Position numbers and translations under genes: made by a program
Shown here: in pieces, positions 1 through 64,000 of the stretch
Position numbering within the stretch: position 1 is the first letter of the stretch
How the letters are laid out: each line of letters opens with the position of its first letter
The notes under the pieces: generated by a model
The model's input: only the letters and a program-made list of their open reading frames with translations
Database searches by the model: none
What the model was told of the DNA's origin: nothing
Assembly: GCA_016193395.1 (NCBI GenBank)
Contig: JACPSH010000015.1
Location: 37,858-101,857 of the forward strand
DNA: 64,000 bases
Direction of reading: 5' to 3'
DNA from: Gammaproteobacteria bacterium
GTDB lineage: Bacteria; Pseudomonadota; Gammaproteobacteria; Eutrophobiales; Eutrophobiaceae

Positions 1-115
1 TCATGCCCTCCGAGATCCCGAGGCGCTCGCCCAGGTGCTCGATCGCATTCGTGAAAACCTCGGCCGCGACGAGAATGAGCAGGAGCATGGCGGCGAGATT
101 GAGCCAGATGATCAT
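1..115 (-). CDS. Partial CDS (N-terminal ~38 aa). Putative cation/Ca2+ antiporter-like membrane protein. The gene runs off the left edge of the window.
   Basis: The minus-strand ATG at 115..113 opens a frame that translates as MIIWLNLAAMLLLILVAAEVFTNAIEHLGERLGISEGM. This is a hydrophobic helix followed by a 'GxxxGIS' motif, reminiscent of CaCA/YrbG-type alpha-repeats. No stop codon occurs before coordinate 1. Confidence 0.35.
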   Translation of the reverse strand, partial: MIIWLNLAAMLLLILVAAEVFTNAIEHLGERLGISEGM

Positions 116-238
116 GAATGACGCAGGCCTCGCATGAAGTTCGCGATTGTACAGGCAATGCGGGCGGGATGGCGGCTTTCCCGGCCCGCGGTTAAACTGC
201 AACGCGCCACGGTTCCATTCCCTGTCCAACACTCCACC

Positions 239-820
239 ATGCGTTCCGTCTGCGTATTCTGCGGAGCCAATGCGGGCCGCAAACAGAAGTTCGCCCGGGC
301 CGCCCGCGAGACGGCCCGCGCACTCGTCGACCACGGACTGACCATCGTTTACGGCGGCGGCAGCGTCGGCATGATGGGGATCCTGGCGGACGCGGCGCTG
401 GAGGCCGGCGGCAAGGTGGTCGGCGTCCTGCCCGGGCAACTGCACCGCAAGGAGATGGCCCACGCCGGACTGACGCAACTGCACATCGTCGGCTCGATGC
501 ACGAGCGTAAGGCGCTCATGGCCGAACTCTCCGACGGGTTCATCGCGCTGCCGGGCGGACTCGGCACGCTGGAGGAATTGTTTGAAGTCCTTTCCTGGGC
601 ACAACTCGGCCTGCACGCCAAACCGTGCGGGCTGCTCAATATCGGTGGTTATTTCAACAAGTTGAATGCCTTTCTCGAGCTCGCCGTGGCCGAGCGTTTC
701 CTGCGGCGGGAACACCGGTCACTGCTGCTGATCGACACGGACGTGGAGCGCCTGCTGCGGCGCTTCGCGAGATTCCGGCCAGCGCGCCTCAGGAGGTGGA
801 TCGGGCCAAGGCAGGCTTGA
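239..820 (+). CDS. LOG-family protein (cytokinin riboside 5'-monophosphate phosphoribohydrolase / putative lysine decarboxylase family)
   Basis: The translation MRSVCVFCGANAGRKQKFARAARETARALVDHGLTIVYGGGSVGMMGILADAALEAGGKVVGVLPG...GFIALPGGLGTLEELFEV carries the LOG signature motifs GGGxxGxMG and PGGxGTxEE. ORF 134..820 was trimmed to the internal ATG at 239, which gives a typical length of about 193 aa. Confidence 0.8.
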   Translation: MRSVCVFCGANAGRKQKFARAARETARALVDHGLTIVYGGGSVGMMGILADAALEAGGKVVGVLPGQLHRKEMAHAGLTQLHIVGSMHERKALMAELSDGFIALPGGLGTLEELFEVLSWAQLGLHAKPCGLLNIGGYFNKLNAFLELAVAERFLRREHRSLLLIDTDVERLLRRFARFRPARLRRWIGPRQA

Positions 821-898
821 GACCCCACGCCATGGCCTCGAGGTTCTTTTTCCACCGCCACGCGGCCGACGTATATGAAGATCGGGCGCAGTCGCGTT

Positions 899-1402
899 CT
901 ATTTGATCAACTCCGGCCGCCCCGGTCCGAGCGCGCCGTCCGATCGGGCCTTGAGATAGGAATATAGCGCGTCGATCCGTTCCCGCACTGCGGGGTTGTT
1001 CTCCCACACCGGCATGCGCACGGCGTCTTCAGATCGGGCTTCCGACGCGCCGATCCATTCCAGGAACGCCTGATGCACCGCCGCCCGCCCCGACTCCGAG
1101 GCCAACTCCTCAGTGGATACCGGGATCAGGTAGCGGTTCAGCACCTTCACTTCGAATTCCTTCGCGCTCATCCTGCCGGCGGCGACGGTCAGGTCCGGGG
1201 CCACTGCGGAACCGAGGCCGTCTGCCCCGTGGCAGGCGATGCAGGTTTGCTGGTACATGTTCCAACCCAGGAACGTCTGCGCGTCGACTTTCCCGTCGAC
1301 TACGCGATAGGCGCCTCTTTCCACTTCCTGCGCGCCAGCGTCGGACATGCCTGCCAGCAGCACAATGCCCGAGATAATCGTGTTCAGGATTCTAGTCATG
1401 GC
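899..1402 (-). CDS. Mono-heme c-type cytochrome, secreted
   Basis: A CIACH heme-binding motif (CxxCH) is present. The N-terminal hydrophobic signal-like segment MTRILNTIISGIVLLAGMSDAGA follows the internal Met. ORF 899..1450 was trimmed to that Met. Confidence 0.7.
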   Translation of the reverse strand, partial: AMTRILNTIISGIVLLAGMSDAGAQEVERGAYRVVDGKVDAQTFLGWNMYQQTCIACHGADGLGSAVAPDLTVAAGRMSAKEFEVKVLNRYLIPVSTEELASESGRAAVHQAFLEWIGASEARSEDAVRMPVWENNPAVRERIDALYSYLKARSDGALGPGRPELIK

Positions 1403-1476
1403 CTTGGCTGCGCATTTCACGACCGCGATGCGGCGTGCCCTGGAGGACATTATCGGTGCAGGTCCGCTCCTGGTGA

Positions 1477-1490
1477 TTGATCGGGATCAA
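1477..1490. promoter_or_regulatory. Perfect consensus FNR/Anr box TTGATcgggATCAA in the divergent region between the cytochrome c gene and the benzoate-CoA ligase operon
   Basis: Read directly from the sequence. The site lies ~114 bp upstream of ATG 1598 and ~81 bp upstream of the minus-strand cytochrome start at 1402. An Fnr orthologue is encoded at 14128. Confidence 0.7.
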
Positions 1491-1597
1491 TTGCCTGCCC
1501 TCCGTTCTTCGATATGTATTCCACCAGCCTCGTGCCCGCCCCGAGGGCCTCGTGGACACCGGACAGGCCTGACTGGCGCGACGCTGAGCCGCAAACC

Positions 1598-3145
1598 ATG
1601 AACGCGCGCAAGATCTTCGAACCAGGCCGCATGAACGCCGCGGAAGAGCTGCTTGGGCCGCCGCTGGCCGCGGGACGCGATGACTCCACGGCACTGATTT
1701 GCGGTCCGCGCAGCCTGAGCTATGGCGAGCTGGATCGCCTCGCCAATCGCTACGGCAATGCCATGGTCGAGGCTGGCGTCGAGCAGGAAAACCGGGTGCT
1801 GATTTTCATGGACGATTCACCGGACATGGTCGCCGCCTACCTTGCGACCATGAAGATCGGGGCGGTCGCGATAGCCATAAACGTGCGCGTCGCGCCCGAT
1901 GACCTGCGGTTCGTGATTGAGGAGAGTCGTTGCAAGCTTCTGTTCATCGATGCCTGCCACGAGCAGCTTTACCGTGCCATAGAAGGCGAGTTTGCGCATC
2001 CACCCGTGGTCGTCCCCGGCGGCGCCGACAGTGGGCCTGCACATCAGGATTTTGTGGGCCACCATGCCGACACGCTCAATTACGTGCCGATGGCTGAGGA
2101 CGACATGGCTTTCTGGCTGTACACCTCCGGCACGACCGGGAAACCAAAGGCAGTCGTTCACTCGCACCATGATGTTCTCATCGCCGACCGGCATCTCAGG
2201 GAAAACCTGAACCTGGTTCCCGGCGAGCGGATACTGACCACATCGAAAATCTCTTTCGCCTATGCACTTGGGCATTCCTTCTTCGGTGGCCTGCGCTGCG
2301 GGGCAACCGTGATCCTTCATACAGGCTGGCCGGACTGCGGATCTATACTCCGGGAGATTGAGCGCTCCGCTCCCGATCTTTTTTGCAGTGTCCCGAGTTT
2401 CTACCGAAACCTGCTGCGCGAGGGCGCGGCGCAGAGCCGCGCATTCAACCGCATCCGGCATTGCATTTCCGCCGGCGAGCATCTGCCGGAACAACTGTTC
2501 AGGCAGTGGCGGGAAATTACAAGCGTCACCATTCTCGAAGGTATAGGTACAACCGAGACTATTTTTCTCTTCCTGTCCAACACGCCCGGCGCAGCGCGGG
2601 CCGGGAGCGTGGGGCGCGCCCTGCCATGGGCGGACGTGCGGCTGCTGGGTTCCGGCGGCGACGAAATCGCCGATGCAGGAGCCGTCGGCACTCTGTGGGT
2701 TCGCATGGACAGTCTCTTCGACCGATACTGGAACCAGCAGGCCAGAACCCATGCCGCATTCAAGGACGGGTTCTATTGCACGGGCGACCTCTTCAGTTTT
2801 GACGCCGATGGGTACTGGCATTACCAGGGACGGGCGGACGACATGTTGAAAATATCAGGCCAGTGGGTGAGCCCTGTTGAAATCGAGGAATGTGTCCTGT
2901 GCGTCCCTGATGTTGCGGAAGCAGCGGTGATCGGCAGAGAAGATGCTGACGGACTGGTGCGCGCCGCGTTGTTCGTCGTGCCTGCCCCTGGGCGGCCCGT
3001 GCCCGAACTTGAGCAGGCAATTCGAACAACGCTGCTCAGTCACCTCTCGATCTACAAGTGTCCGCGAACGATCCGTTTCGTGAGCGAAATTCCGCGGACC
3101 CGCACCGGCAAGGTCCAGCGCTTCAAGCTGCACCAGCTGCTTTGA
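1598..3145 (+). CDS. Benzoate-CoA ligase family AMP-dependent synthetase (aromatic acid-CoA ligase)
   Basis: The protein is an ANL-superfamily enzyme with the motif [12 protein letters not shown]. The C-terminal [11 protein letters not shown] block matches benzoate/4-hydroxybenzoate-CoA ligases. It is the first gene of a benzoyl-CoA lower-pathway operon. The start was trimmed to ATG 1598 (MNARKIFEP). Confidence 0.85.
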
Positions 3146-3161
3146 CCGGAATCTTCCGATT

Positions 3162-4235
3162 ATGAGAATCAATGCACAGCGCTGGCTGATGACCGCAAGG
3201 GGGGAACCGCTCTCACGCGCTGAATTCAATCCATTGCCGCCCGGCGCCGGTGAGGTGGTCGTCGCCGTGGCCGGCTGCGGCGTATGCCATACCGACCTCG
3301 GCTTTTTCCATAACGGTGTGCGCACCCGCCATGAACTGCCCTTGGCGCTCGGTCACGAGGTCAGCGGCCGCGTGATCGCCTGCGGCGCCGGCACGGAATC
3401 CTGGCGTGATCGTTCCGTGATCATCCCCGCGGTGATCCCCTGTGGCGAATGCGACTGGTGTCAGCGCGGGAAACCGACTATCTGCCCGAACCAGAAGATG
3501 CCGGGCAACGACATGCATGGCGGATTCGGCACCCATATCCTGGTGCCCGCGCGGGGCCTGTGCCCGGTGGACGAAACGCGTCTCGCAAATGCGGGACTGT
3601 CGCTGCCCGATGTCTGTGTCATCGCGGATGCCGTGACCACACCGCTTCAGGCGGTGACCCGATCAGGCGTCGGGCCGGGCGACATCGCCATTGTCATCGG
3701 GATTGGGGGCGTCGGCGGGTTTAGCGCCCAGATTGCCCATGCCTTTGGCGCCAAAGTCGTGGCGATTGACGTGAATCAAGGCAAACTTGACCGCATCAGT
3801 GAACATGGTGCGTCGCTTACCCTGAACTCGGGCAGGATCGGGAGTCGCGAACTGAAACAGGCAATAAGCGCCTTCGCGGAACAGTCCGGGCTGCGCCAGA
3901 CCGAGTGGGTAATCTTCGAGTGCTCCGGAACGGCGGCCGGGCAACAAACGGCATTCGGGCTCATTACCTATGGTTCGACGTTATGCGTGGTCGGATTCAC
4001 CATGGACAGGATCGAGGTTCGTCTTTCCAATCTGATGGCATTCGATGCGCGCGCCGTCGGCAACTGGGGATGTCCTCCCGGATCGTACCCGGCGGCGCTG
4101 GACCTGGTACTGGACGGGCGCATCAAGCTGCTGCCGTTTATAGAGCGCCGCCCGCTGGATGAGATCAACAGGATATTCGAGGAGGCCCATGCGCAGAGCC
4201 CGCACCGAAGGATCGTATTGGTCCCGGAACTCTAG
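3162..4235 (+). CDS. had: Zn-dependent alcohol dehydrogenase (MDR) family; likely 6-hydroxycyclohex-1-ene-1-carbonyl-CoA dehydrogenase (Had-like)
   Basis: Catalytic and structural zinc motifs are present ([18 protein letters not shown], and a [15 protein letters not shown] cysteine cluster). A Rossmann-type GIGGVGG motif is also present. Its position between the CoA ligase and the Oah-type hydrolase matches the T. aromatica dch-had-oah gene context. Confidence 0.65.
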
Positions 4236-4246
4236 GAGACTGACTT

Positions 4247-5377
4247 ATGAACGCACAACCTGAAAAACACACATCGCCCGGGACTCTGCGCGACCATGAC
4301 CTGGTCCGGGAGATGGTTGCACCGGGTGTCGTCTACGAAAAGCATCCCGTGCACACGCCGGACGGCACTCCTGTCGAGGGGCTGCATCATGCCTGGATCT
4401 GGCTGGACAACCCGAAGCAGTACAATTCCTATACGACGGAAATGGTCAAGGGCGTTATCCTCGCCTTTCGTGCCGCCAGCAACGCCAGGGATGTGGTTTG
4501 TGTCGTCTTTACAGGCACCGGCGACAAGGCATTCTGTACCGGCGGGAATGTAAAGGAGTATGCCGAATATTATGCCGGCAACCCGCAGGAGTACCGGCAG
4601 TATATGCGCCTGTTCAACGACATGGTCTCGTCGATTCTGAGCTGCGACAAGCCCGTGATCTGCCGGGTCAACGGCATGCGTATCGCCGGCGGGCAGGAGA
4701 TCGGCATGGCCTGCGATTTCACCATCGCCCAGGATCTGGCGCGATTCGGTCAGGCCGGCCCGAAGCACGGCTCCGCGCCCCTCGGCGGCGCCACCGATTT
4801 CCTGCCATTGATGCTGAGCGCCGAGCAGGCCATGGTGTCAGGCACGCTGTGCGAACCGTGGTCGGCGCACAAGGCATACCGTCTCGGGATGATCAGCGAC
4901 ATCGTTCCGGCTCTCAAGGTCGATGGGAAATTTGTCGCCAATCCGCTGGTTGAAACGGACCGCTATCTGGACGAGTTCGGCCGCATCATTCTTGGCGAGC
5001 CCAAGACCGGTAACGCGCTGAGCGAAGCCAAGGCAGTGCTGGCCAGGGGCCAGGTCGATCTGGAACTTCTGGATCGTAAGATCGAGGAATTCTGTGCCAA
5101 GTTCGTGCTGACGTTTCCGGAGTGCATGACAAAAACACTGGAGGAGCTGCGCAAACCGAAAATCAATGCCTGGAACACAAATAAGGAGGATTCCCGCGCC
5201 TGGCTCGCTCTCAACATGATGACCGAGGCAGGTGCCGGATTCCGGGCGTTCAATGAAGGGACGGGGAGCGATCGGGAGATCGACTTCATCGCCTTGCGCA
5301 GGGCGCTTGCCGCGGGCCAGCCATGGACACCCGAATTCGCCGACAGTCTGCTGCCCGCCGCCAAGTCCAGTCAATGA
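4247..5377 (+). CDS. oah: 6-oxocyclohex-1-ene-1-carbonyl-CoA hydrolase (ring-cleaving; Oah/BamA type, crotonase superfamily)
   Basis: The 376-aa protein carries the characteristic N-region ...WLDNPKQYNSYTTEMVKGVILAFRAASNARDVVCVVFTGTGDKAFCTGGNVKEYAEYYAGNPQEY..., typical of BamA/Oah ring-hydrolysing enzymes. The length (~375 aa) also fits. Confidence 0.8.
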   Translation: MNAQPEKHTSPGTLRDHDLVREMVAPGVVYEKHPVHTPDGTPVEGLHHAWIWLDNPKQYNSYTTEMVKGVILAFRAASNARDVVCVVFTGTGDKAFCTGGNVKEYAEYYAGNPQEYRQYMRLFNDMVSSILSCDKPVICRVNGMRIAGGQEIGMACDFTIAQDLARFGQAGPKHGSAPLGGATDFLPLMLSAEQAMVSGTLCEPWSAHKAYRLGMISDIVPALKVDGKFVANPLVETDRYLDEFGRIILGEPKTGNALSEAKAVLARGQVDLELLDRKIEEFCAKFVLTFPECMTKTLEELRKPKINAWNTNKEDSRAWLALNMMTEAGAGFRAFNEGTGSDREIDFIALRRALAAGQPWTPEFADSLLPAAKSSQ

Positions 5378-6144
5378 GCGGGGATCCTGTTCGCTGGCAC
5401 CGGGACCGGGACGGCCGGTTACTGCGGCTCACCCTGGCCCGGCCGCGGGCGAATATCGTCGATACAAGCATGATCGCGGCGCTGGGCCGCGTGCTGGCGG
5501 ACCATGCCGGCGATTCCGGATTGCTGGCGGTTCTGCTGGCGGCGGATGGCCCGAACTTCAGTTTCGGCGCCAGTGTCGAGGAGCATTTTCCGGAGCACTG
5601 TCGTGACATGCTGGCCGGCCTGCACGCCCTGATCAAGCGCCTGCTCGATTACCCCGTGCCGATACTCGTCGCGATCCAGGGTCAATGTCTGGGTGGCGGA
5701 CTAGAGATTGCGCTTGCCGGCAGCCTGCTGTTCGGGGCGCCCGATGCGCGCATGGGCCAGCCTGAGATCCGCATCGGCGTTTTTGCGCCGGCAGCCTCGT
5801 GTCTGCTGCCGGCGCGGGTCGGCCAGTCACGCGCCGAAGATCTGCTGTATTCAGGGCGCAGCATCGGCGCAGAGGACGCATTAGCCATGAACCTGTTGCA
5901 TGCGATCAGTGATGATCCGGTAGCGGCGGCACTCGCCTATTTTGATCAGTATCTGGCCGGCCTTAGCGCCTGCAGTTTGCGGTTTGCGCACCAGGCAGCG
6001 CGTGGTGATTACTCGATCTACTTGAAGACTCGGCTTGATGCCGTCGAGAAGCTGTATCTGGAACGTCTGATGAGCACGCATGATGCCGTGGAAGGGCTCA
6101 ATGCCTTTGTGGAAAAGCGCCCTCCCCGCTGGCAGCACAGGTGA
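5374..6144 (+). CDS. dch: Enoyl-CoA hydratase/crotonase family; likely cyclohexa-1,5-diene-1-carbonyl-CoA hydratase (Dch-like)
   Basis: The crotonase fold is indicated by ...ADGPNFSFGASVEEH...AIQGQCLGGGLEIALAG.... The ATGA start/stop overlap with the upstream gene at 5374-5377 indicates translational coupling. Confidence 0.7.
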   Translation: MSGDPVRWHRDRDGRLLRLTLARPRANIVDTSMIAALGRVLADHAGDSGLLAVLLAADGPNFSFGASVEEHFPEHCRDMLAGLHALIKRLLDYPVPILVAIQGQCLGGGLEIALAGSLLFGAPDARMGQPEIRIGVFAPAASCLLPARVGQSRAEDLLYSGRSIGAEDALAMNLLHAISDDPVAAALAYFDQYLAGLSACSLRFAHQAARGDYSIYLKTRLDAVEKLYLERLMSTHDAVEGLNAFVEKRPPRWQHR

Positions 6145-6175
6145 ACATGGCACAATCCACAGTGGAGAGAATTCA

Positions 6176-7432
6176 ATGTCGTCCCATCCTTCGGCCATCG
6201 TTTTTTCCTACGACGATATCTGGTTAATCAACGGCGTGCGCACGCCGTTTGCGGATTTCAACGGCGTGCTGGGACGCGTATCGCCGATCGACCTCGGCAT
6301 CAAGGTCGCGCGGGAGATCTTCAAGCGCAGCGGGTTGCCGCCCGCCGATATCGGCGCGGTGATCGCCGGTTCGATGGCCCAGGCCTCGTTCGACGCGTAC
6401 GTGCTGCCGCGACATGTCGGCCTCTACGCGGGGGTGCCACACGAAGTGCCCGCGACGCTCGTGCAGCGCGTCTGCGGTACCGGCATGGAAATTCTTTTGC
6501 AGGCGGCCGACGCGATCACGCTGGGGAAAATCCGGCTGGGACTTTGTGTCGGTACCGAATCGATGAGCCGGAATCCGATCGCGGCCTATACGGTCCGCGG
6601 CGGTTTTTCCCTTGGCAACGTGGAGTTCAAGGACTTCCTGTTCGAAGCGCTGACCGACACGGCGTTCGGCGGCAGCATGGGGGATACCGCCGAACGGCTG
6701 GCCCGTGATTATCATTTGAGCCGCGAGGAGGTCGACCGCTTCGCGTGCGACAGTTTTGAGCGGGCATTGGCGGCCCAGCAGAGCGGTTTTCTGGCCGGCG
6801 AGATCGTGCCGCTGACGACCGAGACCTTCGAGTTGGAAGGCTATCGTCCGCGCGGGATCCGGTTACCGAGAGAGGTCAAGGAGTTGGCGGTCGATAATCA
6901 TGTCCGGCCTTCGCCGATGGAGAGCCTGGCCAAGCTACGACCGGCATTTGGGGGAGTCCAGACAGGCGGAAACAGTTCTGCGATCGTCGACGGCGCGGCG
7001 GCGGCGCTGGTTGGCTCGGGCGAGTACTGCCGCGCCAACGGCGTCGCCCCGCTCGGCCGTATCGTCACCGGCGCCGTGGTCGGCGTCCCCCCGGACAACA
7101 TGGGTATCGGCCCGGTCGCGGCCATCCGCGCCTTGCTGGACCACCTCGGCATGAAACTCGCTGACATCGATCGGTTCGAAATCAACGAGGCCTTCGGCGC
7201 GCAGTGCCTGGCGGTCGAGCGCGAAATCGGCATTGACCATGCGCGGCTCAACGTCAATGGCGGCGCGATCGCGATCGGTCACCCGCTCGCGGCAACCGGC
7301 GTGCGCCTGACGATCACCGTCGCGCGGGAGCTGCGCCGGTCGCGCAAGCGATACGGCATCTCGTCGGCCTGCATCGGCGGCGGTCAGGGGATCGCGGTGT
7401 TGATCGAAAATCCGGAGTATGGCGCGGCCTAG
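6176..7432 (+). CDS. Acetyl-CoA C-acyltransferase (thiolase II family), beta-oxidation-like step of the benzoyl-CoA lower pathway
   Basis: Thiolase motifs are present: VCGTGMEIL (active-site Cys), NVNGGAIAIGHPLAATG and GIAVLIE near the C-terminus. The start was trimmed to ATG 6176, which is preceded by a GAGAGA stretch. Confidence 0.85.
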   Translation: MSSHPSAIVFSYDDIWLINGVRTPFADFNGVLGRVSPIDLGIKVAREIFKRSGLPPADIGAVIAGSMAQASFDAYVLPRHVGLYAGVPHEVPATLVQRVCGTGMEILLQAADAITLGKIRLGLCVGTESMSRNPIAAYTVRGGFSLGNVEFKDFLFEALTDTAFGGSMGDTAERLARDYHLSREEVDRFACDSFERALAAQQSGFLAGEIVPLTTETFELEGYRPRGIRLPREVKELAVDNHVRPSPMESLAKLRPAFGGVQTGGNSSAIVDGAAAALVGSGEYCRANGVAPLGRIVTGAVVGVPPDNMGIGPVAAIRALLDHLGMKLADIDRFEINEAFGAQCLAVEREIGIDHARLNVNGGAIAIGHPLAATGVRLTITVARELRRSRKRYGISSACIGGGQGIAVLIENPEYGAA

Positions 7433-7443
7433 TCCCTAACCCG

Positions 7444-8712
7444 GTGAATACGATAACGGACGAAAAGTCAGGCGCCGATCGGTTCGCCGAACGGCAGCGC
7501 CGCATCACCGACGCCATCGCGTTGCGGCAACCGGATCGAGTCCCGGTGGTGATGAACAGCCTGTTCTGGCATACGCGATACGCCGGGCTCACCTGCCGAC
7601 AAGCGATGTACGATTACGACGCCTTGACCGACGCAACCCGGCGCGCGCTGCGGGAACTTCAACCTGACGGTTATGTGCTCCCGCACCCGCTGCTCTGTCT
7701 GGGTCCGACGATGGAAACCATCGGATACCGGCAGTTGAAATGGCCGGGCCACGACGGGCTCGACCCGAACGTTCCGTTCCAATATCTCGATTACGAGTAC
7801 ATGCACGCGAACGAATACGAGGACTACATCTTCGATCCGACCGGTTTCATCCTGCGAAAATATCTGCCGCGGATTGCGACCGCGTTTGAGCCGTTCGCGC
7901 GGCTGCCGAATTATGCCGCGCTGTACTACACCCGCATCCTGCACTATACGCGCGCTTTCGCGGTGCCGGAGCTGGTCGCGACCTGGCAGACACTGGCCAA
8001 GGCGGGCGCCGAAATGACAGTCATGCTGACGAAGGCGAAAGCGTTTGCCGAGGAGATGGCGGCAGAAGGTTTTCCGCTGATCGAGTCCGCGACCGCGCTC
8101 TCGCCATTTGACTATTTCGCGGATTACCTGCGGGGCTCCAAGGGCATCATGCTCGATTTGTTCCGGTGCAAAGGTCTGCTGCTGGAGGCAATGGAGAAAG
8201 CGGCGCGGCTCCTGCCGGAGCCGGCCGTGGCAACCGCAAAACGGAGCGACTGTAATATCGTGTTCATCCCGTTGCATTGGCCGGGTGACAGCCTGATGTC
8301 GCCACCGCAGTTTCGGACGTTCTACTGGCCGCCGCTGCGCAAGGTGGTCATGACGTTGATCGAGAGGGGGTTGGTCCCGTGCATGTTATGGGAAGGCGAT
8401 TGCACCTCCCGGCTCGAAGACATTCGCGACATCCCCGCCGGCAAGTGCATCTATTTCTTCGAGCGCACCGACATCTTCAAGGCGAAGCAGGTGCTCGGTG
8501 ATGTCGTCTGCCTCCGCGGCAATGTCCCATCGACCCTGCTTGTGACCGGCACGCCGGACGAGGTCAGGGCCTATTGCCGGAAATTGATCGCCATCGTCGG
8601 CCAGGGTGGAGGATTCATCATGGACGGCGGCACCGGCATCCCGGACGAGGCGAAGCCGGAGAACGTCAAGGCGATGTTTGACGCGACGCGCGCCTTCGGC
8701 GGCTACCGGTAG
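7444..8712 (+). CDS. Uroporphyrinogen-decarboxylase (URO-D)/MtaA-like family protein of unknown specificity
   Basis: An N-terminal ...AIALRQPDRVPVVM... motif and a C-terminal ...VGQGGGFIMDGGTGIPDEAKPENVKAMFDATRAFG motif resemble URO-D and methylcobamide methyltransferase family proteins. It is the last gene of the benzoyl-CoA operon. Confidence 0.65.
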   Translation: MNTITDEKSGADRFAERQRRITDAIALRQPDRVPVVMNSLFWHTRYAGLTCRQAMYDYDALTDATRRALRELQPDGYVLPHPLLCLGPTMETIGYRQLKWPGHDGLDPNVPFQYLDYEYMHANEYEDYIFDPTGFILRKYLPRIATAFEPFARLPNYAALYYTRILHYTRAFAVPELVATWQTLAKAGAEMTVMLTKAKAFAEEMAAEGFPLIESATALSPFDYFADYLRGSKGIMLDLFRCKGLLLEAMEKAARLLPEPAVATAKRSDCNIVFIPLHWPGDSLMSPPQFRTFYWPPLRKVVMTLIERGLVPCMLWEGDCTSRLEDIRDIPAGKCIYFFERTDIFKAKQVLGDVVCLRGNVPSTLLVTGTPDEVRAYCRKLIAIVGQGGGFIMDGGTGIPDEAKPENVKAMFDATRAFGGYR

Positions 8713-8833
8713 CGCGCCAGGAGTGGCCGCCCGCCGGCCGGTTGGCGGCCTGCCGTGCTCTGACCAGTCCAGGACAGACTTGTTCAGCGTTTCCGCAGTG
8801 TGTCGTCCCGCGATGTTCTTGCGAAATTCCACG

Positions 8834-8950
8834 TCAGCGGGAACGTCATTCCGGGCCCGCCGCAGGCGGCGCCCGGAATCCAGCCTTCGTCAAGTGCTGT
8901 CTGGATTCCGGAACGCGGCTGCGCCGCTTCCGGAATGACGTCGTCGCGAC
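8834..8950. repeat. Long imperfect palindrome (arms ~45 bp) in the convergent intergenic region between the URO-D-like and ACS genes
   Basis: Arm 1 is GGGAACGTCATTCCGGGCCCGCCGCAGGCGGCGCCCGGAATCCAG. Arm 2 is CTGGATTCCGGAACGCGGCTGCGCCGCTTCCGGAATGACGTCGTC. The loop is ccttcgtcaagtgctgt. Confidence 0.6.
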
Positions 8951-8994
8951 GCGGGAATTGCACAAGATCATTGCGGGACGGTATAGCAGCAGCT

Positions 8995-9040
8995 TGATGC
9001 AAAAGTCCGACCATGGACTTTTGCATCACGCTGTTAGCAT
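8995..9040. repeat. 45-bp palindromic motif, copy 1 (overlaps the stop codon of the ADP-forming ACS gene)
   Basis: GATGCAAAAGTCCGACCATGGACTTTTGCATCACGCTGTTAGC has an 11-bp stem, TGCAAAAGTCC/GGACTTTTGCA. Confidence 0.75.
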
Positions 9041-11358
9041 TTGCTTTTCACGATCAGCGCATCCAGCGCCAGTACTCCGCTCGCACCCGCCCGCAACGGA
9101 TTGATATCCAACTCCTGGATCACCGGCTGCTCAACCAGCAGGCGCGAGATCGCGAGCAACGCCCGGATGATCGCTTGCTTGTCGACCGGCGGGCTGCCGC
9201 GCCAGCCATCCAGCAGGACCCGTGCCTTCAGCTCGGTGAGCATTTCCGCCGCATCCGCCTCGTCGAGCGGCACCAGCCGCATCGTGACGTCTTTCAGCGC
9301 TTCCGCCTGGGTACCCCCCATGCCGAGCAGTACCGCCGGACCGAATACCGGATCGCGAAGCCCGCCGACGATAAGATCGAGACCGGCGTTCGCCATCTTT
9401 TCGATCAGGTACGCGCGTTCGCGCAAAGGCGGGATCGCGTCGATCCGGCCGAGCGCCGCGGCGAGTTGATCGGCATCGCGAATGTTCAGATGGACGCCTC
9501 CCATTTCCGTCTTATGCAGTATGTCCACGTCCAGTACTTTGATCACGACCGGTTTCCGCAATCGCGCGAACGCGGCGCGCGCTTTCTCGTGGCCAAGGCA
9601 AACCGCGGATTCTGGCACCGGGATACCGATGGCGCGCAACAGGTCCTTGCCCTGCGCCTCGTTCAGCGCGCCGGCAGGCAGCGATGGCATCGCGGCGGTC
9701 TGGGTTATGGCGTCATCCCGGCGTTGTTTACGGTACCGGCATCGCGCGTCGTCGACGACCGCGCGCATCGCGCGGGCGGCCCGCTCGGGAGACCGGAACG
9801 GCACGACGCCCAGTTCGGCGAGCTGCCGCGCGGTCATGCGCATATCGTTATCCTCGCCGGCGGTACCGTAGATGACGGGTTTTGTGAGTCGTGCCTGCCG
9901 TTCCTTGAATAGCGCAATCGGATCCAGCACGGTCGGTTCGTGCAGGACGAATATCAGGATGGCGTCGATGCCTTCCTCTGCGGCGATAATGTCGAGCACG
10001 TTCCCGAATTCCGGCGTCGGCCGGCCGGCGTCGACCGGGTTGTTGATGTAGTGCATCGGCGGCAGCTCGCGCGCGATCCGGGCAATGCCGTCGGCGCTGA
10101 GTTTCGGCACGTCGACGCCGATGGACTTCAACTGATCCAGCATCAGCAGCCCCGCGCCGGCCTGGCCGATCAGAACGCCGACGCCCGGCGCCGGTTTGGG
10201 CGGCAGCCGGATCAGCGAGAGCGCGCTCGCGGCGTCAACCAGATCGTTCGAATTTTCCGCGATGACCGCGCCGGCCTGCCGGAAGGCCGCGACTTTCAGG
10301 TCGTAGGATCCGACCAGATTGCCGGTATGCGACTGCGCGAAGGCGCCGATTTCGTTGCGCCCGATCGTCAATGCCACGACCGGTTTCCGATCCGTCGCGC
10401 GCCGGATCGATTCGAACAGCCGGCGTCCGTCGCGGAATCCCTCCAGGTACAGCGCAATCACGCGCGTGTGCTCGTCGTCGGCGAGGTAATCGATGACGTC
10501 CGCCGCGTCGACATCAACCGCGTTGCCGAGGCCGACCGTCAGGCTGACGCCGAAACCGTCATTCTCCAGCATGCAAGCCAGGATCAGGCTCATGCCGCCG
10601 CTTTGCGACACAACCGCGATGGGCCCGGGTCCTAACTTCTGGTAGGACACCGAGAAACTCGCGACGAGCCGTTGCGGCGGGGCGGCATATCCGCCGGTAT
10701 TCGGCCCCAACATGCGGATCCCCGTCTTCCGGCAGATGTCCGCCAACCTGTCCTGCAGGCGTTGCCCTTCCTCGCCACTTTCGCCGAAGCCGCCGCCCAT
10801 GATGATGGCGGCGCCGGCCTGGATCGACGCGGCCTCCTGCAACAGATCCGGGCACGCCGCGGCCGGCACGGCGAACAACACCAGATCGACCGGCACGCCG
10901 ATCGCGGTCAACGACGGATACACGGGATGGCCGAGGATCGTCGTCTCCCGCGGATTGACCGGGTAGATCGCGCCGGCATAACTCTCCAGCAGCTGGACCG
11001 CCATATAGCCGGCTTTCCCCGGCGTCGCAGAGGCGCCGACAATCGCGATCGAGCGTGGCCGGAAAAGGCATTCGAGACCGTCTTTTTTCGTCATGACGCG
11101 GCTAGGATAATCGAAACCGGAGCGGCGGCGGGCGCGAGTGGAGCGGTCGATTGCCTCGTGGGCGATGTTGACCCCGCCGGACGGCAGTCCCTCGAGCTGC
11201 AAACGCGCATCCGTCCAGGAGAACTCTCGGCATGTCTGCGAGTAGTCATCCGGGTTCGGCACCACCTTCAGCGCCGCGGCAGTCTTGCGGATGGGATCCC
11301 AGACCATTGATTTCGTTTCCAGATTCGCAAGGACTATCACCGAAGGCAGGCACACCAT
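9034..11358 (-). CDS. Acetate--CoA ligase (ADP-forming) family acyl-CoA synthetase (fused alpha/beta; CoA-binding + ATP-grasp)
   Basis: The sequence ...CLFRPRSIAIVGASATPGKAGYMAV... is a CoA-binding domain and ...VIKVLDVDILHKTEMGGVHLNI... is an ATP-grasp domain. The architecture is typical of NDP-forming ACS. The start is uncertain: an in-frame Met at 11094 (MTKKDG...) precedes the first conserved domain, and the 88 residues upstream resemble an ANL-ligase N-terminus (see findings). Confidence 0.8.
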   Translation of the reverse strand: MVCLPSVIVLANLETKSMVWDPIRKTAAALKVVPNPDDYSQTCREFSWTDARLQLEGLPSGGVNIAHEAIDRSTRARRRSGFDYPSRVMTKKDGLECLFRPRSIAIVGASATPGKAGYMAVQLLESYAGAIYPVNPRETTILGHPVYPSLTAIGVPVDLVLFAVPAAACPDLLQEAASIQAGAAIIMGGGFGESGEEGQRLQDRLADICRKTGIRMLGPNTGGYAAPPQRLVASFSVSYQKLGPGPIAVVSQSGGMSLILACMLENDGFGVSLTVGLGNAVDVDAADVIDYLADDEHTRVIALYLEGFRDGRRLFESIRRATDRKPVVALTIGRNEIGAFAQSHTGNLVGSYDLKVAAFRQAGAVIAENSNDLVDAASALSLIRLPPKPAPGVGVLIGQAGAGLLMLDQLKSIGVDVPKLSADGIARIARELPPMHYINNPVDAGRPTPEFGNVLDIIAAEEGIDAILIFVLHEPTVLDPIALFKERQARLTKPVIYGTAGEDNDMRMTARQLAELGVVPFRSPERAARAMRAVVDDARCRYRKQRRDDAITQTAAMPSLPAGALNEAQGKDLLRAIGIPVPESAVCLGHEKARAAFARLRKPVVIKVLDVDILHKTEMGGVHLNIRDADQLAAALGRIDAIPPLRERAYLIEKMANAGLDLIVGGLRDPVFGPAVLLGMGGTQAEALKDVTMRLVPLDEADAAEMLTELKARVLLDGWRGSPPVDKQAIIRALLAISRLLVEQPVIQELDINPLRAGASGVLALDALIVKSKC

Positions 11359-11360
11359 GC

Positions 11361-11374
11361 TTGATCCCGATCAT
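11361..11374 (-). promoter_or_regulatory. FNR-like box TTGATcccgATCAt abutting the first ATG of the ADP-forming ACS ORF
   Basis: It is a 9/10 match. Its position is only consistent with a promoter if translation starts downstream (Met 11307 or 11094). Confidence 0.35.
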
Positions 11375-11574
11375 AATGCGGTTCCGAACCCGGTGCGGGA
11401 AACGCCCATTAATGCCTAAATGACGGCACCGCAACCTTAACAGGGTGATGTAAAACCCCGTTTAGCGTCACCCTGCGGCTTCCTGCGGACGGAACGCATC
11501 GCGTATTGAATACCTAAGTGTTTGATATGCGGAGCGAGGCCGAAGCTGAGTTTTGGCCGGAGCGAGATGTAAAA

Positions 11575-11617
11575 GTCCACGGATGGACTTTTGCATAAAC
11601 TTGTTAAGGGGGAAATC
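11575..11617. repeat. 45-bp palindromic motif, copy 2 (between the ACS 5' region and the PRTase gene)
   Basis: GATGTAAAAGTCCACGGATGGACTTTTGCATAAACTTGTTAAG matches copy 1 at ~36/43 positions, including the tail ...GCAT(C/A)A(C/A)C(G/T)TGTTA. Confidence 0.75.
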
Positions 11618-11633
11618 CGCGAGACAATATCAC

Positions 11634-12323
11634 ATGCGTGCCTGGCGTATTTTCTCGGATCGCATAGAGGCCGGACAGGATCTGGCAAAGGCGCTGGCCG
11701 TACACCGCGGCCGACCGGACGTGGTCGTGCTCGGACTGCCCCGGGGCGGCGTGCCGGTGGCGTTCGAGGTAGCCCGCTTTCTGGGGGCGCCGCTGGATGT
11801 ACTGATTGTGCGCAAGCTCGGTGTACCCGGGCATACCGAACTCGCCATGGGGGCCATCGCCACGGGCGGCATCCGCCTGCTGAACGACGAGGTCATCCAG
11901 GCACTGCAGATCCCGATGGAACAGATTGACCGGGTCGCCGCGCAGGAGCAGCGCGAAATGTCGCGGCGCGAAATGGCCTACCGCGGCGACCGGCCGCCGC
12001 TGGACCTGCGTGGCCATGTCACCATCGTCGTGGACGACGGCATGGCCACGGGTTCCACCATGCGCGCGGCCGTGCAGGCCCTGCAGCGGCGCAACGCGTC
12101 GAAGATCGTCGTCGCCGTTCCCCATGCGCCCGCCGACACGGTCGGAGAGTTGCGCGCGATGGGCGCGGAAGTGGTGTGCCTGGAAATGCCCGAGCCCTAT
12201 TTTTCCGTTGGATCGTGGTATCGGGAGTTTCCGCAGGTCGACGATGCCGAGGTCAGAAATCTCATGAAGAAGGCCGGGCGGCGGGCGTTGAAGAGCGGGA
12301 GAGCAGCCGGCGGGCAAACTTAG
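11634..12323 (+). CDS. Phosphoribosyltransferase family protein
   Basis: Translation: MRAWRIFSDRIEAGQDLA...VVLGLPRGGVPVAFEVARFLGAPLDVLIVRKLG...TIVVDDGMATGSTMRAA... The PRTase PRPP-binding motif VVDDGxATGST is present. Confidence 0.7.
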   Translation: MRAWRIFSDRIEAGQDLAKALAVHRGRPDVVVLGLPRGGVPVAFEVARFLGAPLDVLIVRKLGVPGHTELAMGAIATGGIRLLNDEVIQALQIPMEQIDRVAAQEQREMSRREMAYRGDRPPLDLRGHVTIVVDDGMATGSTMRAAVQALQRRNASKIVVAVPHAPADTVGELRAMGAEVVCLEMPEPYFSVGSWYREFPQVDDAEVRNLMKKAGRRALKSGRAAGGQT

Positions 12324-12889
12324 CCGACGACGTGATGTTTGCCGACGACGCTGATCGACGTCGCCTGCGGCCCGGCTTCCCCCTGCTCTTCGTTGAAGCG
12401 CACCTCCGCGCCGATTTTCAGGTTGCCGAAGGCGGCGTTGATCAGGCTGTGGCGGTGAAAATACACGAGCCGGCCATCCGGTGTCGCCAGCCTCCCGAAA
12501 TTCTTTTCGGGCCAGAGTTCCGCAATGCGGCCGTGCAGCACCGGTTCGCGCGTCTTGACGTCCCCGCGACGGCGGCGCATGTAATCCTCCAGTTGCCGCG
12601 CGACGGCGTTGAACGCGTCCCGAACTGCCACGTAGACGTCCTCGTGCGCGTGGTGCCCACCGGGACTGCGCTTCACCACGATTTCCTCGCCGGGCACCGT
12701 GACATCGATCCGGATGTGATAGAGATTGCCCTTGTGGTGGTGCCGGTGCGGCGCCTCCACCATTACGCGGCAGCGCATGATCTGGTCACAGAACTTATCG
12801 AGCTTGTCCGTGCGCTCGCGGATGCGGGCCTCCACGGCCGCCGAGGGTTTAAGGTTACGGAAACTGATCTCCAGCGGGACCGATGCCAT
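12320..12889 (-). CDS. Ribosome hibernation promoting factor (HPF/RaiA, S30AE) fused to a C-terminal cold-shock-like domain
   Basis: The N-terminal ~110 aa (ISFRNLKPSAAVEARIRERTDKLDKF...YVAVRDAFNAVARQLEDY) match HPF/YfiA. The C-terminal ~65 aa (HGRIAELWPEKNFGRLATPDGRLVYFHRHSLI...LKIGAEVRFNEEQGEAGPQATSISV) follow the CspA pattern G-I-x-WF-x-KGFGFI...G-DVFVH-S-I...G-V-F...G-KGP-A. Confidence 0.65.
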   Translation of the reverse strand: MASVPLEISFRNLKPSAAVEARIRERTDKLDKFCDQIMRCRVMVEAPHRHHHKGNLYHIRIDVTVPGEEIVVKRSPGGHHAHEDVYVAVRDAFNAVARQLEDYMRRRRGDVKTREPVLHGRIAELWPEKNFGRLATPDGRLVYFHRHSLINAAFGNLKIGAEVRFNEEQGEAGPQATSISVVGKHHVVG

Positions 12890-13001
12890 GGACGTCCTCC
12901 AGCACGCGGCGTTGCGCGGCGACTACCGGACAGAGCATAACGTCATCGGCGCCGGGGGGAATGATCCCGGTCAAGTCCGGATCGCGGCGCGGTTTGCAGG
13001 A

Positions 13002-13970
13002 TCAGCGTTGTCGGTCGACAAAGTAACGCAGCCCGCGCAGGGTCGGCGAATCGCATGTCATCAGAAACGTCGGGATCGCTTCCAGGTAGGAACGGTAGCG
13101 GCCCTTGTCGACGAACCGCTGCCTGAAACGCGACGCGTTCAGCTGCGCCCGAAGTTCGGGAAGAATGCCGCCGGCCAGGAAGATGCCGCCGGTGGCGCCC
13201 AGGGACAGGGCGAGGTCGCCGGCCACCGTACCCAGCAGGGCAAAAAAGGCGTCCAGCGCTTCTACGGCATGAAGATCTTCGCCCGAGATCGCGCGCCGGC
13301 TGATCTCGGGTGCGGCGGGCGCCGGTTGCATCGCGGCACCCGGGCCACCGGCTACCAGGCGGTACAGGTTTTCGATTCCGGGCCCCGAAAGCGCACGCTC
13401 CGCGGAGACGTGGCCGAATTCCTGCTCCAGCCCTTCCACCATCCCGCGTTCCCGTCGGTCACGGGACGGCAGCGTGACATGCCCGCCTTCGCCTGCAATC
13501 GGGATCCAACCCGGCCCGGACTTCACCAGGCCGGACACGCCAAGTCCGGTTCCAGGACCGAGCACGCCGATGTTGCCATCGGGCACGGACCGGCCCGTGC
13601 CGATCTGGACCCGATCCGCAGGCCCGAGCGAAGGCACGGCAAGCGCCGCGGCGCACATGTCGTTGATCAGGTGCACGGCCTCAAACCGGAACTGTCCTCT
13701 GAGTTCCGCCGCCTCCAGGCGCCAGCCGAGATTCGTCAGCGTTACGCTTTCGCCTGACACCGGCCCGGCCACCGCGAATGCCGCCGTATGAGGCGTGCGA
13801 CCCCGGCAGCGTTCCGCCAGGAACGCGGCGAGGATCGCCGCGACGCCGCTATGCCGGGCATTTTCGACTACAAATGGGGGGGGCATGCCCTCACCCGGAA
13901 TGGAGAGGGCAAGGCGAGTATGGGTGCCCCCGATATCCCCGAGCAGTACAGGCGAGTGGATTGCATTCAT
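13002..13970 (-). CDS. glk: Glucokinase
   Basis: The N-terminus LLGDIGGTHTRLALS matches the Glk motif LVGDVGGTNARFAL. The length (322 aa) is typical for bacterial Glk. Confidence 0.85.
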   Translation of the reverse strand: MNAIHSPVLLGDIGGTHTRLALSIPGEGMPPPFVVENARHSGVAAILAAFLAERCRGRTPHTAAFAVAGPVSGESVTLTNLGWRLEAAELRGQFRFEAVHLINDMCAAALAVPSLGPADRVQIGTGRSVPDGNIGVLGPGTGLGVSGLVKSGPGWIPIAGEGGHVTLPSRDRRERGMVEGLEQEFGHVSAERALSGPGIENLYRLVAGGPGAAMQPAPAAPEISRRAISGEDLHAVEALDAFFALLGTVAGDLALSLGATGGIFLAGGILPELRAQLNASRFRQRFVDKGRYRSYLEAIPTFLMTCDSPTLRGLRYFVDRQR

Positions 13971-14041
13971 TCAGGCATGGGCCGGTAATGAAAAACTAAT
14001 CATACGCCGGCCGGTCACGGGGGTGTCCGGACGCCGGGTTT

Positions 14042-14058
14042 AGCTGATGTTTTCAGCT
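14042..14058 (+). promoter_or_regulatory. Inverted repeat AGCTGA-N5-TCAGCT ~70 bp upstream of fnr (candidate operator)
   Basis: It is a perfect 6-bp-arm palindrome in the glk/fnr divergent region. A wider imperfect inverted repeat (TAGCTGAT...ATGAGCTA) surrounds it. Confidence 0.3.
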
Positions 14059-14127
14059 CCCTGCGGATATGAGCTAAAATCGGCATGGACCGCCCGCTCC
14101 GGGCCGCCTGTACGGAAACGACCGCAA

Positions 14128-14871
14128 ATGGATGTACACGAACTAAAAATCTCCTGCCAGAAGTGCCGGCTCAGCGAGCTGTGCCTGCCGTATGGCCTGG
14201 AGTCAGAGGAGCTGGATCGCCTGGAGCATATCGTTCAGCGCCCGGCGCCGCTGCGGCGCGGCGAGGTCCTGTATCGCGCCGGCGGATCCTTCCATGCCAT
14301 CTATGCGGTCCGTTCCGGGGCCCTTAAGATTTTCTCCGGCTCGGAAGACGGGCACGAACAGATTTTGGGTTTTTATCTGCCCGGCGAACTGCTCGGCCTG
14401 GACGGCATGGACAAGGACCTCCACAAGTGCACCGCCGTGGCGCTCGAGACGAGTTCCGTATGCACCTTGCCGTTCAACCAGTTGAGCGTGCTGTGCGAAA
14501 AGATCCCGGGACTGCAGAAGCGCCTGTTCCGGCTCATCGGCCGGGAGATCGGCGTCGAACACGAATTGCTGCTGATGATGGGACAGAAGGACGCCGAGGA
14601 AAGGCTCGCCATCTTCCTGGTCACGCTGGCCGCCCGCTTCAAGAGGCGCGGCTACTCCCAGAGTGAATTCCGGCTGCCGATGAGCCGCCACGATCTCGCC
14701 AATTACCTCGGACTCACGCCCGAGACCGTGAGCCGGCTGTTTGGTCGTTTTCGCAAAAACGGGCTGATAGAGACCAACCGCAGTCTGGTCAAGCTCCTGG
14801 ACATGTCGCGTCTTGTAACGTTGTGCGCCGGCCCCGAGGATGCGGGCCGCCTGGCCGCCGTCATGAACTGA
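14128..14871 (+). CDS. fnr: Fnr/Anr-type oxygen-sensing CRP-family transcriptional regulator
   Basis: The N-terminal Cys cluster ISCQKCRLSELCLP plus an internal Cys in ...ETSSVCTLP correspond to the four [4Fe-4S] ligands of FNR. A C-terminal HTH (...DLANYLGLTPETVSRLFGRF...) is present. Overall similarity to E. coli FNR is close. Confidence 0.85.
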   Translation: MDVHELKISCQKCRLSELCLPYGLESEELDRLEHIVQRPAPLRRGEVLYRAGGSFHAIYAVRSGALKIFSGSEDGHEQILGFYLPGELLGLDGMDKDLHKCTAVALETSSVCTLPFNQLSVLCEKIPGLQKRLFRLIGREIGVEHELLLMMGQKDAEERLAIFLVTLAARFKRRGYSQSEFRLPMSRHDLANYLGLTPETVSRLFGRFRKNGLIETNRSLVKLLDMSRLVTLCAGPEDAGRLAAVMN

Positions 14872-14894
14872 GTCGCATCCTGTCGCGGACATTG

Positions 14895-14908
14895 TTGATC
14901 CAGATCAG
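14895..14908 (+). promoter_or_regulatory. Near-consensus FNR box TTGATccagATCAg upstream of the CBS-pair gene
   Basis: It is a 9/10 match to TTGAT-N4-ATCAA. It lies ~115 bp upstream of ATG 15017 and directly downstream of the fnr stop. Confidence 0.5.
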
Positions 14909-15016
14909 CAACCGTTCTTCCCTTTCGACCGATACTTTCCCTGCAGGATAAGCCGACCGGCCACAATGCCGGGCCGGGCGTTTCCGCCAGTCTGAACCAT
15001 TCTGGGAAGAGGGAAC

Positions 15017-15472
15017 ATGAGCGTAGGCCATGTCTGCAACCGCGAAGCCATCGTGGCCAATCGCGGCGACAGCCTCCTCGACATCGCGAAGCTGATGCGC
15101 AAGTACCACGTCGGCAGCGTCATTATCGTGGAACCCCACGGCGAACGTGTGCGCCCGATCGGGATCATTACCGACCGGGACCTGGTGGTCGAAATCCTGG
15201 CGGAGGAGCTGGACAACTCCACCGTTGCGCTGGAGGACGTCATGAGTCCGACCTTGATCACGGCCGAGGAGGACGACGACGTGTATGACGTCATCGAGGC
15301 CATGCGCAACCACGGCGTAAGGCGCGTGCCTGTCGTCGATCAGGAGGGATTCCTGGTCGGCGTCCTGGCCATGGATGACCTGCTCTGGAACCTGTCGCAG
15401 GAACTGGGGAACATCGTGGCCCTGATCGAACGTCAGACCGGGGCCGAGGCGAAGCGTCAGGCGCACGTGTAG
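15017..15472 (+). CDS. CBS-domain pair protein
   Basis: Two CBS repeats are present (...HVGSVIIVEP... and ...HGVRRVPVVDQEGFLVGVLAMDDL...). An FNR box lies about 115 bp upstream. Confidence 0.8.
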   Translation: MSVGHVCNREAIVANRGDSLLDIAKLMRKYHVGSVIIVEPHGERVRPIGIITDRDLVVEILAEELDNSTVALEDVMSPTLITAEEDDDVYDVIEAMRNHGVRRVPVVDQEGFLVGVLAMDDLLWNLSQELGNIVALIERQTGAEAKRQAHV

Positions 15473-15482
15473 GGAAGCTCTT

Positions 15483-15530
15483 TCCTTCATTTTCCAATCG
15501 CTTACGCGACTGGAAAATGGCCATACGTCC
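15483..15530. repeat. Related inverted repeat CCATTTTCCAATCGC-ttac-GCGACTGGAAAATGG followed by a second hairpin; terminator-like, between the CBS gene and the convergent kinase-like gene
   Basis: It is nearly identical in pattern to hairpin 3 of the 33826 cluster (CATTTTTCAATCGC...GCGATTGAAAAATG). A second hairpin, CCATAC-gtccat-GTATGG, follows. Confidence 0.6.
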
Positions 15531-15655
15531 ATGTATGGCGGCCGGCGCTCACACTGCGTCGCCGCCGGCGAAACGCCCCTGCCCTCTTCATTGCAATGCC
15601 GGTCACGGCGCATTCCTTTTGATGACGACGCGGACTGAAAGCCGTCCGATCCGCG

Positions 15656-17269
15656 TCACCGTTCCGGCACGAGCTTCGACGAGATCTGCCCGCACAGGCT
15701 GTCCATCTCGACGCCGGCTTCCGTGTCGATCCGAATGCGGGCGGCCTGCTCGCTGCCGTCCAGAGGTTCCAGGTTCGCGATCTGGTAGTCCAGCACCCGC
15801 GCATCGGCTTCCGATGCGTCGCCGCCGACTTTACGCCGCTCGTTCATTCGCCGGCGCAGCGTCGCCTCCCGGGCGCTGACCTCGAGAATGACCCAGGGGG
15901 CGCCCCGCTCGCGGGCAACACCTTCCAGGCACGCGCGCTGCTCGCGACGAAGACAGGCCGCATCGATGATGACGCAATGTCCGGCCTCCAGCACCTCCGC
16001 CGCGATCTGCGCGAGCCGGCCATATGTCGCCCCGGTCGCGGCTTCGGAATAGATCCCTGCCCCGGTTGCGGATCCCGACGCCTCCAGCGCGGCAAGACCA
16101 TGCAGACGCTTGCGCTCGATATCCGAACGGACGCGGACAGCGCCGAGCCGCTCGAGCAAATCTTGAGTCACGGAAGTCTTGCCGCTCCCGGACAGACCGA
16201 AAGCGATCAGGAGCGCCGCCGTGCGCGGGCCCGAATAGCCGCGGGCAAGGGACAGGTGAATCTGCCGCGACGCGGTTTCCGCGGCGCGCGCCTCCGCCTT
16301 GAACCCAGGCTGCTGCAGACGGATCGACGCGATTTTCGCGCGTACCAGGGCGCGGTACGCAAGATAGAAATTCAGCACCCCGAGCCCGCCATAATCACCG
16401 CTGTGCTCCAACCAGGCGTTGAGGAACCGCCAGGCCGGTCCCGTGCCGGCGCGCGCGCGCAAGTCCATCATCAGAAATGCGACTTCGTCGATTACGTCGA
16501 TCCAGCGCAAGCCCTCGGAAAACTCTACGCAATCGAAGATGACGAGTTCTCCGTCGTGAAGAACGATATTGCCGAGATGCATGTCGCCGTGGCACTCGCG
16601 TATGCCGCCGTGCTCCTGCCGCGCCTGGAACCGGGCGTGCAGAGCGTGGCACTGAACCCGTGTCCATTCCTCCAATTGCCGAAGTGATACGCGTTCATCA
16701 CCGGCCAAGGCGGGATCCGCCGCGAGTTGGCTCAAGTTGGCAAGCGCGGGATCGCGGATGCTTTCGATCGATCCGTGACGGGAGCCCGCGTCGGCGATGG
16801 TGGCGGACGCATGGAACCGGGCAATCTTCTCCGCAAGGCGATCGACCAGATCCGGAGTCAGCTCTTCGCGCGCCGCAATGCGGTCCAATTCCATTTCACG
16901 GGGAAACTGCAACATTCGAACCGCGTATTCCAGGACCGGCCCACTCCCGCCCAGGACGGGACGCTCCTGCGGGCCGGTGATGGACACGACCTCCAGGTAA
17001 TGCCGCGGGGCGAGCCGCCGGTTCAGTCTCAGTTCCTCTTCGCAGTAGTGCTTCCTTCGCGGGAGCGTCGTGAAATCGAGAAAACCGAGGTCCAGCGGCT
17101 TCTTGAACTTGTAGGCGTACGGCCCGGTCAACAGGATGATGGAGATGTGCGTTTCCACGATCGCCATCGTCGGCGCCGGGTGGTTAAAGCGCGCGTGATC
17201 GCGCACCGATTCGACCAGTCGCCTGAGCGCTGCAACAGGGTCCGCCTCCCGTGGATCCATCATGGCCAT
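15656..17269 (-). CDS. Bifunctional protein: aminoglycoside-phosphotransferase-like kinase domain + P-loop (zeta-toxin/AAA_33-like) ATP-binding domain
   Basis: The central region carries the APH/eukaryotic-like kinase catalytic motif HGDMHLGNIV...IFD. The C-terminal region carries a Walker A motif, LIAFGLSGSGKTSV. Confidence 0.7.
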   Translation of the reverse strand: MAMMDPREADPVAALRRLVESVRDHARFNHPAPTMAIVETHISIILLTGPYAYKFKKPLDLGFLDFTTLPRRKHYCEEELRLNRRLAPRHYLEVVSITGPQERPVLGGSGPVLEYAVRMLQFPREMELDRIAAREELTPDLVDRLAEKIARFHASATIADAGSRHGSIESIRDPALANLSQLAADPALAGDERVSLRQLEEWTRVQCHALHARFQARQEHGGIRECHGDMHLGNIVLHDGELVIFDCVEFSEGLRWIDVIDEVAFLMMDLRARAGTGPAWRFLNAWLEHSGDYGGLGVLNFYLAYRALVRAKIASIRLQQPGFKAEARAAETASRQIHLSLARGYSGPRTAALLIAFGLSGSGKTSVTQDLLERLGAVRVRSDIERKRLHGLAALEASGSATGAGIYSEAATGATYGRLAQIAAEVLEAGHCVIIDAACLRREQRACLEGVARERGAPWVILEVSAREATLRRRMNERRKVGGDASEADARVLDYQIANLEPLDGSEQAARIRIDTEAGVEMDSLCGQISSKLVPER

Positions 17270-17326
17270 GCCTTCCCAAATCCTTGCGGTAGACCTGCTT
17301 CAGCGGCGCGCGGCTTCGCGCCGCGA

Positions 17327-17340
17327 TTGATCCGGATCAA
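17327..17340. promoter_or_regulatory. Perfect consensus FNR box TTGATccggATCAA in the divergent region between the kinase-like gene (minus) and the host-attachment/archease operon (plus)
   Basis: Read directly from the sequence. The site is ~118 bp upstream of ATG 17452 and ~64 bp upstream of the minus-strand start at 17269. Confidence 0.65.
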
Positions 17341-17451
17341 GAATCGAATGCCGCGAACGACCACCGCTGAAATACCATTCGAATTGTCGCGTAGCATAAT
17401 GCATCCTGTATCGGCATCCGTGCGCGGCATGGCCGCAAGGGAGCGCAGACG

Positions 17452-17883
17452 ATGGAGCTGACCTGGGTAGTCGTTGCGGAAAGCAGCCGCGCGCGGATTT
17501 TTGTTTTCGAGGGATTGCAGTCGCCGCTGCGCGAGGTGGAAGATCTGGTCAACCCCGAAGCCCGGGCACATGAACGCGATCTCAAGTCCGATCGGCAGGG
17601 ACGCACCATCGACAGCACCGGTCAACGGCGTCATGCTAAACAGCCTGAAGTCAGCCCAAAGGAACAGCGCGTGATCGAGTTTGCGAAATCGGTCGCCGAG
17701 CGCGTCGAGCGGGCGCGGGCACAGGGCATGTTCAAGCGCCTCATCCTCGTCGCCGCACCCGGGTTCCTGGGCCTTTTGCGCGGGAGCCTCGGCGACGCGA
17801 CTCGCCAGTGCATCACGCGGGAGATACACAAGAATCTGGTGCGCAAGGACGAGAAAGCCATACGGAAGTCGATGAAACTCTGA
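17452..17883 (+). CDS. Host-attachment family protein (DUF-type, ~140 aa)
   Basis: The N-terminus MELTWVVVAESSRARIFVFE is the hallmark start (TWVVVAD-x-RARIF) of 'protein required for attachment to host cells' family members. Confidence 0.65.
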   Translation: MELTWVVVAESSRARIFVFEGLQSPLREVEDLVNPEARAHERDLKSDRQGRTIDSTGQRRHAKQPEVSPKEQRVIEFAKSVAERVERARAQGMFKRLILVAAPGFLGLLRGSLGDATRQCITREIHKNLVRKDEKAIRKSMKL

Positions 17884-17979
17884 GGGCCCTGCCGCTGATC
17901 CAGGGTCGCGGCGGATCCGGCCCCACTCTAGACATGCGCGCCGGAGGCGGCCCTGATCCAGATCAATCGACCCATCACG

Positions 17980-18447
17980 ATGGAATCCATCCCCGCCGGA
18001 CACGAGACCGGCAGCATCGGTGAGGGCGCGCCGCCGCGCTGGGAACATTTCGAGCACAAGGCGGATATCGGCGTGCGCGGCTTTGGCCGCACGCTCGCCG
18101 AATCCTTCGAACAGGCGGCGCTTGCGCTTACGGCGGTCGCCACCGATCCCGCCTCGGTGCAGGCCTCCGACATAGTGCAAGTCGAATGCCGCGCCGCGGA
18201 CACGGAACTGTTGCTGGCGGACTGGTTGAACACGATTATTTTCGAAGCGTCCACGCGCGGCATGCTGTTCGGGCGTTTCGCGGCGCAAATCAACGATGGC
18301 CATCTGCGCGGACAGTTGTACGGTGAACCGGTGGATCGGTTGCGCCACCAGCCGGCGGTCGAGGCGAAGGGCGCCACCTATACAGAGCTGCGCGTCGCGC
18401 GGCAACTCGACGGTCTCTGGGTCGCCCAGTGCGTTATTGATGTCTGA
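17980..18447 (+). CDS. Archease (RtcB activator/chaperone)
   Basis: The motifs FEHKADIGVRGFGRTLAESFEQAA... and the C-terminal ...AKGATYTELRV...WVAQCVIDV match the archease fold. It sits immediately upstream of rtcB. Confidence 0.75.
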   Translation: MESIPAGHETGSIGEGAPPRWEHFEHKADIGVRGFGRTLAESFEQAALALTAVATDPASVQASDIVQVECRAADTELLLADWLNTIIFEASTRGMLFGRFAAQINDGHLRGQLYGEPVDRLRHQPAVEAKGATYTELRVARQLDGLWVAQCVIDV

Positions 18448-18640
18448 AGCGCCGATAGGTTGCGGGATCGATGGCCGCCAATCGAGTAGCTTGCTGTATT
18501 CATGTCGCAATGGCCGCCTATCCGGGGGCGGGTCGGCCCGGCGTTCATCCGGCGGCGATGAGCGGCGCGCGGGCCAGGGACGGTGCAGCGCGACGCGACC
18601 GCAGCGAGCGCGGCCGGGACGCAGCGCGAGCGGGAGCCGG

Positions 18641-18676
18641 ATGAATCCGGCCGGACCGCCCGTTGCGAGGGACTAA
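18641..18676. repeat. Stand-alone copy of the 'tail' module ATGAATCCGGCCGGACCGCCCGTTGCGAGGGACT between archease and rtcB
   Basis: It is near-identical to 39466-39500. It is preceded by a degenerate GC-rich stretch (18560-18640) and followed by an AT-rich TTGAAAAA element. Confidence 0.7.
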
Positions 18677-18679
18677 CAG

Positions 18680-18755
18680 GTTGTTGAAAAATGGCGGCGC
18701 ATCCTGCACCGCTTTATCAGGCCGTTGAAAAGGCTTTTTCAACAGCCTGCTAACG
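18680..18755. repeat. AT-rich 'TTGAAAAA' element (family copy)
   Basis: GTTGAAAAATGGCGGCGCATCCTGCACCGCTTTATCAGGCCGTTGAAAAGGCTTTTTCAACAGCCTGCTA. It is homologous to 33926-33990 (...ATTGAAAAATGCCGGTACATCCCTGCACCG...CGAAAAACGCTGTTTTTCAACAGCCTGCTA). Confidence 0.75.
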
Positions 18756-18853
18756 GAAGCGGGCACCCGGAGTCCGCCTAGAACGCAGGGATTTTTCAAA
18801 CGAGTACCCCGTAAGCCGCCTTGGGTGGATGATTCGTTGACTGGAGCCGAGAA

Positions 18854-20284
18854 ATGCGCCTCGACAACCTGGAACGCGTATCGGATATTTGCTGGCGGCT
18901 TGAGCCACACGGCGCGATGCGCGTGCCCGTCATTATTTATGGCGACGAGGCGTTGCTGCGGGGGATGGACGACAAGGTGGCCGAACAGGCCGCGAATGTC
19001 ACCATGCTGCCCGGGATCGTGAATGCCGTGTACGCGATGCCGGACGCACACTGGGGCTACGGCTTCCCCGTCGGCGGCGTGGCCGCCTTCGACGCCGACG
19101 AGGGCGGAGTCGTCTCCGCGGGCGGCGTGGGTTTCGATATCTCCTGCGGCGTGCGCACCCTGCATACCGGCCTGCGCCGCGAGCAACTGGAACCGGTCAA
19201 GACGCGGTTGGCCGAGGAACTGTTCCGGACCATCCCCGTCGGACTCGGCAGCACCGGCCGCATCGATCTCGGCGCCGCGGAGATGGATGCGATGCTCCGG
19301 GGCGGTGCGCGCTGGGCGGTGGAGCAGGGTTATGGCGAAGAGCGCGACCTGGAACGGATCGAGGAGCGTGGCCGGATGGCCGGGGCCCGCCCCGAGCAGG
19401 TGTCCGCCCATGCCAAGCAGCGACAGCAGCGGGAAATGGGCACGCTCGGATCGGGCAATCACTACCTCGAAGTGCAGCAGGTTGTCGATATACTCGATCC
19501 CGCCGCGGCGGGCGCATTCGGGCTCGGCAGGGGCGACGTGGTCGTCAGCATCCATTGCGGCTCGCGCGGGCTCGGACACCAGATCGGAACCGATTTCCTC
19601 AAGGCCATGGTCACGGCCGCCCCGCGCCACGGCATCGTCCTGCCGGATCGCGAACTCGCCTGCGCGCCATTGTCATCGGAACTGGGCCAGAACTACCTGG
19701 GCGCCATGCGCGCCGCGATCAACTGCGCGCTTGCCAACCGCCAGATCATCACGCACCTTGCGCGCGAAGTCTTCCGGCGCATGCTGCCCACAGCGCGGCT
19801 CGATCTGTTTTACGATGTTTCGCACAATACCTGCAAACTGGAAGACCATCGCGTGGCCGGGCGCAACCGGCGCCTGTACGTGCATCGAAAGGGCGCCACG
19901 CGCTCGTTCGGCACCGGCCATGCCGACCTGCCGGAGGCCTTCCGCGAAGCCGGCCAGCCGGTATTGATCGGCGGGTCGATGGGCACCGCCTCGCACATCC
20001 TCGCGGGCGATCCCGACAACGACGAGAAGTCGTTCGCCTCCGCGTGCCACGGCGCCGGCCGGAGCATGAGCCGCCGCCAGGCATTGAAGACCTGGCAGGG
20101 GCGGAGCGTGGTGGACGAGCTGGCTGGCCGCGGCATTATCGTGCGCAGCCCTTCGCTGCGCGGCGTCGCGGAAGAAGCCCCGGGCGCGTACAAGGACGTG
20201 GACGCGGTAGTGGCCGCAACGGAACGGGCGGGTCTCGCGCGGCGCGTTGCGCGGCTGGAGCCGCTGCTGTGCATAAAGGGATGA
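18854..20284 (+). CDS. rtcB: RNA-splicing ligase RtcB (3'-phosphate/5'-hydroxyl nucleic acid ligase)
   Basis: The motifs PDAHWGYGFPVGGV, GGVGFDISCGVR and HNTCKLE...HRKGATRSF match RtcB active-site regions. The length is 476 aa. Confidence 0.9.
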   Translation: MRLDNLERVSDICWRLEPHGAMRVPVIIYGDEALLRGMDDKVAEQAANVTMLPGIVNAVYAMPDAHWGYGFPVGGVAAFDADEGGVVSAGGVGFDISCGVRTLHTGLRREQLEPVKTRLAEELFRTIPVGLGSTGRIDLGAAEMDAMLRGGARWAVEQGYGEERDLERIEERGRMAGARPEQVSAHAKQRQQREMGTLGSGNHYLEVQQVVDILDPAAAGAFGLGRGDVVVSIHCGSRGLGHQIGTDFLKAMVTAAPRHGIVLPDRELACAPLSSELGQNYLGAMRAAINCALANRQIITHLAREVFRRMLPTARLDLFYDVSHNTCKLEDHRVAGRNRRLYVHRKGATRSFGTGHADLPEAFREAGQPVLIGGSMGTASHILAGDPDNDEKSFASACHGAGRSMSRRQALKTWQGRSVVDELAGRGIIVRSPSLRGVAEEAPGAYKDVDAVVAATERAGLARRVARLEPLLCIKG

Positions 20285-20299
20285 GCTTCGCACCGGATC

Positions 20300-20480
20300 C
20301 CTCACGAACGCCAGGATCCGGGCGGGCGGGTTCTGTCATCGGACGCACCTGTCCGTGCTCGCTCCGGTCCCCTCCGCTTGCGCGCGGAGCAGGTGCGCCC
20401 GATGCCACCCGCCCGGTTTACGTGTCGGGGCGCGACAGGTGAACACGAAGGCGGTACCCGGCGACAGGACCCGTCCGCCC
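20300..20480. repeat. GC-rich imperfect-palindromic extragenic element (family copy, ~1.5 units) between rtcB and polX
   Basis: ...CCGTGCTCGCTCCGGTCCCCTCCGCTTGCGCGCGGAGCAGGTGCGCCCGATGCCACCCGCCCGG... followed by ...ACGAAGGCGGTACCCGGCGACAGGACCCGTCCG. It is homologous to the copies at 25195, 33727, 34022 and 39356. Confidence 0.75.
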
Positions 20481-20521
20481 GAAGCCTTGAACGTTTATGA
20501 ATAATCCGGGGCAACCAGCCG

Positions 20522-22225
20522 ATGCCCGTGCAGAATGAACACGTGGCTGAAATACTGGACGAGATCGCCGATCTGCTCGCCATCCAGGATGCCAACCCGT
20601 TCCGCGTGCGGGCGTACCACAATGCGGCGCGCACCGTGCGGGGGCTTTCCCGCGAACTGCATGATCTGATCGCACGCGGCAAGGACCTGACCGATCTTCC
20701 GGGGATAGGCGATGATCTCGCCGGCAAGATCAGGGAGATCGTCGGGACCGGCGCGTGCAGGGCCCTGGAAAAACTGCATCGACAGGTCCCGCACGAACTG
20801 GAGGAACTGCTCGCCGTCCCCGGGCTGGGGCCAAAACGGGTCAAGGCGCTGTTCTACGACCTGCGGATCCGCACCACGCAGCAGCTCGAGAAGGCGGCGC
20901 GCGCCGGCCGCCTGCGCAAGTTGCCGGGATTCGGCCAGAAGCTGGAACAGCGCATTCTTCAGGCCGTCGCCGCACGCCAGTCCGGGACGCGGCGCTTCAG
21001 CATCGACGTCGCGGAAGAATCCGGCGGAAAGCTCGCGGCCTATCTCGGATTGGTGCCGGGCACGGGCAAGGCCATCATTGCGGGCAGCTTTCGCCGCGGC
21101 CGTGAAACGGTCGGCGACCTCGACATCCTGGTGACGACCTCGCGGCCGGCGGCGGTCATGGAGCGATTCGCGGCTTACGACCAGGTGGCGCGCGTCACGT
21201 CCCGGGGCGCCACGCGTGCCTCCGCCGTCCTTCGGAACGGGCTGCAGGTGGATCTGCGGGTCGTGCCGAAGCAGAGTTTCGGCGCCGCCCTGCACTATTT
21301 CACCGGGGGCAAGGCGCATAACATCCGGGTCCGGACCCTCGGCCAGAAGTTCGGCCTGAAAATCAACGAATATGGCGTGTTCCGCGGAGCGAGACGCGTC
21401 GCCGGAGCGACTGAAGCATCCGTGTTCAAGTCCGTGGGCCTGCCCTTGATACCGCCAGAATTAAGGGAAGACCGCGGCGAGATCGAGGCAGCGCGCGCGC
21501 ACCGCCTGCCGCGGCTGGTCGAAGAAGGCGACCTCAGGGGCGATCTGCACGTCATCGCGAACGGGCGGGACGATCTGGTTGCGATGGCCATCGCCGCAAA
21601 GCGGCGGGGCCTGCGCTATATCGCCTTCACGATCCGGCAGGGACCGGACGCGCCGGCGGACGCCGTGCTCCGGCAACTCGACCGTATCGACCAGATCCGT
21701 GAACGCGCTGATGGCATGGTACTGCTCAAGGGGATCGAAGCCGAGATTCCCGAGGACGGCAGGCTGGACCTCCCGACCGAGGTGCTTGCGCGCCTCGATC
21801 TTCTGATCGGCGCGGCGCACGGGCAGTTCGAACTGACTCGCGCCAGGCAAACGGCGCGGCTGCTGCGAGCCATGGACAGCCCCTGTTTCACCATCCTGGC
21901 CCATCCGGGCGGACGCCTCCTGCCGGAGCGCGATGCCTGCTCGGTGGACATGGAGCGGATCGTGCGCGCCGCGCGCGTGCGCGGTTGTTTCCTGGAACTG
22001 AACTCACAACCGCAACGGCTCGACCTGGCCGACGTCCATTGCCAGATGGCGAAGGCGGAGGGCGTCCTGGTCAGCATCAACAGCGGCGCCCGCCAAGGGG
22101 AGGACTTCCGGGATCTGCGTTTCGGAATAACCCAGGCGCGGCGCGGATGGCTCGAAAAGGACGATGTGCTGAATACGCGTCCGCACGCCGCGTTGAAGCG
22201 GCTGCTCCGGCGGACGATGGACTGA
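20522..22225 (+). CDS. polX: Family X DNA polymerase with C-terminal PHP (3'-5' exonuclease/phosphoesterase) domain
   Basis: The N-terminal helix-hairpin-helix regions (LLAIQDANPFRVRAYHNAARTV, LPGIGDDLAGKIREIV, VPGLGPKRVKALF), the pol-beta palm motif GSFRRGRETVGDLDILV and the C-terminal PHP histidine motifs (HxH...) together indicate a PolX-PHP protein. Confidence 0.9.
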   Translation: MPVQNEHVAEILDEIADLLAIQDANPFRVRAYHNAARTVRGLSRELHDLIARGKDLTDLPGIGDDLAGKIREIVGTGACRALEKLHRQVPHELEELLAVPGLGPKRVKALFYDLRIRTTQQLEKAARAGRLRKLPGFGQKLEQRILQAVAARQSGTRRFSIDVAEESGGKLAAYLGLVPGTGKAIIAGSFRRGRETVGDLDILVTTSRPAAVMERFAAYDQVARVTSRGATRASAVLRNGLQVDLRVVPKQSFGAALHYFTGGKAHNIRVRTLGQKFGLKINEYGVFRGARRVAGATEASVFKSVGLPLIPPELREDRGEIEAARAHRLPRLVEEGDLRGDLHVIANGRDDLVAMAIAAKRRGLRYIAFTIRQGPDAPADAVLRQLDRIDQIRERADGMVLLKGIEAEIPEDGRLDLPTEVLARLDLLIGAAHGQFELTRARQTARLLRAMDSPCFTILAHPGGRLLPERDACSVDMERIVRAARVRGCFLELNSQPQRLDLADVHCQMAKAEGVLVSINSGARQGEDFRDLRFGITQARRGWLEKDDVLNTRPHAALKRLLRRTMD

Positions 22226-22600
22226 CAGAACCGCCCGGCTCAGCGTTTCCAGGCCGCCACGAGCCGGCGACACTCCCTGCGCCATTCGCAGTCCCCGTTT
22301 CGGCAATGGAGGCGCTCCTGCGTCATGAAGCAGGCCTTCCTGCCGGCGGCCCTCTGTTCGGAACGCACCCATTCCGTTCTGGAAACAAAGGTGGTGGATC
22401 GCACCGGCAGCCACTTCCCTTGTACTGCCGCCACGGTTTCGGTACGTTGTGTCGCCATGCCTCGTCGAACTCCTGCCTTGCGGGATCTTGCAGCGTTTGT
22501 CTGATCCCGGGGTCGCGACTGACCGCGTGACCTTCACCCCCTGAATCCGGCGCAACCGGAAACAGACTGCCGCTCTTTTATCAAAGGTAGATGACCCACG

Positions 22601-22614
22601 GGACAATTCGTTTG
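22601..22614 (+). promoter_or_regulatory. FNR/CRP-like palindrome TTGACacagATCAA ~30 bp upstream of glgP
   Basis: It is a 9/10 match to the FNR consensus. Its spacing to the ATG at 22644 is short, so it may act as an operator or be coincidental. Confidence 0.3.
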
Positions 22615-22643
22615 ACACAGATCAAGAGCAGGCGACGTTCGCG

Positions 22644-25178
22644 ATGATGTCAGGCACTTCCTTCACGCTGGAAATCCAGCCCCGGATCCCGACGGAGTTC
22701 GCGCGCCTGGAGGAACTGGCCGCGGATCTGTACTTCAGCTGGGACCGGCACACCCGCGGGCTGTTCTTCTCTCTCGACCCGGAACTCTGGGATCGATGCG
22801 GCCACAATCCGAAGGTATTCCTGCGGCGCGTTTCGCAGAAACGGCTCGAGGAAGCCGCGACCGATCGCGCCCTGCTGGAAGAGTACCAGCGCACCCTGGC
22901 TTACTACGACATCTATCACAAGGAAGGCAAGCGCCCACAACGCAGCCACGGCCTGGACAGCGAGCTGGTCGCTTATTTCTGCGCCGAATTCGGGCTGCAT
23001 GAGAGCCTGCCGATCTATTCCGGGGGTCTCGGCATCCTCGCCGGGGACTTCTGCAAGGCCGCGAGCGATATTGCCCTGCCGTTTGTTGCGGTGGGGATCT
23101 TCTACCGCACCGGCAACCTGCTCCAGACCATCGATGACAGCGGCCACCAGATCCTGCACAACCTGCCGGTGGAACCGGATGACCTGCCGGTACGCCTGAT
23201 CCGCGAGGCGGACGGGCGGGAACTCACGGTGACCGTGGAGTTGGCGCATGGCTCGGTCGTCGTCCGCGTCTGGCAGGTCAAGGCGGGCCATACGTACCTG
23301 TATCTGCTCGATACGGACGTCGAAAGCAACGCGGAGGCCGACCGCGCGATCACGCATAATCTTTATCCCGCCGACAAGGAGATGCGCCTCAGGCAGGAGA
23401 TTGTGCTCGGCATTGGCGGCGTGCGCGCCCTGGAGAAACTGGGGCTCCACCCTGCGATCTGGCACATCAACGAGGGGCATCCCTCATTCCTGCTCGTGGA
23501 ACGCTGGAGTCAACTGGTGCGCGAAGGGATGGAATTCCATGCGGCGCTGGAGATCGTGGCGTCCACGACCATTTTCACGACGCATACGCCGGTCACGGCC
23601 GGCCACGAGGTATACGACCATCATCTCATTCATGCGTACCTTCCAAGCCTGACGCGGGGACTCGGGGTCAGCCAGGAGGAATTCCTGTCGCTCGGCGCCG
23701 TCCAGGACCGGCCGGGATTCAACCTCACCACGTTCGCCTTGCGCTGTTCCCGCTACTACAACGGCGTGAGCCGGATTCACCGGCGCGTGGCCGCGGCGCT
23801 CGAGCGTCACATGTGGCCGGAGATCCCGATCGACGAGAACCCCTTCGGCTACGTCAACAACGGCATTCACGTCCCCACTTTCCTGGCGCGCAACTGGTTC
23901 GGCGTGCTGGAAGGCCCCGGCTGGCATAACGAACTGCTGAACGTCGACTACTGGCGGCGCATCGATGCCATCCCGGATGCCACGTTCTGGAGCGTGCGGC
24001 TCTCCCTCAAGGCGGCGCTGCTGAAGGAATGCCGTCGCGTCGTGGAGTTGCGCTGCCGGCGGCACGGCCACAGCGTGCAGCAGACCGAATGCGCCACGGA
24101 ACAGCTGCGCAACGAGGGCAACATGCTGGTCATCGGATTTGCCCGGCGCTTCGCCACTTACAAGCGCGCGACGCTGCTGTTCGAAAACCCGGACCGGCTC
24201 CACCGGCTCGTGAATAACGAGCAGCGGCCGGTGTTGCTCATCTTCGCCGGCAAGGCGCACCCGAATGACGAGCCGGGCAAGGAGCTGATCGCGCGCATCA
24301 ATGATTTCTCGAAGCGCCCCGGGTTCCAGGGGCGCGTGGTGCTCCTCGAAGGCTACGACCTGTCGCTGGCGCGGCGACTCGCGGCCGGGGTTGACGTATG
24401 GATCAACGTTCCGGAATACCCCATGGAAGCCAGCGGGACATCGGGGATGAAGGCGGCGATCAACGGCGCCATCAACCTCAGCATCATGGACGGCTGGTGG
24501 GCGGACGGGTACAACGGGCACAACGGCTGGGCGCTGCAGCCGCATGCCTCGGAACCGAATCCCGAAGTGCGCAGGCGCCTCGAGGCCCAGGAACTGCTGG
24601 ACACGCTCGAGAACGAGGTCATTCCGCTCTATTTCCGCACGGGCGCGGGCTATCCGGATGAATGGGTGAAGATGGCCAAGGAGTCGATGAAATCGATCAT
24701 CCCTCGCTTCAATTCGGAGCGCATGGTCATGGATTACATCAACCAGTTCTACATCCCGTCTCTGCAGACCTCGCGCCGCCTCCGGGCGGACAACAGCGCC
24801 GCGGCGCTCGAGCTGGCGCAGTGGAAAAAGCGTGTCCGCGCAAGCTGGCCCGGCGTCCAGTTGCATTCTATCGGCGACAGCAAGAAAGCGATCCGGCAGG
24901 GCGAAAACCTGACGGTCAGGGTGGCCGTCCGGTTAAACGGCCTGCAGAGCCAGGATCTCACCGTGGAATGCCTGGTCGGTATTGCCACCGATCACCAGGA
25001 TTTCAAAGTCACCGCCCGCCACCTGCTGCACGCTGTCGGGACGCAGGATCATGAGACGATCTATGAATGCAGCTTCGCGCCGGACCTGTCCGGCCTCGTG
25101 ACCTACAAGCTCCGCGCCTATCCGGGCCACTCGCTGCTTTCCCGGCGCTTCGAGATGGGGTTCATGAAGTGGATCTGA
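22644..25178 (+). CDS. glgP: Alpha-glucan (glycogen) phosphorylase, GT35 bacterial/archaeal long type
   Basis: The 844-aa protein carries the motifs AYFCAEFGLHESLPIYSGGLGILAGD and ASGTSGMKAAINGAINLSIMDGWW (pyridoxal-phosphate region). Confidence 0.9.
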   Translation: MMSGTSFTLEIQPRIPTEFARLEELAADLYFSWDRHTRGLFFSLDPELWDRCGHNPKVFLRRVSQKRLEEAATDRALLEEYQRTLAYYDIYHKEGKRPQRSHGLDSELVAYFCAEFGLHESLPIYSGGLGILAGDFCKAASDIALPFVAVGIFYRTGNLLQTIDDSGHQILHNLPVEPDDLPVRLIREADGRELTVTVELAHGSVVVRVWQVKAGHTYLYLLDTDVESNAEADRAITHNLYPADKEMRLRQEIVLGIGGVRALEKLGLHPAIWHINEGHPSFLLVERWSQLVREGMEFHAALEIVASTTIFTTHTPVTAGHEVYDHHLIHAYLPSLTRGLGVSQEEFLSLGAVQDRPGFNLTTFALRCSRYYNGVSRIHRRVAAALERHMWPEIPIDENPFGYVNNGIHVPTFLARNWFGVLEGPGWHNELLNVDYWRRIDAIPDATFWSVRLSLKAALLKECRRVVELRCRRHGHSVQQTECATEQLRNEGNMLVIGFARRFATYKRATLLFENPDRLHRLVNNEQRPVLLIFAGKAHPNDEPGKELIARINDFSKRPGFQGRVVLLEGYDLSLARRLAAGVDVWINVPEYPMEASGTSGMKAAINGAINLSIMDGWWADGYNGHNGWALQPHASEPNPEVRRRLEAQELLDTLENEVIPLYFRTGAGYPDEWVKMAKESMKSIIPRFNSERMVMDYINQFYIPSLQTSRRLRADNSAAALELAQWKKRVRASWPGVQLHSIGDSKKAIRQGENLTVRVAVRLNGLQSQDLTVECLVGIATDHQDFKVTARHLLHAVGTQDHETIYECSFAPDLSGLVTYKLRAYPGHSLLSRRFEMGFMKWI

Positions 25179-25194
25179 GTCGAAGAGCGGCGAT

Positions 25195-25315
25195 TGACGG
25201 ACGGGTGGCACCGGGGACTCCTGTTCCGCGCGCAGCGAGAGGGCCTCTCCAGCGGCTGGTTCAAGCGAGCACGGACAGGAGTGCCCGGTGACAGGACCCG
25301 TCCGCTGACCCGCGT
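25195..25315. repeat. GC-rich imperfect-palindromic extragenic element between convergent glgP and malQ
   Basis: GGACGGGTGGCACCGGGGACTCCTGTTCCGCGCGCAGCGAGAGG...GAGCACGGACAGGAGTGCCCGGTGACAGGACCCGTCCG. The outer arms are reverse complements (GGACGGGTGGCACCGGG / CCCGGTGACAGGACCCGTCC). Confidence 0.8.
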
Positions 25316-26757
25316 CAGCATCGCCCGTACAAACCGTTGAGGTGCCGGAGCCAGCCGCCGAGTTCGGGTCTGATCAGGTTCCAATCCAGGCAGTACTTCC
25401 AGTTGCCATCCACCGTGCCGGGCGTGTTGGTCCGGTGCGCGGCCCCGAGCACCAGCAGGTCCTGCATCGGCAGGATTGCAAATCGACACACGGAACCCAG
25501 CGCGGCGTTGATCAGCGGCCACGGCATCGGCTCGGGCGGCTGGCGCAGATAGTCCATCACTTTCATCTTTTGCCCTGTATCGAGCGCTTCATACCACCCG
25601 ACGGTCGTGTTGTTGTCGTGCGTGCCGGTATACACGACGGCCTCCGGCTCGAGGTTGTGCGGCAGGTACGGGTTGCTCGCGTCGCCGTCGAAGGCGAACT
25701 GCAGCACCTTGACGCCCGGCAACCGGAATTTCTTGCGCAGCTTCTCCACAGGCGGCGTGATGATCCCGAGGTCCTCGGCGATGCACGGCAGGGGCCCCAG
25801 CGACTTTCGCAGGGTACGAAGCAGCGCTTCTCCCGGCACCGGCCGCCACTCCCCACGCTGCGCGGTCGGGCAGTCCGCCGGAATTTCCCAGAGAGCTTCC
25901 AGTCCGCGGAAATGATCGATGCGGACGATGTCGAAGAGTTGCAGCTGCCGGTGCATGCGCTCAACCCACCACTGGAACCCCTGTTCCCGCAGGCGACCCC
26001 AGTGATAAACGGGGTTGCCCCAGCGCTGGCCGGTCGAGGAGAAGTAATCCGGCGGCACGCCGGCGACGACCGTCGGTTGTCCGCGCGCATCGAGCTGGAA
26101 ATACTCCGAGTGGGACCAGACGTCTGCGCTGTCATGGGCGACAAACAGGGGCATATCGCCGAAGAGCAGAATGCCGAGCGCCTTGGCGATCGATCGCATT
26201 TCGTTCCACTGGCACGAGAACAGGAATTGCGCGAAACACCACCGTTCGATTGCATCCGCGTGATCCGAATGGAACGCCGCAAGCGCCCCGGCTTTGCGGT
26301 CGCGCAATCCGTCGGGCCAATTCCACCACGGTTGGTTGCCGCAGACGTCCCGGATCGCCATGAACAGGGCATAATCGTTGAGCCAGTATCGTGATTGCTC
26401 CCGAAATGCGGCGAAGCCGGCGCGGTCCTCTGTCCCCGCGCGCGCATTGAACGCGGCCAGAGCGGCGCCCCCGCCTTCACCGCCAAACCAGGCAGTCTGG
26501 GCAAGGCGCTGGCTGCTGATCAGTCCCGGGTGGCCGGCGAACGCGGAGCAACCCTGATAAGGAGAAGAATGGGCATCGACCGGTTGCACGGGCAACAACT
26601 GCCAGATCCTGAAACCGGTATCCGACAGGAATTGCAGGAATCGCCGGGCCGGATCGCCCAGCCCGCCGCCATCGGACGGTACGGCGAGCGCGCTCAGCGG
26701 CAGCAGGATCCCCGCGCGCCGGCGTTCGAACCAGTCTCCGTGCCGTGCGCGACTCAT
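25315..26757 (-). CDS. malQ: 4-alpha-glucanotransferase (amylomaltase, GH77)
   Basis: The N-terminus RRAGILLPLSAL is typical of MalQ. The internal motifs ...GVPPDYFSSTGQRWGNPVYHW... and ...IAEDLGIITPPV... match GH77 catalytic regions. Confidence 0.9.
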   Translation of the reverse strand: MSRARHGDWFERRRAGILLPLSALAVPSDGGGLGDPARRFLQFLSDTGFRIWQLLPVQPVDAHSSPYQGCSAFAGHPGLISSQRLAQTAWFGGEGGGAALAAFNARAGTEDRAGFAAFREQSRYWLNDYALFMAIRDVCGNQPWWNWPDGLRDRKAGALAAFHSDHADAIERWCFAQFLFSCQWNEMRSIAKALGILLFGDMPLFVAHDSADVWSHSEYFQLDARGQPTVVAGVPPDYFSSTGQRWGNPVYHWGRLREQGFQWWVERMHRQLQLFDIVRIDHFRGLEALWEIPADCPTAQRGEWRPVPGEALLRTLRKSLGPLPCIAEDLGIITPPVEKLRKKFRLPGVKVLQFAFDGDASNPYLPHNLEPEAVVYTGTHDNNTTVGWYEALDTGQKMKVMDYLRQPPEPMPWPLINAALGSVCRFAILPMQDLLVLGAAHRTNTPGTVDGNWKYCLDWNLIRPELGGWLRHLNGLYGRC

Positions 26758-26787
26758 ACTGCCGGAGGGGCCCGCTGGTGCTCCGCG

Positions 26788-28497
26788 TCACGCGGAGACA
26801 GGCGGCGCGCCAGGCCGGATGACCCCCCCCAGGAGCGGCGCGCCACTGCCGTGCGAAAGTATCCGGGTGAGCTGCTGCGGCGGCTCCCGGCCCAGCATCT
26901 CGTACAGGTTCGCAAGATGCAGGCGGAACAGCCGCTCGAAATCGCTGACCGTCTGCGCCGGGTTATACCCGCCGAACCACCAGAACCAGTCCGATCCCTC
27001 GCACACCGCGAGCTGCCGCGCCAGCCGATCACGACGGTGCGGGTCGAAATCGCCGAGCTGGAGACACTCGTCGTGGACACGCTTGGCTTCGCTCAGGATT
27101 TCCCAGGCGCGGTTCTTGTCCTCGTCTCCAATCCACGTGGAGAAGGTGCCGTGCACCCAGCTGCCGGCCGTGAGATGCGGGAGCTCCCGCGGCGCCGCGG
27201 CGTCCAGCGCTTCCGAAAACGTGCAGAGCCGGATGCGCGGATGTTCGCTGAGACGGCGGTACAGCGCCGACAGGAAAAAATAGCCGTTGTTCGGGTAGTA
27301 CTCCCATGCGTTTTCGCCGTCCATGATGATCGACACGACCGCCCCTGGGGAGGACCTCGTGTGGTCCGCGATGATCTCGAGCCGCCGGACCAGCTCCGCG
27401 ACCGCGTCGTCGGCGTGCCAGTCGGCGAACGTGAAGCCGATGAGATCGGACAGGGTATCGTCGCGAGCGAACAATCCGAGACGGGCGCCGGGTCTTCGAT
27501 AGGCGGCATAAAGGGCGTTTGCGTCCCCAGCCCCATGGCCGGAACGGTGCAGGCTGTTGCGCAGCACGGCCTCGCCGGTGGCCGCCCAACCGAAGCCGGC
27601 GGCGTCCAGCAGGTCGAGCGTGGCGGCGCTGACGCTCCCCTCCGAGGGCCAGCAACCCCGCGGACGCCTGCCGAAAAAGCGTTCGAAGATCGCGAGCCCG
27701 TGTTCGATGTGCCAGGCTGCGCGCGCCGCACCGCCCGGATATGCCTCAAGCACCGGGAGACGCGCGCCCGGCTGCGCCTCCCGCGCCGACCTGAAATCCA
27801 GCAACAGGGGGACTATCGGGTGCGCGTAGGGCGTCGTCGACAGCTCGACGCGTCCCTCGTCCGCCAGCTTGCGGTAGCGCGTGCGCACCGAACCGATCTG
27901 TTCGGCAATGCATTGCAGCAGGGTCCGGCGCTGGTGCAGCGTGAAACCCGAGCCCTGTTCGCTGAGCTGGCGGACGCGTTCATCGGTGCGGCGCACGGTC
28001 TCGCCCATCCACGCGAGGTGGTACCAGGTGACGAGATCGGCGAGGTATTGGTTATTGATATAGGCCCCGGCGTGCGTGTCGTGCATGACCAGCTCCGCGA
28101 TCTGCGCCAGCCGCCGGTACGGACGGAACGGCTCAATCATGCGCTTGCGGTTAGCGCGCAGGCAGGTCTTGACGAGGGCGAGCCGGTGCTCGACGTCGGC
28201 CGGGAACACCGCAGCCTCGAGCGCCGCCAGCAGGGGATCGCCGGGCGGCGTCGCTTCCTTCCGCCAGGCATTGAGCTGCGATTCATAGTCCTCGATCTGC
28301 TCGAGCAGGATCGGGCTGAAGTTGACGACCGCCTTCGACCCGGGCGCGGCTTCCAGGTGCGCCGCCATGTCCGTGTAGTCCTTGATCGCGTGCAGGTAGA
28401 CCCAGGGGAATTCCCATCCATTGCGCAGGTGATCGCGGTAGTCCGGCTGGTGCATGTGCCAGCACAGCACCAGCCGGAGAGGAGGGTCAGGTGCCAT
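26788..28497 (-). CDS. Glycoside hydrolase family 57 protein (alpha-glucan branching/processing)
   Basis: The N-terminus LVLCWHMHQPDYRD is the GH57 signature. The catalytic-region motif ...WIGDEDKNRAWE... is also present. It lies within the glycogen cluster. Confidence 0.85.
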   Translation of the reverse strand: MAPDPPLRLVLCWHMHQPDYRDHLRNGWEFPWVYLHAIKDYTDMAAHLEAAPGSKAVVNFSPILLEQIEDYESQLNAWRKEATPPGDPLLAALEAAVFPADVEHRLALVKTCLRANRKRMIEPFRPYRRLAQIAELVMHDTHAGAYINNQYLADLVTWYHLAWMGETVRRTDERVRQLSEQGSGFTLHQRRTLLQCIAEQIGSVRTRYRKLADEGRVELSTTPYAHPIVPLLLDFRSAREAQPGARLPVLEAYPGGAARAAWHIEHGLAIFERFFGRRPRGCWPSEGSVSAATLDLLDAAGFGWAATGEAVLRNSLHRSGHGAGDANALYAAYRRPGARLGLFARDDTLSDLIGFTFADWHADDAVAELVRRLEIIADHTRSSPGAVVSIIMDGENAWEYYPNNGYFFLSALYRRLSEHPRIRLCTFSEALDAAAPRELPHLTAGSWVHGTFSTWIGDEDKNRAWEILSEAKRVHDECLQLGDFDPHRRDRLARQLAVCEGSDWFWWFGGYNPAQTVSDFERLFRLHLANLYEMLGREPPQQLTRILSHGSGAPLLGGVIRPGAPPVSA

Positions 28498-29773
28498 ATC
28501 CGGCCCGCTGGCCGAGCATTTCCGGACAGACGAGGACGACGCCGCCGGGCGTCATGTGGAACCGCTCCCGGTCAGCGGCGGGGTTTTCGCCGATAACGGT
28601 GCGCTCGGGAATGTGACAGTCGGAATCGATGATGGCGCGCCTGATGCGGCAGTGACGCGCGATGTTGGCGCCCGGCAGCAGCACGGAATCCTGCACGGTC
28701 GAATAGGAATTTACGCGCACGTTGTTGGACAACAGCGAATGCCGGATGAGCGCGCCGGAGACGATGCAGCCGGCCGAGACCATCGAGTCGACCGCCATCC
28801 CGCGCCGGCCATCATCGTCGAACACGAATTTGGCGGGCGGCAGCTGGATGGGGGCGGTGCGGATGGGCCAGTCCTGATCATAGAGATTCAGCGGCGGCGT
28901 GACGCCGATCAGTTCCAGGTTTGCCTGCCAGTAGGCATCCAGGGTTCCGACATCGCGCCAGTAGCCCTGCTCCGTGGATTCGAGATCGTTGAAGGGACAG
29001 GCGATGAGGCGATGCTTCTCGTGTATCGTCGGCATGATGTCACGACCGAAGTCGTGGCTCGATTCGGGGACTTTCGCATCGCGTTCCAGCACGCTGACGA
29101 GAAAATCCGTGGAAAACAGGTAGATGCCCATGGAGGCCAGCGCCGCGTCCTCGCGGCCCGGCGTGGGGAGGGGCCGGGCCGGCTTCTCCTGGAAACCGAT
29201 GACGCGGTTTTCCGCGTCGACGATCATCAGGCCGAACAGGCTCGCGCTGCGTAGCGGAACCTCCACGCAGCCGACCGTGACGTCCGCGCGGCAATCCATA
29301 TGCGTCGCCAGCATCAGGCCGTAGTCCATCTTGTAGATGTGGTCGCCAGCCAGCACCAGCACGCGATCCGGCCGGTGATCGAGGATGATGTCAAGGTTCT
29401 GGTAGACGGCGTCCGCGGTGCCCTGGTACCAGGAAGAATTTTCATAGCGCTCCTGCGCGGGGAGCAGCTCGATGAACTCATCGAACTCGTGCCGCGAGAA
29501 CGACCATCCGCGCTCGACGTGCTGGATCAGCGAATGCGCGCGATACTGGGTAAGGATGCAGATCTTGTGCAGGCCGGAATTGACGCAGTTCGACAGCGAG
29601 AAATCGATGATCCGGTACTTCCCCCCGAAGGGAACGGCCGGCTTGCTGTGGCGCGCCGTCAGCGGGCCGAGACGCGCACCCCTGCCGCCGGCCATGACCA
29701 CCGCGACGGTATTGCGGAGAGACTGGTCGATGGAACGTTGCACGCGCTTGCGTGGCATATCATCATCTCCCAC
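28487..29773 (-). CDS. glgC: Glucose-1-phosphate adenylyltransferase
   Basis: The motifs VMAGGRGARLGPLTARHSKPAVPFGGKYRIIDFSLSNCVNSG and the C-terminal left-handed beta-helix match GlgC. The start is possibly at the internal MPRKRV. Confidence 0.9.
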   Translation of the reverse strand: MGDDDMPRKRVQRSIDQSLRNTVAVVMAGGRGARLGPLTARHSKPAVPFGGKYRIIDFSLSNCVNSGLHKICILTQYRAHSLIQHVERGWSFSRHEFDEFIELLPAQERYENSSWYQGTADAVYQNLDIILDHRPDRVLVLAGDHIYKMDYGLMLATHMDCRADVTVGCVEVPLRSASLFGLMIVDAENRVIGFQEKPARPLPTPGREDAALASMGIYLFSTDFLVSVLERDAKVPESSHDFGRDIMPTIHEKHRLIACPFNDLESTEQGYWRDVGTLDAYWQANLELIGVTPPLNLYDQDWPIRTAPIQLPPAKFVFDDDGRRGMAVDSMVSAGCIVSGALIRHSLLSNNVRVNSYSTVQDSVLLPGANIARHCRIRRAIIDSDCHIPERTVIGENPAADRERFHMTPGGVVLVCPEMLGQRAGYGT

Positions 29774-29954
29774 CCGAGCGCCGGGTGCGGCGGCTGTCGG
29801 TCGGCCGCGCGCGACTTCCGTTCAGGCTACGGAACCGGGCCGGGCGCATGCTGACCCAGGTCAATATGGTAACGATTACCGGCGATTATTCTAGGCATCG
29901 TACCCCGGAACGGCATAACGAAAACGTGCGGGGTCGACAATTGAGGAGGCGATC

Positions 29955-32141
29955 GTGAAAAGTCGCGGAAGGGTGATCGCCCGGAACGAAGATTTCGTCC
30001 TCGTCGGTGCGGCGCAGCACCATGACCCGGGGCGCGTCCTGGGACGGCACGTTGCCGGGGCCAACGCGGTGGCGCGCAGCCTGGTCCCGGGCGCCGCCCG
30101 GGTCGTGATCGCGGATACCGGCCAGCCCATGAGCCGCATCGAAGGCAGCGACCTGTTTGAATGGATCGGGCCCGCAGACACGCTTCCGGCGCGCTTCCGC
30201 ATCACCTGGTGGGACGGGAAAGGCGCTGAACACAGCGCCTGGGAGCCGTACTGTTTCCCTCCCCAGCTCAGCGATTTTGATCTTCACCTTTTTGGGGAAG
30301 GCACGCATCGGCATGCCTGGCGTTTCCTCGGCGCCCGCCCACACCAGGTCGACGGGGTGCCGGGCGTCCTTTTCTCGACCTGGGCCCCGAACGCCCGGCG
30401 CGTCAGCGTCGTCGGCGATTTCAATGCGTGGGACGCCCGCCGGCACGCCATGCGCGTGCGCGGCAGCAGCGGCGTCTGGGAACTGTTTGTCCCCGGCATC
30501 GGGCCTGGCACCCTGTACAAATTCGAGATCCTCGACCGCGCGGGCGGCCTGCATCTGAAAACCGACCCCTATGCGCGCAGTTGCGAAATGAGACCGGCCA
30601 CGGCTGCGCGCGTCGCGGACGACGGCGCGTTCCCGTGGACAGACGCGGAGTGGCTGGCCGCGCGCGCGACGCGCGACTGGCGGCATGCGCCGATGTCCAT
30701 TTACGAAGTGCATCTCGGCTCCTGGCGCCGCGCGCAAGACGGCGGGTTCCTCGATTACCGGGAGCTGGCCGTGCAACTGGCCGCGCACGTCAAGGCGCTG
30801 GGTTTCACGCACGTTGAACTCCTGCCCGTGACCGAACACCCGTTCGACGCGTCGTGGGGATACCAGACCACCGGCTACTATGCGCCGACCAGCCGTCATG
30901 GCGACCCAGACGACTTCCGCTGGTTCGTCGATTACCTGCACCGGCAGGGAATAGGCGTGATTCTGGACTGGGTGGCCGGGCATTTTCCCGGCGATGCGCA
31001 TGCGTTGAGGCGTTTCGACGGCACGGCGCTGTACGAGCACGAGGACCCGCGCCGCGGCCTCCATGTCGATTGGGGGACCCTGGTCTTCAACTACGGCCGA
31101 CACGAAGTGCGCAATTTCCTGATCTCGAACGCGATCTACTGGATCGAGGAATTCCATCTCGACGGGCTGCGCGTGGATGCGGTGGCCGCGATGCTCTACC
31201 TCGATTATTCGCGCAAGGAGGGCGAATGGCTGCCCAACGAATTCGGCGGCAGGGAGAACCTGGAAGCCATTGCGTTCATCCGTGAATTGAACGAGCAGGT
31301 GCTGAGCCGCCACCCCGGCGCGCTGACGATCGCCGAGGAGTCGACCGCGTGGCCGCTGGTGACGCGCCCGCAATGGGTCGGTGGACTGGGCTTCTCGATG
31401 AAGTGGAACATGGGCTGGATGCACGACACCCTGCAATATCTCGCCAAGGATCCGATCTACCGGCATTACTATCATGAAAACCTGACCTTCGGCCTGCTCT
31501 ACGCGTTCCACGAGAATTTCGTGCTGCCGCTCTCCCACGACGAAGTCGTGCACGGAAAGCGCGCACTGCTGGACAAGATGCCCGGGGACGATTGGCAGCG
31601 ATTCGCCAGCCTGCGCCTTCTATACACTTACTTGTTCACCTACCCCGGGAAGAAGCTGCTGTTCATGGGCGGCGAATTGGCGACCCGGCGTGAATGGAAC
31701 CACGACAGCGCGCTGGACTGGACGCTGGCGCAGGAACCTTGGCACCGAGGGATGATGTCGCTGCTCGCGGATCTCAACCGGCTGTACGTGGAACGGGCCG
31801 AACTGCACGGCTTCGAATTCCAGCAAGACGGGTTTGAATGGCTGGACTGCCATGACGCCCCGCAGTCCGTGCTGTGCTACATGCGCAAGCGGGTCGATGC
31901 CTTCGTGGTGGTGGTCCTGAATTTCACGCCGGTACCGCGCCGCGGCTACCGGGTCGGTGTGCCCATTGACGCTCACTACCGCGAGCTGTTGAATTCCGAC
32001 TCTGCGCATTACGGTGGCAGCAATCTTGGGAACGCCGGCGGCGTGCACTCACTCGACGAACCGTGGATGGGCAGGCCTTTTTCGCTGGTCCTTGACCTGC
32101 CGCCACTGGGCGGGCTGATACTGGGAGCCGGGACGAATTGA
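29955..32141 (+). CDS. glgB: 1,4-alpha-glucan branching enzyme (GH13)
   Basis: A GTG start at 29955 is preceded by a GAGGAGG Shine-Dalgarno at 29944-29950. The motifs [25 protein letters not shown] and [18 protein letters not shown] are GlgB signatures. Confidence 0.9.
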
Positions 32142-32236
32142 CCGCCCGCCGCGCATCGCGTCCGCCGGCGGCGGTACGGAACGCAACCGTTCCGCGGCGG
32201 ACGCGCGCGCGCGCCCGGACGGCGCCGCGGATCCTG

Positions 32237-33688
32237 ATGGCCGCAGCGGAGGTCTTCCCGCTTGTCAAGATCGGCGGGCTGGCGGATGCCTCCGCCTCTC
32301 TCTCCCGCGCGCTGCACGAAATGGGCCTGGACGTGCGTGTCGTGCTCCCGGGCTACCGGCAGGTCATCAAGGCCCTGCCCGCCGCCCGATCCGCCGGGGA
32401 CGTCCGCGGCATCGCCGCGCCCGGGACGAGCCGCATCCTCGAGGCCGTTCTCCCCGACAGCCACGTGCCAGTCTATGTCATCGATCTTCCGTCCTTGTTC
32501 GACCGTGACGGCAGCGCATACCAGGACACCGCGGGCCGGGACTGGCCTGACAACGCGCAGCGCTTCGGGGCTTACTGCCGCGCCATCGAGGGGATCTGTC
32601 TCGGAACCGCGGGGCTCGACTGGACGCCCGAGGCCGTGCATTGCAACGACTGGCACACGGGCCTGGTACCGGCGCTGCTTTCGCTGCACGCGCCCCGTCC
32701 CCCGAGCGTATTCACCATCCACAATCTGGCTTACCAGGGCAATTTTCCGCAGGGCGCTTTCCGGGCGCTCCGGCTGCCGGATGCGCTCTGGACGCCCGGG
32801 GGCATCGAGTTCCACGGCATGATGTCGTTTATCAAGGGCGGGCTCGCCTACGCCGACTTCCTGACGACGGTGAGCCCGACCCACGCCGTGGAGATCACCG
32901 GCCCCGGCCTGGGCTTCGGCCTCGATGGCCTGCTCCGCTTCCGGCGCGGCGCGCTCAGCGGGATATTGAACGGCGTGGATTACCGGACATGGGATCCGCG
33001 GAAAGACCCGCACATCGCGCGCGGTTTCTGGACCCACCGCCTGGACGGCAAGGAATCCTGCAAGCTCGCCCTGCAAGCGCAGGCGGGACTGCGGGAGGAC
33101 GCGGCGGCGATCGTGCTCGCGCTCATCGCACGCTTCACCTATCAGAAGGGCGTCGATCTCGTGCTCGCCATCCTCGGTGATCTGCTCGCCGAACCGGACC
33201 TGCAGCTGGTCGTGCTCGGCGCGGGCGACACGGGTTTGAAGGCCGCCATGCACGCCGCGGCACACGCTCATCCCGGACGCGTTGCGGCGCACGTCAGCCA
33301 TGATGAGGCCCTTGCGCACCGCATCGTGGCCGGCGCGGACATGCTGCTCATGCCGTCCCGATACGAGCCCTGCGGATTGACCCAGCTTTATGCGCTCCGC
33401 TACGGCACGGTTCCGGTCGTGCACCGCACGGGCGGACTGGCCGATACGATCGTCGACGTCACGGATCGCACCGTCGCCGATCAGACGGCGACGGGTTTCC
33501 AGTTCGCGCGCGCCGAGCCGGGACAGCTGCTCGACACCGTGCGACGCGCCGCCCGGCTGCGACGCCACGATCCCGGACTCTGGCGGCGGATCATGCGCAC
33601 CGGCATGCGTCGGGATTTCAGTTGGGCGGCAAGCGCCGCGCGTTATGCGGAGCTGTACGCGCAGTTGCTGCCGCTGCGACAGCTCTGA
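32237..33688 (+). CDS. glgA: Glycogen synthase (ADP-glucose type, GT5)
   Basis: ...AAEVFPLVKIGGLADA... matches the GlgA N-terminal KxGGL motif. The C-terminal ...MPSRYEPCGLTQLYALRYGTVPVVHRTGGLADT... is also conserved. The ATG at 32237 was chosen, but a slightly upstream non-ATG start is possible. Confidence 0.85.
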   Translation: MAAAEVFPLVKIGGLADASASLSRALHEMGLDVRVVLPGYRQVIKALPAARSAGDVRGIAAPGTSRILEAVLPDSHVPVYVIDLPSLFDRDGSAYQDTAGRDWPDNAQRFGAYCRAIEGICLGTAGLDWTPEAVHCNDWHTGLVPALLSLHAPRPPSVFTIHNLAYQGNFPQGAFRALRLPDALWTPGGIEFHGMMSFIKGGLAYADFLTTVSPTHAVEITGPGLGFGLDGLLRFRRGALSGILNGVDYRTWDPRKDPHIARGFWTHRLDGKESCKLALQAQAGLREDAAAIVLALIARFTYQKGVDLVLAILGDLLAEPDLQLVVLGAGDTGLKAAMHAAAHAHPGRVAAHVSHDEALAHRIVAGADMLLMPSRYEPCGLTQLYALRYGTVPVVHRTGGLADTIVDVTDRTVADQTATGFQFARAEPGQLLDTVRRAARLRRHDPGLWRRIMRTGMRRDFSWAASAARYAELYAQLLPLRQL

Positions 33689-33726
33689 AGCCGGCCGGCT
33701 ACATTTCGAAATGTTGCCGGACGGGT

Positions 33727-33825
33727 CCTGTCACCGGGCGCCCCTTTTCCGTGCTCGTGCGGTCCCCTCACTTGCGCGCGGAAGAAGGGGAGTGCCCGGT
33801 GCCACCCGTCCGTTCGACTCTAGCA
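33727..33825. repeat. GC-rich palindromic extragenic element (opposite orientation) downstream of glgA
   Basis: GGACGGGTCCTGTCACCGGGCGCCCC...CCGTGCTCGTGCGGTCCCCTCACTTGCGCGCGGAAGAAGGGGAGTGCCCGGTGCCACCCGTCCG. It equals the reverse-complement orientation of the 39356 copy. Confidence 0.8.
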
Positions 33826-33995
33826 TGATGTTGAAAAACGATTTCCATATCGTTTTTCAACTCGCAAAGCAAAAATGCGATTTCCGCTTTGCTCCATTTT
33901 TCAATCGCTTGCCGCGATTGAAAAATGCCGGTACATCCCTGCACCGGGCGCAGGCTGTCGAAAAACGCTGTTTTTCAACAGCCTGCTAGAGCGTG
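33826..33995. repeat. Cluster of four AT-rich hairpins carrying the TTGAAAAA motif (composite element)
   Basis: Hairpin 1 is GTTGAAAAACGAT-ttccat-ATCGTTTTTCAAC (perfect). Hairpin 2 is GCAAAGC...GCTTTGC. Hairpin 3 is CATTTTTCAATCGC-ttgcc-GCGATTGAAAAATG (perfect). Hairpin 4 is GCAGGCTGTCGAAAAACG/CTGTTTTTCAACAGCCTGC. The region is much lower in GC than its surroundings. Confidence 0.8.
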
Positions 33996-34021
33996 AATCC
34001 GACCGGATTCAGGCATAGGTG

Positions 34022-34140
34022 CTGACCGGGCGGGTGACATCGGGTCACCGCTCTTCGCGCGCAGCGTAAGCGAGCACGAAGACGGTACCCGATGGCAGGA
34101 CCCGGCCGCGCTGAAGCGGGAATGAATCCGGCCGGACCTT
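34022..34140. repeat. GC-rich palindromic element plus 'ATGAATCCGGCCGGACC' tail module
   Basis: GACCGGGCGGGTGACATCGGGTCACCGCTCTTCGCGCGCAGCGTAAGCGAGCACGAAGACGGTACCCGATGGCAGGACCCGGCCG is followed by GGGAATGAATCCGGCCGGACCTTGCACTACTGA. Confidence 0.7.
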
Positions 34141-34174
34141 GCACTACTGATACGGCGAGCGGGGCAGGAAGCGG

Positions 34175-34726
34175 TCAGGGCAGGCGCGAGATGAACTCCG
34201 CGGGGGGCTTGCGCAGGGTCGCGGGGATCTCGGCGGGTATCCCATACCAGAAAATGCCGACGACGCGCTCCCTGGCGGGATCGATGCGCGTGATCTCGAA
34301 AAAGCGCGGATCGCGTATGACTTCCCCGGTCGTCCATTTGACGCCGATGCCGCGGTCCCAGAGAAAGAGCATCATGTTCTGGGCCGCGCAGCAACACGCC
34401 GCATAGTCCTCCCAGCACCGCACTTCATCGGCCTCCCGCTGGCAGGTCAGCAACAGCCAGCCCGGGATGGCGCGCCAGCGCCGCAGTTTCATCTCCGCGG
34501 CCCGTTCGCCCTTGCCGGCCCTCACCCGTTCCGCGTTGAGCAGGCATATGGCTTCCACAGTTTCCGGTCCCAGCAGGTAAAAGCGCCACGGTTGCGTGAG
34601 GTAATGGTTTGGCGCCCACGACGCGTGCGCGATCGCATCCAGGATGACGACCTGCGGCGGCGCCCCGGGCCGGAACTCGTGGATGGTCCGGCGGCCGCGG
34701 ATCGTGTCAGCGATGGTTGCAATCAT
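34175..34726 (-). CDS. Nitroreductase-family protein
   Basis: MIATIADTIRGRRTIHEFRPGAPP... is the nitroreductase N-terminal (R/S)xR pattern. The length is ~183 aa. Confidence 0.7.
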   Translation of the reverse strand: MIATIADTIRGRRTIHEFRPGAPPQVVILDAIAHASWAPNHYLTQPWRFYLLGPETVEAICLLNAERVRAGKGERAAEMKLRRWRAIPGWLLLTCQREADEVRCWEDYAACCCAAQNMMLFLWDRGIGVKWTTGEVIRDPRFFEITRIDPARERVVGIFWYGIPAEIPATLRKPPAEFISRLP

Positions 34727-34751
34727 AATGTTGTCGTCTCCGTCGGATCGA

Positions 34752-36389
34752 CTATGTCCCCTCGCGCCTCGCCCGGATGACCACTTCGCGCGCCTCCTTC
34801 AGGCGCAGGTTGTCCGGCGTCAACAGCAGCAGCTCATCGATATAGGCCTCAGCCCGATCGTAGTCCCGCTCCTTGATGGCCTGCCTCACGATGATCTGGA
34901 ATTCGTTGCTGATTGCGCGCAGCTTCTGGAGCGCGTCGCGGTCGCCGGGGTTCTGCTGAAGCCTGCGGCGGATGGCAGCGAGCCGTTCGCGTTCGCGCGG
35001 ACCGATAAGGAGCGCCTGGTCCGGATGGGCAGCGGCTGCAAGCTTCGGCGTGGCCGGAGCGCTTTCGGACATCCTGGAATCGGGCCGGTTCGCTGGCGGC
35101 GGTGCCGTGGATTTCTGCGATTCCGCCGTGCCCGGGATCGGGTCCTGCGCGGTCGTCTTCTCCGTCAGGAGTTGAGTCATCTCCGGAGGCGGTTCGGAGG
35201 TTGTCACCGGGACAGCCTCTGAACTTTCCGCTGGCACGGCCACGGACCCGGGTATGTGTTCCGGGACAGGTTCGCGCCCGGGCTGCTGGAACAGGGCAAT
35301 CCCGATCACGCCCAAGAGCGCCACGGCCGCCAGTGAGCCCGCGACCAGGCGGCTGCGCCGGGAACGCGTGTCGCTCGTGACGGCCACGTCGGGCACGGCC
35401 CCGGCAATCATGGTGATCTTCACCGTGTCGTTTACCGCCGGTGCGGCGGTCTTTGCGCGCGCGACCTCCGTCGCCGCCTCGGATCGCTCCGTGGGCATGA
35501 CCGGGCCCTGAAGATCGCGGCGCCATTCCGCGATCGTCTGCGGGCGGTCTTCAGTCCGGAACGCCATGGCGCGGTCAATTGCACCGAGCAGCCGCTTCGA
35601 GTATCCGGACGGATCGAGCTCGACGAGGGGTACGTACACGTCGCGCCCCGTTTGCAGCAGCGCTTCACTGCGGTTCATGGCGTCGACGGGCGCGCGGCCG
35701 ATGACCAAGCGGTAGAGCGTCGCGCCCAGGCCATAGATGTCGGTCCATGGACCCTGCTTGTCGCTCTTGCCGGTGTACTGCTCGAAAGGGGCGAATCCCG
35801 GCGAAACGAGCGTGGTCAGCGTCCGCGTCGCGACGCTCAACGACTGCCGCGCCGAACCGAAGTCGAGCAGCACCGGGCTGAAGTCGCCGCGCACGAAGAT
35901 GTTCGCCGGCTTGATGTCGCGGTGGATAAAGCCGCGGTCGTGCACCTGCTCCAGGCCATCCAGGATCGGCATCAGCAGGCCGTTGAGTTCGGCTTCCGGC
36001 AGCGTACCGCGCTCCTTGAGGATTTCGTGAAGCGCCTGTCCCTGCTCATATTCCATGATCATGTAGGCGGTGTTGTTCTCCGTGAATACGGTGAACACAC
36101 GCACGATATTGGCGTGCTTGAACTGCGCCAGTGTCCGCGCCTCGCTGATGAACCTGTCCAGCCCCCAGCGGAACTGTTCTTCATGCTCCGGCGACCGTGG
36201 GTGGACAGAGGTATCGCTTCCCCGCGCCGCCATTTCCACGGGCAGGTATTCCTTCACGGCCACCACCTGGTTCAGGTTAGTGTCCATCGCCAGGTAGGTA
36301 ATACCAAAGCCGCCCTGCCCCAGCACTTCGCGGATCACGTACCAGTGAATCCGGTAACCGGGAGGCAGCGCGTTGCGATGTTCAGCCAT
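34752..36389 (-). CDS. Serine/threonine protein kinase with a membrane-spanning segment and a C-terminal extracytoplasmic TPR-like region
   Basis: The kinase domain is indicated by LGQGGFGITYLA...VAVKEY (ATP-binding lysine), HRDIKPANIF and DFGSA. A hydrophobic segment (LVAGSLAAVALLGVIGIALF) follows the kinase domain. Confidence 0.85.
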   Translation of the reverse strand: MAEHRNALPPGYRIHWYVIREVLGQGGFGITYLAMDTNLNQVVAVKEYLPVEMAARGSDTSVHPRSPEHEEQFRWGLDRFISEARTLAQFKHANIVRVFTVFTENNTAYMIMEYEQGQALHEILKERGTLPEAELNGLLMPILDGLEQVHDRGFIHRDIKPANIFVRGDFSPVLLDFGSARQSLSVATRTLTTLVSPGFAPFEQYTGKSDKQGPWTDIYGLGATLYRLVIGRAPVDAMNRSEALLQTGRDVYVPLVELDPSGYSKRLLGAIDRAMAFRTEDRPQTIAEWRRDLQGPVMPTERSEAATEVARAKTAAPAVNDTVKITMIAGAVPDVAVTSDTRSRRSRLVAGSLAAVALLGVIGIALFQQPGREPVPEHIPGSVAVPAESSEAVPVTTSEPPPEMTQLLTEKTTAQDPIPGTAESQKSTAPPPANRPDSRMSESAPATPKLAAAAHPDQALLIGPRERERLAAIRRRLQQNPGDRDALQKLRAISNEFQIIVRQAIKERDYDRAEAYIDELLLLTPDNLRLKEAREVVIRARREGT

Positions 36390-36459
36390 GAAGTAGAGAC
36401 CGTCTATTTACAGATGCTTTTGAACCCGCCGGGCGTCCAAGAATACGGACTGGTTCGCG

Positions 36460-37653
36460 TCATCGTTGCACGGTCGCGCGCACACGCCGATCTTCGGGCA
36501 GGAACCACTGCAGCAGGTCGTTAAGATGGCAGCGCCCAAATTCGGTCGGCTGGACGCGTCCGGCGCCTTGCGCGAGCAAACCCCGATCCGCGGCCTGGCG
36601 CAGTCCCGGAGCCAGCGCTTCCGCATCGAGCCCCGTGCGTGCCGTGAACAGGGCCAACGCAAAGCCCTCCGTCAGTCGGCAGGCGTTCAGCATGAATTCG
36701 ATCACCCGATCCGATGCCGCCAGTTCCTGGCGGCGCACCACCACGGCCGGCGTCCCGGCCAGTTTCATGTAACGCTCGGGCAGGCGATGGCGCGCATGGC
36801 GTGTGATGGTCCCGCGCTCGACGTCGGTCAGCTTGCCGTGCGCGCCCGCGCCGATGCCGAGATAGTCCCCGAATTCCCAGTAATTGATATTGTGCCGGCA
36901 TTCGTGCCCCGGCGCGGCCCAAGCCGACACCTCGTATTGCCTGAAACCCGCGTCGCGGAGTTGCTGCTGCCCGAGCACGCGCATGTCCCAGATTGTATCC
37001 TCGTCCGGCAATCGGGGAGGCGCGCTATAGAAAGCGGTATTCGGCTCGATGGTCAATTCGTACCAGGAGACGTGCGTGGGCCGCAGCGCCACGAGCCGCC
37101 GCAGGTCATCCATGGCCGCAGCCGGGGTCTGAGCGGGCAGGCCATGCATCAGATCCATGTTGATCCGGGTAAAGCCCGCGGCGTGCGCGATAGCCGCGGC
37201 GCGGATCGCCTCGGCCGAGTCATGGATGCGTCCGAGGGATCTGAGGCTGGCGTCATCGAGACTCTGCATGCCGAGCGACAGGCGATTGATGCCAAGACCG
37301 TGGTAGCCGGCAAAGCGCCGTGCTTCGGCAGTCCCCGGGTTGGCCTCGAGCGTGATCTCCGCCCCCGGCGCGACGGCATCGTGGCGGGCGAGAACCTCGA
37401 GCAGGCGCCCGATGGCGCCGGCAGGGAACAGGCTGGGCGTACCGCCGCCGAAGAATATTGTCTGGAACCGCCGCCCGTGCAGTTGCGGAAGCTCCTGCTC
37501 CACATCTCGGATCAACGCGTCCAAATAAGCCCGATCCGGCACGGCGCCCGGACCGATGCCGTGCGAATTGAAATCGCAGTACGGGCATTTGCGCACGCAC
37601 CAGGGCAGGTGCACGTACAGCGAAACCGGCGGCGGTTGCAGACGCGTACTCAC
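36460..37653 (-). CDS. hemW: Radical SAM family heme chaperone HemW (oxygen-independent coproporphyrinogen-III oxidase-like)
   Basis: The N-terminus LYVHLPWCVRKCPYCDFNS carries the CxxxCxxC radical-SAM motif. The length is 397 aa. The rdgB-hemW adjacency is conserved. Confidence 0.85.
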   Translation of the reverse strand: MSTRLQPPPVSLYVHLPWCVRKCPYCDFNSHGIGPGAVPDRAYLDALIRDVEQELPQLHGRRFQTIFFGGGTPSLFPAGAIGRLLEVLARHDAVAPGAEITLEANPGTAEARRFAGYHGLGINRLSLGMQSLDDASLRSLGRIHDSAEAIRAAAIAHAAGFTRINMDLMHGLPAQTPAAAMDDLRRLVALRPTHVSWYELTIEPNTAFYSAPPRLPDEDTIWDMRVLGQQQLRDAGFRQYEVSAWAAPGHECRHNINYWEFGDYLGIGAGAHGKLTDVERGTITRHARHRLPERYMKLAGTPAVVVRRQELAASDRVIEFMLNACRLTEGFALALFTARTGLDAEALAPGLRQAADRGLLAQGAGRVQPTEFGRCHLNDLLQWFLPEDRRVRATVQR

Positions 37654-38279
37654 GCCGTTGCCGCGCTTCGCGGCCGCAACATGGCGGACAGCTCACGCCG
37701 CAGTTCCATCAGGGCCCGGGCTCGATGGCTGATCCGGTTTTTCACTTCGGGGGGCAACTCGGCGGAGGTGCAGCCGTGGGTCGGCACGAAAAAGACCGGG
37801 TCGTAGCCGAAACCGTTCCGGCCCCTCGGTTCCATCACCACGAATCCCTCCCATGTCCCGCGTGCGATCACGGGCGCCGGATCGTCAGCGTCGCTTACAA
37901 AGGCCATGGCGCATTGAAAGCGCGCGGCGGGACGCACGGCGCCGGTGCAGGCTATTCGATACAGCAACAATCTCAGATTGTCCTCGTCGCTGGCGCACTG
38001 CCCCGCGTAACGGGCGGATCGAACGCCGGGCTCCCCGCCGAGCACATCCACTTCCAGCCCGGAGTCGTCGGCGATGGCAGGGAGGCCCGCGTGTTGCGCG
38101 GCGTGGCGCGCTTTGAGCACGGCGTTCGCCGCAAAGCTGTCTTCCGACTCCTCCACCTCCGGGATCGCCAGCTCAGGCAGCGGCACGATGTCCACGTCCA
38201 GCCCGGCCATCATTTCGCGGAATTCCTTCAGTTTCCCTGGATTGCGGCTCGCCAGCACGACACTCCGATGCGAATGCAT
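37650..38279 (-). CDS. rdgB: RdgB/HAM1 family non-canonical purine NTP pyrophosphatase
   Basis: The motifs VVLASRNPGKLKEF and ...AIADDSGLEVDVLGGEPGVRSARYAG... are present, together with the C-terminal ...FGYDPVFF... motif. Confidence 0.85.
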   Translation of the reverse strand: MHSHRSVVLASRNPGKLKEFREMMAGLDVDIVPLPELAIPEVEESEDSFAANAVLKARHAAQHAGLPAIADDSGLEVDVLGGEPGVRSARYAGQCASDEDNLRLLLYRIACTGAVRPAARFQCAMAFVSDADDPAPVIARGTWEGFVVMEPRGRNGFGYDPVFFVPTHGCTSAELPPEVKNRISHRARALMELRRELSAMLRPRSAATA

Positions 38280-38282
38280 GTC

Positions 38283-38999
38283 CTACCCCTGAAGCGCCTG
38301 CTCCTGGATTGCGAACAGCCGCCGGATTCCGGAGTCCGCGAGATCCAGCATCGCTTCAAGCTCGGTGCGGGTGAACGCGCGACCCTCCGCAGTGCCCTGC
38401 ACCTCCACGAATTCCCCGGCACTGTTCATGACCACGTTCATGTCGGTCTGCGCGCCCGCGTCTTCGGCATAGTCCAGGTCGAGGACCGGCTGGCTGCCGA
38501 GGATACCCACGGATACGGAGGCGACCTTGCCGCGCAGGGGATCGCCGGCAATGAGCCCGTTATTCCGGCCGGTCCGGATGGCATCGGCCAGCGCAACGAA
38601 GCCGCCGGTGACGGACGCCGTGCGCGTACCGCCATCGGCCTGGATCACGTCACAGTCGATCAAAATGGAGCGTTCGCCGAGCGCCTGCATGTCCACCACG
38701 GCCCGCAACGAGCGTCCAATCAGGCGCTGGATTTCGTGCGTGCGTCCCCCCTGCCGTTGTTGACTGGCCTCGCGGCGCATGCGTTCCGTGGTCGAGCGCG
38801 GCAGCATGCCGTATTCCGCCGTCACCCAGCCGCGTCCCTGCCCCTTGAGGAACGCCGGCACGGTATTGTCGATCGTGGCGTTGCAGATCACGCGCGTCCT
38901 GCCGAACTCGACGAGCACCGATCCCTCCGCGTGGCAGGTGTAGTTGCGCGTCAACGTGACTTTTCGAAGTTCGTCGTTCGCTCGTCCGTCCGTCCGCAT
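38283..38999 (-). CDS. rph: Ribonuclease PH
   Basis: [20 protein letters not shown]...[18 protein letters not shown]... matches Rph. The ORF was trimmed to the internal Met, giving ~238 aa. Confidence 0.9.
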
Positions 39000-39047
39000 G
39001 ATCTCTTCTCCGTGGCTGCTTGCATTGGGCACGGGAATTATACCGGC

Positions 39048-39160
39048 AGGCGGATCGCCGGGTGCTTGTTCCTCTCAGCCCGTCGGATCGGGCGGTCCGG
39101 CCGGCTTCATCCTGCCCCATCATAGAGGGCGGATCGCCGGGTAGTCGTTCCGCTCATTTT
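39048..39160. repeat. Two ~32-bp direct repeats, GGCGGATCGCCGGGT(g/a)(c/g)T(t/c)GTTCC(t/g)CTCA, 80 bp apart, upstream of rph
   Basis: The copies are at 39048-39080 and 39128-39160. They lie in a 600-bp structured divergent region that also contains the perfect hairpin GCGAATCA-ttcc-TGATTCGC at 39206-39225. Confidence 0.55.
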
Positions 39161-39355
39161 CCGGCCGCTGGGACGTCTTGGCCGGGCTTATTCCGCTTTC
39201 GCTTCGCGAATCATTCCTGATTCGCTCGCGGCTAGCGCAGCGCACTTCACCGTCCTGGCTGCGTGCGCTGCTTAAGCCGCTCCACAAGCCCGGCCAAGCC
39301 GTCTTTACGCGGCCAGACTTCAGCAACGGTACGGCCGGATTCACGTGCAGGAGAT

Positions 39356-39500
39356 AAACGGACGGGTGGCGCCGGGCACTCCCCTGTTCCGCGCGCAAGC
39401 GAGGGGACCGAGCGAGCACGGACAGGGGTGCCCGGTGACAGGACCCGGCCGCCCACCAACGCAAACATGATTCCGGCCGGACCGCCCGTTACGTGGGACT
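39356..39500. repeat. GC-rich palindromic element plus tail module in the rph/yicC divergent region
   Basis: GGACGGGTGGCGCCGGGCACTCCCCTGTTCCGCGCGCAAGCGAGGGGACCGAGCGAGCACGGACAGGGGTGCCCGGTGACAGGACCCGGCCG is followed by the tail CATGATTCCGGCCGGACCGCCCGTTACGTGGGACTC. Confidence 0.8.
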
Positions 39501-39633
39501 CATCGAAACAAATACCCGGCAGGCCGCCGGTGGCAACACTCGCGGCAGTTATTTAGTATGGGGCCGGACCCGTGCTCCGTTTCAGCAGCCCCTGACATGC
39601 AGCCGGGTCGATCGAACACAGAGGAGACCCGGC

Positions 39634-40494
39634 ATGATTGCAAGCATGACGGCGTTTGGCCGGCTCGAACGCAGCGGCGAATGGGGAAGCGCAATATGGG
39701 AAGTCCGCAGCGTCAATCACCGGTACCTGGAGATGGCGATCCGCCTGCCGGAGGATCTGCGCGGCCTGGAGCCCGCGGTCCGCGAACGAATCGCGCGCAG
39801 GATCCAGCGCGGCAAGGTCGACTGCCAGCTGCGTCATGAACGCGATGCCGGCGGGGACGATAGCCTGCACGTCAACGCGGCCCTTGCGAAACGCGTCATC
39901 GCTGCGGCGGAGTCGCTTCCTGTCGCCGGACCCACTACGCTCAACCCGATCGATATCCTCCGCTGGCCCGGCGTACTGCAGAAGACGACCGCGGACGCGG
40001 AGGAGCTTGCGGCGATGCTGCTCGGGTTCCTCGACGAGGCTCTAGCTGCACTGGTGGACACGCGCCGGCGCGAGGGCGCGAAGATTGCGCGCATTCTGGA
40101 GGAACGCTGCGCGGCGATCTCCGCGATCAGCGCCGGGGCGCGGGACCGCCTGCCGGGGCTGATCGACGCCATCCGCGCGCGGTACCAGCAGCGCGCCAGC
40201 GAACTGAAGGTCGAACTGGAACCAGTGCGCCTGGAACAGGAAATCCTGCTGCTCACCCAGAAGATGGACGTGACGGAAGAACTTGACCGCCTCGACGCGC
40301 ATGTGGAGGAGGTTTGCCGCGTCCTGCGGCAGCAGGAGCCGGTGGGACGGCGCCTGGATTTCCTCATGCAGGAGATGAATCGCGAGGCGAATACCTACGG
40401 CGCGAAGGCGGCGAACATGGAATTGAATTATGCATCCGTCGACATCAAGGTGCTGATCGAACAAATGCGGGAGCAGGTGCAGAATGTCGAATAG
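39634..40494 (+). CDS. yicC: YicC/YloC family endoribonuclease
   Basis: MIASMTAFGRLERSGEWGSAIWEVRSVNHRYLEMAIRLPED... is the YicC N-terminal domain. The C-terminal ...ANTYGAKAANMELNYASVDIKVLIEQMREQVQNVE is the conserved YicC C-terminus. It is divergent from rph, as in E. coli. Confidence 0.85.
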   Translation: MIASMTAFGRLERSGEWGSAIWEVRSVNHRYLEMAIRLPEDLRGLEPAVRERIARRIQRGKVDCQLRHERDAGGDDSLHVNAALAKRVIAAAESLPVAGPTTLNPIDILRWPGVLQKTTADAEELAAMLLGFLDEALAALVDTRRREGAKIARILEERCAAISAISAGARDRLPGLIDAIRARYQQRASELKVELEPVRLEQEILLLTQKMDVTEELDRLDAHVEEVCRVLRQQEPVGRRLDFLMQEMNREANTYGAKAANMELNYASVDIKVLIEQMREQVQNVE

Positions 40495-40509
40495 GCGCTC
40501 CCCCTGAGG

Positions 40510-41151
40510 TTGGAGATCGGCGTGCGGCCCGGAATCCTGTTCATCGTCTCCGCCCCTTCTGGCGCGGGCAAGACCACCCTGGTGCACGGCCTGGTCAAAC
40601 GCGACCCGAACGTAGTGCTGTCCATATCGCACACGACGCGCCGCCAGCGCCCAGGGGAAGTCAACGGCGTGCATTACCATTTCATCGACGATGCGGCCTT
40701 TGGGAAGATGGTGGAAAAGCAGGCGTTCCTCGAACATGCGCCCGTCTTTGACCACCAGTACGGCACGTCGAAGCACTGGGTCGAGGCCCGGCTCGCTGAA
40801 GGCCGTGACGTCATCCTGGAAATCGACTGGCAGGGCGCCCGGCAGGTCCGTTCCCGGGGCGCGGACCCGATCTCGATCTTCGTCCTGCCGCCCTCCCTGC
40901 ACATCCTCGAACAGAGGCTGCGGACGCGCGGAGAAGACGACACGGTTGTGGCGCGCAGGATGCGCGACGCCATCAGCGAGATATCCCATTACGCCGAATA
41001 CGATTTCCTGGTGGTCAACGATGCGGTGGACCGGGCCCTGCTCGATCTGGGCCAGATCATGGACGCCGCCCGTCACTGTTACCGGCCGCTGCGGCTGCAC
41101 TTTGACGCCGCCGTCGCCGAACTCTTGCGTGATGCCGGAGACATCCGTTAA
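40510..41151 (+). CDS. gmk: Guanylate kinase
   Basis: ILFIVSAPSGAGKTTL is the P-loop. The motifs ...SISHTTRRQRPGEVNGVHYHF... are characteristic of Gmk. Confidence 0.9.
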   Translation: MEIGVRPGILFIVSAPSGAGKTTLVHGLVKRDPNVVLSISHTTRRQRPGEVNGVHYHFIDDAAFGKMVEKQAFLEHAPVFDHQYGTSKHWVEARLAEGRDVILEIDWQGARQVRSRGADPISIFVLPPSLHILEQRLRTRGEDDTVVARRMRDAISEISHYAEYDFLVVNDAVDRALLDLGQIMDAARHCYRPLRLHFDAAVAELLRDAGDIR

Positions 41152-41232
41152 ACTCGCCGGCCGCCAAACGCCCGGACCGCGTGGCCCCCGTGGCCGCGGC
41201 CGGCAAACCGCAACGCACAAGGTGAACACAGC

Positions 41233-41487
41233 ATGGCCCGTCTGACCGTCGAAGATTGCCTGAAGTACATTCCCAACCGATACGACCTCGTGCTGCTGGC
41301 CAGCAAGCGCGCGCGCCAGCTCGCGCTTGGCGCGGACCCGATGGTCAGTGAAGACGGCGATAAGCCCGGCGTCATCGCCTTGCGCGAGATCGCCGAAGGA
41401 CTGGTCAGGCTCGACAACATCGACTCGATCGCCCGCACGCCGACCGAAGAGGAACTGGCGGAACTGGAGTTCCGCGCCGCCGAGTAG
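41233..41487 (+). CDS. rpoZ: DNA-directed RNA polymerase subunit omega
   Basis: [30 protein letters not shown] matches RpoZ almost along its whole length. Confidence 0.9.
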
Positions 41488-41579
41488 CACCGCCGCGCCC
41501 GGCCCCGGCGCGTTTCCCCCGATTGCCCGCTTCCCGCCTGCCCCGGCAGGTGCGGCGTGCGTGCGTTAGAATTAGTCTC

Positions 41580-43700
41580 ATGAGCGCGACGATCTCCGAT
41601 CTGGAACGCCAGGTCAGCGCCTACCTTCAGCCGGACGAGGTTGAGAAGGTGTTGCGCGCCTACGATTTCGGCGCCAAGGCCCACGAAGGCCAGCACCGGG
41701 TCAGCGGCGAGCCGTACATCCACCATCCGCTGGAAGTGGCGCAGATCCTGGCGGGCATGCACATGGATCACCAGACCCTGATCGCGGCGATCCTGCACGA
41801 TGTCATCGAAGACACCGAGACTGCGAAGCTCGAGATCCAGCGCAAATTCGGCAAGGGCGTCGCGGACCTCGTCGACGGCGTCAGCAAGCTGACCCAAATC
41901 AAGTTCGACTCGCACGCAGAGGCGCAGGCGCAGAACTTCCGCAAGATGCTCATGGCCATGAGCAACGACATCCGCGTGATCCTGGTCAAGCTCGCGGACC
42001 GCGTGCACAACATGCGTACGCTGCGGGCGCTCCCCTCGGAAAAACGGCGGCGCATCGCCCGCGAGACGCTGGAAATCTACGCGCCCATCGCGCAGCGCCT
42101 CGGGATCAATTCGATCCGGCTCGAGCTCGAGGAGCTCGGCTTCGCCACGCTCTATCCGATGCGCTACCGCGTCCTGTCCGAGGAGGTCAGAAAGGCCCGT
42201 GGGCACCGCAAGGAGATCGTCAACCGCATCCGCACCGCCCTCAAGCGGCGGCTGCGGCAGGATAAGGTGCACGCGCAGGTCATCGGGCGCGAGAAGCACC
42301 TGTACGGCATTTATCAGAAGATGATCAGCAAGCGACTGTCCTTCGCCGAGGTGTACGACGTCTACGCGTTCCGCATCATCGTCGACAACGTCGATACCTG
42401 CTACCGCGCCGTGGGCACGGTGCACAACCTGTACAAGCCCGTGCCCGGCAAGTTCAAGGATTACATCGCCATTCCCAAGTCGAACGGCTACCAGGCGCTG
42501 CATACCGTGCTGTTCGGCCCGTTTGGAGTTCCCATCGAGGTCCAGATCCGCAGCCGCGACATGAACGATGTCGCCGAGGCCGGGATCGCCGCTCACTGGC
42601 TGTACAAGTCGGGAAGCGCCAGTGAGCGCAGCGGCGCTCACAAGCGGGCGCGTGAGTGGCTGCGCAGCATCATGGAAATGCAGACCACCGCCGGCAACCC
42701 GCAGGAATTCCTGGAGAACGTGAAAATCGACCTGTTCCCCGAATCCGTCTACGTCTTCACGCCGAAGGGAAAGATCATCGAGTTGCCGCGCAATGCCACC
42801 GCGGTGGATTTCGCGTATGCAATCCACACGGACGTCGGCAACGGCTGCGTGGGCGCGCGCATCAACCGCCGCCTCGCCCCCTTGGGCACGCGGCTTGCGA
42901 CCGGGCAAACAGTCGAGATCGTGACCGCCCCGGGCGCGCATCCCAATCCGGCGTGGCTGAATTTCGCCGTCACCGCCAAGGCCCGGTCCAACATCCGGCA
43001 CTACCTCAAGCACCTGCAGCAAAGGGAGGCCGCGGCGCTCGGCAAGCGGCTGCTGAACCGCGAGTTGCAGATGCACTCGACGGCCTACGACGAGGTGGAT
43101 CGGGACCAGCTGCGCAGGGTGCTCGAGGAATACCATCTCAAGGGCGAGGAAGAGCTGCTGCAGGACGTGGGGCTCGGGAACCGCATGGCGCCGATCATCG
43201 CGCGGCAGCTCCTCGGGCAATGGACCGCGGTCCCGCATGCGAAACCGAACGGAGGGGACGCACAGCCCCTGCTGATTAAGGGTACCGAAGGGCTCGTGAT
43301 TAACTTTCCGAAATGCTGCCGTCCCATTCCCGGCGATCCGATCCTCGGTTTCATGACCGCCGGCCGTGGCATTGTGGTGCACCACCAGTCCTGCCCGAAC
43401 GTCCGCGAATACCGCAATCATCCGGACAAGTGGGTCAACGTCGAATGGGAATCGGATATCCAGGGCAGCTTCCCGACCAACATCCGCCTAGACGTCACCA
43501 ACCAGCGCGGTGTACTGGCGAAGATCGCCGCCGAGATCGCGGACCAGGAGGCGAACATCGTCAACGTGGAGATGCAGGATCGTGACGACCGGTACACGAC
43601 CCTCAAGTTCACGATCGAGGTCCAGGATAGGCAGCACCTCGCCCGCGTCATGCGCCGCATACGCGGGCTCAAGCACGTCTCGCGGATCTCGCGCAGGTAG
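41580..43700 (+). CDS. spoT: Bifunctional (p)ppGpp synthetase/hydrolase (RelA/SpoT homologue)
   Basis: The HD hydrolase domain (HPLEVAQILAGMHMD, ILHDVIEDT) and the synthetase domain (YQALHTVLFGPFGVPIEVQIRS) are present. The TGS and ACT C-terminal regions are also present. The gmk-rpoZ-spoT order matches E. coli. Confidence 0.9.
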   Translation: MSATISDLERQVSAYLQPDEVEKVLRAYDFGAKAHEGQHRVSGEPYIHHPLEVAQILAGMHMDHQTLIAAILHDVIEDTETAKLEIQRKFGKGVADLVDGVSKLTQIKFDSHAEAQAQNFRKMLMAMSNDIRVILVKLADRVHNMRTLRALPSEKRRRIARETLEIYAPIAQRLGINSIRLELEELGFATLYPMRYRVLSEEVRKARGHRKEIVNRIRTALKRRLRQDKVHAQVIGREKHLYGIYQKMISKRLSFAEVYDVYAFRIIVDNVDTCYRAVGTVHNLYKPVPGKFKDYIAIPKSNGYQALHTVLFGPFGVPIEVQIRSRDMNDVAEAGIAAHWLYKSGSASERSGAHKRAREWLRSIMEMQTTAGNPQEFLENVKIDLFPESVYVFTPKGKIIELPRNATAVDFAYAIHTDVGNGCVGARINRRLAPLGTRLATGQTVEIVTAPGAHPNPAWLNFAVTAKARSNIRHYLKHLQQREAAALGKRLLNRELQMHSTAYDEVDRDQLRRVLEEYHLKGEEELLQDVGLGNRMAPIIARQLLGQWTAVPHAKPNGGDAQPLLIKGTEGLVINFPKCCRPIPGDPILGFMTAGRGIVVHHQSCPNVREYRNHPDKWVNVEWESDIQGSFPTNIRLDVTNQRGVLAKIAAEIADQEANIVNVEMQDRDDRYTTLKFTIEVQDRQHLARVMRRIRGLKHVSRISRR

Positions 43701-43709
43701 TCGCGCCCG

Positions 43710-43983
43710 GCAGACAATTGCTCCTGCGATTTCTGCATTTCCGCCATCCCTGGCGGTCATCCCTGGCGGCCATCCCGGGCGGTCATCCCGGGCGGTCGCA
43801 GAAAATTGCTCCTGCATTTTCTGCATTTCCGCCGTCCCTGGCGGTCATCCCGGGCGGTCATCCCTGGCGGTCATCCCGGGCGGTCGCAGAAAATTGCTCC
43901 TGCATTTTCTGCATTCCCGCCATCCCTGGCGGTCGCAGAAAATTGCTCCTGCATTTTCTGCATTCCCGCCATCCCTGGCGGTC
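43710..43983 (+). repeat. Nested tandem-repeat array: four 36-bp units, each followed by 4, 4, 1 and 1 copies of a 13-bp sub-repeat
   Basis: The 36-mer is GCAGA(A/C)AATTGCTCCTGC(G/A)TTTTCTGCATT(T/C)CCGCC. The 13-mer is ATCCC(T/G)GGCGG(T/C)C. The units start at 43710, 43798, 43886 and 43935. The 36-mer contains a 9-bp-stem hairpin, GCAGAAAAT/ATTTTCTGC. The array fills the gap between the spoT stop (43700) and the ridA core. Confidence 0.9.
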
Positions 43984-44363
43984 GGAAAATCATCTCGACC
44001 GACGCGGCGCCCCACGCGATCGGGACCTACTCGCAGGCGGTCCAGGTCGGCAATACCGTTTACCTCTCCGGGCAGATCCCGCTCGACCCCGCGACCATGC
44101 GACTCGTCACCGGCGATGTGCGCGGCCAGATCGACCAGGTATTCCGGAACCTCGCCGCGTTGGCTGGAGCCGCGGGCGGCAGCCTGGCGGATGTCGTCAA
44201 GCTGAATGTCTACCTCACCGATCTCGAATATTTCCCGCTGGTCAATGAGGTCATGGAGCAATACTTCCGGAAGCCCTATCCGGCACGCGCCGCGGTCGGC
44301 GTCGCCGAATTGCCGAAAGGGGCACTGGTCGAGATCGAAGGCATCCTGATGCTGGAGTCCTGA
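43806..44363 (+). CDS. ridA: RidA (YjgF/TdcF) family reactive-intermediate deaminase. The 5' end and start codon are uncertain because the gene abuts a tandem-repeat array.
   Basis: The conserved core [35 protein letters not shown]...[17 protein letters not shown] starts at ~43986. No ATG, GTG or TTG codon occurs at the expected position. The only in-frame upstream start-like codon (TTG at 43806) lies inside the repeat array. Confidence 0.65.
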
Positions 44364-44424
44364 CGGAGTGACGCGGTCCTGAGCACGGCATTTCTGGTAG
44401 GCGTCCCGCGCCGGGGATAGGCCA

Positions 44425-46518
44425 TTGCCCCGGGCCAGGCCACTGTCCGCGCCCACGCGCGATCTGCCCGGCGTCGGACCCAAGATCGAAGACCTGTTGA
44501 AACGCATTGGCATTCACTGCCTGCGCGACCTCTTGTTCCACCTCCCCTACCGCTACGCGGACCGCACGCGCCTGCTGCCGATCGGGGCGCTGCAATCCGG
44601 CGTCGAAGCGCTGACCCAGGGACGGGTGGAACTGTGCCAAGTGCGCTATCCCGGCCGCCGCTCGCTCCTGTGTCGAATCAGCGACGGCACCGGCGCATTG
44701 ACCCTGCGGTTCTTCCACTTCAATCGCGCGCAGGAAGCTCAGCTGCAGCGAGGCGCGCTCATTCGCTGTTATGGGTTGGCGCGCCGTTCCGCAACCACCG
44801 TGGAAATGATCCACCCTGAATACCAGAAGCTGAACGCGGAGCAACCGGCCCCGCTCGAACAGACGCTCACGCCGGTCTATCCCGCGACGGAGGGCCTGAG
44901 CCAGGGCCGGTTACGCAGGTTGACCACGGAAGCGCTGGCGGCCATGCGCTCCGATGCCGGGGGCCTGGAAGAGATCATTCCGGCAAGCCTGCTTCGCGAT
45001 CTGGGGATGCCGCTGCTGCGCGAGGCGCTGGAATACGTCCACCGTCCGCCGCCGGATGCCGATACCGCCCTGATGATGCAGGGAAGGCATCCCTGCCAGC
45101 AGCGGCTCGCCTTCGAGGAACTGCTCGCCCACATCCTGAGCCTGCGCGTGCTGCGATCCGAAGTCCGCGCGCAGAACGCGCCGCCGCTCAATCCGCCGGA
45201 CAACCGCCTGAGCGAAGCGATGATCGGCGCGCTGCCATTCGCATTAACCCTGGCCCAGCAGAGGGTCATGGCGCAGGTGCGCGCCGATCTCTCGGGAAAC
45301 AGGCCGATGATGAGGCTGTTGCAGGGAGACGTTGGATCCGGGAAAACCGTCGTGGCCGCATTCGCGGCGGTGCAGGCCGTAGCGTCCGGTTACCAGGTCG
45401 CGTTCATGGCGCCGACCGAACTGCTCGCCGGGCAGCATTTCCTGAACCTGGGACAATGGCTGTCTGCGCTGGAAATCGAGGTCATCCTGATGTCGGCCCA
45501 GTCCCGCGGCAGCGGGCGCGGCGAATGCCTGGCCCGCATGCGCGACGGGGCGCCGCTCGTCGCGGTCGGCACGCATGCCCTGTTCCAGGAACAGGTGAAA
45601 TTCGGGCGGCTGGGCCTCGTCATCATCGACGAACAGCACCGCTTCGGCGTGCATCAGCGCCTTGCGCTGCTCCGTAAAGGGGAGTCGGGCGAATCATTCC
45701 CCCACCAGCTGATCATGACGGCGACCCCCATTCCGCGCACGCTGGCCATGACGCTGTTCGCGGACCTGGATCTCTCGGTCATCGACGAGCTTCCCCCGGG
45801 GCGGCAGTCGGTACGGACCGTGGTGGTGTCCAATGTCCGCCGTGGCGAGGTGATCGATCGCGTTGCCGAGGCGTGCCGCGCAGGACGGCAGGTGTACTGG
45901 GTATGTCCGCTGATTGCGGAATCGGAGGTCCTGCAATGCCAGGCGGCGATCGAAACGCGCGCAGCCCTGCAGGAACAGTTTCCTCACCTGTCCATCGGCC
46001 TGCTCCACGGACGATTGCAGGCGCGCGAGAAAGAACGCGGGATGCAGCAGTTCCGTTCCGGCGCGCAGGATATTCTGGTGGCCACGACGGTAATCGAGGT
46101 TGGAGTGGACGTCCCGAACGCGAGCCTCATGGTCATCGAAAACGCCGAGCGGCTCGGCCTTGCGCAGCTGCATCAGTTGCGCGGACGGGTCGGACGCGGA
46201 CGAGCGAAGAGCGATTGCGTGTTGCTCTACCAGCCCCCGTTGTCCGGCTCGGCTCGGGCGCGCATGGAAACGATGCGTAGGACCACGGACGGTTTTGCGA
46301 TTGCCGAGAAGGATTTGCAGTTGCGCGGCGCCGGCGAACTCCTGGGCGCGCGTCAGACCGGGCTGCAAGGGATGCGCATTGCCAGTTTCGAGCGCGATGC
46401 CCGGATGATTCCGCGGGCGCGAAAGGTTGCGGACGCGCTGGTCGAGCGGCACCCGCAGGCCGTCGAACCGCTGGTGCGCCGCTGGGTGATGACCGAAGCC
46501 GGGATCGGTTCCGTCTGA
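44425..46518 (+). CDS. recG: ATP-dependent DNA helicase RecG
   Basis: The wedge domain, the helicase motifs (LLQGDVGSGKTVVA, DEQHRFG) and the C-terminal region match RecG. The spoT-(ridA)-recG order is conserved. Confidence 0.9.
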   Translation: MPRARPLSAPTRDLPGVGPKIEDLLKRIGIHCLRDLLFHLPYRYADRTRLLPIGALQSGVEALTQGRVELCQVRYPGRRSLLCRISDGTGALTLRFFHFNRAQEAQLQRGALIRCYGLARRSATTVEMIHPEYQKLNAEQPAPLEQTLTPVYPATEGLSQGRLRRLTTEALAAMRSDAGGLEEIIPASLLRDLGMPLLREALEYVHRPPPDADTALMMQGRHPCQQRLAFEELLAHILSLRVLRSEVRAQNAPPLNPPDNRLSEAMIGALPFALTLAQQRVMAQVRADLSGNRPMMRLLQGDVGSGKTVVAAFAAVQAVASGYQVAFMAPTELLAGQHFLNLGQWLSALEIEVILMSAQSRGSGRGECLARMRDGAPLVAVGTHALFQEQVKFGRLGLVIIDEQHRFGVHQRLALLRKGESGESFPHQLIMTATPIPRTLAMTLFADLDLSVIDELPPGRQSVRTVVVSNVRRGEVIDRVAEACRAGRQVYWVCPLIAESEVLQCQAAIETRAALQEQFPHLSIGLLHGRLQAREKERGMQQFRSGAQDILVATTVIEVGVDVPNASLMVIENAERLGLAQLHQLRGRVGRGRAKSDCVLLYQPPLSGSARARMETMRRTTDGFAIAEKDLQLRGAGELLGARQTGLQGMRIASFERDARMIPRARKVADALVERHPQAVEPLVRRWVMTEAGIGSV

Positions 46519-46544
46519 TATGCTGCCGCGACCTTAACCGCCTT

Positions 46545-47489
46545 ATGGGCACTCCCCAACCCATGCCGCCTGCGATCGGGATTTTCCTGCGGGTCGCCGG
46601 TGCCCGGGCCCAGGACTCCTGGCCGCGACTGCGCGAACGCCTGCGGGTGTACGCGGCGCTGACGCGCATCGACCGTCCCATCGGGGCGATGCTGCTGCTG
46701 TGGCCGACGCTGTGGGCATTGTGGATCGCCGGCGACGGAGCGCCGTCATTGCACCTGCTGCTCGTGTTCCTGTCCGGGGTGATCCTTTTGCGGTCCGCCG
46801 GCTGCGCATTGAACGACCTCGCCGATCGCGGCTTCGATGCGCATGTGCAGCGCACGCGCCTGCGACCGCTCGCGACTGGCGCGGTACAGCCACAAGAGGC
46901 ATTGACCGTGGCGGGAACGCTGCTGGCACTGGCTTTCGCCCTGGTCCTGACGACTAACCGCCTGACCATTCTGCTCTCGTTCGTCGCACTGACCCTGGCC
47001 GGCACCTACCCGTACATGAAGCGGCACACGTACCTGCCGCAATTCGTCCTCGGCCTTGCGTTCAGCTGGGGCATCCCCATGGCATTTGCGGCGCAGGCCG
47101 GCGCCATACCGCAGGTGGCGTGGCTGCTGTTCATCGCCAACCTTCTGTGGACCGTAGTCTTCGACACGATCTACGCGATGGTGGACCGCGAGGACGACCT
47201 CCGGATTGGAATCAAGTCCACCGCGATCTTGTTTGAGGATGCTGATCGGGTCATTATTGGCGTCATCCAGACGATGTTCATCGTCGTCCTGGCCATCGTC
47301 GGACGCAGACTCGAACTCGGAACGCCCTATGCAGTCTCCCTGGCAGTGGCCGCGGCATTCATGGTCTACCACCAGTACCTGATCCGCGAGCGTCTCCCGC
47401 AAAAGTGCCTGCAGGCCTTCCACCACAACAACTGGATCGGTCTCGTGATCTTTGCTGGGTTGGTAGCGACTTACGGACTGCGATCGTGA
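46545..47489 (+). CDS. ubiA: 4-hydroxybenzoate polyprenyltransferase
   Basis: The UbiA prenyltransferase motifs are present: NDLADRGFD (first Asp-rich motif) and the second motif, DTIYAMVDREDD. The protein has multiple transmembrane segments. Confidence 0.85.
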   Translation: MGTPQPMPPAIGIFLRVAGARAQDSWPRLRERLRVYAALTRIDRPIGAMLLLWPTLWALWIAGDGAPSLHLLLVFLSGVILLRSAGCALNDLADRGFDAHVQRTRLRPLATGAVQPQEALTVAGTLLALAFALVLTTNRLTILLSFVALTLAGTYPYMKRHTYLPQFVLGLAFSWGIPMAFAAQAGAIPQVAWLLFIANLLWTVVFDTIYAMVDREDDLRIGIKSTAILFEDADRVIIGVIQTMFIVVLAIVGRRLELGTPYAVSLAVAAAFMVYHQYLIRERLPQKCLQAFHHNNWIGLVIFAGLVATYGLRS

Positions 47490-48373
47490 GATTGCGGAGG
47501 GCATTGCCGCGATTGCTCGTGATCATGTGCGCCGTTTCGCCGCACGTTCGCGCCGCCGGCGACGACGATGTCGGTTCCGTCTGTGAACGCATCTCGGCGA
47601 AGCTTGCCAGTGTCAGGACCGAGGAGTGTGTCGAACGGGAATTGCGGCTGAGCACGGGCCGCTCGGTGCAGGACACGCCGATCCTGTATAAGGAATACGC
47701 GCCGCTCTCGTCGCGCAAGCCGCTGGGCCGCGTCCTGCTCGTAGGCGGGATCCATGGCGACGAATATTCCTCGGTGAGCATCGTGTTCAAATGGATGCTC
47801 ACGCTGGATTCGTATCATTCCGGACTGTTCCACTGGCGAATCGTGCCCCTGTTGAACCCGGACGGTCTGCTCCGCGATGATTCGCAACGGGTGAATGCCA
47901 ATGGCGTCGATCTCAACCGCAATTTCCCCATGCCGGCGTGGGAGGACACGTCTCTGGCATACTGGATACAGAAAACGGATCGCAATCCCCGCCGCTATCC
48001 GGGCAGCGGTCCGCTCAGCGAACCTGAAACGCGCTGGTTCGTGGACGAGATTAATGTGTTCGCGCCGGACGTGATCGTCACCGTTCACGCGCCGCATGGA
48101 ATCGTCGACTACGACGGTCCGAAGGATGGCCCGCGCCGGCTCGGCCGGCTGTACCTGAGTCTCATCGGGACGTACCCCGGATCGCTGGGAAATTATGCCG
48201 GCATCCAGCGGCGCATCCCGGTGGTCACGATCGAACTGCCCTACGCGGGGACGATGCCGAAGTCAGCGGAGGTGGCGGATATCTGGCGCGATCTGGTGCA
48301 GTGGTTGACGCGGAATATCCCTGCGCGGTTGCCGGTGGCCGGGCAGGACCCTCAGGACATGGAGCCTTCGTAG
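47486..48373 (+). CDS. M14-family zinc carboxypeptidase (murein-peptide amidase/gamma-D-Glu-DAP peptidase-like), secreted
   Basis: Zn-binding and substrate motifs are present (LLVGGIHGDEYSS, DLNRNFP and HAPHG). A GTG start at 47486 overlaps the ubiA stop (GTGA) and gives a signal-peptide-like N-terminus, RLRRALPRLLVIMCAVSPHVRAAG. Confidence 0.7.
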   Translation: MRLRRALPRLLVIMCAVSPHVRAAGDDDVGSVCERISAKLASVRTEECVERELRLSTGRSVQDTPILYKEYAPLSSRKPLGRVLLVGGIHGDEYSSVSIVFKWMLTLDSYHSGLFHWRIVPLLNPDGLLRDDSQRVNANGVDLNRNFPMPAWEDTSLAYWIQKTDRNPRRYPGSGPLSEPETRWFVDEINVFAPDVIVTVHAPHGIVDYDGPKDGPRRLGRLYLSLIGTYPGSLGNYAGIQRRIPVVTIELPYAGTMPKSAEVADIWRDLVQWLTRNIPARLPVAGQDPQDMEPS

Positions 48374-49563
48374 ACGATCCGCCACTTGCCGTCCTCTTCC
48401 CTCTGCCAGTACTGGCGCTTGACGAATACGCGACGCAGATTGTCGCTCGTATAATCCTGTTCAAACGTGACCACGAGGACTTCGTCCTCTCCCGGGTACA
48501 GGAACATGCTCTGTGCCGAGATCCCGACGCGGATGAAGCGCTTGCTGGAAGTCACGCGGCGCTTGTAGTCGACCCATGCTGAATAATCCTTGCCCAGACC
48601 GGAATAGCCCGGGGAATAGTGACTCAGATAGAGATCCGCGTCGCGGCTCTCCCAGTCGCGTCGCCACTGCTCGACTACGTTTTCCAGCGCGCCGCGGCGC
48701 CGCTGCCATTCCGCGCGCGCCAGCCACTGAATGCCGGCGGTCAGTATCACCGGCGTGCGGCCAGGCTCAACATACTGAGCCAGCGCGTTCAGGTCCCGGT
48801 TGCTAAGGATCACGCAGCCGTCGCTGTCCCGCGGCGGGCGGCTGAAGGTGTCGTGCGGTGTGCCGTGCAGCCAGATGCCGTAGCCGGTGCGGCCGTGGCG
48901 CTGATCCCAGACGTTCGGATAGTCGATGGGATAGGCGCCGTCGCCGTAGAAATCGGGCAGCTGCCCGGAGCCGATGAAGCCGGTGACGAAATAGACTCCG
49001 ACCGGGGTCTTTTGATCCCCCTCCGAGCCCTTGCCCATCCCGTTCTTGCCGATGGTGGCGTAGAAGTCCAGGACAAGCTCCGGAACGCCGCTCCGGTTTT
49101 CGAACAGGTACAGCCGCGACGTGCTCATATTGACGACGATCGCATAGCGCTGATCATCGCTGAGCTTGACCAGTGAAGCCGGCACGAGGCCGGCGGGCGA
49201 CGGCGCCCGGTAGTGCCGCCAGCGCGCCTGCGCTTCGTCGCGCAGCGCCTGGATCTGACCATACGCGGCCGAAGGTACGTTTCCAAAATCGCCGATCGGC
49301 CGGGACTTGGCGAGCAACAGATCGGCATAGACCAGCTGCGCCAGGCGGAAGCTGGGATTGTCGATGACCAGCTGCTGCAGCTCGGCCAATGCGCCGTCCA
49401 ACTGGCCACGGCCAATCCTGTCCAACGCCTCCACGAACATGAGTTCCTGCCCGTGATCGAAATCGTGCAGGACGACGTGCTTGGCGACCAGGTCCGCGGC
49501 ACAGGCGGGCATCGCCAGCAACGCCAGGAACAGGATCACGGAGAATTTCATGGGTCGGGGCAT
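48352..49563 (-). CDS. L,D-transpeptidase (YkuD/ErfK family) with signal peptide
   Basis: The signal peptide MKFSVILFLALLAMPACAA is followed by a catalytic region, HGTPHDTFSRPPRDSDGCVILSN, carrying the LdtD-type H...SxGC motif. Confidence 0.75.
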   Translation of the reverse strand: MPRPMKFSVILFLALLAMPACAADLVAKHVVLHDFDHGQELMFVEALDRIGRGQLDGALAELQQLVIDNPSFRLAQLVYADLLLAKSRPIGDFGNVPSAAYGQIQALRDEAQARWRHYRAPSPAGLVPASLVKLSDDQRYAIVVNMSTSRLYLFENRSGVPELVLDFYATIGKNGMGKGSEGDQKTPVGVYFVTGFIGSGQLPDFYGDGAYPIDYPNVWDQRHGRTGYGIWLHGTPHDTFSRPPRDSDGCVILSNRDLNALAQYVEPGRTPVILTAGIQWLARAEWQRRRGALENVVEQWRRDWESRDADLYLSHYSPGYSGLGKDYSAWVDYKRRVTSSKRFIRVGISAQSMFLYPGEDEVLVVTFEQDYTSDNLRRVFVKRQYWQREEDGKWRIVYEGSMS

Positions 49564-49584
49564 GTTCGCACCGGGCGCCGGACC

Positions 49585-50718
49585 TTAGCGGATGGTCTCT
49601 TGGGTGATCATCCAGCGTTCCCCTGTTTTTTTCAGCAACAACGTCTTGCGAATCCGATCGTCAATCGTATCCGATTGGTAATCCTGCCAGAACGCCGCCT
49701 GTGCATGATCCTCGCCCATCATGGTCACATTGAGATCGGAAATCTCCACCTGGATGAAGTGCGGCGCCGCCAGCCGTTCCCTGCGCCAGGCTGCCCACTC
49801 GCCGCGTGGCCTGCCGTCAGCCGGAGAGAAATCGTCCGCGTAAAACGCGAGATAGGCGTCCGCATCCTTTGATGACCAGGCGGTCGCCCAGAGATCGACC
49901 GCCCGTCGCACCGCCTCCAGGCTCGCCGCGGGATCCGCGACCACCGGCCTGGCGGCCACCGCCGCGGGCATTGCAGCAGGTGCAGCGGACGGTTTGGTCG
50001 CTGCAGGCGGCGATGCGGGCGCCGACGGAGCGGCTGTCCCGGGCGTCGCCTCGACAGGCGCGGCCTCCGCCACAACCGGCTTTGCGGCCGACGGCGTTTC
50101 CGCCGCCGTGGGCGCGGGAGTTGCCGCACGAGTCTCCATGGGAGCCGGCGCCGGCCGCGCAGTCTTGGCCGGGGTGGCTTGCGCGACGGTTGCCGCTTCC
50201 GGCTGTGGCGCGGGGAACAGGTTCGTGATCAGGGACAGCTTGGCTTTTGCGGTGGAATTGTCCTGGTCCAGCTGGAGGGCGTGGTTGTAGGCCTGGCTCG
50301 CCATCTTGGCGTAGATGTCACCCAGGTTTTCGTGCGCGGTAGCGTAACTCGGGTGCGTGTTGATCGCTTTCTGCAGCGCCTGCCGCGCCTTTTCGAAATC
50401 GCCCTGCGCGGCATACACGACGGCGAGGTTATTGTAGGGCTCCGGCAATTCCGGGTGTTCATTCGTCAATTCCAGGAAGATTTCCGCCGCTTCATCCATC
50501 CGGTTCATCCGCGTCAGGATCGAACCCTTGAGAAAGCGGTAGGTGACGCTGGCCATGTCGTCTTTCAACTCTGCATTGGTGGCCGACAACGCTTCATCGA
50601 GTTTCCCCTGCTCGACGAACTCCTGGATCCGCGCTGATGCGGCGGGCTCTGCACCGCTGGCCGCGCAGATCAAGATGCCCAGCATCCCGGCATATGCGGT
50701 CTGTAATTTCGATTTCAT
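49585..50718 (-). CDS. TPR-repeat protein with Ala/Pro-rich linker and C-terminal NTF2-like (DUF4440/SnoaL-type) domain; secreted
   Basis: MKSKLQTAYAGMLGILICAASGA is a signal peptide. TPR repeats follow (YNNLAVVYAAQGDFEKARQALQKAINTHPSYATAHENLGDIY), then a low-complexity PA-rich region. ORF 49585..50784 was trimmed to the signal-peptide Met. Confidence 0.65.
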   Translation of the reverse strand: MKSKLQTAYAGMLGILICAASGAEPAASARIQEFVEQGKLDEALSATNAELKDDMASVTYRFLKGSILTRMNRMDEAAEIFLELTNEHPELPEPYNNLAVVYAAQGDFEKARQALQKAINTHPSYATAHENLGDIYAKMASQAYNHALQLDQDNSTAKAKLSLITNLFPAPQPEAATVAQATPAKTARPAPAPMETRAATPAPTAAETPSAAKPVVAEAAPVEATPGTAAPSAPASPPAATKPSAAPAAMPAAVAARPVVADPAASLEAVRRAVDLWATAWSSKDADAYLAFYADDFSPADGRPRGEWAAWRRERLAAPHFIQVEISDLNVTMMGEDHAQAAFWQDYQSDTIDDRIRKTLLLKKTGERWMITQETIR

Positions 50719-50804
50719 TCCCCCGCGCCCGCCCCCATCATGCATTTCAGTTTTTATCTTCAACCGATCCCGACAGATACGCACAACTCTTGAAGTGGCT
50801 TATT

Positions 50805-51566
50805 CTATGGGGCGGACCGGTTGATGGCAATTTGATCACAGCGCACCGGTACAAAGTGATAGCGCGAGGGGAGACCGCGGAACATTTCGTCAATGGCGCT
50901 GCCTGAGGCCGGAACCTGCACGTCCAGCCAGTAGATTTGCTGCAGATTCGAATAGGGAACGACGACTGGCTTGAAGCCCTTCTCCTTGAGTTCCTGCAAC
51001 CTCGCGTTCACGGTGGCCTGCGTTGAAAACAGGCCCAGGGAAATGGAGTTCACCAGGTCCCCGCGATTGATCAGGCGGTAGTCGCGCACGCCTTTTTTCT
51101 GAAGATCCGCCATCGTTGCATCCGCACCGGCGCGCGACGTCTGTTCCAGGTATACCCAGAACAACCGGCGGTCCGGATCCTGGGCGGCGCGCGCCGAGGC
51201 CGGGCTCCGGCGCGCATGAAACCAGTCTCCCAGCCAGAGCACATGCTTCTCCTCGGGCAACGGCCCGAACGTGAAACAGCTGTACTCGACCGACTCAGCG
51301 GACACGTCCGCCATGCTGATGTCGGGCAACTGCGTGACCAAATCCCCTGCATCGTCCTCCGGTTCGGGCGCGGGCTCCACGGGCATCTCTTCCACCCGCG
51401 CGACCGGCGGGGATTCCAATTCCTCCAGCAGCGCAAGTTTCTTCGCGGACCAGGCGACGGGCAGCGAGGCATCGGCGTTCGCGATGTTGGCGCGTGATTG
51501 CCGATCCAGCTCCCAGCCCAAGTAAACGGCGTTCGCGATCAGCAGGAGCAGCACCAGCCACTTCAT
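50805..51566 (-). CDS. SPOR domain-containing protein (septal peptidoglycan binding), membrane anchored
   Basis: An N-terminal TM helix MKWLVLLLLIANAVYLGW is followed by a C-terminal SPOR-like segment (...RGDLVNSISLGLFSTQATVNARLQELKEKGFKPVVV). It lies downstream of birA-coaX, as in many proteobacteria. Confidence 0.7.
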   Translation of the reverse strand: MKWLVLLLLIANAVYLGWELDRQSRANIANADASLPVAWSAKKLALLEELESPPVARVEEMPVEPAPEPEDDAGDLVTQLPDISMADVSAESVEYSCFTFGPLPEEKHVLWLGDWFHARRSPASARAAQDPDRRLFWVYLEQTSRAGADATMADLQKKGVRDYRLINRGDLVNSISLGLFSTQATVNARLQELKEKGFKPVVVPYSNLQQIYWLDVQVPASGSAIDEMFRGLPSRYHFVPVRCDQIAINRSAP

Positions 51567-52310
51567 TCAGCGCTCCGCGCCGAACAGCGCGAGCCCCCGA
51601 AGCACCAGTTCCGGATCATGCTCGAATCGGTGCTGCAGCCCTGGCAGGAGGCGCTCCGCCGCGCCACCGGTGATGAAGCAATGGAGATCCGGCCCGTGGC
51701 GGGAAGTCATCCAAGCGGCTGCGCGGTCGATCAATGCCGCGAGGGCAATGGCGGCTCCATTGCGAACGCATTCCCCGGTCGAGCGCCCGAATTCCGGCAT
51801 GGCCCCGCTCGAAGCCGCAGGCGGGATCCCGTCCGTATTATCACTCAGCGATCGGAGCATCAAATCCACCCCGGGGACGATGAGCCCGCCCACATGCTGT
51901 CCTTCCCGATCCAGGCCGTCAATCGTCGTGGCCGTTCCGCAACTGACGATGCACGCGGGCCGGTGCCGCTCCGACCACGCAGCCAGCAGCGCCAACCAGC
52001 GATCGACCCCGAGCTGCCTGAAGTCCGTGTAGCCATTGATCACGCCAAAGCGTTGCCGTTCCACCTGCACGAAGACCGGTGAGAGCGACCAAAGCCGGGA
52101 ACAGTCTGCGGCGACGTTCTCCGCGGCAGCCTGTCCACCGACATTGGCGACCAGGACCGTTTTGGGCCTCGAAAGGTCTGCGAACACCTTGAACAAACCA
52201 TCGGACACCATGGCATCCGGCCGCGGCACCGCGCCGCCAGTCATGAATGAGCCGCTCTCGAGCGTGGCCCATTTGATGCGCGAGTTGCCAATGTCGATCA
52301 GCAGATTCAT
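51567..52310 (-). CDS. coaX: Type III pantothenate kinase
   Basis: MNLLIDIGNSRIKWA is the hallmark N-terminus. The length is 247 aa. A 4-bp overlap with birA indicates an operon. Confidence 0.9.
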   Translation of the reverse strand: MNLLIDIGNSRIKWATLESGSFMTGGAVPRPDAMVSDGLFKVFADLSRPKTVLVANVGGQAAAENVAADCSRLWSLSPVFVQVERQRFGVINGYTDFRQLGVDRWLALLAAWSERHRPACIVSCGTATTIDGLDREGQHVGGLIVPGVDLMLRSLSDNTDGIPPAASSGAMPEFGRSTGECVRNGAAIALAALIDRAAAWMTSRHGPDLHCFITGGAAERLLPGLQHRFEHDPELVLRGLALFGAER

Positions 52311-53275
52311 GCGCCGAGCCGGAGACTGAGTTCGCCACTGCTGAAACGCTGTTCCCGTCCCGCGATTTGCATGATCAGCAGGCCGCGTTCGTCGATGTCC
52401 AGGACCCTGCCGGCGACCTCGCGATCGGGAAGCTTGAGGCGCGCCGGACGACCCCTGCCAACGTCATGGTTGCGCCATTCCTGGAGGTACGCCGGCGTTT
52501 CACCGGCCTGGCAGTCGCGGCACATGCGCAGCAATTGCGCGATCGACAACGCGGCCAGGCGGTTGCGCGAAGGCGCCGCGCCGCCAATACTCGCCAGGTC
52601 GGTGACAGGCTGGTCGACAGATGCGCCGACATTCGGCGGCAGACGGACATTCAGGCCCAGCCCGATGACGACATCGACCGCGCCCGCGATCTGGCCCCGC
52701 GACTCGACCAGTATGCCGCCCAGTTTACGATCTTCGTGGACCATGTCGTTCGGCCACTTCAGGCCGACGCCCGTGATCCCGCAGCATTGCAATGCGCGCA
52801 GCACGGCCACGGCGCTGAACAGCGACAACATCATCAGGGAATCCGGCGCGCTCTCGAACCGCCAGCCGAGCGACAGGCATATGCCGCTGGCGGGCGGCGA
52901 CACCCAGCGATTCCCGCGCCGGCCGCGTCCGGCCGTCTGGAATTCCGCGAGCACCACGTTCCCGTGCGGCCGGGCTTCCCTGAGAAGGAAGTCATTGGTG
53001 GACACGAGCGTGAAAAACACGTCGAGACGGTTGAGTGCACGGGCTGCCTCCGCATCCAGGCTGTCCCGGATCAGACCGGCATCGAGCAGTTCCAGCGGTT
53101 CCGCCAGCCTGTACCCCTTGCCGCGGATCGCGAAGATATCCAGGCCCGCGCCGACCAAGCCGCGAACGCCTTTCCAGACCGCGGTGCGGCTGCGGCCAAG
53201 GTCGCGGGCGAGCGTGGCACCAGAATGGAACACCCCGTCGGACAGCCGGGCCAATATCGCGCGCCGCAGTTCCAT
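52307..53275 (-). CDS. birA: Bifunctional biotin--[acetyl-CoA-carboxylase] ligase and biotin-operon repressor
   Basis: An N-terminal HTH is followed by the motif ...QTAGRGRRGNRWVSP... (GRGRRG biotin-binding loop). The length is 322 aa. Confidence 0.9.
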   Translation of the reverse strand: MELRRAILARLSDGVFHSGATLARDLGRSRTAVWKGVRGLVGAGLDIFAIRGKGYRLAEPLELLDAGLIRDSLDAEAARALNRLDVFFTLVSTNDFLLREARPHGNVVLAEFQTAGRGRRGNRWVSPPASGICLSLGWRFESAPDSLMMLSLFSAVAVLRALQCCGITGVGLKWPNDMVHEDRKLGGILVESRGQIAGAVDVVIGLGLNVRLPPNVGASVDQPVTDLASIGGAAPSRNRLAALSIAQLLRMCRDCQAGETPAYLQEWRNHDVGRGRPARLKLPDREVAGRVLDIDERGLLIMQIAGREQRFSSGELSLRLGA

Positions 53276-53363
53276 TCCCCGAGGCTACCGGAGACGCAGC
53301 CACCGGATGCGGCGGCGGGTACGCGCAGACACGGACTCCTGCATCGCTCCCGCTACGCCACTT

Positions 53364-54559
53364 TCACTTGCGGGCGTCCTGGTCCGAACCGGTGATATCA
53401 AAGAAATCGTCTCCGGAGCCGTTGCCTTCTTTCTTCTTTGAAGCGCCGCGCGCCGCGGTCGGAGGTGGACTGGCGCCCGGCATCAATGTGTCGTCCTCCG
53501 AATCCGGAGCCTTATCGCCCTCGTCCCCGGATGTTCCGCCCGGTAGCAGGGTCTCGTCCTCGGAAGTCGGCCGCGGGGCGCCGCCGGCCGGCAACAGTGT
53601 CTCCTCATCGGCGGCGGCGCTTCTGCCAGAACCGCGGGAAGGGAGCAGGGTTTCCTCTTCCCCCGTGAGTCGCGGTTTCCGCCCCGGAGCCTGCTCCTCG
53701 CTGACCGAGAGATCATGCAACAACTCGGCCTCTTCCGTGCTCATCGCGGCGGCGGCCTTCTGTGGTACGCCCCTCCCGGCGAATCCCGTCTCCGACACGA
53801 CGGTCTTGCCGGTCTCGGCCACGTCCGGCATGACAAATTCAAACTGGTACTTATGCAGGCGCACGCGGTCGCCATGCTTCAACCGGATTTCGCTGCTCAC
53901 AGCCTTGTCGTTCACGAAAGTCCCATTGATGCTGCCCTGATCCATGATCCAGTAGGCGAAGTCCTTGTACTCGATCAGGGCGTGGCGCCGGCCGATGGTC
54001 GACTGCGGAATGACGATGTAATCCAGGTGCTCCGTGTCCTTCCCTGCAACGCGACCGAGCATGATGGGTTTGCTTCCGAGCTTGTAAGTGGTCTGCGACG
54101 TGCCGCCTTGCAAATCGTTCAGGTAGGCCTCGGCGACATAGGCGTGCGGAGGCCGGAGTTCGTGTCCCCGGCGGATGAGCAGCACGATGATGCCGACCAA
54201 CGCTGCGATCAGCGCAATCGCGGCGAACAGGATGATGATCGAACGGGTCCGCTCTTCCTCCTGGACGGATTCAACCTGCTGGGCAGGCGCAATTTCGACG
54301 GGTGCACCGGCATGGGCCGGTTCCCCTGCATCGGCGGCGGGCGCGAATCCGGGCTGCAGCCCGGGCTGCGATTCCAGGGGAGGACCCGTCTCAGCCGGGA
54401 CTTCCGCGGAGGTCTCAGTATCGGGCCCTGGCGCGGCCGGTTGCTGAGCGGCCTCCGCGATCCCCGGATCGGCGTCCGGATCTCCCCCCGCCGCAATGCC
54501 CTGCTCCTGCCCGGCAACCGGCAGCGAAATCACGAGCATCAGCAACAAGGGCAAAACGC
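53364..54559 (-). CDS. FHA-domain membrane protein with C-terminal acidic 'EETLLP' repeats
   Basis: After the signal peptide MISRVLPLLLMLVISLPVAG and a TM helix (IIILFAAIALIAALVGIIVLLI), an FHA domain follows (IMLGRVAG...IGRRHALIEY...WIMDQGSINGTFVND). Four degenerate repeats follow: EEETLLPSRG / DEETLLPAGG / EDETLLPGGT / EDDTLMPGAS. ORF 53364..54773 was trimmed to the signal-peptide Met. Confidence 0.7.
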
Positions 54560-54657
54560 GGGAAATCATTGCATGGAAAGCCTGGTTCGGAGGAGGGTTG
54601 GGAAGAGTGACATTATAAGTCGTCCATGTTCGGCTCTGCACCCCGAACGTCGGGGGT

Positions 54658-55494
54658 TCAGCCCTCCCCCGTCGCGATCGGGCGAGCGGGATCAGCGCAC
54701 CATTCGCTCCAGGATCCGGCATAGAGCCTGGGAAACGGCAAACCGGCGTGGACCGCCGCCAGAATATTGACACAGGCGGTCACTCCCGAGCCGCAGTAAC
54801 AGACCACATCCCCTGCGGGACAACTGCCATAGACGGACTCCATCCGACGGCGGATCTCGGCCTTCGGGCGAAACGCTCCGCGGGCATCGATATTCTCTTT
54901 CCAGAAGTAATTGCGGGCGCCCGGGATGTGTCCTGCGACCGGGTCGATGGACTCCTTTTCGCCCCGGTAGCGCGCCGGCTCCCGCGCGTCGAGCAGGAGC
55001 GGTGCGGCGCTCACCTGCGCCAGCGTGACCAGCCAGTCATCCCGCGGACTCCCCAGGAACGGACTCGGCAAGTTCCTGGTTTCGCGCTGCTCGGTTTCGA
55101 ATCCGGCGTCGACCCACGCGCTCCAGCCGCCGTTCAGCACAGCCGCCGCATCGTGTCCCATGTACCTCAGCATCCACCACAGACGTGCGGCGATCGCGCC
55201 CGACGAATCGTCGTACGTCACCACTTGCACGCCGGCGCTGATCCCGAACGAGCAGAACAGTTCTCTCAGTCGGGAGGGAGAAGGAATGGGATGCCTCCCG
55301 TGATCGGTCAGGGGCGGACCGCTCAGATCATCATGCAGGTGCGCATAGACTGCGCCGGGTATGTGGCCGGCGAGATAGGCCCGGTACCCGGCGCCCCGGT
55401 CTGCGAGTTCGTAGCGGCTGTCGACGATGACACAGCCGGGCTCGCTGCGTTTTGCGCGGAGCGCCTGCGCGCCAATCAGCGTGTCGAACATGCG
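54658..55494 (-). CDS. sseA: 3-mercaptopyruvate/thiosulfate sulfurtransferase (tandem rhodanese)
   Basis: Two rhodanese domains are present. The active-site loop CYCGSGVTACV contains the catalytic Cys in a CG[ST]GVT context, typical of MST-type enzymes. The start was trimmed to MFDTLIG. Confidence 0.85.
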   Translation of the reverse strand, partial: RMFDTLIGAQALRAKRSEPGCVIVDSRYELADRGAGYRAYLAGHIPGAVYAHLHDDLSGPPLTDHGRHPIPSPSRLRELFCSFGISAGVQVVTYDDSSGAIAARLWWMLRYMGHDAAAVLNGGWSAWVDAGFETEQRETRNLPSPFLGSPRDDWLVTLAQVSAAPLLLDAREPARYRGEKESIDPVAGHIPGARNYFWKENIDARGAFRPKAEIRRRMESVYGSCPAGDVVCYCGSGVTACVNILAAVHAGLPFPRLYAGSWSEWCADPARPIATGEG

Positions 55495-55580
55495 ACCGAT
55501 CTTAACAGGTTGAGATACGGGGCTTCCGTCAGGGCGCGCGTTCCATTGGCCGCCGGAGCGCGCGCGGCTACACTTCCGGC

Positions 55581-56693
55581 ATGCAGGCCGCCACCGCACA
55601 GTTCCGATTTGATTGCGGACTGTTGGCGCTCGGAGAATTCCTGGGTGCCTGGCGCCTGCTCATCCTTCTGTCGGCCACCGCGCTCGGTGGCTGCGGTACA
55701 ATTCAGTTCTACTCCCAGTCCGTGGCAGGACAACTGGAAATATGGCGTAAGTCCAGGCCCGTGGAGCAGGTCCTGCGCGACCGGCAGACGCCCGGGGACG
55801 TCCGGGAGGTGCTCGAGCTCGTACAGGAGATACGGGATTTTGCACGCACTGCGATGCGCCTTCCTGACAACGAGAGCTACCGCAGCTATGCCGCGCTGGG
55901 CCGACCGTTCGTCGTCTGGAACGTGTTCGCAGCTCCGGAATTGTCGCTGGATCCGGTTCAATCGTGTTTTCCCGTCGCCGGCTGTCTGAATTACCGTGGC
56001 TACTTCAGCGAGGTCCGCGCCCGGCGTTACGCGGCCTCCCTGGCACGGCGCGGCCTCGACACCTATGTGGGCGGCGTATCCGCCTACTCGACGCTCGGCT
56101 GGCTCCGCGACCCGGTGCTCGATACGATGTTGCGAAGAAGCGCGCCGGAACTCGTCAGGCTGGTGCTGCATGAACTGGCTCACCAGTTGCTGTATTTCAC
56201 GGACGACCCGGACTTCAACGAGGCCTTTGCGGAAACCGTCGCGGGCATCGGCGTCAAGCAGTGGCTGAGCTCGCGGCCCGGGGTGGAGGCGGAAAAGTTT
56301 CATGCCGAGCAGGCCCGTGAAGAGGCTTTCTTCAAACTCATCATTGCGGGAAAACGCGAACTCGAGGGCATCTACCGTTCAGATATCCACGCGGCGGACA
56401 AGCGCGCTCTCAAACTCTCAATGGCCTCGGAATTGCGAAATCGCTATCTGCAACTGAGCCGGGGCTGGGAAGCCCCGGGTGCCTATCTTGACTGGTTTGC
56501 GAACGGGATCAACAACGCACGCCTCGCCGCCGTATCGACCTATCGCGAACTCGTGCCCGACCTGCTGCGCAGGTTCACGGCCACAGGTGAAAACCTGGAG
56601 ACATTCTATGCCCTTGCCGAAAACCTCAAGGACTGTAGCGCGGCGGCACGGCGGCGCTGGCTTCAATCCGGCCACATCGATGAACATTGCTGA
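55581..56693 (+). CDS. Predicted zinc aminopeptidase (DUF2265-type), probable lipoprotein
   Basis: A lipobox-like LSATALGGCG is present. The HExxH zinc motif occurs in LVLHELAHQLLYF. The family is annotated as 'aminopeptidase' in many genomes. Confidence 0.6.
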   Translation: MQAATAQFRFDCGLLALGEFLGAWRLLILLSATALGGCGTIQFYSQSVAGQLEIWRKSRPVEQVLRDRQTPGDVREVLELVQEIRDFARTAMRLPDNESYRSYAALGRPFVVWNVFAAPELSLDPVQSCFPVAGCLNYRGYFSEVRARRYAASLARRGLDTYVGGVSAYSTLGWLRDPVLDTMLRRSAPELVRLVLHELAHQLLYFTDDPDFNEAFAETVAGIGVKQWLSSRPGVEAEKFHAEQAREEAFFKLIIAGKRELEGIYRSDIHAADKRALKLSMASELRNRYLQLSRGWEAPGAYLDWFANGINNARLAAVSTYRELVPDLLRRFTATGENLETFYALAENLKDCSAAARRRWLQSGHIDEHC

Positions 56694-56708
56694 GCGGCGG
56701 TAAACGTC

Positions 56709-57584
56709 ATGACCCCATCTCTGTTTCCGGCGCGGACATGGTTCAGGCCCGTATTGCTTGTCTTGCTTCTGGCCGCCTGCAGCCTGGCGCGGAGCGAGAC
56801 GGCCCGGACGCCGGAAACGGGCGGCGCCGCGCCGGAGCGAAGCGCGGCCGTGCCTGCCGCGGAAGGCGCCCGGATCGCCCATCCGCGCCTCGATAAAGGC
56901 ATCTTCCTGATTGCGAGACAGGGCCTGGACGATCCCAACTTCAGCCGCAGTGTCATCCTCATCACCCAGTACGACGATGCGGGGACCGTCGGACTGGTCA
57001 TCAACCGCACGCTGCCGGTTCTGGCCGTGGAAGCCGTTCCGCCCATCGCGCGGCTCGGGCTCGATCCGGGAGAGTTGCGAGCCGGGGGGCCCGTCGCGAT
57101 TGATTCCCTGCAACTCCTGATTCGCGCGGCAGCCGGCATGGACGATTCCCTGCGGATTCTCGATGACATCTATCTCATCAGCGAAGCGGCCGCGCTGGAA
57201 AAGCTCCTGCAAGGGGGCGTGACCGGTCATGCGCTGCGACTCTACGCCGGCTACGCGGGTTGGGGTCCGGGCCAGCTGGAAAGCGAACTGTTGCGTGGCG
57301 ACTGGCACCTGTGGCCGGCCGATCCGGCGGAGATATTTTCAGCGTCGCCGGACACGATCTGGCCGAAATTGATCCAGCTTGCGGCTGCCCAGTGGGCTCG
57401 TCTCGCCGCTCCCTTCCCTGCTGTGACGCATTTGACGAGACGCAGTATAATGGCCGGCCATTTGACTAGAGCACAGCCATCGGCCGGCCGCGACAGGGCG
57501 TTCGCGGGCCGGCCCCACCCAAGGTGCCACCAGCCCGCCAATCCGATTCCACACTCGAGCCATGCTGAACAAATTCTTCACTAA
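56709..57584 (+). CDS. YqgE/AlgH family protein (UPF0301) with N-terminal signal peptide and extended C-terminus
   Basis: ...GIFLIARQGLDDPNFSRSVILITQYDDAGTVGLVINR... and ...RLYAGYAGWGPGQLESELLRGDWHL... match AlgH/YqgE. The ~70-aa C-terminal tail is non-conserved. The gene overlaps the next gene by 22 nt. Confidence 0.7.
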   Translation: MTPSLFPARTWFRPVLLVLLLAACSLARSETARTPETGGAAPERSAAVPAAEGARIAHPRLDKGIFLIARQGLDDPNFSRSVILITQYDDAGTVGLVINRTLPVLAVEAVPPIARLGLDPGELRAGGPVAIDSLQLLIRAAAGMDDSLRILDDIYLISEAAALEKLLQGGVTGHALRLYAGYAGWGPGQLESELLRGDWHLWPADPAEIFSASPDTIWPKLIQLAAAQWARLAAPFPAVTHLTRRSIMAGHLTRAQPSAGRDRAFAGRPHPRCHQPANPIPHSSHAEQILH

Positions 57585-58449
57585 ACCGCTGGAACTCAAG
57601 GTCGCAGGTCAGACGCTCAAGTTCTCCTCCGTGGCCGACTTCGAGTTCAGCGTCGCTGGGCGTGTCGCAGTGCCTTCCAAAAAGATCACCGAGATGGTCA
57701 AGTTTTCGCCGGATCAGCTGAAGAAGGAGGCGAAGACCATCAAGGAAATCGAGAAGCGCTTCGTGAACATCCTGTCCCAGTCCATCGAGGACTCGGCCAG
57801 CATCAACCGGGCGCTGCGCGAACTCGACCCGCTGATTTTTTCGCAGGACCACGGCTGGCGCGAGATCATTGGCGCGCTGAACGAAGGCGATGACAGTTAC
57901 AACCCGTTCCGCCGCATCGCCCTGGTCAAGTACATGCAGTACCTGTCGGCCAGGCAGGAGATCATCAAGTACCTGTATTCGGAAAAGAAGAAGTACCTGG
58001 AGGAAACGCCTGGCCTCGCGGAAACGGCGACCGATTCCACCAAGTTCAAAGACACGCTGATCCTCGAAAACACCATCTTCGAGCCCGTGGCCGGGGACAA
58101 GAAGGCGGGCGATTTCGAGCGCCTGCCGAAGGGCGAGGTCGTGACTCTGACGCTCTCTCCGGGAACCGAGGTGGACGTCATGCTTTCGAAACACCACTGC
58201 AAACTCTTGGCCGACGGCAAGGTGCGCTTTATCGACCAGGAGGGCCGACGCTATGACCTCAAGGAAGGCCGCAACATCATCGGCCGCGACACGGTCAGCA
58301 CCGTCCTCATCGATCCCGCGCTGCGCGACGTTTCGCGCCTGCATCTCGTAATCGAAAACCTCGACAACAAGACGGTGCAGCTCACGGACATGTCTTCGCA
58401 CGGCACGTACATTCCCGCCAAATACCTGCAAAACCGCTCCAACTGGTAA
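57562..58449 (+). CDS. Hypothetical protein with C-terminal FHA domain and unrecognised Lys/Glu-rich N-terminal domain
   Basis: The C-terminal sequence NIIGRDTVSTVLIDPALRDVSRLHLVIENLDNKTVQLTDMSSHGTYI is an FHA fold (GR...R.H..I......I.D.S.NGT). The N-terminal 200 aa have no recognisable motif. The gene is visibly less GC-rich than its neighbours. Confidence 0.6.
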   Translation: MLNKFFTKPLELKVAGQTLKFSSVADFEFSVAGRVAVPSKKITEMVKFSPDQLKKEAKTIKEIEKRFVNILSQSIEDSASINRALRELDPLIFSQDHGWREIIGALNEGDDSYNPFRRIALVKYMQYLSARQEIIKYLYSEKKKYLEETPGLAETATDSTKFKDTLILENTIFEPVAGDKKAGDFERLPKGEVVTLTLSPGTEVDVMLSKHHCKLLADGKVRFIDQEGRRYDLKEGRNIIGRDTVSTVLIDPALRDVSRLHLVIENLDNKTVQLTDMSSHGTYIPAKYLQNRSNW

Positions 58450-58539
58450 ATCAGGGCAACGGACGGCACGACTCCCCCTGGAGCGCGTCGTCTCGGGAAT
58501 CAATACCACGGACAACCCATCACGACCAAGAATGGCACG

Positions 58540-59280
58540 ATGAAAACCCCGGAATTCAACGTCAACGCTGCGGCGGCGGAACTCGAGGGCAGGCATCCAT
58601 CTGAAATCCTCCGCCTGGCGCTCGGACAGTTCAAGCGCGTCGCCATTTCCTTCAGCGGCGCCGAAGACGTGGTCCTCGTCGACATGGCGGTGAAGATCGA
58701 TCCTCGCGTACAGGTCTTTTCCCTGGATACGGGACGCCTGCATCCGGAAACCTATCGCTTCCTCGAGCACGTCCGCGAGCACTATGGGGTGCAACTGGAG
58801 GCGCTCGCGCCCGAGTCGGCCGCGCTGGAAAAGCTGGTCCGGGAGAAGGGCCTGTACAGCTTCTATCGCGATGGGCACAGGGAATGCTGCGGGATCCGCA
58901 AGGTGATGCCCCTGCGGCGGAAACTGGCCACGCTGGACGCGTGGATCACCGGCCAGCGGCGCGATCAGAGTCCGGGCACGCGGGCCGCTGTGCCGCTCGT
59001 CGAGGCGGACAGCGCTTTCTCCACGCCCGAACACCCCCTCGTCAAGTTCAATCCCCTGTCCAGATGGAGTTCTGCCCAGGTCTGGGACTACATTCGCGAG
59101 AACAACGTGCCGTTCAACGAACTGCATAACCGCGGCTTCATCAGCATCGGTTGCGAGCCGTGCACGCGCCCGGTCCTGCCGAATCAACATGAGCGCGAGG
59201 GACGCTGGTGGTGGGAAGAAGAGACGATCAAGGAATGCGGACTCCACGCGAACAACGCGGCGAAAATCGGGGGGCGCTGA
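58540..59280 (+). CDS. cysH: Adenylyl-/phosphoadenylyl-sulfate reductase (thioredoxin-dependent), Fe-S cluster type
   Basis: The PAPS-reductase fold is indicated by [14 protein letters not shown] (PP-loop). CCGIRK and SIGCEPCT cysteine pairs mark the [4Fe-4S]-containing APS-reductase subgroup. Confidence 0.85.
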
Positions 59281-59297
59281 TCGCCGTGCGCATCACC

Positions 59298-59621
59298 ATG
59301 GTCAAGAAGATCAAGGCTGACGGTTCGCCCTGCCGCAAGTGCGCGGACGTGGAGGAGCGCCTCAAGTCATCGGGCCTTTGGAACGGCATCGATGAGGTCG
59401 TCGTCGCGGATGAACGTGAACCCGACAGCGAAGGGATGCGGCTCGCCCGGCAGTACGGCGTGGATGCGGCCCCGTTTTTCATCGTAGAGGATGGGCCGGG
59501 GCAGGTCCGCATCTATACGGTATTCATGCGCCTGCTCAGGGAAGTGCTGGATAAACCCGTGTCGGAATCGGACGAAGCCGCCGAGATCCTGGATCGTCAC
59601 CCCGGCCTGGACCTGCTATGA
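59298..59621 (+). CDS. Small thioredoxin/glutaredoxin-like protein with CxxC (putative reductant partner of CysH)
   Basis: MVKKIKADGSPCRKCADVEERLK... carries a CxxC motif near the N-terminus. ...DAAPFFIVEDGPGQVRIY... is glutaredoxin-like. ORF 59208..59621 was trimmed to the ATG at 59298, just after the cysH stop. Confidence 0.5.
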   Translation: MVKKIKADGSPCRKCADVEERLKSSGLWNGIDEVVVADEREPDSEGMRLARQYGVDAAPFFIVEDGPGQVRIYTVFMRLLREVLDKPVSESDEAAEILDRHPGLDLL

Positions 59622-59628
59622 AAGTGCA

Positions 59629-59742
59629 AAGTGGAAAGTTGAAAGTGTAAAGAAAAGTTCCCGCTCCCGGCACTGGCGAGTCCGCTCATCGAAGCTGAGA
59701 TTTCAGGCTCCCGCTTTTCCCTTTTTACTTTACACTTTCCAC

Positions 59743-59744
<2 letters not shown>
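59629..59744. repeat. AT-rich long inverted repeat between convergent grx-like/cysH and cysB (bidirectional terminator-like)
   Basis: The left arm is AAGTGGAAAGttgaAAGTGTAAAG. The right arm is CTTTACACTTTCCACTT. They flank ~75 nt of GC-rich sequence. The right arm overlaps the cysB stop codon. Confidence 0.5.
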
Positions 59745-60786
<1,042 letters not shown>

Positions 60787-60830
60787 CTACCAAGCTCATT
60801 CACGTCCACCCGTCAGCGGGAGACACATTC

Positions 60831-61613
60831 ATGGAACCTGCATACACCATTGCGGGGTTTGTCGTCGGATTCATCGTGGGCCTCACCGGCGTCGGCGGCG
60901 GTTCGCTCATGACCCCGATTCTGGTGCTGCTGTTCAGCGTGAAACCGGCGATCGCCGTGGGCACCGACCTGTTATACGCATCCATCACCAAGTCCGGCGG
61001 GATCTTCGTGCACCAGAGCCGGGGAACGATCGAATGGAATGTTGTCGGACTGCTGGCGCTCGGAAGCGTTCCCGCGTCGATGGCTTCAGTGATGGTCCTG
61101 AAGCAACTGGATGTCTCCGGGGTCGATTACGACCGGATCCTCACGTCGGCCCTGAGCGTTGCCCTGATCCTGACGTCGATGGTGTTGATTTTCAGGGGCA
61201 GGCTCCAGAAATTGAGCCAGAGCGACCGGCTCGCGCCGGTGCGCGCCTTGCATCACCGCCTGCGGCAGCCGATGACGATCGTCGCGGGCGCGGCCATCGG
61301 CGTACTGGTCACGTTGTCTTCGGTCGGGGCAGGAGCGCTGGGCGCGGCGATCCTGTTCTTTCTCTATCCCAGAATGCGCGCCATCAATATCGTCGGCACC
61401 GATCTCGCCCATGCGGTCCCCATCACGGCGATCGCGGGCTTTGGGCACATGCACCTCGGCAGCGTGGATTACATTCTTCTCGGCAACCTGCTGCTCGGTT
61501 CGCTCCCCGGAATTTACGCGGGCAGCCATACCGGAGCGCGGCTGCCGGATCATATCGTCAGGCCGGCGCTGGCCGGGATGCTTCTGCTGATCGGCGTCCG
61601 CATGGCCTTCTGA
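60831..61613 (+). CDS. Sulfite/anion exporter TauE/SafE family membrane protein
   Basis: GLTGVGGGSLMTPILVLLF is the DUF81/TauE signature, present twice (second copy: ...LSSVGAGALGAAILFFLY...). The protein is divergent from cysB. Confidence 0.85.
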   Translation: MEPAYTIAGFVVGFIVGLTGVGGGSLMTPILVLLFSVKPAIAVGTDLLYASITKSGGIFVHQSRGTIEWNVVGLLALGSVPASMASVMVLKQLDVSGVDYDRILTSALSVALILTSMVLIFRGRLQKLSQSDRLAPVRALHHRLRQPMTIVAGAAIGVLVTLSSVGAGALGAAILFFLYPRMRAINIVGTDLAHAVPITAIAGFGHMHLGSVDYILLGNLLLGSLPGIYAGSHTGARLPDHIVRPALAGMLLLIGVRMAF

Positions 61614-61617
61614 AAAC

Positions 61618-61668
61618 GAAAAGCCCCGCGCGAGGCGGGGCTTGTTGCCGGCCGGCGTCAGGCCGGCG
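61618..61668. terminator. Bidirectional rho-independent terminator between tauE (plus) and the DUF465 gene (minus)
   Basis: The GC hairpin AAAAGCCCCGCGCGAGGCGGGGCTT is flanked by a poly-A/T run on the minus-strand side (...GGGGCTTTTCGTTTTC). A second hairpin, GCCGGCCggcgtcaGGCCGGC, follows. Confidence 0.6.
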
Positions 61669-61679
61669 CAGATCCGGAC

Positions 61680-61904
61680 TCAGGCATGTGACCGGCGGTA
61701 TTCTTCAATCATCGCTGCCATGCGATCCTTGAGCAGCAGTTTCTCCTTTTTCATGTTCTCCAGCGCGAAATAATCCAGAGGATCGGCGCCGACATTGGCG
61801 TCGCGCACGCGTTGCTTCAGTTCTCCGTGCTTTTCGTACATGCGCTTGAAATTTTGGTTTTCGAGAAGAAGCGAATCAACAATCTCCTGATCGTATTCAA
61901 ACAT
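61680..61904 (-). CDS. DUF465 (YdcH-like) small protein
   Basis: The 74-aa sequence MFEYDQEIVDSLLLENQNFKRMYEKHGELKQRVRD...LENMKKEKLLLKDRMAAMIEEY is coiled-coil-like, following the DUF465 pattern. Confidence 0.65.
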   Translation of the reverse strand: MFEYDQEIVDSLLLENQNFKRMYEKHGELKQRVRDANVGADPLDYFALENMKKEKLLLKDRMAAMIEEYRRSHA

Positions 61905-62130
61905 TTTTGCCCCCTGTAGAGGTGAGGACTTGTCTCAAGGCTTGAGGATGGGCCGGATCGGGCGGGTACGCCGATCCGGCTCGACAGGACGCCGCAGGAT
62001 CCTCCGCGTTGCGGCCAGGTCGGGTATGGCGAGCGGTATGGTTCATGCTCCCTCAGCTGTAAACTTAGTTCAGAACGCCCCGCATCTCAAGGTTAAAAAT
62101 CGGCCGGGAGCGAGGACGGGATCCGGACCA

Positions 62131-63159
62131 ATGTTCATGAATGTTTTCAAGATTTTGTGGCGTTTATGGCATGAAGCCACGGAGGGATCGGGGCGAACCC
62201 CGCGCCGTGGGCTCGGGCCGGCCCGACCCGGATCCGGCGCTTGCGCGCTGCTGCCGATGATTGCGCTGGCGACCGCCTGCCCGCCCACGCTGGCCGGGTC
62301 CGACAGCGCCTTTAATATCCACGAGATCGCGCCCGGCGTGTTCGTGCACCAGGGTATTCATGTTCCATTCGACCACGCGCAGCACGACGACATCGCCAAC
62401 ATCGGGTTCATCGTCGGCGAGCGGTGTGCGGCGATCATAGACACGGGCGGCTCGATCCGCATAGGACAGGCTTTGCGCCAGGCCGTTCGCGAACAAACCG
62501 ATCGGCCGATCTGCTACGTCATCAACACGCACGGGCACTACGATCACGTCCTGGGCAATGCGTCGTTCCAGGCCGATCGGCCAACATTCGCCGGACACGC
62601 CGATCTGGGCGAGGCGATCGATGCCTCACGGGAGTATTTCCTCAAGCAGTTCGGCTCCGACCTGGGGCCTGATCCCCGGCCGGAAAGCGTCATCGGCCCC
62701 GGCTTCGCAGTCGCCGGCCGCGCGGAAATCGATCTTGGCGGCCGCGTCCTTGAATTGATCGCGCATCCGCCGGCCCATACTTTCAGCGATCTCACCGTAT
62801 TCGACCGCACAACGGGCACGTTGTGGCTCGGGGATTTGCTGTTCATCGATCGCACCCCCGCGCTGGATGGCAGCCTTTCGGCCTGGATCCGGCTCATGGA
62901 GGAGCTGCATGCGTTTCCCGCGGCGCGTGCCGTACCCGGCCATGGCCCGGCCAGCGCGGATTGGCCACGATCCGCGGACCGCCAGTTGAATTACCTGCGC
63001 ACCCTGCGCGACCAGGTGCGCGCCGGCATTGCACAAGGATTGCTGATGGAGGAGTTGGTGGAATCCGCGGCGGCCGGCAGTGATCCGGAATGGCAGCTCT
63101 ACGAGCAACACCACGGTCGTAACGTCGGCAAGGCGTATCTGGAACTCGAGTGGGAGTGA
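62131..63159 (+). CDS. MBL-fold metallo-hydrolase (quinoprotein-relay-system-like zinc hydrolase family)
   Basis: INTHGHYDHVLGN is the HxHxDH metal-binding motif. A downstream ...PGHGP... motif is also present. ORF 61930..63159 was trimmed to ATG 62131. Confidence 0.7.
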   Translation: MFMNVFKILWRLWHEATEGSGRTPRRGLGPARPGSGACALLPMIALATACPPTLAGSDSAFNIHEIAPGVFVHQGIHVPFDHAQHDDIANIGFIVGERCAAIIDTGGSIRIGQALRQAVREQTDRPICYVINTHGHYDHVLGNASFQADRPTFAGHADLGEAIDASREYFLKQFGSDLGPDPRPESVIGPGFAVAGRAEIDLGGRVLELIAHPPAHTFSDLTVFDRTTGTLWLGDLLFIDRTPALDGSLSAWIRLMEELHAFPAARAVPGHGPASADWPRSADRQLNYLRTLRDQVRAGIAQGLLMEELVESAAAGSDPEWQLYEQHHGRNVGKAYLELEWE

Positions 63160-63198
63160 GGAGAGAACGGCAGGTAGCAGATACCTGCGACCTGCTAT

Positions 63199-64000
63199 CT
63201 ACAATCGCTGGAACCGGCCGAGCCCGTACGGAGCCGGGTCGAGATCCGGCGGTTCGCCGCATATCAGTTGCGTCACCAGCCTTCCGGATCCGGCCGCCAT
63301 GGACCAGCCCAGATGGCCATGACCCGTATTCAGGAAAAGATTGGCCCAATTCGTCGCGCCCAGTATGGGTACGCCATCGCAGCTATACGGTCGCAATCCG
63401 GCCCACGTGCTGGTGGCGGTCGTCGCGATGAACGGCCGCAAACCGGGATAGAAATCGGAAATGAACCGGGACATGTTACGGATGCGCCGTGGATCCACCG
63501 AAGCATCGAATCCGTTGAATTCGGCGGTCCCGGCGACCCGCAAACGGTGGCCCAACGGCGTGGCGGCGATATGGGCATCCTCATCCACCACCGGCATGCG
63601 CGGCGGCGCATCCCAGCCGCGGATGTCCAGCGTCAGCGAATAACCTTTGACAGGCTGCACCGGGATCGCAAGCCGGATCGATCGGGCGATCACCGGACTG
63701 TAGCTGCCGGCCGCCAGGACGTACACATCCGCTTCGACCCGCCCCGCGGAAGTCCGCACTGCGCGTATCTCGCGTTCGGAAGATTCCAGCCCGAGCACGG
63801 TAACGCCATGGCGGAATATCGCACCCCGTTGCATTGCATGATGGGCCAGAAGCCGGCAGTAAAGGTGGGCGTCACCGGATTCGTCATCCGGGTAGAAAAT
63901 GCCGCCGGCCAGCAGGCTCTCCACCGCTCCGAGCGCGGGCTCAAGGGCAACGACCTGGGCCGGATCCAGCGCCTGCCAGCGGACTCCGCTTCCCTCGAGT
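63199..64000 (-). CDS. FAD-dependent oxidoreductase, D-amino-acid dehydrogenase/glycine-oxidase (DadA/ThiO) family. Partial: the N-terminus lies beyond the window's right edge.
   Basis: The C-terminal motifs GLRPYSCDGVPILG...NTGHGHLGWSMAAGSG match DadA-type flavoenzymes. The reading frame stays open upstream of Met 63924 to the window edge (...WQALDPAQVVALEPALGAV-ESLLAGG). Confidence 0.7.
   Translation of the reverse strand, partial: LEGSGVRWQALDPAQVVALEPALGAVESLLAGGIFYPDDESGDAHLYCRLLAHHAMQRGAIFRHGVTVLGLESSEREIRAVRTSAGRVEADVYVLAAGSYSPVIARSIRLAIPVQPVKGYSLTLDIRGWDAPPRMPVVDEDAHIAATPLGHRLRVAGTAEFNGFDASVDPRRIRNMSRFISDFYPGLRPFIATTATSTWAGLRPYSCDGVPILGATNWANLFLNTGHGHLGWSMAAGSGRLVTQLICGEPPDLDPAPYGLGRFQRL

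Follow-up and report, generated by a model that had tools for sequence, protein, structure and literature searches.

A mosaic, probably FNR-activated operon combining benzoyl-CoA pathway genes with a predicted substrate:corrinoid methyltransferase in a gammaproteobacterium

Analysis of a 64-kb stretch of DNA from an uncultured gammaproteobacterium (the window) suggests a mosaic, probably FNR-activated operon in which an MTI-type methyltransferase would act on a methyl ether, its partners and a ring reductase being drawn from elsewhere in the genome. This reading is held with about as much confidence as doubt. An earlier interpretation of the same DNA, the first-pass annotation, is partly supported. 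It had described an operon of ligase, had, oah, dch and thiolase genes with a terminal 422-aa URO-D-family gene, and these six co-directional, closely packed genes were all found where it had placed them, on the + strand downstream of a perfect FNR box. The features are as follows.

1477..1490, no strand: perfect FNR/CRP-family box, TTGATCGGGATCAA (motif search)
1598..3145, + strand: aromatic acid-CoA ligase, benzoate/hydroxybenzoate type, 515 aa (TIGR02262, HbdA model)
3162..4235, + strand: had, 6-hydroxycyclohex-1-ene-1-carbonyl-CoA dehydrogenase (TIGR03201)
4247..5377, + strand: oah/BamA, 6-oxocyclohex-1-ene-1-carbonyl-CoA hydrolase (TIGR03200)
5374..6144, + strand: dch, cyclohexa-1,5-diene-1-carbonyl-CoA hydratase (TIGR03189)
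6176..7432, + strand: degradative thiolase (418 aa), preceded by a GGAGAG ribosome-binding site (family search)
7444..8712, + strand: MTI-type (substrate:corrinoid) methyltransferase homologue, UroD superfamily, 422 aa, GTG start (profile and structure matches)
8725..8750, + strand: GC-rich hairpin without a T-run, 13 bp past the stop codon of the last gene
9034..11094, - strand: acyl-CoA synthetase, ADP-forming (NDP-forming), convergent with the operon, 686 aa counted from Met89 of the reading frame (family search)
11361..11374, no strand: FNR-like site, TTGATCCCGATCAT, with a single mismatch, upstream on the acyl-CoA synthetase side (motif search)
14128..14871, + strand: fnr orthologue; four-Cys [4Fe-4S] motif, E--SR helix (motif check, NCBI name)

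The gaps between the operon genes, from the ligase to the URO-D-family gene, are 16, 11, -4, 31 and 11 bp, and co-transcription of all six would be expected. The ligase reading frame spans 1514-3145, with the true start at ATG 1598, giving the 515-aa NCBI protein MBI2993411.1 (100% identical); the dch start is that of an independent gene call on L163. NCBI labels the 422-aa product 'hypothetical protein HYY48_04475'. The hairpin, a putative terminator despite its missing T-run, probably marks the operon end. The ligase-to-thiolase junctions were recovered in two independent read assemblies at 99.7-100% identity, and an assembly chimera is ruled out for them.

The operon is probably FNR-activated, and the perfect FNR box and the fnr orthologue at 14128 cited in the first-pass annotation are both present. 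A cytochrome c gene and the ligase gene diverge from a 147-bp region that contains the box, with 114 bp from the box centre down to the ligase ATG; together with a TATGTA hexamer downstream of it, at 1513-1518, the box is predicted to be compatible with class II geometry. The window holds seven FNR sites with at most one mismatch as compared to 0.77 expected, a number reached in none of 100 shuffles. The Fnr protein carries a C-x2-C-x5-C motif plus a central Cys and an E--SR recognition helix, and is named Fnr by NCBI. The features of FNR-regulon promoters, an upstream TTGAT-N4-ATCAA site and a cognate FNR gene in the genome, are thereby both represented.

On its sequence, the 422-aa protein is an MTI, the substrate-specific methyltransferase homologue of a corrinoid-dependent methyl-transfer system, and it would be expected to depend on a corrinoid. 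Comparison with the solved MTI CdmB gave a full-length profile match (E 2.5e-45) in three collinear segments over residues 6-421, taking in the extensions between the first β-strands, as compared to E values of 7e-10 for UroD and 2e-4 for MtaA. CdmB is also the best PDB match by a wide margin, and the C-terminal 237 residues are 28% identical.

A URO-D-type decarboxylase of a carboxylated aromatic or alicyclic intermediate is very unlikely. The UroD fold and a Pfam URO-D match of 91 bits agree with such an enzyme, but the hemE equivalog TIGR01464 scores 37.2 bits against a cut-off of 302.95, with residues 285-416 alone aligned, and the Pfam alignment covers profile positions 119-345, leaving the N-terminal Arg/Asp substrate region unmatched. 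We take the substrate-binding determinants of UroD to be this Arg/Arg/Asp motif region and a conserved C-terminal His; the 'GHGI' His of Pseudomonas aeruginosa UroD (4wsh) falls opposite Thr397, so that the C-terminal catalytic-site His is replaced. The whole family is, moreover, embedded in corrinoid systems. Of the two roles offered in the first-pass annotation, decarboxylation is not favoured in view of the hemE score and the His-to-Thr replacement, and O-demethylation is.

An MtaA/MtbA-like MTII, a methylcobamide:thiol methyltransferase with a zinc site, is hardly credible. The zinc ligands of MtaA/MtbA/CmuA-type MTII, presumably H-x-C ... C (numbering after 4AY7), fall opposite Leu315, Glu317 and Thr397; in the alignment to 4ay7, 'lHiCG' lies opposite L315-W316-E317-G318 and 'GCG' opposite G396-T397-G398. 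The models TIGR01463, NF040654 and NF004889 score 34.6, 30.5 and 43.9 bits against cut-offs of 235, 400 and 244, respectively, and the canonical clusters of the relatives already hold a separate pterin-binding MTII of their own. The analogy with MtaA drawn earlier did not survive this zinc-ligand check.

About 95 relatives, 44-63% identical to the 422-aa protein, are located in MTHFR-CP-MTI-x-RACo-MTII-amidohydrolase clusters. The window protein falls in a monophyletic subclade of 12 members (100/100 NJ bootstrap), the nearest outgroups of which all adjoin a corrinoid protein gene; the subclade members instead neighbour a thiolase gene together with genes for thioesterases or for an ADP-forming acyl-CoA synthetase in convergent orientation. 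In 9 of 11 related loci the URO-D-like gene directly follows a thiolase orthologue (76-86% identity), the two overlapping by 4 bp in L001. Convergent acyl-CoA synthetase orthologues (62-72% identity) lie downstream in L004, L005, L007, L008 and L162, and in the subclade loci the URO-D-like gene is followed in every case by a gene for either an ADP-forming acyl-CoA synthetase or a 4HBT thioesterase. An aromatic setting at other loci is given by an HpaB-2-type phenol hydroxylase and by 4HBT thioesterases, SnoaL, EthD and 3-hydroxyacyl-CoA dehydrogenase.

This constant pairing, together with the loss of adjacent activase and MTII, would be accounted for if the thiolase-linked subclade were a new kind of corrinoid-type demethylase on CoA thioesters, e.g. 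methoxy-aroyl-CoA from thiolysis or ligation, or if it acted without a corrinoid; we regard such a role as improbable. About 10 subclade-specific invariant residues, which sit after β-strands, near the strand ends, also agree with it. However, of 74 columns with at least 95% conservation among CP-linked relatives the subclade keeps 70, a corrinoid protein gene still lies 3-4 kb upstream in three of the 11 other members (L004, L008, L089), and the role is without precedent. If true, a CoA-thioester demethylase would directly couple anaerobic O-demethylation and the benzoyl-CoA pathway, here under FNR control.

The ligase, had, oah and dch products are predicted from their families to perform post-reductase steps of the benzoyl-CoA pathway. 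The had, oah and dch products score 541, 641 and 379 bits against the equivalog cut-offs of 339 (TIGR03201), 464 (TIGR03200) and 293 (TIGR03189), respectively. The ligase scores 399.6 bits with TIGR02262 (cut-off 375); the NCBIfam model that fits it best, HbdA (3-hydroxybenzoate-CoA ligase), gives 685 bits, under the cut-off of 1000, and a ligase from a p-cresol / 4-hydroxybenzoyl-CoA-reductase-like context shares 63% identity with it. As the first-pass annotation had noted, no benzoyl-CoA reductase is present in the 64 kb: the BcrAD_BadFG, HGD-D and AOR families were absent from a Pfam scan of the 54 window ORF products, and tblastn of the window with Aromatoleum BCR-like subunits gave zero matches. 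A second, independent contig from this organism reaches 6.4 kb further upstream, again with no ring reductase, about 70 kb being covered in all. For the alternative alicyclic substrate suggested earlier, the acyl-CoA dehydrogenase that such a route would need was not found in the window.

The operon looks, from its sequence composition and neighbourhoods, like a mosaic in which a low-GC3 ligase-had-oah-dch block stands ahead of a conserved thiolase-MTI pair. Within the window GC3 is lowest in the block, the thiolase, MTI and acyl-CoA synthetase genes are at the window mean, and the rise falls precisely at the dch|thiolase boundary. The nearest named relatives of oah (77-79% identity) are mostly Alphaproteobacteria, e.g. 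Rhodomicrobium and Magnetospirillum, whereas the nearest relatives of the module are gammaproteobacterial. In one gammaproteobacterial MAG the thiolase-MTI module, unaccompanied by the block, lies some 6 kb from gmk-yicC-rph, and benzoyl-CoA genes occur in 0 of the 11 other subclade loci, which counts against O-demethylation. Among about 165 loci with relatives, had/oah/dch adjoin the URO-D-family gene in this window alone, and the earlier remark that this gene is foreign to benzoyl-CoA clusters is borne out. Its description as an extra gene is reversed: the thiolase and URO-D-like pair is a unit conserved in 9 of 11 relatives, and the URO-D-like gene is not an appendage to a benzoyl-CoA operon; thiolase, MTI and the convergent ADP-forming acyl-CoA synthetase make up a separately conserved module; and the ligase-had-oah-dch block, on GC3 and comparative context, looks like the added part.

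Since the block seems to be the addition, the thiolase may belong to the methyltransferase module and not to the ring pathway, and the GC3 contrast suggests that the juxtaposition may be recent and functionally coincidental. The module could then be an unrelated neighbour, co-transcribed after the block landed upstream and serving another methylated substrate, such as a methylthio- or methoxy-aliphatic acid, a halomethane or a phenylpropanoid side chain. This is a real though distinctly less probable alternative, for which the module's occurrence without benzoyl-CoA genes elsewhere, the MAG locus, the GC3 step and the differing kinships of oah and the module all speak. Against it, the 31- and 11-bp gaps are too short for an obvious promoter or terminator, other subclade contexts are likewise aromatic-catabolic, and a thiolase step is required after oah.

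From context, the MTI most likely O-demethylates a methoxylated aromatic acid and so supplies the hydroxybenzoate-type ligase with substrate. The enzyme would bind a methyl ether, the likeliest being a methoxylated aromatic acid (e.g. a methoxybenzoate), and present it to the Co(I) of a corrinoid protein, which would take the methyl group, and MTII would hand this to tetrahydrofolate. The freed hydroxy-aromatic acid would be thio-esterified by the operon ligase, its ring reduced by a reductase encoded elsewhere, and the product handled by dch, had, oah and thiolase. Corrinoid protein, activase and MTII, like the reductase, would have to be supplied in trans. There is precedent for an unlinked activase serving several systems (PMC13222342), and one MAG holds both a subclade member (L008) and a canonical RACo/MTII locus (L044). 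The close gene spacing, the perfect FNR box and the aromatic setting at other loci also speak for this reading. Several observations count against O-demethylation: corrinoid protein, RACo activase, pterin-binding MTII and a cobalamin riboswitch were not found in the 64-kb window, nor a ring reductase in about 70 kb, and a simple O-demethylase role leaves the tight thiolase pairing unexplained. Further, CdmB, the closest characterised relative, uses chloromethane and rejects methoxy-aromatics (PMC13222342); homology alone cannot give the substrate of the MTI, and a methoxy-aromatic is proposed here from context.

CdmB is the chloromethane:corrinoid methyltransferase (MTI) of Acetobacterium dehalogenans (PDB 9rui; PMC13222342). 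The window protein resembles it in length (422 vs 429 aa), in its UroD-type barrel, in collinearity including the N-terminal extensions, and in having no MtaA-type zinc site, CdmB itself being zinc-free. It differs in its neighbours, which are thiolase and acyl-CoA synthetase genes and not an adjacent corrinoid protein or MTII gene, and in its host, a facultative gammaproteobacterium as compared to an acetogen. The O-demethylase MTIs MtvB, OdmB, VdmB and MtoB share one UroD-superfamily MTI clade with CdmB (PMC13222342), and the chemistry proposed here, from aryl methyl ether to Co(I), is the same; they are, however, encoded with corrinoid protein and MTII, in strict anaerobes where they feed the Wood-Ljungdahl pathway or methanogenesis. 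The MTHFR-CP-MTI-x-RACo-MTII-amidohydrolase(-FolD) clusters of Proteobacteria, Acidobacteriota, Geobacter and Thauera aromatica LG356 hold the same MTI family, with the identities and common invariant columns given above, whereas the window subclade has departed from such clusters and is found with thiolase and acyl-CoA synthetase or thioesterases.

The hbd-type 3-hydroxybenzoate cluster of Aromatoleum toluclasticum (L166; pathway in PMC9765128) shares with the window a ligase, 54% identical and with HbdA as best model, albeit under the HbdA cut-off. The Aromatoleum cluster differs in holding a BCR-like reductase, a TRAP transporter, SDR dehydrogenases and an acyl-CoA dehydrogenase, and in lacking a Zn-ADH-type had and oah; its two crotonases are 26-29% identical to the window dch, and its reductase, SDR, crotonase set and TRAP transporter are absent from the window. 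As compared to the Thauera-type lower pathway (dch-had-oah), the window has the order had-oah-dch with a hydroxybenzoate-type ligase first, no nearby reductase or ferredoxin, and thiolase and MTI after the block; the likeness lies in the three enzymes themselves, all of which score above their equivalog thresholds.

The operon at window positions 1477-8712 comprises six genes on the + strand, separated in order by gaps of 16, 11, -4, 31 and 11 bp, and simple scans placed no convincing promoter or terminator between them.

Genes of the operon, with scores against NCBIfam equivalog models where passed
1598-3145, + strand: aromatic acid-CoA ligase; ORF opens at 1514
3162-4235, + strand: had; passes equivalog, 541 bits against a cut-off of 339
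4247-5377, + strand: oah; passes equivalog, 641 bits against a cut-off of 464
5374-6144, + strand: dch; passes equivalog, 379 bits against a cut-off of 293
6176-7432, + strand: thiolase
7444-8712, + strand: URO-D-family protein of 422 aa

The ATG at 1598 is taken as the ligase start, since it agrees with the NCBI protein, with independent gene calls and with the family model. The window comes from a gammaproteobacterial MAG at NCBI (proteins MBI2993411-MBI2993421), in which the product of the last gene of the operon, MBI2993416.1, is labelled only 'hypothetical protein HYY48_04475'. The other genes of the window are of the housekeeping type (glycogen genes, rtcB/archease, polX, rph-yicC-gmk-spoT-recG, coaX, birA and cysH). 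The operon arrangement is no binning artefact, because a read-assembled contig of the same organism and a second assembly both reproduce the gene junctions through the thiolase at 99.7-100% identity.

At 1477-1490 is a perfect FNR site, TTGATCGGGATCAA, centred 114 bp upstream of the ligase start. Sites of FNR type with at most one mismatch number 7 in the window as compared to 0.77 expected, a count reached by no shuffle. The regulator gene at 14128-14871, whose product is named Fnr by NCBI, encodes the FNR C-x2-C-x5-C motif, a central Cys and an E--SR recognition helix. FNR-box-like sites also occupy several other promoter-like intergenic positions: those at 14895, 17953 and 22612 precede a CBS-domain gene, archease-rtcB and glgP, respectively, the one at 11361 is on the side of the acyl-CoA synthetase, and a perfect one at 17327 separates a kinase gene from a Host_attach/baeRF12 gene; FNR control of an RNA-repair operon and of glycogen phosphorylase, if true, would be unusual. 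The one-mismatch site at 3766-3779, within the had coding region, is probably a chance match.

The Pfam scan of 54 ORF products across the window revealed no member of the BcrAD_BadFG, HGD-D or AOR families, tblastn with Aromatoleum BCR-like subunits detected no ring reductase in the window, and none was found in an extra 6.4 kb upstream on the read-assembled contig. The first-pass annotation had described a lower-pathway benzoyl-CoA operon behind an FNR box, an fnr gene and the lack of a reductase, all of which are borne out by the equivalog scores, the site scan and the Pfam and tblastn negatives. The alicyclic substrate also considered there was set aside, as the window is without an acyl-CoA dehydrogenase.

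The Pfam URO-D match of the last gene product is limited to its C-terminal half (residues 191-417), and its scores with the hemE and MtaA-type models, 30-44 bits, are below the cut-offs of these models (235-400). By far the best match among all PDB sequences is CdmB (PDB 9rui), the chloromethane:corrinoid methyltransferase of Acetobacterium dehalogenans, with E 2e-29 in a single-sequence search and 28% identity over 237 residues; the family profile matches it in three collinear segments covering residues 6-421 at E 2.5e-45, as compared to 7e-10 for UroD and 2e-4 for MtaA in the same PDB comparison. The AlphaFold model is confident (pLDDT 94.7), and Foldseek against a PDB library without CdmB returned UroD and MtaA as the only matches. 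CdmB is a zinc-free UroD-superfamily TIM barrel with extensions, grouped with the O-demethylase MTIs (substrate:corrinoid methyltransferases) MtvB, OdmB, VdmB and MtoB (PMC13222342). MtaA-type zinc ligands (H-x-C...C), which the first-pass annotation had named as a feature to look for, are absent, their positions aligning to Leu315, Glu317 and Thr397. Thr397 is likewise the residue opposite the UroD C-terminal His. Low model scores and the replacement of the zinc ligands and the UroD His led to rejection of both a decarboxylase and an MtaA-type MTII (the second methyltransferase, which passes methyl to tetrahydrofolate). The CdmB match, the model scores and the residue alignment therefore mark the protein as an MTI-type homologue, and it is very probably an MTI-type corrinoid-dependent methyltransferase. 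Between the two roles suggested earlier for this gene, O-demethylation is favoured; decarboxylation falls with the hemE score far under its cut-off and the UroD His replaced by Thr397.

The window MTI belongs to a 12-member subclade (68-80% identity), monophyletic in 100 of 100 NJ bootstraps, whose nearest outgroups all adjoin a corrinoid protein. Of 74 columns conserved to at least 95% in the set linked to corrinoid proteins, the subclade retains 70; the invariant substitutions peculiar to it number about 10, and several lie directly after predicted β-strands, the positions that form TIM-barrel active sites. Retention of the core columns together with these substitutions suggests altered specificity, not new chemistry.

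A thiolase 76-86% identical to that of the window lies directly upstream of the MTI in 9 of the 11 other loci, and ligase, had, oah and dch occur in none of the 11. The MTI gene, earlier seen as an extra on a benzoyl-CoA operon, is instead half of a conserved thiolase-MTI unit. Five loci have a convergent ADP-forming acyl-CoA synthetase downstream of the MTI, with 62-72% identity to that at window 9034-11094, and three have 4HBT-type thioesterases there instead. At one locus (L008 3259-4439), the upstream thiolase is split into two overlapping tblastn pieces, indicating a frameshift or an assembly error. Four subclade loci carry an HpaB-2-type phenol hydroxylase and a GST, with a corrinoid protein 3-4 kb upstream in three of them. 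Identification of this HpaB-family neighbour as a 4-hydroxybutyryl-CoA dehydratase, which would imply an aliphatic substrate, was rejected: the best model is HpaB-2 monooxygenase (672 bits, under its 885-bit cut-off), and no dehydratase model matched. The closest long relative locus (L001 7664-20728; 79% identity), in which the thiolase overlaps the following gene by 4 bp, adjoins nosZ and contains, besides thiolase-MTI, a second MTI paralogue (51%), three hotdog thioesterase genes, SnoaL, an ABC transporter, a 3-hydroxyacyl-CoA dehydrogenase and a chalcone-isomerase-like gene; the set looks like β-oxidative catabolism of methoxylated phenylpropanoids in a denitrifier.

The window MTI has more than 1,900 matches at 90% clustering; among 50%-identity representatives there are 3,822 at E ≤ 1e-3 and 319 at E ≤ 1e-30. 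About 165 loci were fetched, and tblastn with reference proteins served to type the neighbouring genes. Some 95 relatives (44-63% identity) reside in one conserved cluster in the order MTHFR (DUF5981 type), corrinoid protein, MTI, an unannotated 233-aa protein, RACo (the activase), pterin-binding MTII and amidohydrolase. Loci with this widespread cluster are L002, L003, L006 and L009-L086, an example being L080 9291-16166 of Thauera aromatica LG356, where FolD is additional. The 233-aa protein has no NCBIfam and no precomputed Pfam match. Hosts include Rhodospirillaceae, Burkholderiales, Thauera, Phaeospirillum, Geobacter, Desulfobacteraceae and Acidobacteriota, and the cluster family is large and apparently uncharacterised. 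In MAG B4_bin.12, a subclade locus coexists with a canonical MTI-RACo-MTII locus. Sodium:solute symporter (SSF) genes adjoin some canonical clusters (L003/L013 11342-13340, with DUF485 in L003; L080 63-1805), a hint that the substrates of the MTI family may be small carboxylates.

GC3 values of the ligase (0.709), dch (0.716), had (0.735) and oah (0.748) rank lowest, second, fifth and tenth among 49 genes, and those of the thiolase, MTI and acyl-CoA synthetase are 0.811, 0.797 and 0.803 (window mean 0.789, sd 0.038). Alphaproteobacteria make up most of the closest named relatives of oah, whereas the thiolase-MTI-synthetase module has its closest relatives in Gammaproteobacteria MAGs. In a related gammaproteobacterial MAG (L007), this module lies about 6 kb from gmk-yicC-rph, which in the window is 27 kb downstream of it, and no benzoyl-CoA genes occur within the ±10 kb fetched around the L007 module. 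The two modules share the same neighbourhood without simple synteny, the Na/Ca exchangers being non-orthologous and only gmk-yicC-rph common, in rearranged form. The simplest reading, given a modest composition signal, would be that a resident thiolase-MTI pair received a ligase-had-oah-dch block on its upstream side. Most of the 320 bp separating the convergent URO-D-like and synthetase genes is taken up by an inverted repeat (80-nt arms at 8804-8883 and 8901-8980, 73% complementary). The window has a single copy of this repeat and the fetched loci have none; it could be an insertion of the MITE type or a large terminator acting in both directions. On the - strand, the synthetase ORF opens 88 codons before the true start of the gene (Met89, 11094), and part of this extension (~11095-11307) resembles the N-terminus of AMP-forming acetate-CoA ligase (NF003313, E 3.5e-7), probably a gene relic from rearrangement.

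In a composite of O-demethylation and the benzoyl-CoA pathway, FNR would switch on the operon when oxygen is absent; the MTI would demethylate a methoxylated aromatic acid and hand the methyl group to Co(I) of a corrinoid protein whose gene lies elsewhere, from which an MTII would pass it to tetrahydrofolate; the resulting hydroxy acid would be activated by the ligase, dearomatised by a reductase encoded elsewhere, opened by dch, had and oah, and shortened by the thiolase. We consider this composite evenly balanced between right and wrong. Against it, the corrinoid partners and the reductase are all absent from ~70 kb, tblastn giving no window match to the corrinoid protein, RACo, MTII, MTHFR or amidohydrolase of canonical clusters; supply of one activase in trans to several systems has a precedent in A. 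dehalogenans (PMC13222342). An Rfam scan of the window found no cobalamin riboswitch or other RNA family. Furthermore, the mosaic origin permits coincidental co-transcription, the closest characterised relative uses chloromethane and not methoxy-aromatics, and the near-obligate thiolase pairing is left without explanation.

Acetogens, Desulfitobacterium and some archaea are known to possess corrinoid O-demethylases. Anaerobic growth of facultative nitrate-respiring bacteria on methoxylated lignin monomers has long been reported; to our knowledge, the demethylating enzymes involved are not established, and a literature search on corrinoid O-demethylation in denitrifiers returned nothing relevant. 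Since an MTI-type gene shares one FNR-box operon with a hydroxybenzoate-type ligase and ring-opening enzymes, the locus offers a directly testable demethylation candidate and a starting point, accessible to experiment, for work on anaerobic demethylation by respiratory bacteria. The comparison also revealed a large and apparently unstudied family of complete corrinoid methyltransferase clusters, found in Acidobacteriota and in Proteobacteria, among them Thauera aromatica, Phaeospirillum and Geobacter.

The ligase passes the benzoate-CoA ligase family model, its best model being HbdA (3-hydroxybenzoate-CoA ligase) at 685 bits, under the cut-off of 1000; a literature search on hbdA returned no papers. 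Its closest relative outside the organism (63% identity) lies beside p-cresol-methylhydroxylase-like and 4-hydroxybenzoyl-CoA-reductase-like genes, and an Aromatoleum relative (54% identity) belongs to an hbd-type 3-hydroxybenzoate cluster, a pathway outlined in PMC9765128. Unlike the window operon, the Aromatoleum cluster includes a dedicated BCR-like reductase together with SDRs and a TRAP transporter, and its crotonases are merely 26-29% identical to the window's dch. From these contexts of the ligase relatives and the differing partners, the window operon is therefore not an hbd cluster; it joins a ligase of the hydroxybenzoate type to the canonical dch/had/oah set.

What the first reader, a model, noticed from the sequence alone, without database searches (positions are those of the whole stretch)
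8985..11620. Two copies of a 45-bp palindromic motif bracket the ADP-forming acyl-CoA synthetase gene
GATG(C/T)AAAAGTCC...GGACTTTTGCAT(C/A)A(C/A)C(G/T)TGTTA(G/A) occurs at 8995-9040, overlapping the ACS stop codon. It occurs again at 11575-11617, ~220 bp upstream of the first ACS ATG and just before the PRTase gene. Both copies carry an 11-bp perfect stem, TGCAAAAGTCC/GGACTTTTGCA.

The bracketing arrangement suggests one of three things. They could be operator sites for a dedicated regulator. They could be paired recombination or attachment sites that delimit a ~2.6-kb cassette. They could be members of a small dispersed palindrome family.
Basis: seen in the sequence. Interest (0 to 1): 0.5.

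Follow-up and report, generated by a model that had tools for sequence, protein, structure and literature searches.

The report
Miniature transposon copies around ACS gene
The two palindromes are copies of a small non-coding mobile DNA element (a MITE with the ends and insertion footprint of IS5-family insertion sequences) that is scattered through related genomes. Their position on either side of the acyl-CoA synthetase gene is coincidence, not a regulatory or cassette signal.

Summary
The core AAAAGTCC-N6-GGACTTTT occurs twice in 64 kb, against 0.07 expected.

The palindrome arms are IS5-family terminal inverted repeats (CAGGnTGATGCAAAAGTCC).
- Copy 2 (11441-11603) is a full 163-bp MITE flanked by a perfect 4-bp duplication, TTAA/TTAA.
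- It aligns end to end with at least 11 copies in a related Gammaproteobacteria MAG.
- It is missing from the same promoter in three syntenic relatives.
- Copy 1 (8987-9033) is a 47-bp short form, two repeats back to back, sitting in the CTAA that holds the ACS stop codon.

Family evidence:
- A strict pattern found 25 and 18 loci in two MAGs, nearly all intergenic.
- 18 of 32 repeat pairs carry identical YTAR flanks, the known IS5 footprint.
- Metagenome contigs hold 1266-1324-bp elements with the same ends, the same duplications and an IS5-family transposase (NF033581, 241 bits).

ACS is syntenic with its URO-D and thiolase neighbours in relatives that lack the repeats.

One oddity remains. 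The five hairpins covary, and two loops keep ANGGA, the CsrA-type motif.

This is an ordinary new member of a known kind.

The parts
8987..9033 (.). Copy 1. This is the short, palindromic form of the MITE: two IS5-type terminal repeats back to back. The arms ATGCAAAAGTCC (8997-9008) and GGACTTTTGCAT (9015-9026) enclose the loop 9009-9014. The canonical left repeat starts at 8990, preceded by an extra CAG.
   Evidence: nhmmer matches the family profile at E 5e-9. Both arms match the IS left end 15 of 15. The loop reads ATGGTC on the minus strand, one base from the family's ANGGA.
9034..9037 (.). Target tetranucleotide TTAG (CTAA on the minus strand) at the right flank of copy 1. It contains the ACS stop codon TAA (9034-9036, minus strand). 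The left flank is ATAG (8983-8986), a 3 of 4 match.
   Evidence: The duplication is imperfect for this copy. Relatives' ACS proteins end within 2 residues of the same point.
11441..11603 (+). Copy 2. This is a full-length 163-bp MITE lying between the FNR box and the PRTase start codon. It has five hairpins.
- Its left terminal repeat is 11441-11459.
- A second GGA loop lies at 11487-11489.
   Evidence: It aligns end to end with JACORW copies. nhmmer gives E 1.7e-49 over profile positions 1-169. The element is absent from L002, L004 and L005. As RNA the plus strand folds at -78.6 kcal/mol (z -8.3), the minus strand at -47.3 (z -2.0).
11437..11440 (.). Left copy of the 4-bp target-site duplication TTAA of copy 2.
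   Evidence: The tetramer is identical to 11604-11607.
11604..11607 (.). Right copy of the 4-bp target-site duplication TTAA of copy 2.
9034..11094 (-). ADP-forming acyl-CoA synthetase gene proper (686 aa, from Met89 of the long ORF).
   Evidence: Pfam domains begin at residue 102 of the 774-aa ORF. Homologues are 680-686 aa. The gene is syntenic with URO-D and thiolase in L129 and with thiolase in L130.
11131..11307 (-). Remnant of the first 59 codons of an AMP-forming acyl-CoA synthetase, fused in frame to the ACS ORF. It marks the true synteny breakpoint between the two repeats.
   Evidence: 42 of 59 residues are identical to the N-terminus of the 585-aa AMP-binding protein of L002, E 3e-28.
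11361..11374 (.). FNR/CRP-type box TTGATcccgATCAT in the divergent promoter. It is conserved in relatives. It is context, not part of the element.
   Evidence: An fnr-type gene lies at 14047-14871.
11634..12323 (+). Phosphoribosyltransferase gene. Copy 2 lies in its presumed 5' leader.
   Evidence: P0001 is 100% identical and 229 aa long. Pfam assigns PF00156.
18677..18749 (.). A further 73-bp MITE of a sister subfamily, with repeats CAGGTTGTTGAAAAA / TTTTTCAACAGCCTG and duplication CTAA/CTAA.
33824..33985 (-). A further 162-bp MITE of a sister subfamily with the same five-hairpin plan. Its duplication is CTAG/CTAG.
   Evidence: nhmmer gives E 6.3e-13 over profile positions 1-167.

Best explanation
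Both motifs are copies of a non-autonomous DNA transposon (a MITE). Its ends are the terminal inverted repeats of a group of IS5-family insertion sequences, CAGGnTGATGCAAAAGTCC.

A DDE transposase supplied in trans by a full-length element would bind these ends. It would cut the target with a 4-bp stagger at YTAR and insert the element, leaving a 4-bp duplication.

The visible palindrome exists because a terminal repeat is followed directly by an inverted copy of itself. In the full 163-bp form (copy 2) this makes the right-end hairpin. In the 47-bp form (copy 1) the two repeats are all that is left.

Copy 2 landed in a TTAA between the FNR-dependent promoter and the PRTase start codon. Copy 1 sits in the CTAA that contains the ACS stop codon, and the duplicated target tetranucleotide keeps a stop codon in place.

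The two insertions are independent events, and their bracketing of ACS is coincidental.

Shown: family membership, repeat identity with IS5-family elements, target duplications, presence or absence among relatives, and dispersal in related genomes.

Inferred: mobilisation in trans, the presence of a partner IS in this genome, and any effect on PRTase or ACS expression.
For: 1. A genome-collection scan with an 18-base pattern found 78 loci. Of these, 25 come from one Gammaproteobacteria MAG (JACORW01, which also carries a 61%-identical PRTase) and 18 from another (JAWOIE01). Smaller numbers come from Sedimenticola, Rhodanobacteraceae, Salinisphaeraceae and other high-GC MAGs. The roughly 17 unrelated hits equal the chance expectation.

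2. Window 11438-11606 aligns end to end with these copies (nhmmer).

3. Of 32 repeat pairs, 18 have identical flanking tetramers, all YTAR or ATAA. Window elements carry TTAA/TTAA, CTAA/CTAA and CTAG/CTAG. IS5 duplicates 5'-YTAR-3' (PMC5009759).

4. Metagenome contigs carry elements of 1306, 1324 and 1266 bp with the same ends. Their duplications are CTAG/CTAG (three independent loci) and TTAA/TTAA. Each has one 362-aa ORF with DUF772 and DDE_Tnp_1, matching NCBIfam NF033581 'IS5 family transposase' at 241 bits against a cut-off of 140. The MITE shares only the terminal 15-21 bp with them.

5. The inner AAGTCC of the arms is also present in the right end of E. coli IS5 (GGAAGGTGCGAACAAGTCC).

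6. The element is absent from the orthologous PRTase promoter in L002, L004 and L005 and from the ACS 3' end in L129 and L130. L005 has a partial copy at a different site.

7. By my ORF-based gene calls, 66 of 68 family hits are intergenic, and many abut stop codons.
Against: - The source genome was not in the genome collection, so only two copies, plus two of sister subfamilies, are seen in its 64 kb.
- No transposase, integrase or recombinase domain was found in the window ORFs scanned (most long ORFs; a few, e.g. 17980-22225, were named from their translations only) or in the loci around MITE copies. A partner IS in the same cell is therefore not shown.
- The IS-bearing contigs have no taxonomic label.
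- The flanks of copy 1 are only a 3 of 4 match (ATAG/TTAG, with an extra CAG), so its own transposition is not demonstrated. It could be a deletion derivative.
- No empty-site allele was found in metagenomes.
- The internal hairpins and their conserved loops are not explained by a simple model in which only the terminal repeats matter.
Confidence: 0.88

Rival explanations
1. The palindromes are operator sites for a dedicated dimeric transcription factor that co-regulates ACS and PRTase.
For: The motif is a long, AT-rich palindrome in a GC-rich genome. One copy lies in a promoter region next to an FNR box.
Against: - The motif is absent from the orthologous promoter in three syntenic relatives that keep the FNR box.
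- The other copy is at a gene's 3' end.
- Dozens of copies lie beside unrelated genes in other MAGs.
- The copies carry target duplications.
- The Pfam scans found no regulator dedicated to this locus. The regulators seen are an FNR-type gene at 14047-14871 and a LysR-type gene at 59743-60717.
Confidence: 0.02
2. The two copies are paired recombination or attachment sites, or the ends of a composite transposon, that moved ACS as a 2.6-kb cassette.
For: There are two direct copies 2570 bp apart around one gene. A rearrangement did happen inside the interval, shown by the AMP-binding gene remnant.
Against: - ACS keeps its URO-D and thiolase neighbours in relatives that have no family repeat.
- Copy 2 has its own TTAA/TTAA duplication, and the outer flanks of the pair differ.
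- The breakpoint, at about 11095-11130, lies at neither copy.
- The interval also contains the old promoter and the gene remnant, which belong to the PRTase side.
- No integrase domain was found in the window ORFs scanned.
- The integron core sites were checked by eye only. The ends do not fit: GTTAGCA and GTTAAGG against GTTRRRY, and CCTTAAC against RYYYAAC.
Confidence: 0.02
3. They are REP or REPIN-type extragenic palindromes spread by a RAYT (Y1/HUH) transposase through single-stranded hairpin DNA.
For: The copies are intergenic and palindromic, and there are many per genome. The stems covary while the loops stay fixed, which suits a protein that reads hairpins. Mismatches are strand-biased, 42 G.T against 14 A.C.
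Against: - There are clear 4-bp YTAR duplications. As far as I know, REPs leave none.
- The ends are identical to those of DDE-type IS5-family elements.
- No multi-copy ORF was found in the loci around MITE copies, and no transposase domain was found in the window ORFs scanned; the loci were not searched for RAYT genes specifically.
- There is no conserved GTAG-like 5' tetranucleotide.
Confidence: 0.03
4. Whatever their origin, the copies now act at the RNA level. This rival is not exclusive of the best explanation. Copy 1 would act as a 3'-end hairpin that protects or terminates the convergent ACS and URO-D transcripts. Copy 2 would act as a structured 5' leader, possibly binding CsrA/Rsm, that modulates PRTase translation.
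For: - The hairpins are very stable.
- Copy 2 folds 31 kcal/mol better on the PRTase sense strand than on the antisense strand.
- Two loops keep ANGGA. The copy 2 hexaloop, ACGGAU closed by C-G, is identical to the RsmE-bound hcnA hairpin (PMC11882435).
Against: - There is no orientation bias relative to co-directional flanking genes, 10 against 10 by my count.
- No U-tract follows the stems, and no terminator call was made.
- The strand asymmetry could come from strand-biased C-to-T mutation.
- Covariation in DNA palindromes can arise by template switching.
- There are no expression data.
Confidence: 0.12

Closest known systems
IS5-family insertion sequences (IS5 group) and MITEs derived from them
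   Same: - 4-bp target duplication at YTAR (PMC5009759).
- Terminal repeats of 15-21 bp, identical to those of 1.27-1.32-kb elements that encode an NF033581 IS5-family DDE transposase.
- The inner repeat motif AAGTCC is shared with the right end of E. coli IS5.
- The element is small, non-coding, multi-copy and intergenic.
   Different: - Only the terminal repeats are shared with the IS. The 125 bp of internal sequence are unrelated to it.
- The outer repeat bases differ from E. coli IS5 (CAGG... against GGAAGG...).
- No partner IS has been demonstrated in the same genome.
Structured bacterial MITEs such as Correia elements (Neisseria) and ERIC/IRU (own knowledge, and the review PMC10969869 listed but not read)
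   Same: Both are 100-170-bp intergenic repeats with terminal inverted repeats. Both are often co-transcribed with neighbours and fold into stable RNA hairpins. Both occur in full-length and internally deleted forms.
   Different: In those elements the structure comes mainly from pairing of the two ends. Here there are five local hairpins with covarying stems and fixed loops. The target here is YTAR, whereas it is TA for Correia elements.
REP / BIME / REPIN elements mobilised by RAYT
   Same: Both are extragenic palindromes found at gene ends, in high copy number. The short 44-47-bp form resembles a REP doublet.
   Different: These copies have target-site duplications and DDE-type IS ends. No RAYT gene was seen in the window, and the other loci were not searched for one.
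CsrA/RsmE-binding hairpins (hcnA leader; RsmY/RsmZ sponge RNAs)
   Same: An ANGGA motif sits in a hexaloop closed by C-G. There are two such loops about 95 nt apart, plus a third GGA in a linker. The motif is kept in 50 of 58 oriented copies (PMC11882435).
   Different: This is a resemblance only. Binding is untested, no csrA gene is present in the sequence held, the element is a transposon and not an sRNA gene, and it shows no orientation bias.

Membership tests
MITE (non-autonomous DNA transposon) | Small size (under about 300 bp) with no coding capacity for a transposase | tested here: met
   The elements are 163 bp (copy 2) and 47 bp (copy 1).
MITE (non-autonomous DNA transposon) | Terminal inverted repeats | tested here: met
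   The ends are CAGGGTGATGTAAAAC... and ...GACTTTTGCATAAACTTG in copy 2. The family consensus is CAGGnTGATGCAAAA(G/C)T.
MITE (non-autonomous DNA transposon) | Target-site duplication flanking each copy | tested here: met
   Copy 2 is flanked by TTAA/TTAA. Across the family, 18 of 32 repeat pairs have identical tetramers. Copy 1 matches only 3 of 4 (ATAG/TTAG), so it is inconclusive for that copy alone.
MITE (non-autonomous DNA transposon) | Many dispersed copies with unrelated flanks in one genome | tested here: met
   There are 25 loci in MAG JACORW01 and 18 in JAWOIE01. In the source genome only the 64-kb window could be read. It holds 2 copies plus 2 of sister subfamilies.
MITE (non-autonomous DNA transposon) | Presence/absence polymorphism at orthologous sites | tested here: met
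   The element is absent upstream of PRTase in L002, L004 and L005 and downstream of ACS in L129 and L130. No exact empty-site allele was found.
MITE (non-autonomous DNA transposon) | An autonomous element with the same ends that encodes a transposase | tested here: met
   L155, L138, L148, L157 and L169 carry elements of 1266-1324 bp with the same ends, duplications and a DDE ORF. Whether such an element is in the same genome was not testable.
IS5 family (IS5 group) derivative | 4-bp duplication with target consensus YTAR | tested here: met
   The flanking tetramers are TTAA, CTAA, TTAG, CTAG and one ATAA. The IS5 rule is taken from PMC5009759.
IS5 family (IS5 group) derivative | Partner transposase is an IS5-family DDE enzyme | tested here: met
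   The ORF matches NCBIfam NF033581 at 241 bits against a cut-off of 140, and Pfam DUF772 plus DDE_Tnp_1.
IS630/Tc1/mariner derivative | TA dinucleotide duplication, with terminal repeats starting directly after the TA | tested here: not met
   The bases either side of the TA vary together at the two ends (ATAA/ATAA, CTAA/CTAA, TTAG/TTAG). That fits a 4-bp duplication and not TA plus repeat bases. The resemblance to the Himar1 repeat is coincidental.
REP/REPIN (RAYT-mobilised) | No target duplication; a RAYT gene flanked by the repeats | tested here: not met
   Duplications are present. No transposase domain was found in the window ORFs scanned and no multi-copy ORF in the loci; RAYT genes were not searched for specifically in the loci.
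Integron attC / gene cassette | RYYYAAC...GTTRRRY core sites, tandem cassette array, adjacent intI | tested here: not met
   The copies are dispersed singly between housekeeping genes. ACS is syntenic with its neighbours. No integrase domain was found in the window ORFs scanned. By eye, the ends do not fit the core sites (GTTAGCA and GTTAAGG against GTTRRRY; CCTTAAC against RYYYAAC).
Transcription-factor operator | Conserved at orthologous promoters of the regulated genes | tested here: not met
   The motif is absent in L002, L004 and L005, while the FNR box is conserved.
Intrinsic terminator | GC-rich stem followed by a U-tract | tested here: not met
   No terminator-like site was called at either copy. 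The bare core does match AT-rich phage terminators, but those are unrelated.
CsrA/Rsm-binding RNA hairpin | ANGGA in the loop of a stem-loop; protein binding | tested here: inconclusive
   The sequence feature is present in 50 of 58 oriented copies, and GGA is invariant in a second loop. Binding and transcription cannot be tested with these tools.

The most novel reading that the evidence does not exclude
This MITE family may be more than an inert pair of transposon ends. It may be a mobile structured-RNA module. Its five hairpins covary across subfamilies from different gammaproteobacterial lineages. Two hexaloops, and one linker, keep the CsrA/RsmE recognition motif ANGGA. The copy 2 loop is identical to the RsmE-bound hcnA hairpin. 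If these copies are transcribed, they could recruit or titrate CsrA. Transposition would then spread post-transcriptional control, for example putting the hypoxia-linked PRTase leader under Csr control.
Probability: 0.07. Interest if true: 0.6.

Novelty: new member of a known kind. Interest (0 to 1): 0.2.

Why it matters
For annotation, this result removes a false lead. The two palindromes are neither a regulon signature nor a cassette boundary. The same reasoning explains at least two more repeats in this window.

It defines a previously unlabelled IS5-type MITE family, with candidate parent IS elements, in uncultured high-GC Gammaproteobacteria. That is useful for masking repeats, for understanding why these MAG assemblies break into contigs, and for reading insertions at stop codons and in promoters.

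The only point of wider interest is unproven. The internal hairpins are conserved by covariation, and the loops look like CsrA sites.

Tried and rejected
1. **Bare-core scan of viral contigs.** The 45 hits were all AT-rich phage terminators of the type AAAAAGTCCC...GGGACTTTTT. They are unrelated, and they showed that the core alone is not specific enough.

2. **IS630/mariner origin.** The ends looked like TA + ACAGGTTG...AAGTCC, close to the Himar1 repeat (15 of the first 20 bases; the sequence was confirmed). I rejected this because the bases flanking the TA vary together at both ends, which means a 4-bp duplication.

3. **DosR/NarL-type or FNR half-site reading of AAGTCC/GGACTT.** This was dropped once the motif proved absent from orthologous promoters.

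4. **Rfam.** There was no hit at the gathering threshold in the whole window. Only sub-threshold chance hits appeared on the element.

5. **blastn against plasmids, with the element and with an idealised palindrome.** Nothing relevant was found.

6. **Multi-copy ORFs and 0.6-3.5-kb repeat pairs in the loci around MITE copies.** No transposase was found. The one candidate pair, in L081, encloses yggT, proC and yggS.

7. **Empty-site allele of copy 2 in metagenomes.** There were 0 hits.

8. **Small peptide MDFCI(T/N)LL, encoded from the ATG in both copies.** This is a trivial consequence of the repeated DNA. PRTase homologues and the NCBI gene call start at 11634.

9. **csrA gene in the held sequence.** None was found.

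10. **Transposase homologue search for a taxonomic label.** The family is very abundant (7976 proteins at E <= 1e-60, mostly on 1.3-2-kb contigs), but no organism names were returned.


Full report
**1. Observation**

The two motifs exist.
- The core AAAAGTCC-N6-GGACTTTT occurs at 9001-9022 and 11571-11592 and nowhere else in the window. The chance expectation is 0.07.
- The shared stretch is 51 nt at 75% identity, in direct orientation (D7).
- Copy 1 has 22-nt arms (8987-9008 and 9015-9036). A third arm lies inverted at 11438-11459.
- Copy 1 overlaps the ACS stop codon (TAA, 9034-9036, minus strand). Copy 2 ends 27 bp before the PRTase ATG at 11634.
- Minor corrections: copy 2 is about 9 nt left of the stated coordinates, and its stem has one G.T mismatch (TGTAAAAGTCC).
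- Both hairpins are far more stable than shuffled sequence.

**2. Genes around the motifs**

- ORF 9034-11358 (minus strand) is an ADP-forming acyl-CoA synthetase, but its Pfam domains start only at residue 102. Homologues are 680-686 aa.
- Residues 18-76 are 71% identical (E 3e-28) to the N-terminus of a 585-aa AMP-forming synthetase. That gene occupies this position, divergent from PRTase, in relative L002.
- The true ACS therefore starts at about 11094. The stretch 11131-11307 is a gene remnant that marks a synteny break.
- To the right lie PRTase, HPF-CSD, glucokinase, an FNR-type regulator, a CBS protein, an APH-AAA kinase, a baeRF/host-attachment protein, archease, RtcB and PolX (for the first seven; archease, RtcB and PolX are named from the ORF translations and the called genes of the syntenic relative L005).
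- Every remaining window ORF that I scanned is a housekeeping gene. No transposase or integrase domain was found in the ORFs scanned.

**3. Orthologous loci**

- Relatives with 82%, 76% and 67% identical PRTase (L002, L004, L005) keep the order PRTase-HPF-glucokinase-FNR-CBS; the L002 contig ends within the third gene, and L003 is only a 1.4-kb fragment.
- They also keep an FNR box, TTGATcccgATCAT (window 11361-11374). None has the palindrome.
- Their spacer from the box to the ATG is about 90 bp, against about 260 bp here. The window therefore carries an insertion of about 170 bp.
- ACS orthologues (72% and 70% identity) are convergent with URO-D and thiolase, or with thiolase alone, as in the window. 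Their spacers are 76-138 bp, and the family profile finds no copy there.
- ACS therefore belongs with its left-hand neighbours and is not a mobile cassette.

**4. A dispersed family**

- A scan of one genome per species with AAAGTCC-N6-GGACTTTTGCA returned 78 loci.
- Of these, 25 come from MAG JACORW01 and 18 from JAWOIE01. There are 5 from a Sedimenticola MAG, and others from Rhodanobacteraceae, Salinisphaeraceae, Sulfurifustaceae and unnamed Gammaproteobacteria.
- About 17 plainly unrelated hits remain, which is the number expected by chance.
- JACORW01 also carries the 61%-identical PRTase P0007.
- Window 11438-11606 aligns over its whole length with the JACORW copies. A profile built from them finds 121 matches.
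- The profile also detects copy 1 (E 5e-9) and a diverged full-length copy at 33823-33988 (E 6e-13).
- A 73-bp relative lies at 18677-18749.
- By my ORF-based gene calls, 66 of 68 hits are intergenic. Many start within 1-2 bp of the last sense codon of a gene.

**5. Mechanism**

- Across the window and the loci, 18 of 32 repeat pairs are flanked by identical tetranucleotides: TTAA, CTAA, TTAG, CTAG and ATAA.
- The bases on either side of the central TA change together at the two ends. This rules out a TA duplication of the IS630/mariner type and shows a 4-bp YTAR duplication.
- That is the documented footprint of IS5 (PMC5009759).
- Copy 2 is flanked by TTAA/TTAA. The two sister elements are flanked by CTAA/CTAA and CTAG/CTAG.
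- Copy 1 has ATAG(+CAG)/TTAG, an imperfect match.
- A metagenome scan with the repeat itself found full-length elements:
  - 1306 bp in three independent contigs, each with CTAG/CTAG;
  - 1324 bp with TTAA/TTAA;
  - 1266 bp.
- Each encodes one 362-aa protein with DUF772 and DDE_Tnp_1. The protein scores 241 bits on NCBIfam NF033581 'IS5 family transposase', against a cut-off of 140.
- The MITE shares only the terminal 15-21 bp with these elements.
- Read from the K-12 genome, the right end of E. coli IS5 is GGAAGGTGCGAACAAGTCC. It shares the inner AAGTCC.
- YTAR includes TAA and TAG, and TA is rare in a 64% GC genome. This plausibly explains why copies so often sit on stop codons, as copy 1 does.

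**6. Why the rival readings fail**

- An operator should be conserved at orthologous promoters. This motif is not.
- A cassette or composite transposon should carry one duplication around the whole unit and should move ACS away from its neighbours. Instead copy 2 has its own duplication, the outer flanks differ, ACS is syntenic with its neighbours, and the only breakpoint lies at neither copy.
- REP/RAYT elements do not leave duplications.
- The hairpins lack U-tracts.

**7. What remains unexplained**

- The element has five local hairpins. On 23 copies from several lineages, 95.4% of cells are paired, against 82% after shuffling and about 40% when partners are slid. Of 45 pairs, 28 show compensatory changes.
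- Deviations from Watson-Crick pairing are G.T rather than A.C on the element's plus strand: 42 against 14 overall, and 17 against 3 in the JACORW-type subfamily.
- Copy 2 folds at -78.6 kcal/mol (z -8.3) on the PRTase sense strand, against -47.3 (z -2.0) on the other strand.
- The stems vary, but two loops do not. GGA at 11487-11489 is invariant in all 23 copies.
- The loop of the right-end hairpin is ANGGA in 50 of 58 oriented copies.
- In copy 2 that loop is C-ACGGAU-G, the same as the RsmE-bound hcnA hairpin (PMC11882435).
- Against a host-level RNA role, orientation relative to co-directional neighbours is even, 10 against 10.
- Covariation in DNA palindromes can arise by template switching, and the strand bias could be mutational.
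- I therefore treat the CsrA-like reading as a low-probability lead and not as a finding.

**8. Verdict**

The thing is an IS5-type MITE, with one full copy and one minimal palindromic copy. It is a new member of a well-known kind. Its local consequences are modest: a longer, highly structured PRTase leader and a strong hairpin at the ACS 3' end. Neither effect has been tested.

Noticed in passing
window 11095-11358 (minus strand): The ACS ORF carries an in-frame N-terminal extension. It is the remnant of the first 59 codons of an AMP-forming acyl-CoA synthetase (71% identical to the L002 protein). The ADP-forming ACS has therefore replaced that gene behind the conserved FNR-box promoter. The 757-aa public gene call is probably a fusion artefact or a true promoter capture.
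   Followed up: partly
window 11361-11374 and 14895-14908: FNR/CRP-type boxes (TTGATcccgATCAT; TTGATccagATCAg) lie upstream of PRTase and of the CBS-domain gene, near an fnr-type gene (14047-14871). The first box is conserved in L002, L004 and L005. The cluster (HPF-CSD, glucokinase, CBS, RtcB/archease, glycogen genes) looks like a low-oxygen or dormancy regulon.
   Followed up: partly
window 8804-8980: A 177-bp imperfect palindrome (80-nt arms, 73% complementary) lies directly beside copy 1, in the URO-D/ACS spacer. It is absent from the 76-138-bp spacers of relatives, and no other copy occurs in any sequence held. It may be a different foldback or MITE insertion.
   Followed up: partly
window 20320-20418, 25189-25321, 33718-33814, 34069-34138, 39346-39530 (fragments at 18641-18674 and 39049-39110): A second intergenic repeat family of about 100-130 nt occurs in both orientations. 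It is GC-rich (...GGGTGCCCGGTGACAGGACCCG...). It has at least five copies in the window and none in the loci from other MAGs. It is often adjacent to the IS5-type MITEs. Rfam gives no match.
   Followed up: partly
window 43700-43985: Tandem repeats of 49-88 bp (hairpin GCAGAAAATTGCTCCTGCATTTTCTGC followed by CCCTGGCGGTC units) lie between spoT and ridA. The same unit is found at many sites in MAG JACORW01, often nested inside copies of the MITE.
   Followed up: partly
L129 8058-8092: In a relative, the ACS stop codon is followed by a small hairpin, GACACAAGTCC-ttcgt-GGACTTGTGTC. It shares the AAGTCC/GGACTT core. It could be an eroded old copy of the same family, or an ordinary terminator-like hairpin.
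   Followed up: no
L005 5947-6004: A partial family copy (left repeat plus the first two hairpins) starts immediately after the TGA stop of the fnr-type gene in a relative. The window has no copy there. The family is therefore present at different sites in related genomes.
   Followed up: partly
L152 and L159 (metagenome contigs), positions about 371-419 and 927-975: A 41-bp short palindromic form (two repeats back to back) is flanked by a perfect CTAG/CTAG. This suggests that the minimal form, like window copy 1, can itself be inserted, or that it keeps its duplication after internal deletion.
   Followed up: no

What the first reader, a model, noticed from the sequence alone, without database searches (positions are those of the whole stretch)
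12320..12889. HPF/RaiA ribosome-hibernation domain fused to a cold-shock (CspA-like) domain
The N-terminal 110 aa match short HPF/YfiA. The C-terminal 65 aa follow the cold-shock-domain pattern (KGFGFI-like KNFGRL, G-DVFVH-like GRLVYFHRHSLI, a C-terminal GEAGPQATSISV block).

This differs from the usual long-HPF dimerisation domain. A single protein would combine ribosome binding with single-stranded nucleic-acid binding. It could tether mRNA or rRNA during hibernation, or act as a cold- or stationary-phase-specific translation modulator.
Basis: partly seen in the sequence, partly recalled or inferred. Interest (0 to 1): 0.5.

Follow-up and report, generated by a model that had tools for sequence, protein, structure and literature searches.

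The report
HPFcold ribosome hibernation factor gene
The gene really does encode a ribosome-hibernation domain fused to a cold-shock domain, but this architecture was published in 2025-2026 as "HPFcold", whose cold-shock domain holds and shields the 3' end of 16S rRNA, so this is one more member of a known family, here apparently switched on by low oxygen.

Summary
Window 12320-12889 (-) is a 189-aa ORF. Residues 7-108 match Pfam Ribosomal_S30AE (59.9 bits). Residues 120-181 match Pfam CSD (27.9 bits against a cutoff of 27). There is no long-HPF dimerisation domain. An AlphaFold model and Foldseek confirm an HPF/RaiA fold followed by a CspA-like barrel.

The protein is 44% identical over its whole length (E=1e-47) to PDB 9T0Z/9TZE chain 9. 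That chain is Coxiella burnetii CBU_0020, "HPFcold" (Stuart et al., Nat Commun 2026). The fusion class was also reported by Chan et al. (bioRxiv 2025). In the solved structure the N-domain blocks the decoding centre, and the CSD sits in the mRNA exit channel holding the anti-Shine-Dalgarno 3' tail of 16S rRNA.

Three additions come from this work:
- A footprint-conserved FNR class II promoter lies upstream, next to an fnr gene, in an FNR-box-rich island. This points to low-oxygen control rather than cold control.
- The window's clade carries a co-varying swap (E124/R133 in place of R/F) at the published cytosine-recognition pair.
- RNA-repair genes (RtcB, archease, RtcA) and a CBS-pair gene recur as neighbours.

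Interest is low.

The parts
12320..12889 (-). HPFcold coding sequence (189 aa, including the TAA stop)
   Evidence: ORF list. Pfam S30AE plus CSD. E=1e-47 to PDB 9t0z chain 9. Identical protein P0001 is present in NCBI.
12566..12871 (-). N-terminal S30AE / HPF-RaiA domain (residues 7-108; beta-alpha-beta-beta-beta-alpha). It carries the clade's His-rich loops HRHHHKG (48-54) and HHAHED (79-84).
   Evidence: Pfam 59.9 bits. Model strands and helices E6-11, H17-33, E39-50, E54-65, E68-74, H85-108. Foldseek matches RaiA/HPF with TM to target of 0.86-0.94. Conservation.
12539..12565 (-). Flexible basic linker (residues 109-117)
   Evidence: No secondary structure at 109-117, and pLDDT is below 50 at 111-114. 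Coxiella HPFcold has a six-residue linker (PMC13392368).
12347..12532 (-). C-terminal cold-shock domain (residues 120-181; five-stranded barrel). Y143 is the equivalent of Coxiella Y142, and the swapped pair is E124/R133.
   Evidence: Pfam CSD 27.9 bits. Csp hits in the PDB by sequence and by fold, with TM to target of 0.83-0.89 and rmsd 1.3-2.0 A. Residue mapping.
12332..12340 (-). Clade-specific C-terminal K184-H185-H186 tail, absent from Coxiella HPFcold
   Evidence: K184 is invariant and H185/H186 are nearly invariant in 50 close relatives. A KHH tail occurs in only 16 of 117 diverse representatives.
12895..12900 (-). Shine-Dalgarno GGAGGA, 5 nt before the ATG
   Evidence: Read directly from the sequence.
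12934..12939 (-). -10-like hexamer TATGCT, invariant in all five aligned upstream regions
   Evidence: Alignment A2 and the L088 sequence. The generic sigma-70 scan did not call a promoter here. That is expected for an activator-dependent promoter without a -35 element, which is an inference.
12961..12974 (-). FNR/CRP-family box TTGACCGGGATCAT, centred 78 nt before the ATG and exactly 21 nt upstream of TATGCT (class II geometry)
   Evidence: The box is identical in L085, L086 and L087 while the flanks diverge, and L088 has TTGATCAGGATCAT at the same spacing. FNR-type boxes are enriched upstream of HPFcold genes in 81 loci.
14128..14871 (+). fnr gene (247 aa from the internal Met), the probable regulator
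   Evidence: NCBIfam NF008365 Fnr scores 259.9 bits against a cutoff of 228. Pfam finds cNMP_binding, HTH_Crp_2 and Crp. A C-x2-C-x5-C motif plus a later Cys are visible in the translation. The gene is called as 247 aa on other contigs.

Best explanation
The gene encodes a member of the HPFcold family of ribosome hibernation factors.

Mechanism, inferred by homology to the solved Coxiella burnetii complex (PDB 9T0Z/9TZE):
- The N-terminal S30AE domain binds the 30S subunit in the decoding centre and tRNA cleft. It excludes A-site tRNA and mRNA, so translation stops.
- A short flexible linker lets the C-terminal cold-shock domain reach the mRNA exit channel. There it wraps the single-stranded anti-Shine-Dalgarno 3' tail of 16S rRNA and shields it from ribonucleases.
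- Because the long-HPF dimerisation domain is absent, the result should be protected 70S monomers and not 100S dimers.

In this lineage the gene is most likely transcribed from its own FNR-activated class II promoter. The factor would then be made when oxygen runs out. Neighbouring FNR-box genes would be induced alongside it: a CBS-pair protein, a baeRF12-archease-RtcB RNA-repair operon, an ADP-forming acetyl-CoA synthetase and glycogen catabolism genes.

What is shown here: the ORF, both domains by sequence and by fold, full-length homology to the solved protein, the family's size, the conserved promoter footprint, and the Fnr-family assignment of the adjacent regulator.

What is inferred: ribosome binding, anti-SD binding by this particular CSD, 70S hibernation, and oxygen control.
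For: Domains: Pfam S30AE 59.9 bits and CSD 27.9 bits, with no Ribosom_S30AE_C hit.

Homology: E=1e-47 to 9t0z_9 / 9tze 'Ribosome hibernation promoting factor', aligned 3-181 against 7-180, 44% identity. The paper's data-availability statement identifies 9T0Z as the C. burnetii 30S-HPFcold complex.

Fold: the model has pLDDT 83.6, with beta-alpha-beta-beta-beta-alpha, a linker, then five strands. Foldseek matches the N-domain to RaiA/HPF and the C-domain to CspE, Bc-Csp and CspA.

Published mechanism: PMC13392368, sections read. Class description: bioRxiv 2025.11.04.686544.

Contact residues: the Y142 equivalent (Y143) is invariant in the clade and is Tyr in 109 of 117 diverse representatives.

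Promoter: the box and the -10 hexamer are conserved at fixed 21-nt spacing in four relatives of 77-85% protein identity. Boxes with at most 1 mismatch occur upstream of HPFcold in 12 of 81 loci, against 1.2% of other 200-bp windows in the same loci (P=3e-10). The window holds 7 such boxes where 0.77 are expected. The adjacent regulator passes the Fnr model cutoff.
Against: Three of the four rRNA contacts named for Coxiella HPFcold differ here: F132 becomes R133, R123 becomes E124, and R177 becomes S178. The exact binding mode of this CSD is therefore not established.

The CSD score is borderline in Pfam.

The window holds no rRNA gene, so the organism's anti-SD sequence could not be checked.

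The window's FNR box has two mismatches to TTGAT-N4-ATCAA. Boxes of that quality occur in about 10% of random 200-bp windows, so the case rests on the footprint and its position. Boxes of the CRP/FNR family do not by themselves say which paralogue (FNR, Dnr or FixK type) binds.

No expression or binding data exist for this protein.
Confidence: 0.8

Rival explanations
1. The protein still docks in the decoding centre, but in this clade the rewired CSD (E124/R133, H145, KHH tail) binds something other than the anti-SD tail. That could be an mRNA leader kept on the hibernating ribosome, or another single-stranded rRNA segment. This would make it a functional variant of HPFcold.
For: Three of the four published contact residues differ. 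The 124/133 pair co-varies as a unit: (R/K,F) occurs 71 times and (E,R) 7 times among 117 representatives. The clade has its own invariant basic and His residues.
Against: The linker length and the domain order are the same as in Coxiella. The Tyr that stacks on U1534 is invariant. Arg can both stack on and hydrogen-bond a cytosine, so the swap may preserve the same contact, which is an inference. The anti-SD is the nearest single-stranded RNA to a CSD tethered at this site in the solved structure.
Confidence: 0.1
2. It is a cold-induced translation modulator. On this view the CSD reflects cold-shock regulation or RNA-chaperone activity at low temperature.
For: The C-domain is a true CSD by sequence and fold.
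Against: No cspA-type thermosensing leader or any other Rfam family is present in the window. The inferred leader is only about 38 nt. The conserved upstream element is an FNR-type box. The neighbours are anaerobic-metabolism, glycogen and repair genes. In the published work the name HPFcold refers to the domain and not to a temperature response.
Confidence: 0.05
3. It is a long-HPF-type factor that dimerises ribosomes into 100S particles, with the C-terminal domain being a divergent dimerisation domain.
For: The length is similar to long HPF. Chan et al. note that such proteins are often annotated as long HPF.
Against: There is no Ribosom_S30AE_C match at E<=10. The C-domain superposes on cold-shock proteins at rmsd 1.3-2.0 A. 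The only long-HPF match (5ngm) aligns at rmsd 13.4 A. Coxiella HPFcold was seen on 70S monomers.
Confidence: 0.02
4. It is an artefactual fusion of two adjacent genes, caused by a frameshift or a misassembly.
For: None found.
Against: The same uninterrupted two-domain ORF of 186-189 aa is found in thousands of independent assemblies, and one member has been solved as a single chain.
Confidence: 0.01

Closest known systems
HPFcold (Coxiella burnetii CBU_0020; PDB 9T0Z, 9TZE; Stuart et al., Nat Commun 2026, PMC13392368). Legionella pneumophila Q5ZW81 is listed as another member.
   Same: Both have the same two-domain order (PF02482 then PF00313), a short linker and a size of about 20 kDa, and both lack a dimerisation domain. 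The two proteins are 44% identical over their full length. The Tyr that stacks on U1534 is conserved.
   Different: The window protein has E124/R133 where Coxiella has R123/F132, and S178 where Coxiella has R177. It keeps the RNP2 His (H145), where Coxiella has Asn. It has a 5-residue His-rich insertion before helix 2 and a KHH C-terminal tail. Among 117 diverse representatives, Phe at position 133 (97) and Arg/Lys at position 124 (74) are the rule, so the window's clade is the unusual one at that pair. At N144 and R177 it is Coxiella that is unusual. The window gene has an FNR-type promoter, and neither paper mentions regulation of this kind.
Chimeric HPF isoforms (HPF-Csp, HPF-SigE, HPF-CBS) of Chan et al., bioRxiv 2025.11.04.686544
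   Same: This gene is an HPF-Csp chimera. It lies outside any rpoN/hpf-type operon, in a variable stress-gene neighbourhood, next to an aeRF1/Balon-superfamily gene (baeRF12).
   Different: The neighbouring factor here is a 143-aa core-only baeRF_family12 protein and not a full-length Balon. Coexistence with a canonical HPF could not be checked from a 64-kb window. No second S30AE ORF is present in the window.
Short HPF / RaiA (YfiA) of E. coli and relatives
   Same: The N-domain has the same fold (TM to target of 0.81-0.94 for 4hei, 2rql, 8rd8_D and 4v8i) and matches the same Pfam family.
   Different: It falls below the NCBIfam yfiA equivalog cutoff (32.2 against 40.9 bits). It carries an extra RNA-binding domain. 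Short HPF needs RMF to cover the anti-SD region (established knowledge, as summarised). Here a single polypeptide would do both jobs, which is an inference.
Long HPF (Gram-positive type, for example S. aureus and L. lactis)
   Same: It has the same N-terminal domain and a similar overall length.
   Different: The C-terminal dimerisation domain (Ribosom_S30AE_C) is absent, so 100S formation by that route is not expected.
Stand-alone cold-shock proteins (CspA, CspB, CspE)
   Same: The C-domain has the same five-stranded OB barrel. The aromatic or His residues at the F15, F27 and H29 positions of B. subtilis CspB are kept as F131, Y143 and H145 (alignments; CspB numbering from established knowledge).
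   Different: It scores far below every Csp equivalog cutoff (at most 26 bits against cutoffs of 115 or more). The W8, F17 and F30 equivalents are Glu, Arg and Arg. It is fused to another domain rather than free-standing.
Mycobacterial RafH (Rv0079 / MSMEG homologue), a hypoxia-induced dual-domain HPF
   Same: It is a non-canonical HPF whose expression is tied to oxygen limitation, and its N-domain matches by fold (8wi7_w).
   Different: It has a different C-terminal domain and a different regulator (DosR, from established knowledge). There is no homology beyond the S30AE domain.

Membership tests
HPFcold | N-terminal sigma-54-modulation / S30AE domain (PF02482) | tested here: met
   Pfam 59.9 bits against a cutoff of 23.7, residues 7-108. 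The fold is confirmed.
HPFcold | [quoted passage not shown] | tested here: met
   Pfam 27.9 bits against a cutoff of 27.0, which is borderline. It is backed by PDB Csp sequence hits at E of about 5e-4 and by Foldseek TM to target of 0.83-0.89 with rmsd 1.3-2.0 A.
HPFcold | Full-length homology to the structurally defined member (CBU_0020, 9T0Z chain 9) | tested here: met
   E=1e-47 in one stretch, 3-181 against 7-180. Identity is 44%.
HPFcold | Two domains joined by a short linker, with no long-HPF dimerisation domain | tested here: met
   The linker is residues 109-117, with low pLDDT. There is no PF16321-type hit at E<=10.
HPFcold | Conservation of the residues that contact the anti-SD / 16S rRNA in 9T0Z (R123, F132, Y142, R177) | tested here: inconclusive
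   Y142 maps to Y143 and is conserved. F132 maps to R133, R123 to E124 and R177 to S178. The 124/133 change is a co-varying swap seen in 7 of 117 representatives, so it may be compensatory.
HPFcold | Conserved basic surface of the S30AE domain that binds 16S rRNA | tested here: inconclusive
   R24, R90 and R98 are nearly invariant or invariant in the clade, and R90 is Arg in 85 of 117 representatives and in Coxiella. The paper's residue list (its Supplementary Fig. 5b) was not available as text, so no one-to-one check was made.
HPFcold | Binds the 30S decoding centre with the CSD on the anti-SD, giving protected 70S monomers | not testable with these tools
   This needs biochemistry or cryo-EM. 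It is inferred from homology only.
Chimeric HPF isoforms (Chan et al. 2025) | Coexists with a canonical HPF encoded at a separate conserved hpf locus | not testable with these tools
   Only 64 kb of the genome is available. No second S30AE ORF is present in the window.
Long HPF | C-terminal dimerisation domain (Ribosom_S30AE_C) | tested here: not met
   There is no hit at E<=10, and the C-domain folds as a CSD.
Short HPF / YfiA equivalog (TIGR00741) | Score above the curated equivalog cutoff, in a single-domain protein of about 95-113 aa | tested here: not met
   It scores 32.2 bits against a cutoff of 40.9, and it is 189 aa with a second domain.
CspA-family cold-shock proteins | Stand-alone protein of about 70 aa with intact RNP1 (KGFGFI) and RNP2 (VFVHF), scoring above the equivalog cutoffs | tested here: not met
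   The best Csp model scores 26.3 bits against a cutoff of 120. RNP1 reads KNFGRL and RNP2 reads VYFHR. The domain is fused to another domain.
FNR-activated class II promoter (regulatory part) | TTGAT-N4-ATCAA-type box centred about 41 nt upstream of the transcription start, i.e. about 21 nt before a -10 hexamer | tested here: met
   TTGACCGGGATCAT, then 21 nt, then TATGCT. The arrangement is conserved in four relatives. The transcription start is inferred and not mapped.
FNR-activated class II promoter (regulatory part) | An FNR protein with the [4Fe-4S] cysteine ligands encoded in the genome, and oxygen-dependent expression | tested here: inconclusive
   The regulator passes NCBIfam Fnr (259.9 against 228 bits) and shows C-x2-C-x5-C plus a fourth Cys. 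Oxygen-dependent expression is not testable here.

The most novel reading that the evidence does not exclude
In this gammaproteobacterial lineage, and in a sizeable fraction of other HPFcold carriers, HPFcold would be the ribosome-preservation arm of an FNR-controlled anoxic-survival programme.
- It would be co-induced with a CBS-pair protein. That protein is its immediate downstream operon partner in 7 other loci, and it recalls the archaeal CBS hibernation factors Dri and Hib.
- It would also be co-induced with a baeRF12-archease-RtcB RNA-repair operon. The 16S 3' end would then be both shielded (by the CSD) and re-ligated if cut (by RtcB).
- The clade's E124/R133 swap would be a second, Arg-based way of reading the anti-SD cytosine.

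None of this is stated in the two HPFcold papers. The pairing of hibernation factors with RtcB is, however, already known for Balon.
Probability: 0.35. Interest if true: 0.4.

Novelty: already known. Interest (0 to 1): 0.2.

Why it matters
The family itself matters. HPFcold combines in one chain what E. coli achieves with HPF plus RMF: it blocks the decoding centre and covers the anti-SD. It is found in pathogens such as Coxiella and Legionella. That case has already been made in print.

This window adds only incremental points. A very abundant environmental clade of HPFcold appears to be wired to oxygen limitation through FNR. That clade differs from the solved protein at the key cytosine-recognition pair. 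HPFcold genes often sit beside RNA-repair and CBS-pair genes.

These points give specific, cheap experiments for anyone working on HPFcold. They do not change the picture of what the protein is.

There is also a practical annotation point. The CSD scores at or below Pfam's threshold in many members, so pipelines label these proteins as plain HPF/RaiA.

Tried and rejected
- The long-HPF dimerisation domain was looked for in Pfam at E<=10 and is absent.
- A generic sigma-70 promoter and terminator scan of 12200-14150 found no promoter. It found one weak terminator-like hairpin inside the glucokinase 3' end, which is not above shuffle expectation and so is uninformative.
- An Rfam gathering-threshold scan of the whole window gave zero hits. 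There is therefore no rRNA from which to read the anti-SD, and no cspA leader.
- Foldseek against the PDB could not return 9T0Z, because that library stops at 2026-04-08. The link to 9T0Z rests on the sequence search.
- My first strand choices for 14861-15613(-), 17260-18510(-) and 18545-19630(-) gave no Pfam hits. They turned out to be antisense shadows of the CBS-pair, baeRF12/archease and RtcB genes. In the same way, the second-largest 'neighbour cluster' was the antisense shadow of HPFcold itself.
- A fixed, conserved gene neighbourhood across the family was looked for and not found. No neighbour family occurs in more than 15 of 82 loci, which agrees with the variable location reported by Chan et al.
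- RtcB as an operon partner was rejected. The tightly adjacent cases are mostly convergent.
- baeRF12 as a general partner was rejected. It occurs in 0 of the 82 genome loci and only in the window and L088.
- A second HPF-type gene in the window was searched for by phmmer over six-frame ORFs. Only the gene itself was found.
Full report
**1. The observation.**
Window 12320-12889 on the minus strand is an intact ORF of 189 codons, running from ATG to TAA. A GGAGGA Shine-Dalgarno sequence lies 5 nt before the start. Codon-position GC is typical of real genes in this 64% GC window (GC3 0.83, GC2 0.40). Gene callers working on other contigs that encode the identical protein give the same 189-aa product.

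Pfam places Ribosomal_S30AE on residues 7-108 (E=4.1e-16, 59.9 bits, cutoff 23.7). It places the cold-shock domain on residues 120-181 (E=2.1e-6, 27.9 bits, cutoff 27.0). Nothing resembling the long-HPF C-terminal domain appears even at E<=10.

NCBIfam agrees in kind. The protein falls below every equivalog cutoff: yfiA scores 32.2 against 40.9 bits, and CspE scores 26.3 against 120 bits. It is therefore neither a plain short HPF nor a plain Csp.

**2. Fold.**
An AlphaFold2 model was built on a 50-sequence alignment (mean pLDDT 83.6). It shows beta-alpha-beta-beta-beta-alpha (6-108), an unstructured low-confidence linker (109-117), and five beta strands (118-181).

Foldseek against the PDB matches the N-domain to RaiA, HPF and pY (8rd8_D, 4hei_A, 2rql, 4v8i; TM to target 0.81-0.94). 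It matches the C-domain to CspE, Bc-Csp, CspB and CspA (TM to target 0.83-0.89, rmsd 1.3-2.0 A). The only long-HPF alignment (5ngm) has rmsd 13.4 A.

**3. What it is.**
A sequence search of all PDB chains gives one outstanding hit: 9t0z chain 9 (also 9tze), 'Ribosome hibernation promoting factor', 183 aa, E=1e-47. It aligns in a single stretch from residue 3 to 181, with 44% identity.

The literature search found the source: Stuart et al., Nat Commun 2026;17:7049 (PMC13392368). Its data-availability section lists 9T0Z as 'C. burnetii 30S HPFcold' and 9TZE as the 70S complex. The paper describes CBU_0020 as a protein of about 20 kDa with a PF02482 domain, a six-residue linker and a PF00313 domain, and names it HPFcold.
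- The N-domain occupies the 30S tRNA cleft and A site.
- The CSD occupies the mRNA exit tunnel.
- The anti-Shine-Dalgarno sequence at the 3' end of 16S rRNA wraps around the CSD.
- The CSD is held between the helices of bS21 and contacted by uS7.
- The authors argue that this shields the exposed 3' end from RNases in 70S monomers.

They cite Chan et al. (bioRxiv 2025.11.04.686544). That preprint had already reported HPF chimeras carrying Csp, SigE or CBS domains in place of the dimerisation domain. It found them often mis-annotated as long HPF, scattered by horizontal transfer, located at variable loci, coexisting with a canonical HPF, and often near Balon genes.

The window protein is therefore a member of a published family.

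The family is large. The word-indexed search found 2591 relatives, and the best 120 are almost all 186-189 aa with both domains. In the exhaustive search, 351 clusters at 50% identity score E<=1e-30. At least 578 species-level genomes carry a relative, mostly gammaproteobacterial MAGs. Beta-, Alpha-, Delta- and Zetaproteobacteria, Binatia and Manganitrophaceae are also represented. The identical protein is already in NCBI as 'HPF/RaiA family ribosome-associated protein [Gammaproteobacteria bacterium]'. JGI names some relatives 'RaiA/cold shock CspA family protein'.

**4. How this member differs from the solved one.**
The paper's Supplementary Fig. 3 legend names four contacts:
- Y142 stacks on U1534.
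- F132 stacks on C1535.
- R123 forms a pseudo-pair with C1535.
- R177 bridges the phosphates of G924-925 and C1530.

In the gap-free C-terminal alignment these map to window Y143, R133, E124 and S178.

Among 50 close relatives, Y143 is invariant. Position 133 is R/K in 45, position 124 is E/Q in 44, and position 178 is S/T in all 50.

Among 117 full-length representatives of 50%-identity clusters:
- Position 133 is Phe in 97 and Arg in 8.
- Position 124 is Arg/Lys in 74 and Glu in 13.
- The pair is (R/K,F) in 71, (E,R) in 7 and (E,F) in 2.

The window's clade therefore carries a co-varying swap at exactly the pair that reads C1535 in Coxiella.

The Csp alignments put these two positions at the W8 and F17 positions of B. 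subtilis CspB. Those residues are neighbours on the nucleotide-binding face (established Csp structural knowledge). A compensatory Arg-based contact is thus plausible, but it is not shown.

At two other sites Coxiella is the odd one. It has Asn where 100 of 117 representatives, and the window, keep the RNP2 His (H145). Its R177 is shared by only 9 of 117.

The window's clade also has His-rich loops (HRHHHKG at 48-54 and HHAHED at 79-84, the latter within a 5-residue insertion relative to Coxiella). It has an invariant Cys40 and a K184-H-H tail. I have no function for these features.

**5. Regulation and context.**
The gene lies 112 bp downstream of glucokinase on the same strand. Its 3' end overlaps, in convergent orientation, that of a phosphoribosyltransferase gene.

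Reading the upstream strand gives TTGACCGGGATCAT (12974-12961), then exactly 21 nt, then TATGCT (12939-12934), then GGAGGA and the ATG. This is the geometry of a class II FNR-dependent promoter, with the box centred about 41 nt before the inferred start. The geometry comes from established knowledge, and the start site is not mapped.

On its own a two-mismatch box is weak evidence. About 10% of random 200-bp windows in related loci contain one. Three results strengthen the case:
- (a) The box is identical in three relatives of 81-85% protein identity while the flanking sequence diverges. A 77% relative has TTGATCAGGATCAT at the same 21-nt spacing, inside the end of its glucokinase gene. TATGCT is invariant in all five sequences.
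- (b) Across 81 loci, boxes with at most 1 mismatch occur within 200 bp upstream of HPFcold in 14.8%, against 1.2% of other windows in the same loci (P=3e-10). With at most 2 mismatches the figures are 34.6% against 10.2% (P=3e-9). Box centres cluster 59-110 nt before the ATG, and the window's box is at 78.
- (c) The window contains 7 boxes with at most 1 mismatch where 0.77 are expected. All lie in the first 23 kb, and six of the seven are promoter-proximal.

The adjacent divergent regulator passes the NCBIfam Fnr model (259.9 against 228 bits) and shows the C-x2-C-x5-C plus a fourth Cys pattern.

The surrounding genes fit survival without oxygen:
- ADP-forming acetyl-CoA synthetase, Zn-alcohol dehydrogenase, and acyl-CoA and thiolase genes.
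- A complete glycogen set: glgP, malQ, GH57, glgC, glgB and glgA.
- An APH/AAA_33 protein and a CBS-pair protein.
- An apparent operon of baeRF_family12/Host_attach, archease, RtcB and PolX.

No cold-shock leader or other Rfam family is present.

I conclude that low oxygen, and not cold, is the likely signal. I put that at about 0.65.

**6. Neighbours across the family.**
Context is variable, as Chan et al. reported. Even so, in 82 non-redundant loci with flanks of at most 6 kb:
- At least one Rtc RNA-repair gene occurs in 21 loci (RtcB 11, archease 10, RtcA 9), in several phyla.
- A CBS-pair gene occurs in 15 loci.

Orientation matters here. The tightly adjacent RtcB genes are mostly convergent, so they are neighbours and not operon partners. 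The CBS-pair gene lies immediately downstream on the same strand in 7 loci and is the best candidate for a co-transcribed partner.

RtcB can re-ligate the MazF-cut 3' end of E. coli 16S rRNA (Temmel et al., PMC5416887; title and abstract seen). Linkage of hibernation factors with RtcB is already documented for Balon (PMC10901736). Linkage of baeRF1 families with HPF is also documented (PMC6514570). Neither HPFcold paper mentions Rtc, archease or FNR.

These are modest extensions of known themes. The loci are not phylogenetically independent, and I could not compute a proper genome-wide background for the Rtc co-occurrence.

**7. Verdict.**
However, the fusion is a published family with a solved structure, and this very protein is already in public databases with both domains precomputed. 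Novelty: already known. Interest: 0.2.

The residual interest lies in three things: the FNR wiring, the E124/R133 swap, and the CBS-pair and Rtc neighbourhood. Each is testable with simple experiments.

Noticed in passing
window 1477, 3766, 11361, 14895, 17327, 17953, 22612 (plus the 2-mismatch box at 12961-12974): FNR/CRP-family boxes (TTGAT-N4-ATCAA, at most 1 mismatch) are strongly enriched: 7 are found where 0.77 are expected, and 0 of 100 shuffles reach 7. All lie in the first 23 kb, and six of the seven are promoter-proximal. They precede cytochrome c/acyl-CoA synthetase, ADP-forming ACS, the CBS-pair gene, APH/AAA_33 with baeRF12 (divergent), archease and GlgP. This looks like an FNR-controlled low-oxygen island.
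   Followed up: partly
window 17452-17883 (+), 17980-18447 (+), 18854-20284 (+), 20522-22225 (+): An apparent operon of baeRF_family12/Host_attach (143 aa, a core-only aeRF1/Balon-superfamily relative), archease, RtcB RNA ligase and a PolX-family polymerase. It is preceded by a perfect FNR box at 17327 and lies 4.5 kb from HPFcold. baeRF12 is also present in the 77%-identity relative L088, but in none of the 82 genome loci.
   Followed up: partly
window 15017-15472 (+); loci L006, L009, L015, L018, L022, L045, L069: A 151-aa CBS-pair protein recurs near HPFcold in 15 of 82 loci. In 7 of them it lies immediately downstream on the same strand, 7-70 bp away, so it is probably co-transcribed. Archaeal CBS proteins (Dri, Hib) are hibernation factors, and HPF-CBS fusions exist according to Chan et al. 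The CBS-pair protein may therefore be a partner factor.
   Followed up: partly
loci L003, L008, L010, L015, L016, L023, L027, L034-L036, L038, L040, L042-L045, L050, L054, L065-L067: In 21 of 82 HPFcold loci, at least one RNA-repair gene (RtcB, archease or RtcA) lies within 6 kb. These loci come from Gamma- and Betaproteobacteria, Binatia and Manganitrophaceae. The adjacent RtcB genes are mostly convergent. PCMT (8 loci), DUF6763 (7), a phosphoribosyltransferase (6) and a nitroreductase (6) also recur.
   Followed up: partly
window 12320-12889 (-), residues 40, 48-54, 79-84, 184-186: The clade has conserved His-rich loops (HRHHHKG and HHAHED), an invariant Cys40 and a C-terminal KHH tail. The HHAH insertion and the tail are missing from Coxiella HPFcold. 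A metal-binding or pH-sensing role is conceivable but was not tested.
   Followed up: no
window 11634-12323 (+) and relatives L085, L087, L088, L089: A phosphoribosyltransferase-domain gene of about 230 aa converges on HPFcold, with the two stop codons overlapping by a few bases. This arrangement is conserved in all close relatives. The whole block APH/AAA_33 - CBS - fnr - glk - HPFcold - PRTase is syntenic.
   Followed up: partly
window 22644-33688, and 13002-13970 (-): A complete glycogen metabolism set lies beside the hibernation and repair genes. It comprises a GlgP-like phosphorylase with DUF3417, MalQ, a GH57 enzyme, GlgC, GlgB and GlgA, plus glucokinase directly upstream of HPFcold. Two other HPFcold loci (L001, L003) carry TreT-like and alpha-amylase-family genes instead.
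   Followed up: no
window 9034-11358 (-): A fused ADP-forming acetyl-CoA synthetase (CoA_binding, Succ_CoA_lig and ATP-grasp_5 domains). The listed ORF starts only 3 nt from an FNR box at 11361, so the true start is probably further downstream or the box serves another gene.
   Followed up: no
window 12176-12940 (+), 14861-15613 (-), 17260-18510 (-), 18545-19630 (-): Long antisense 'shadow' ORFs of 250-416 aa overlap real genes in this high-GC DNA and have no Pfam hits. The shadow ORF of HPFcold even forms its own cluster across 25 loci in a naive ORF clustering.
   Followed up: yes
window 34752-36389 (-), 57562-58449 (+), 34175-34726 (-), 43806-44363 (+): Further along the window are a Ser/Thr protein kinase, an FHA-domain protein, a nitroreductase (a family that also recurs near HPFcold elsewhere) and a RidA/L-PSP protein.
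   Followed up: no
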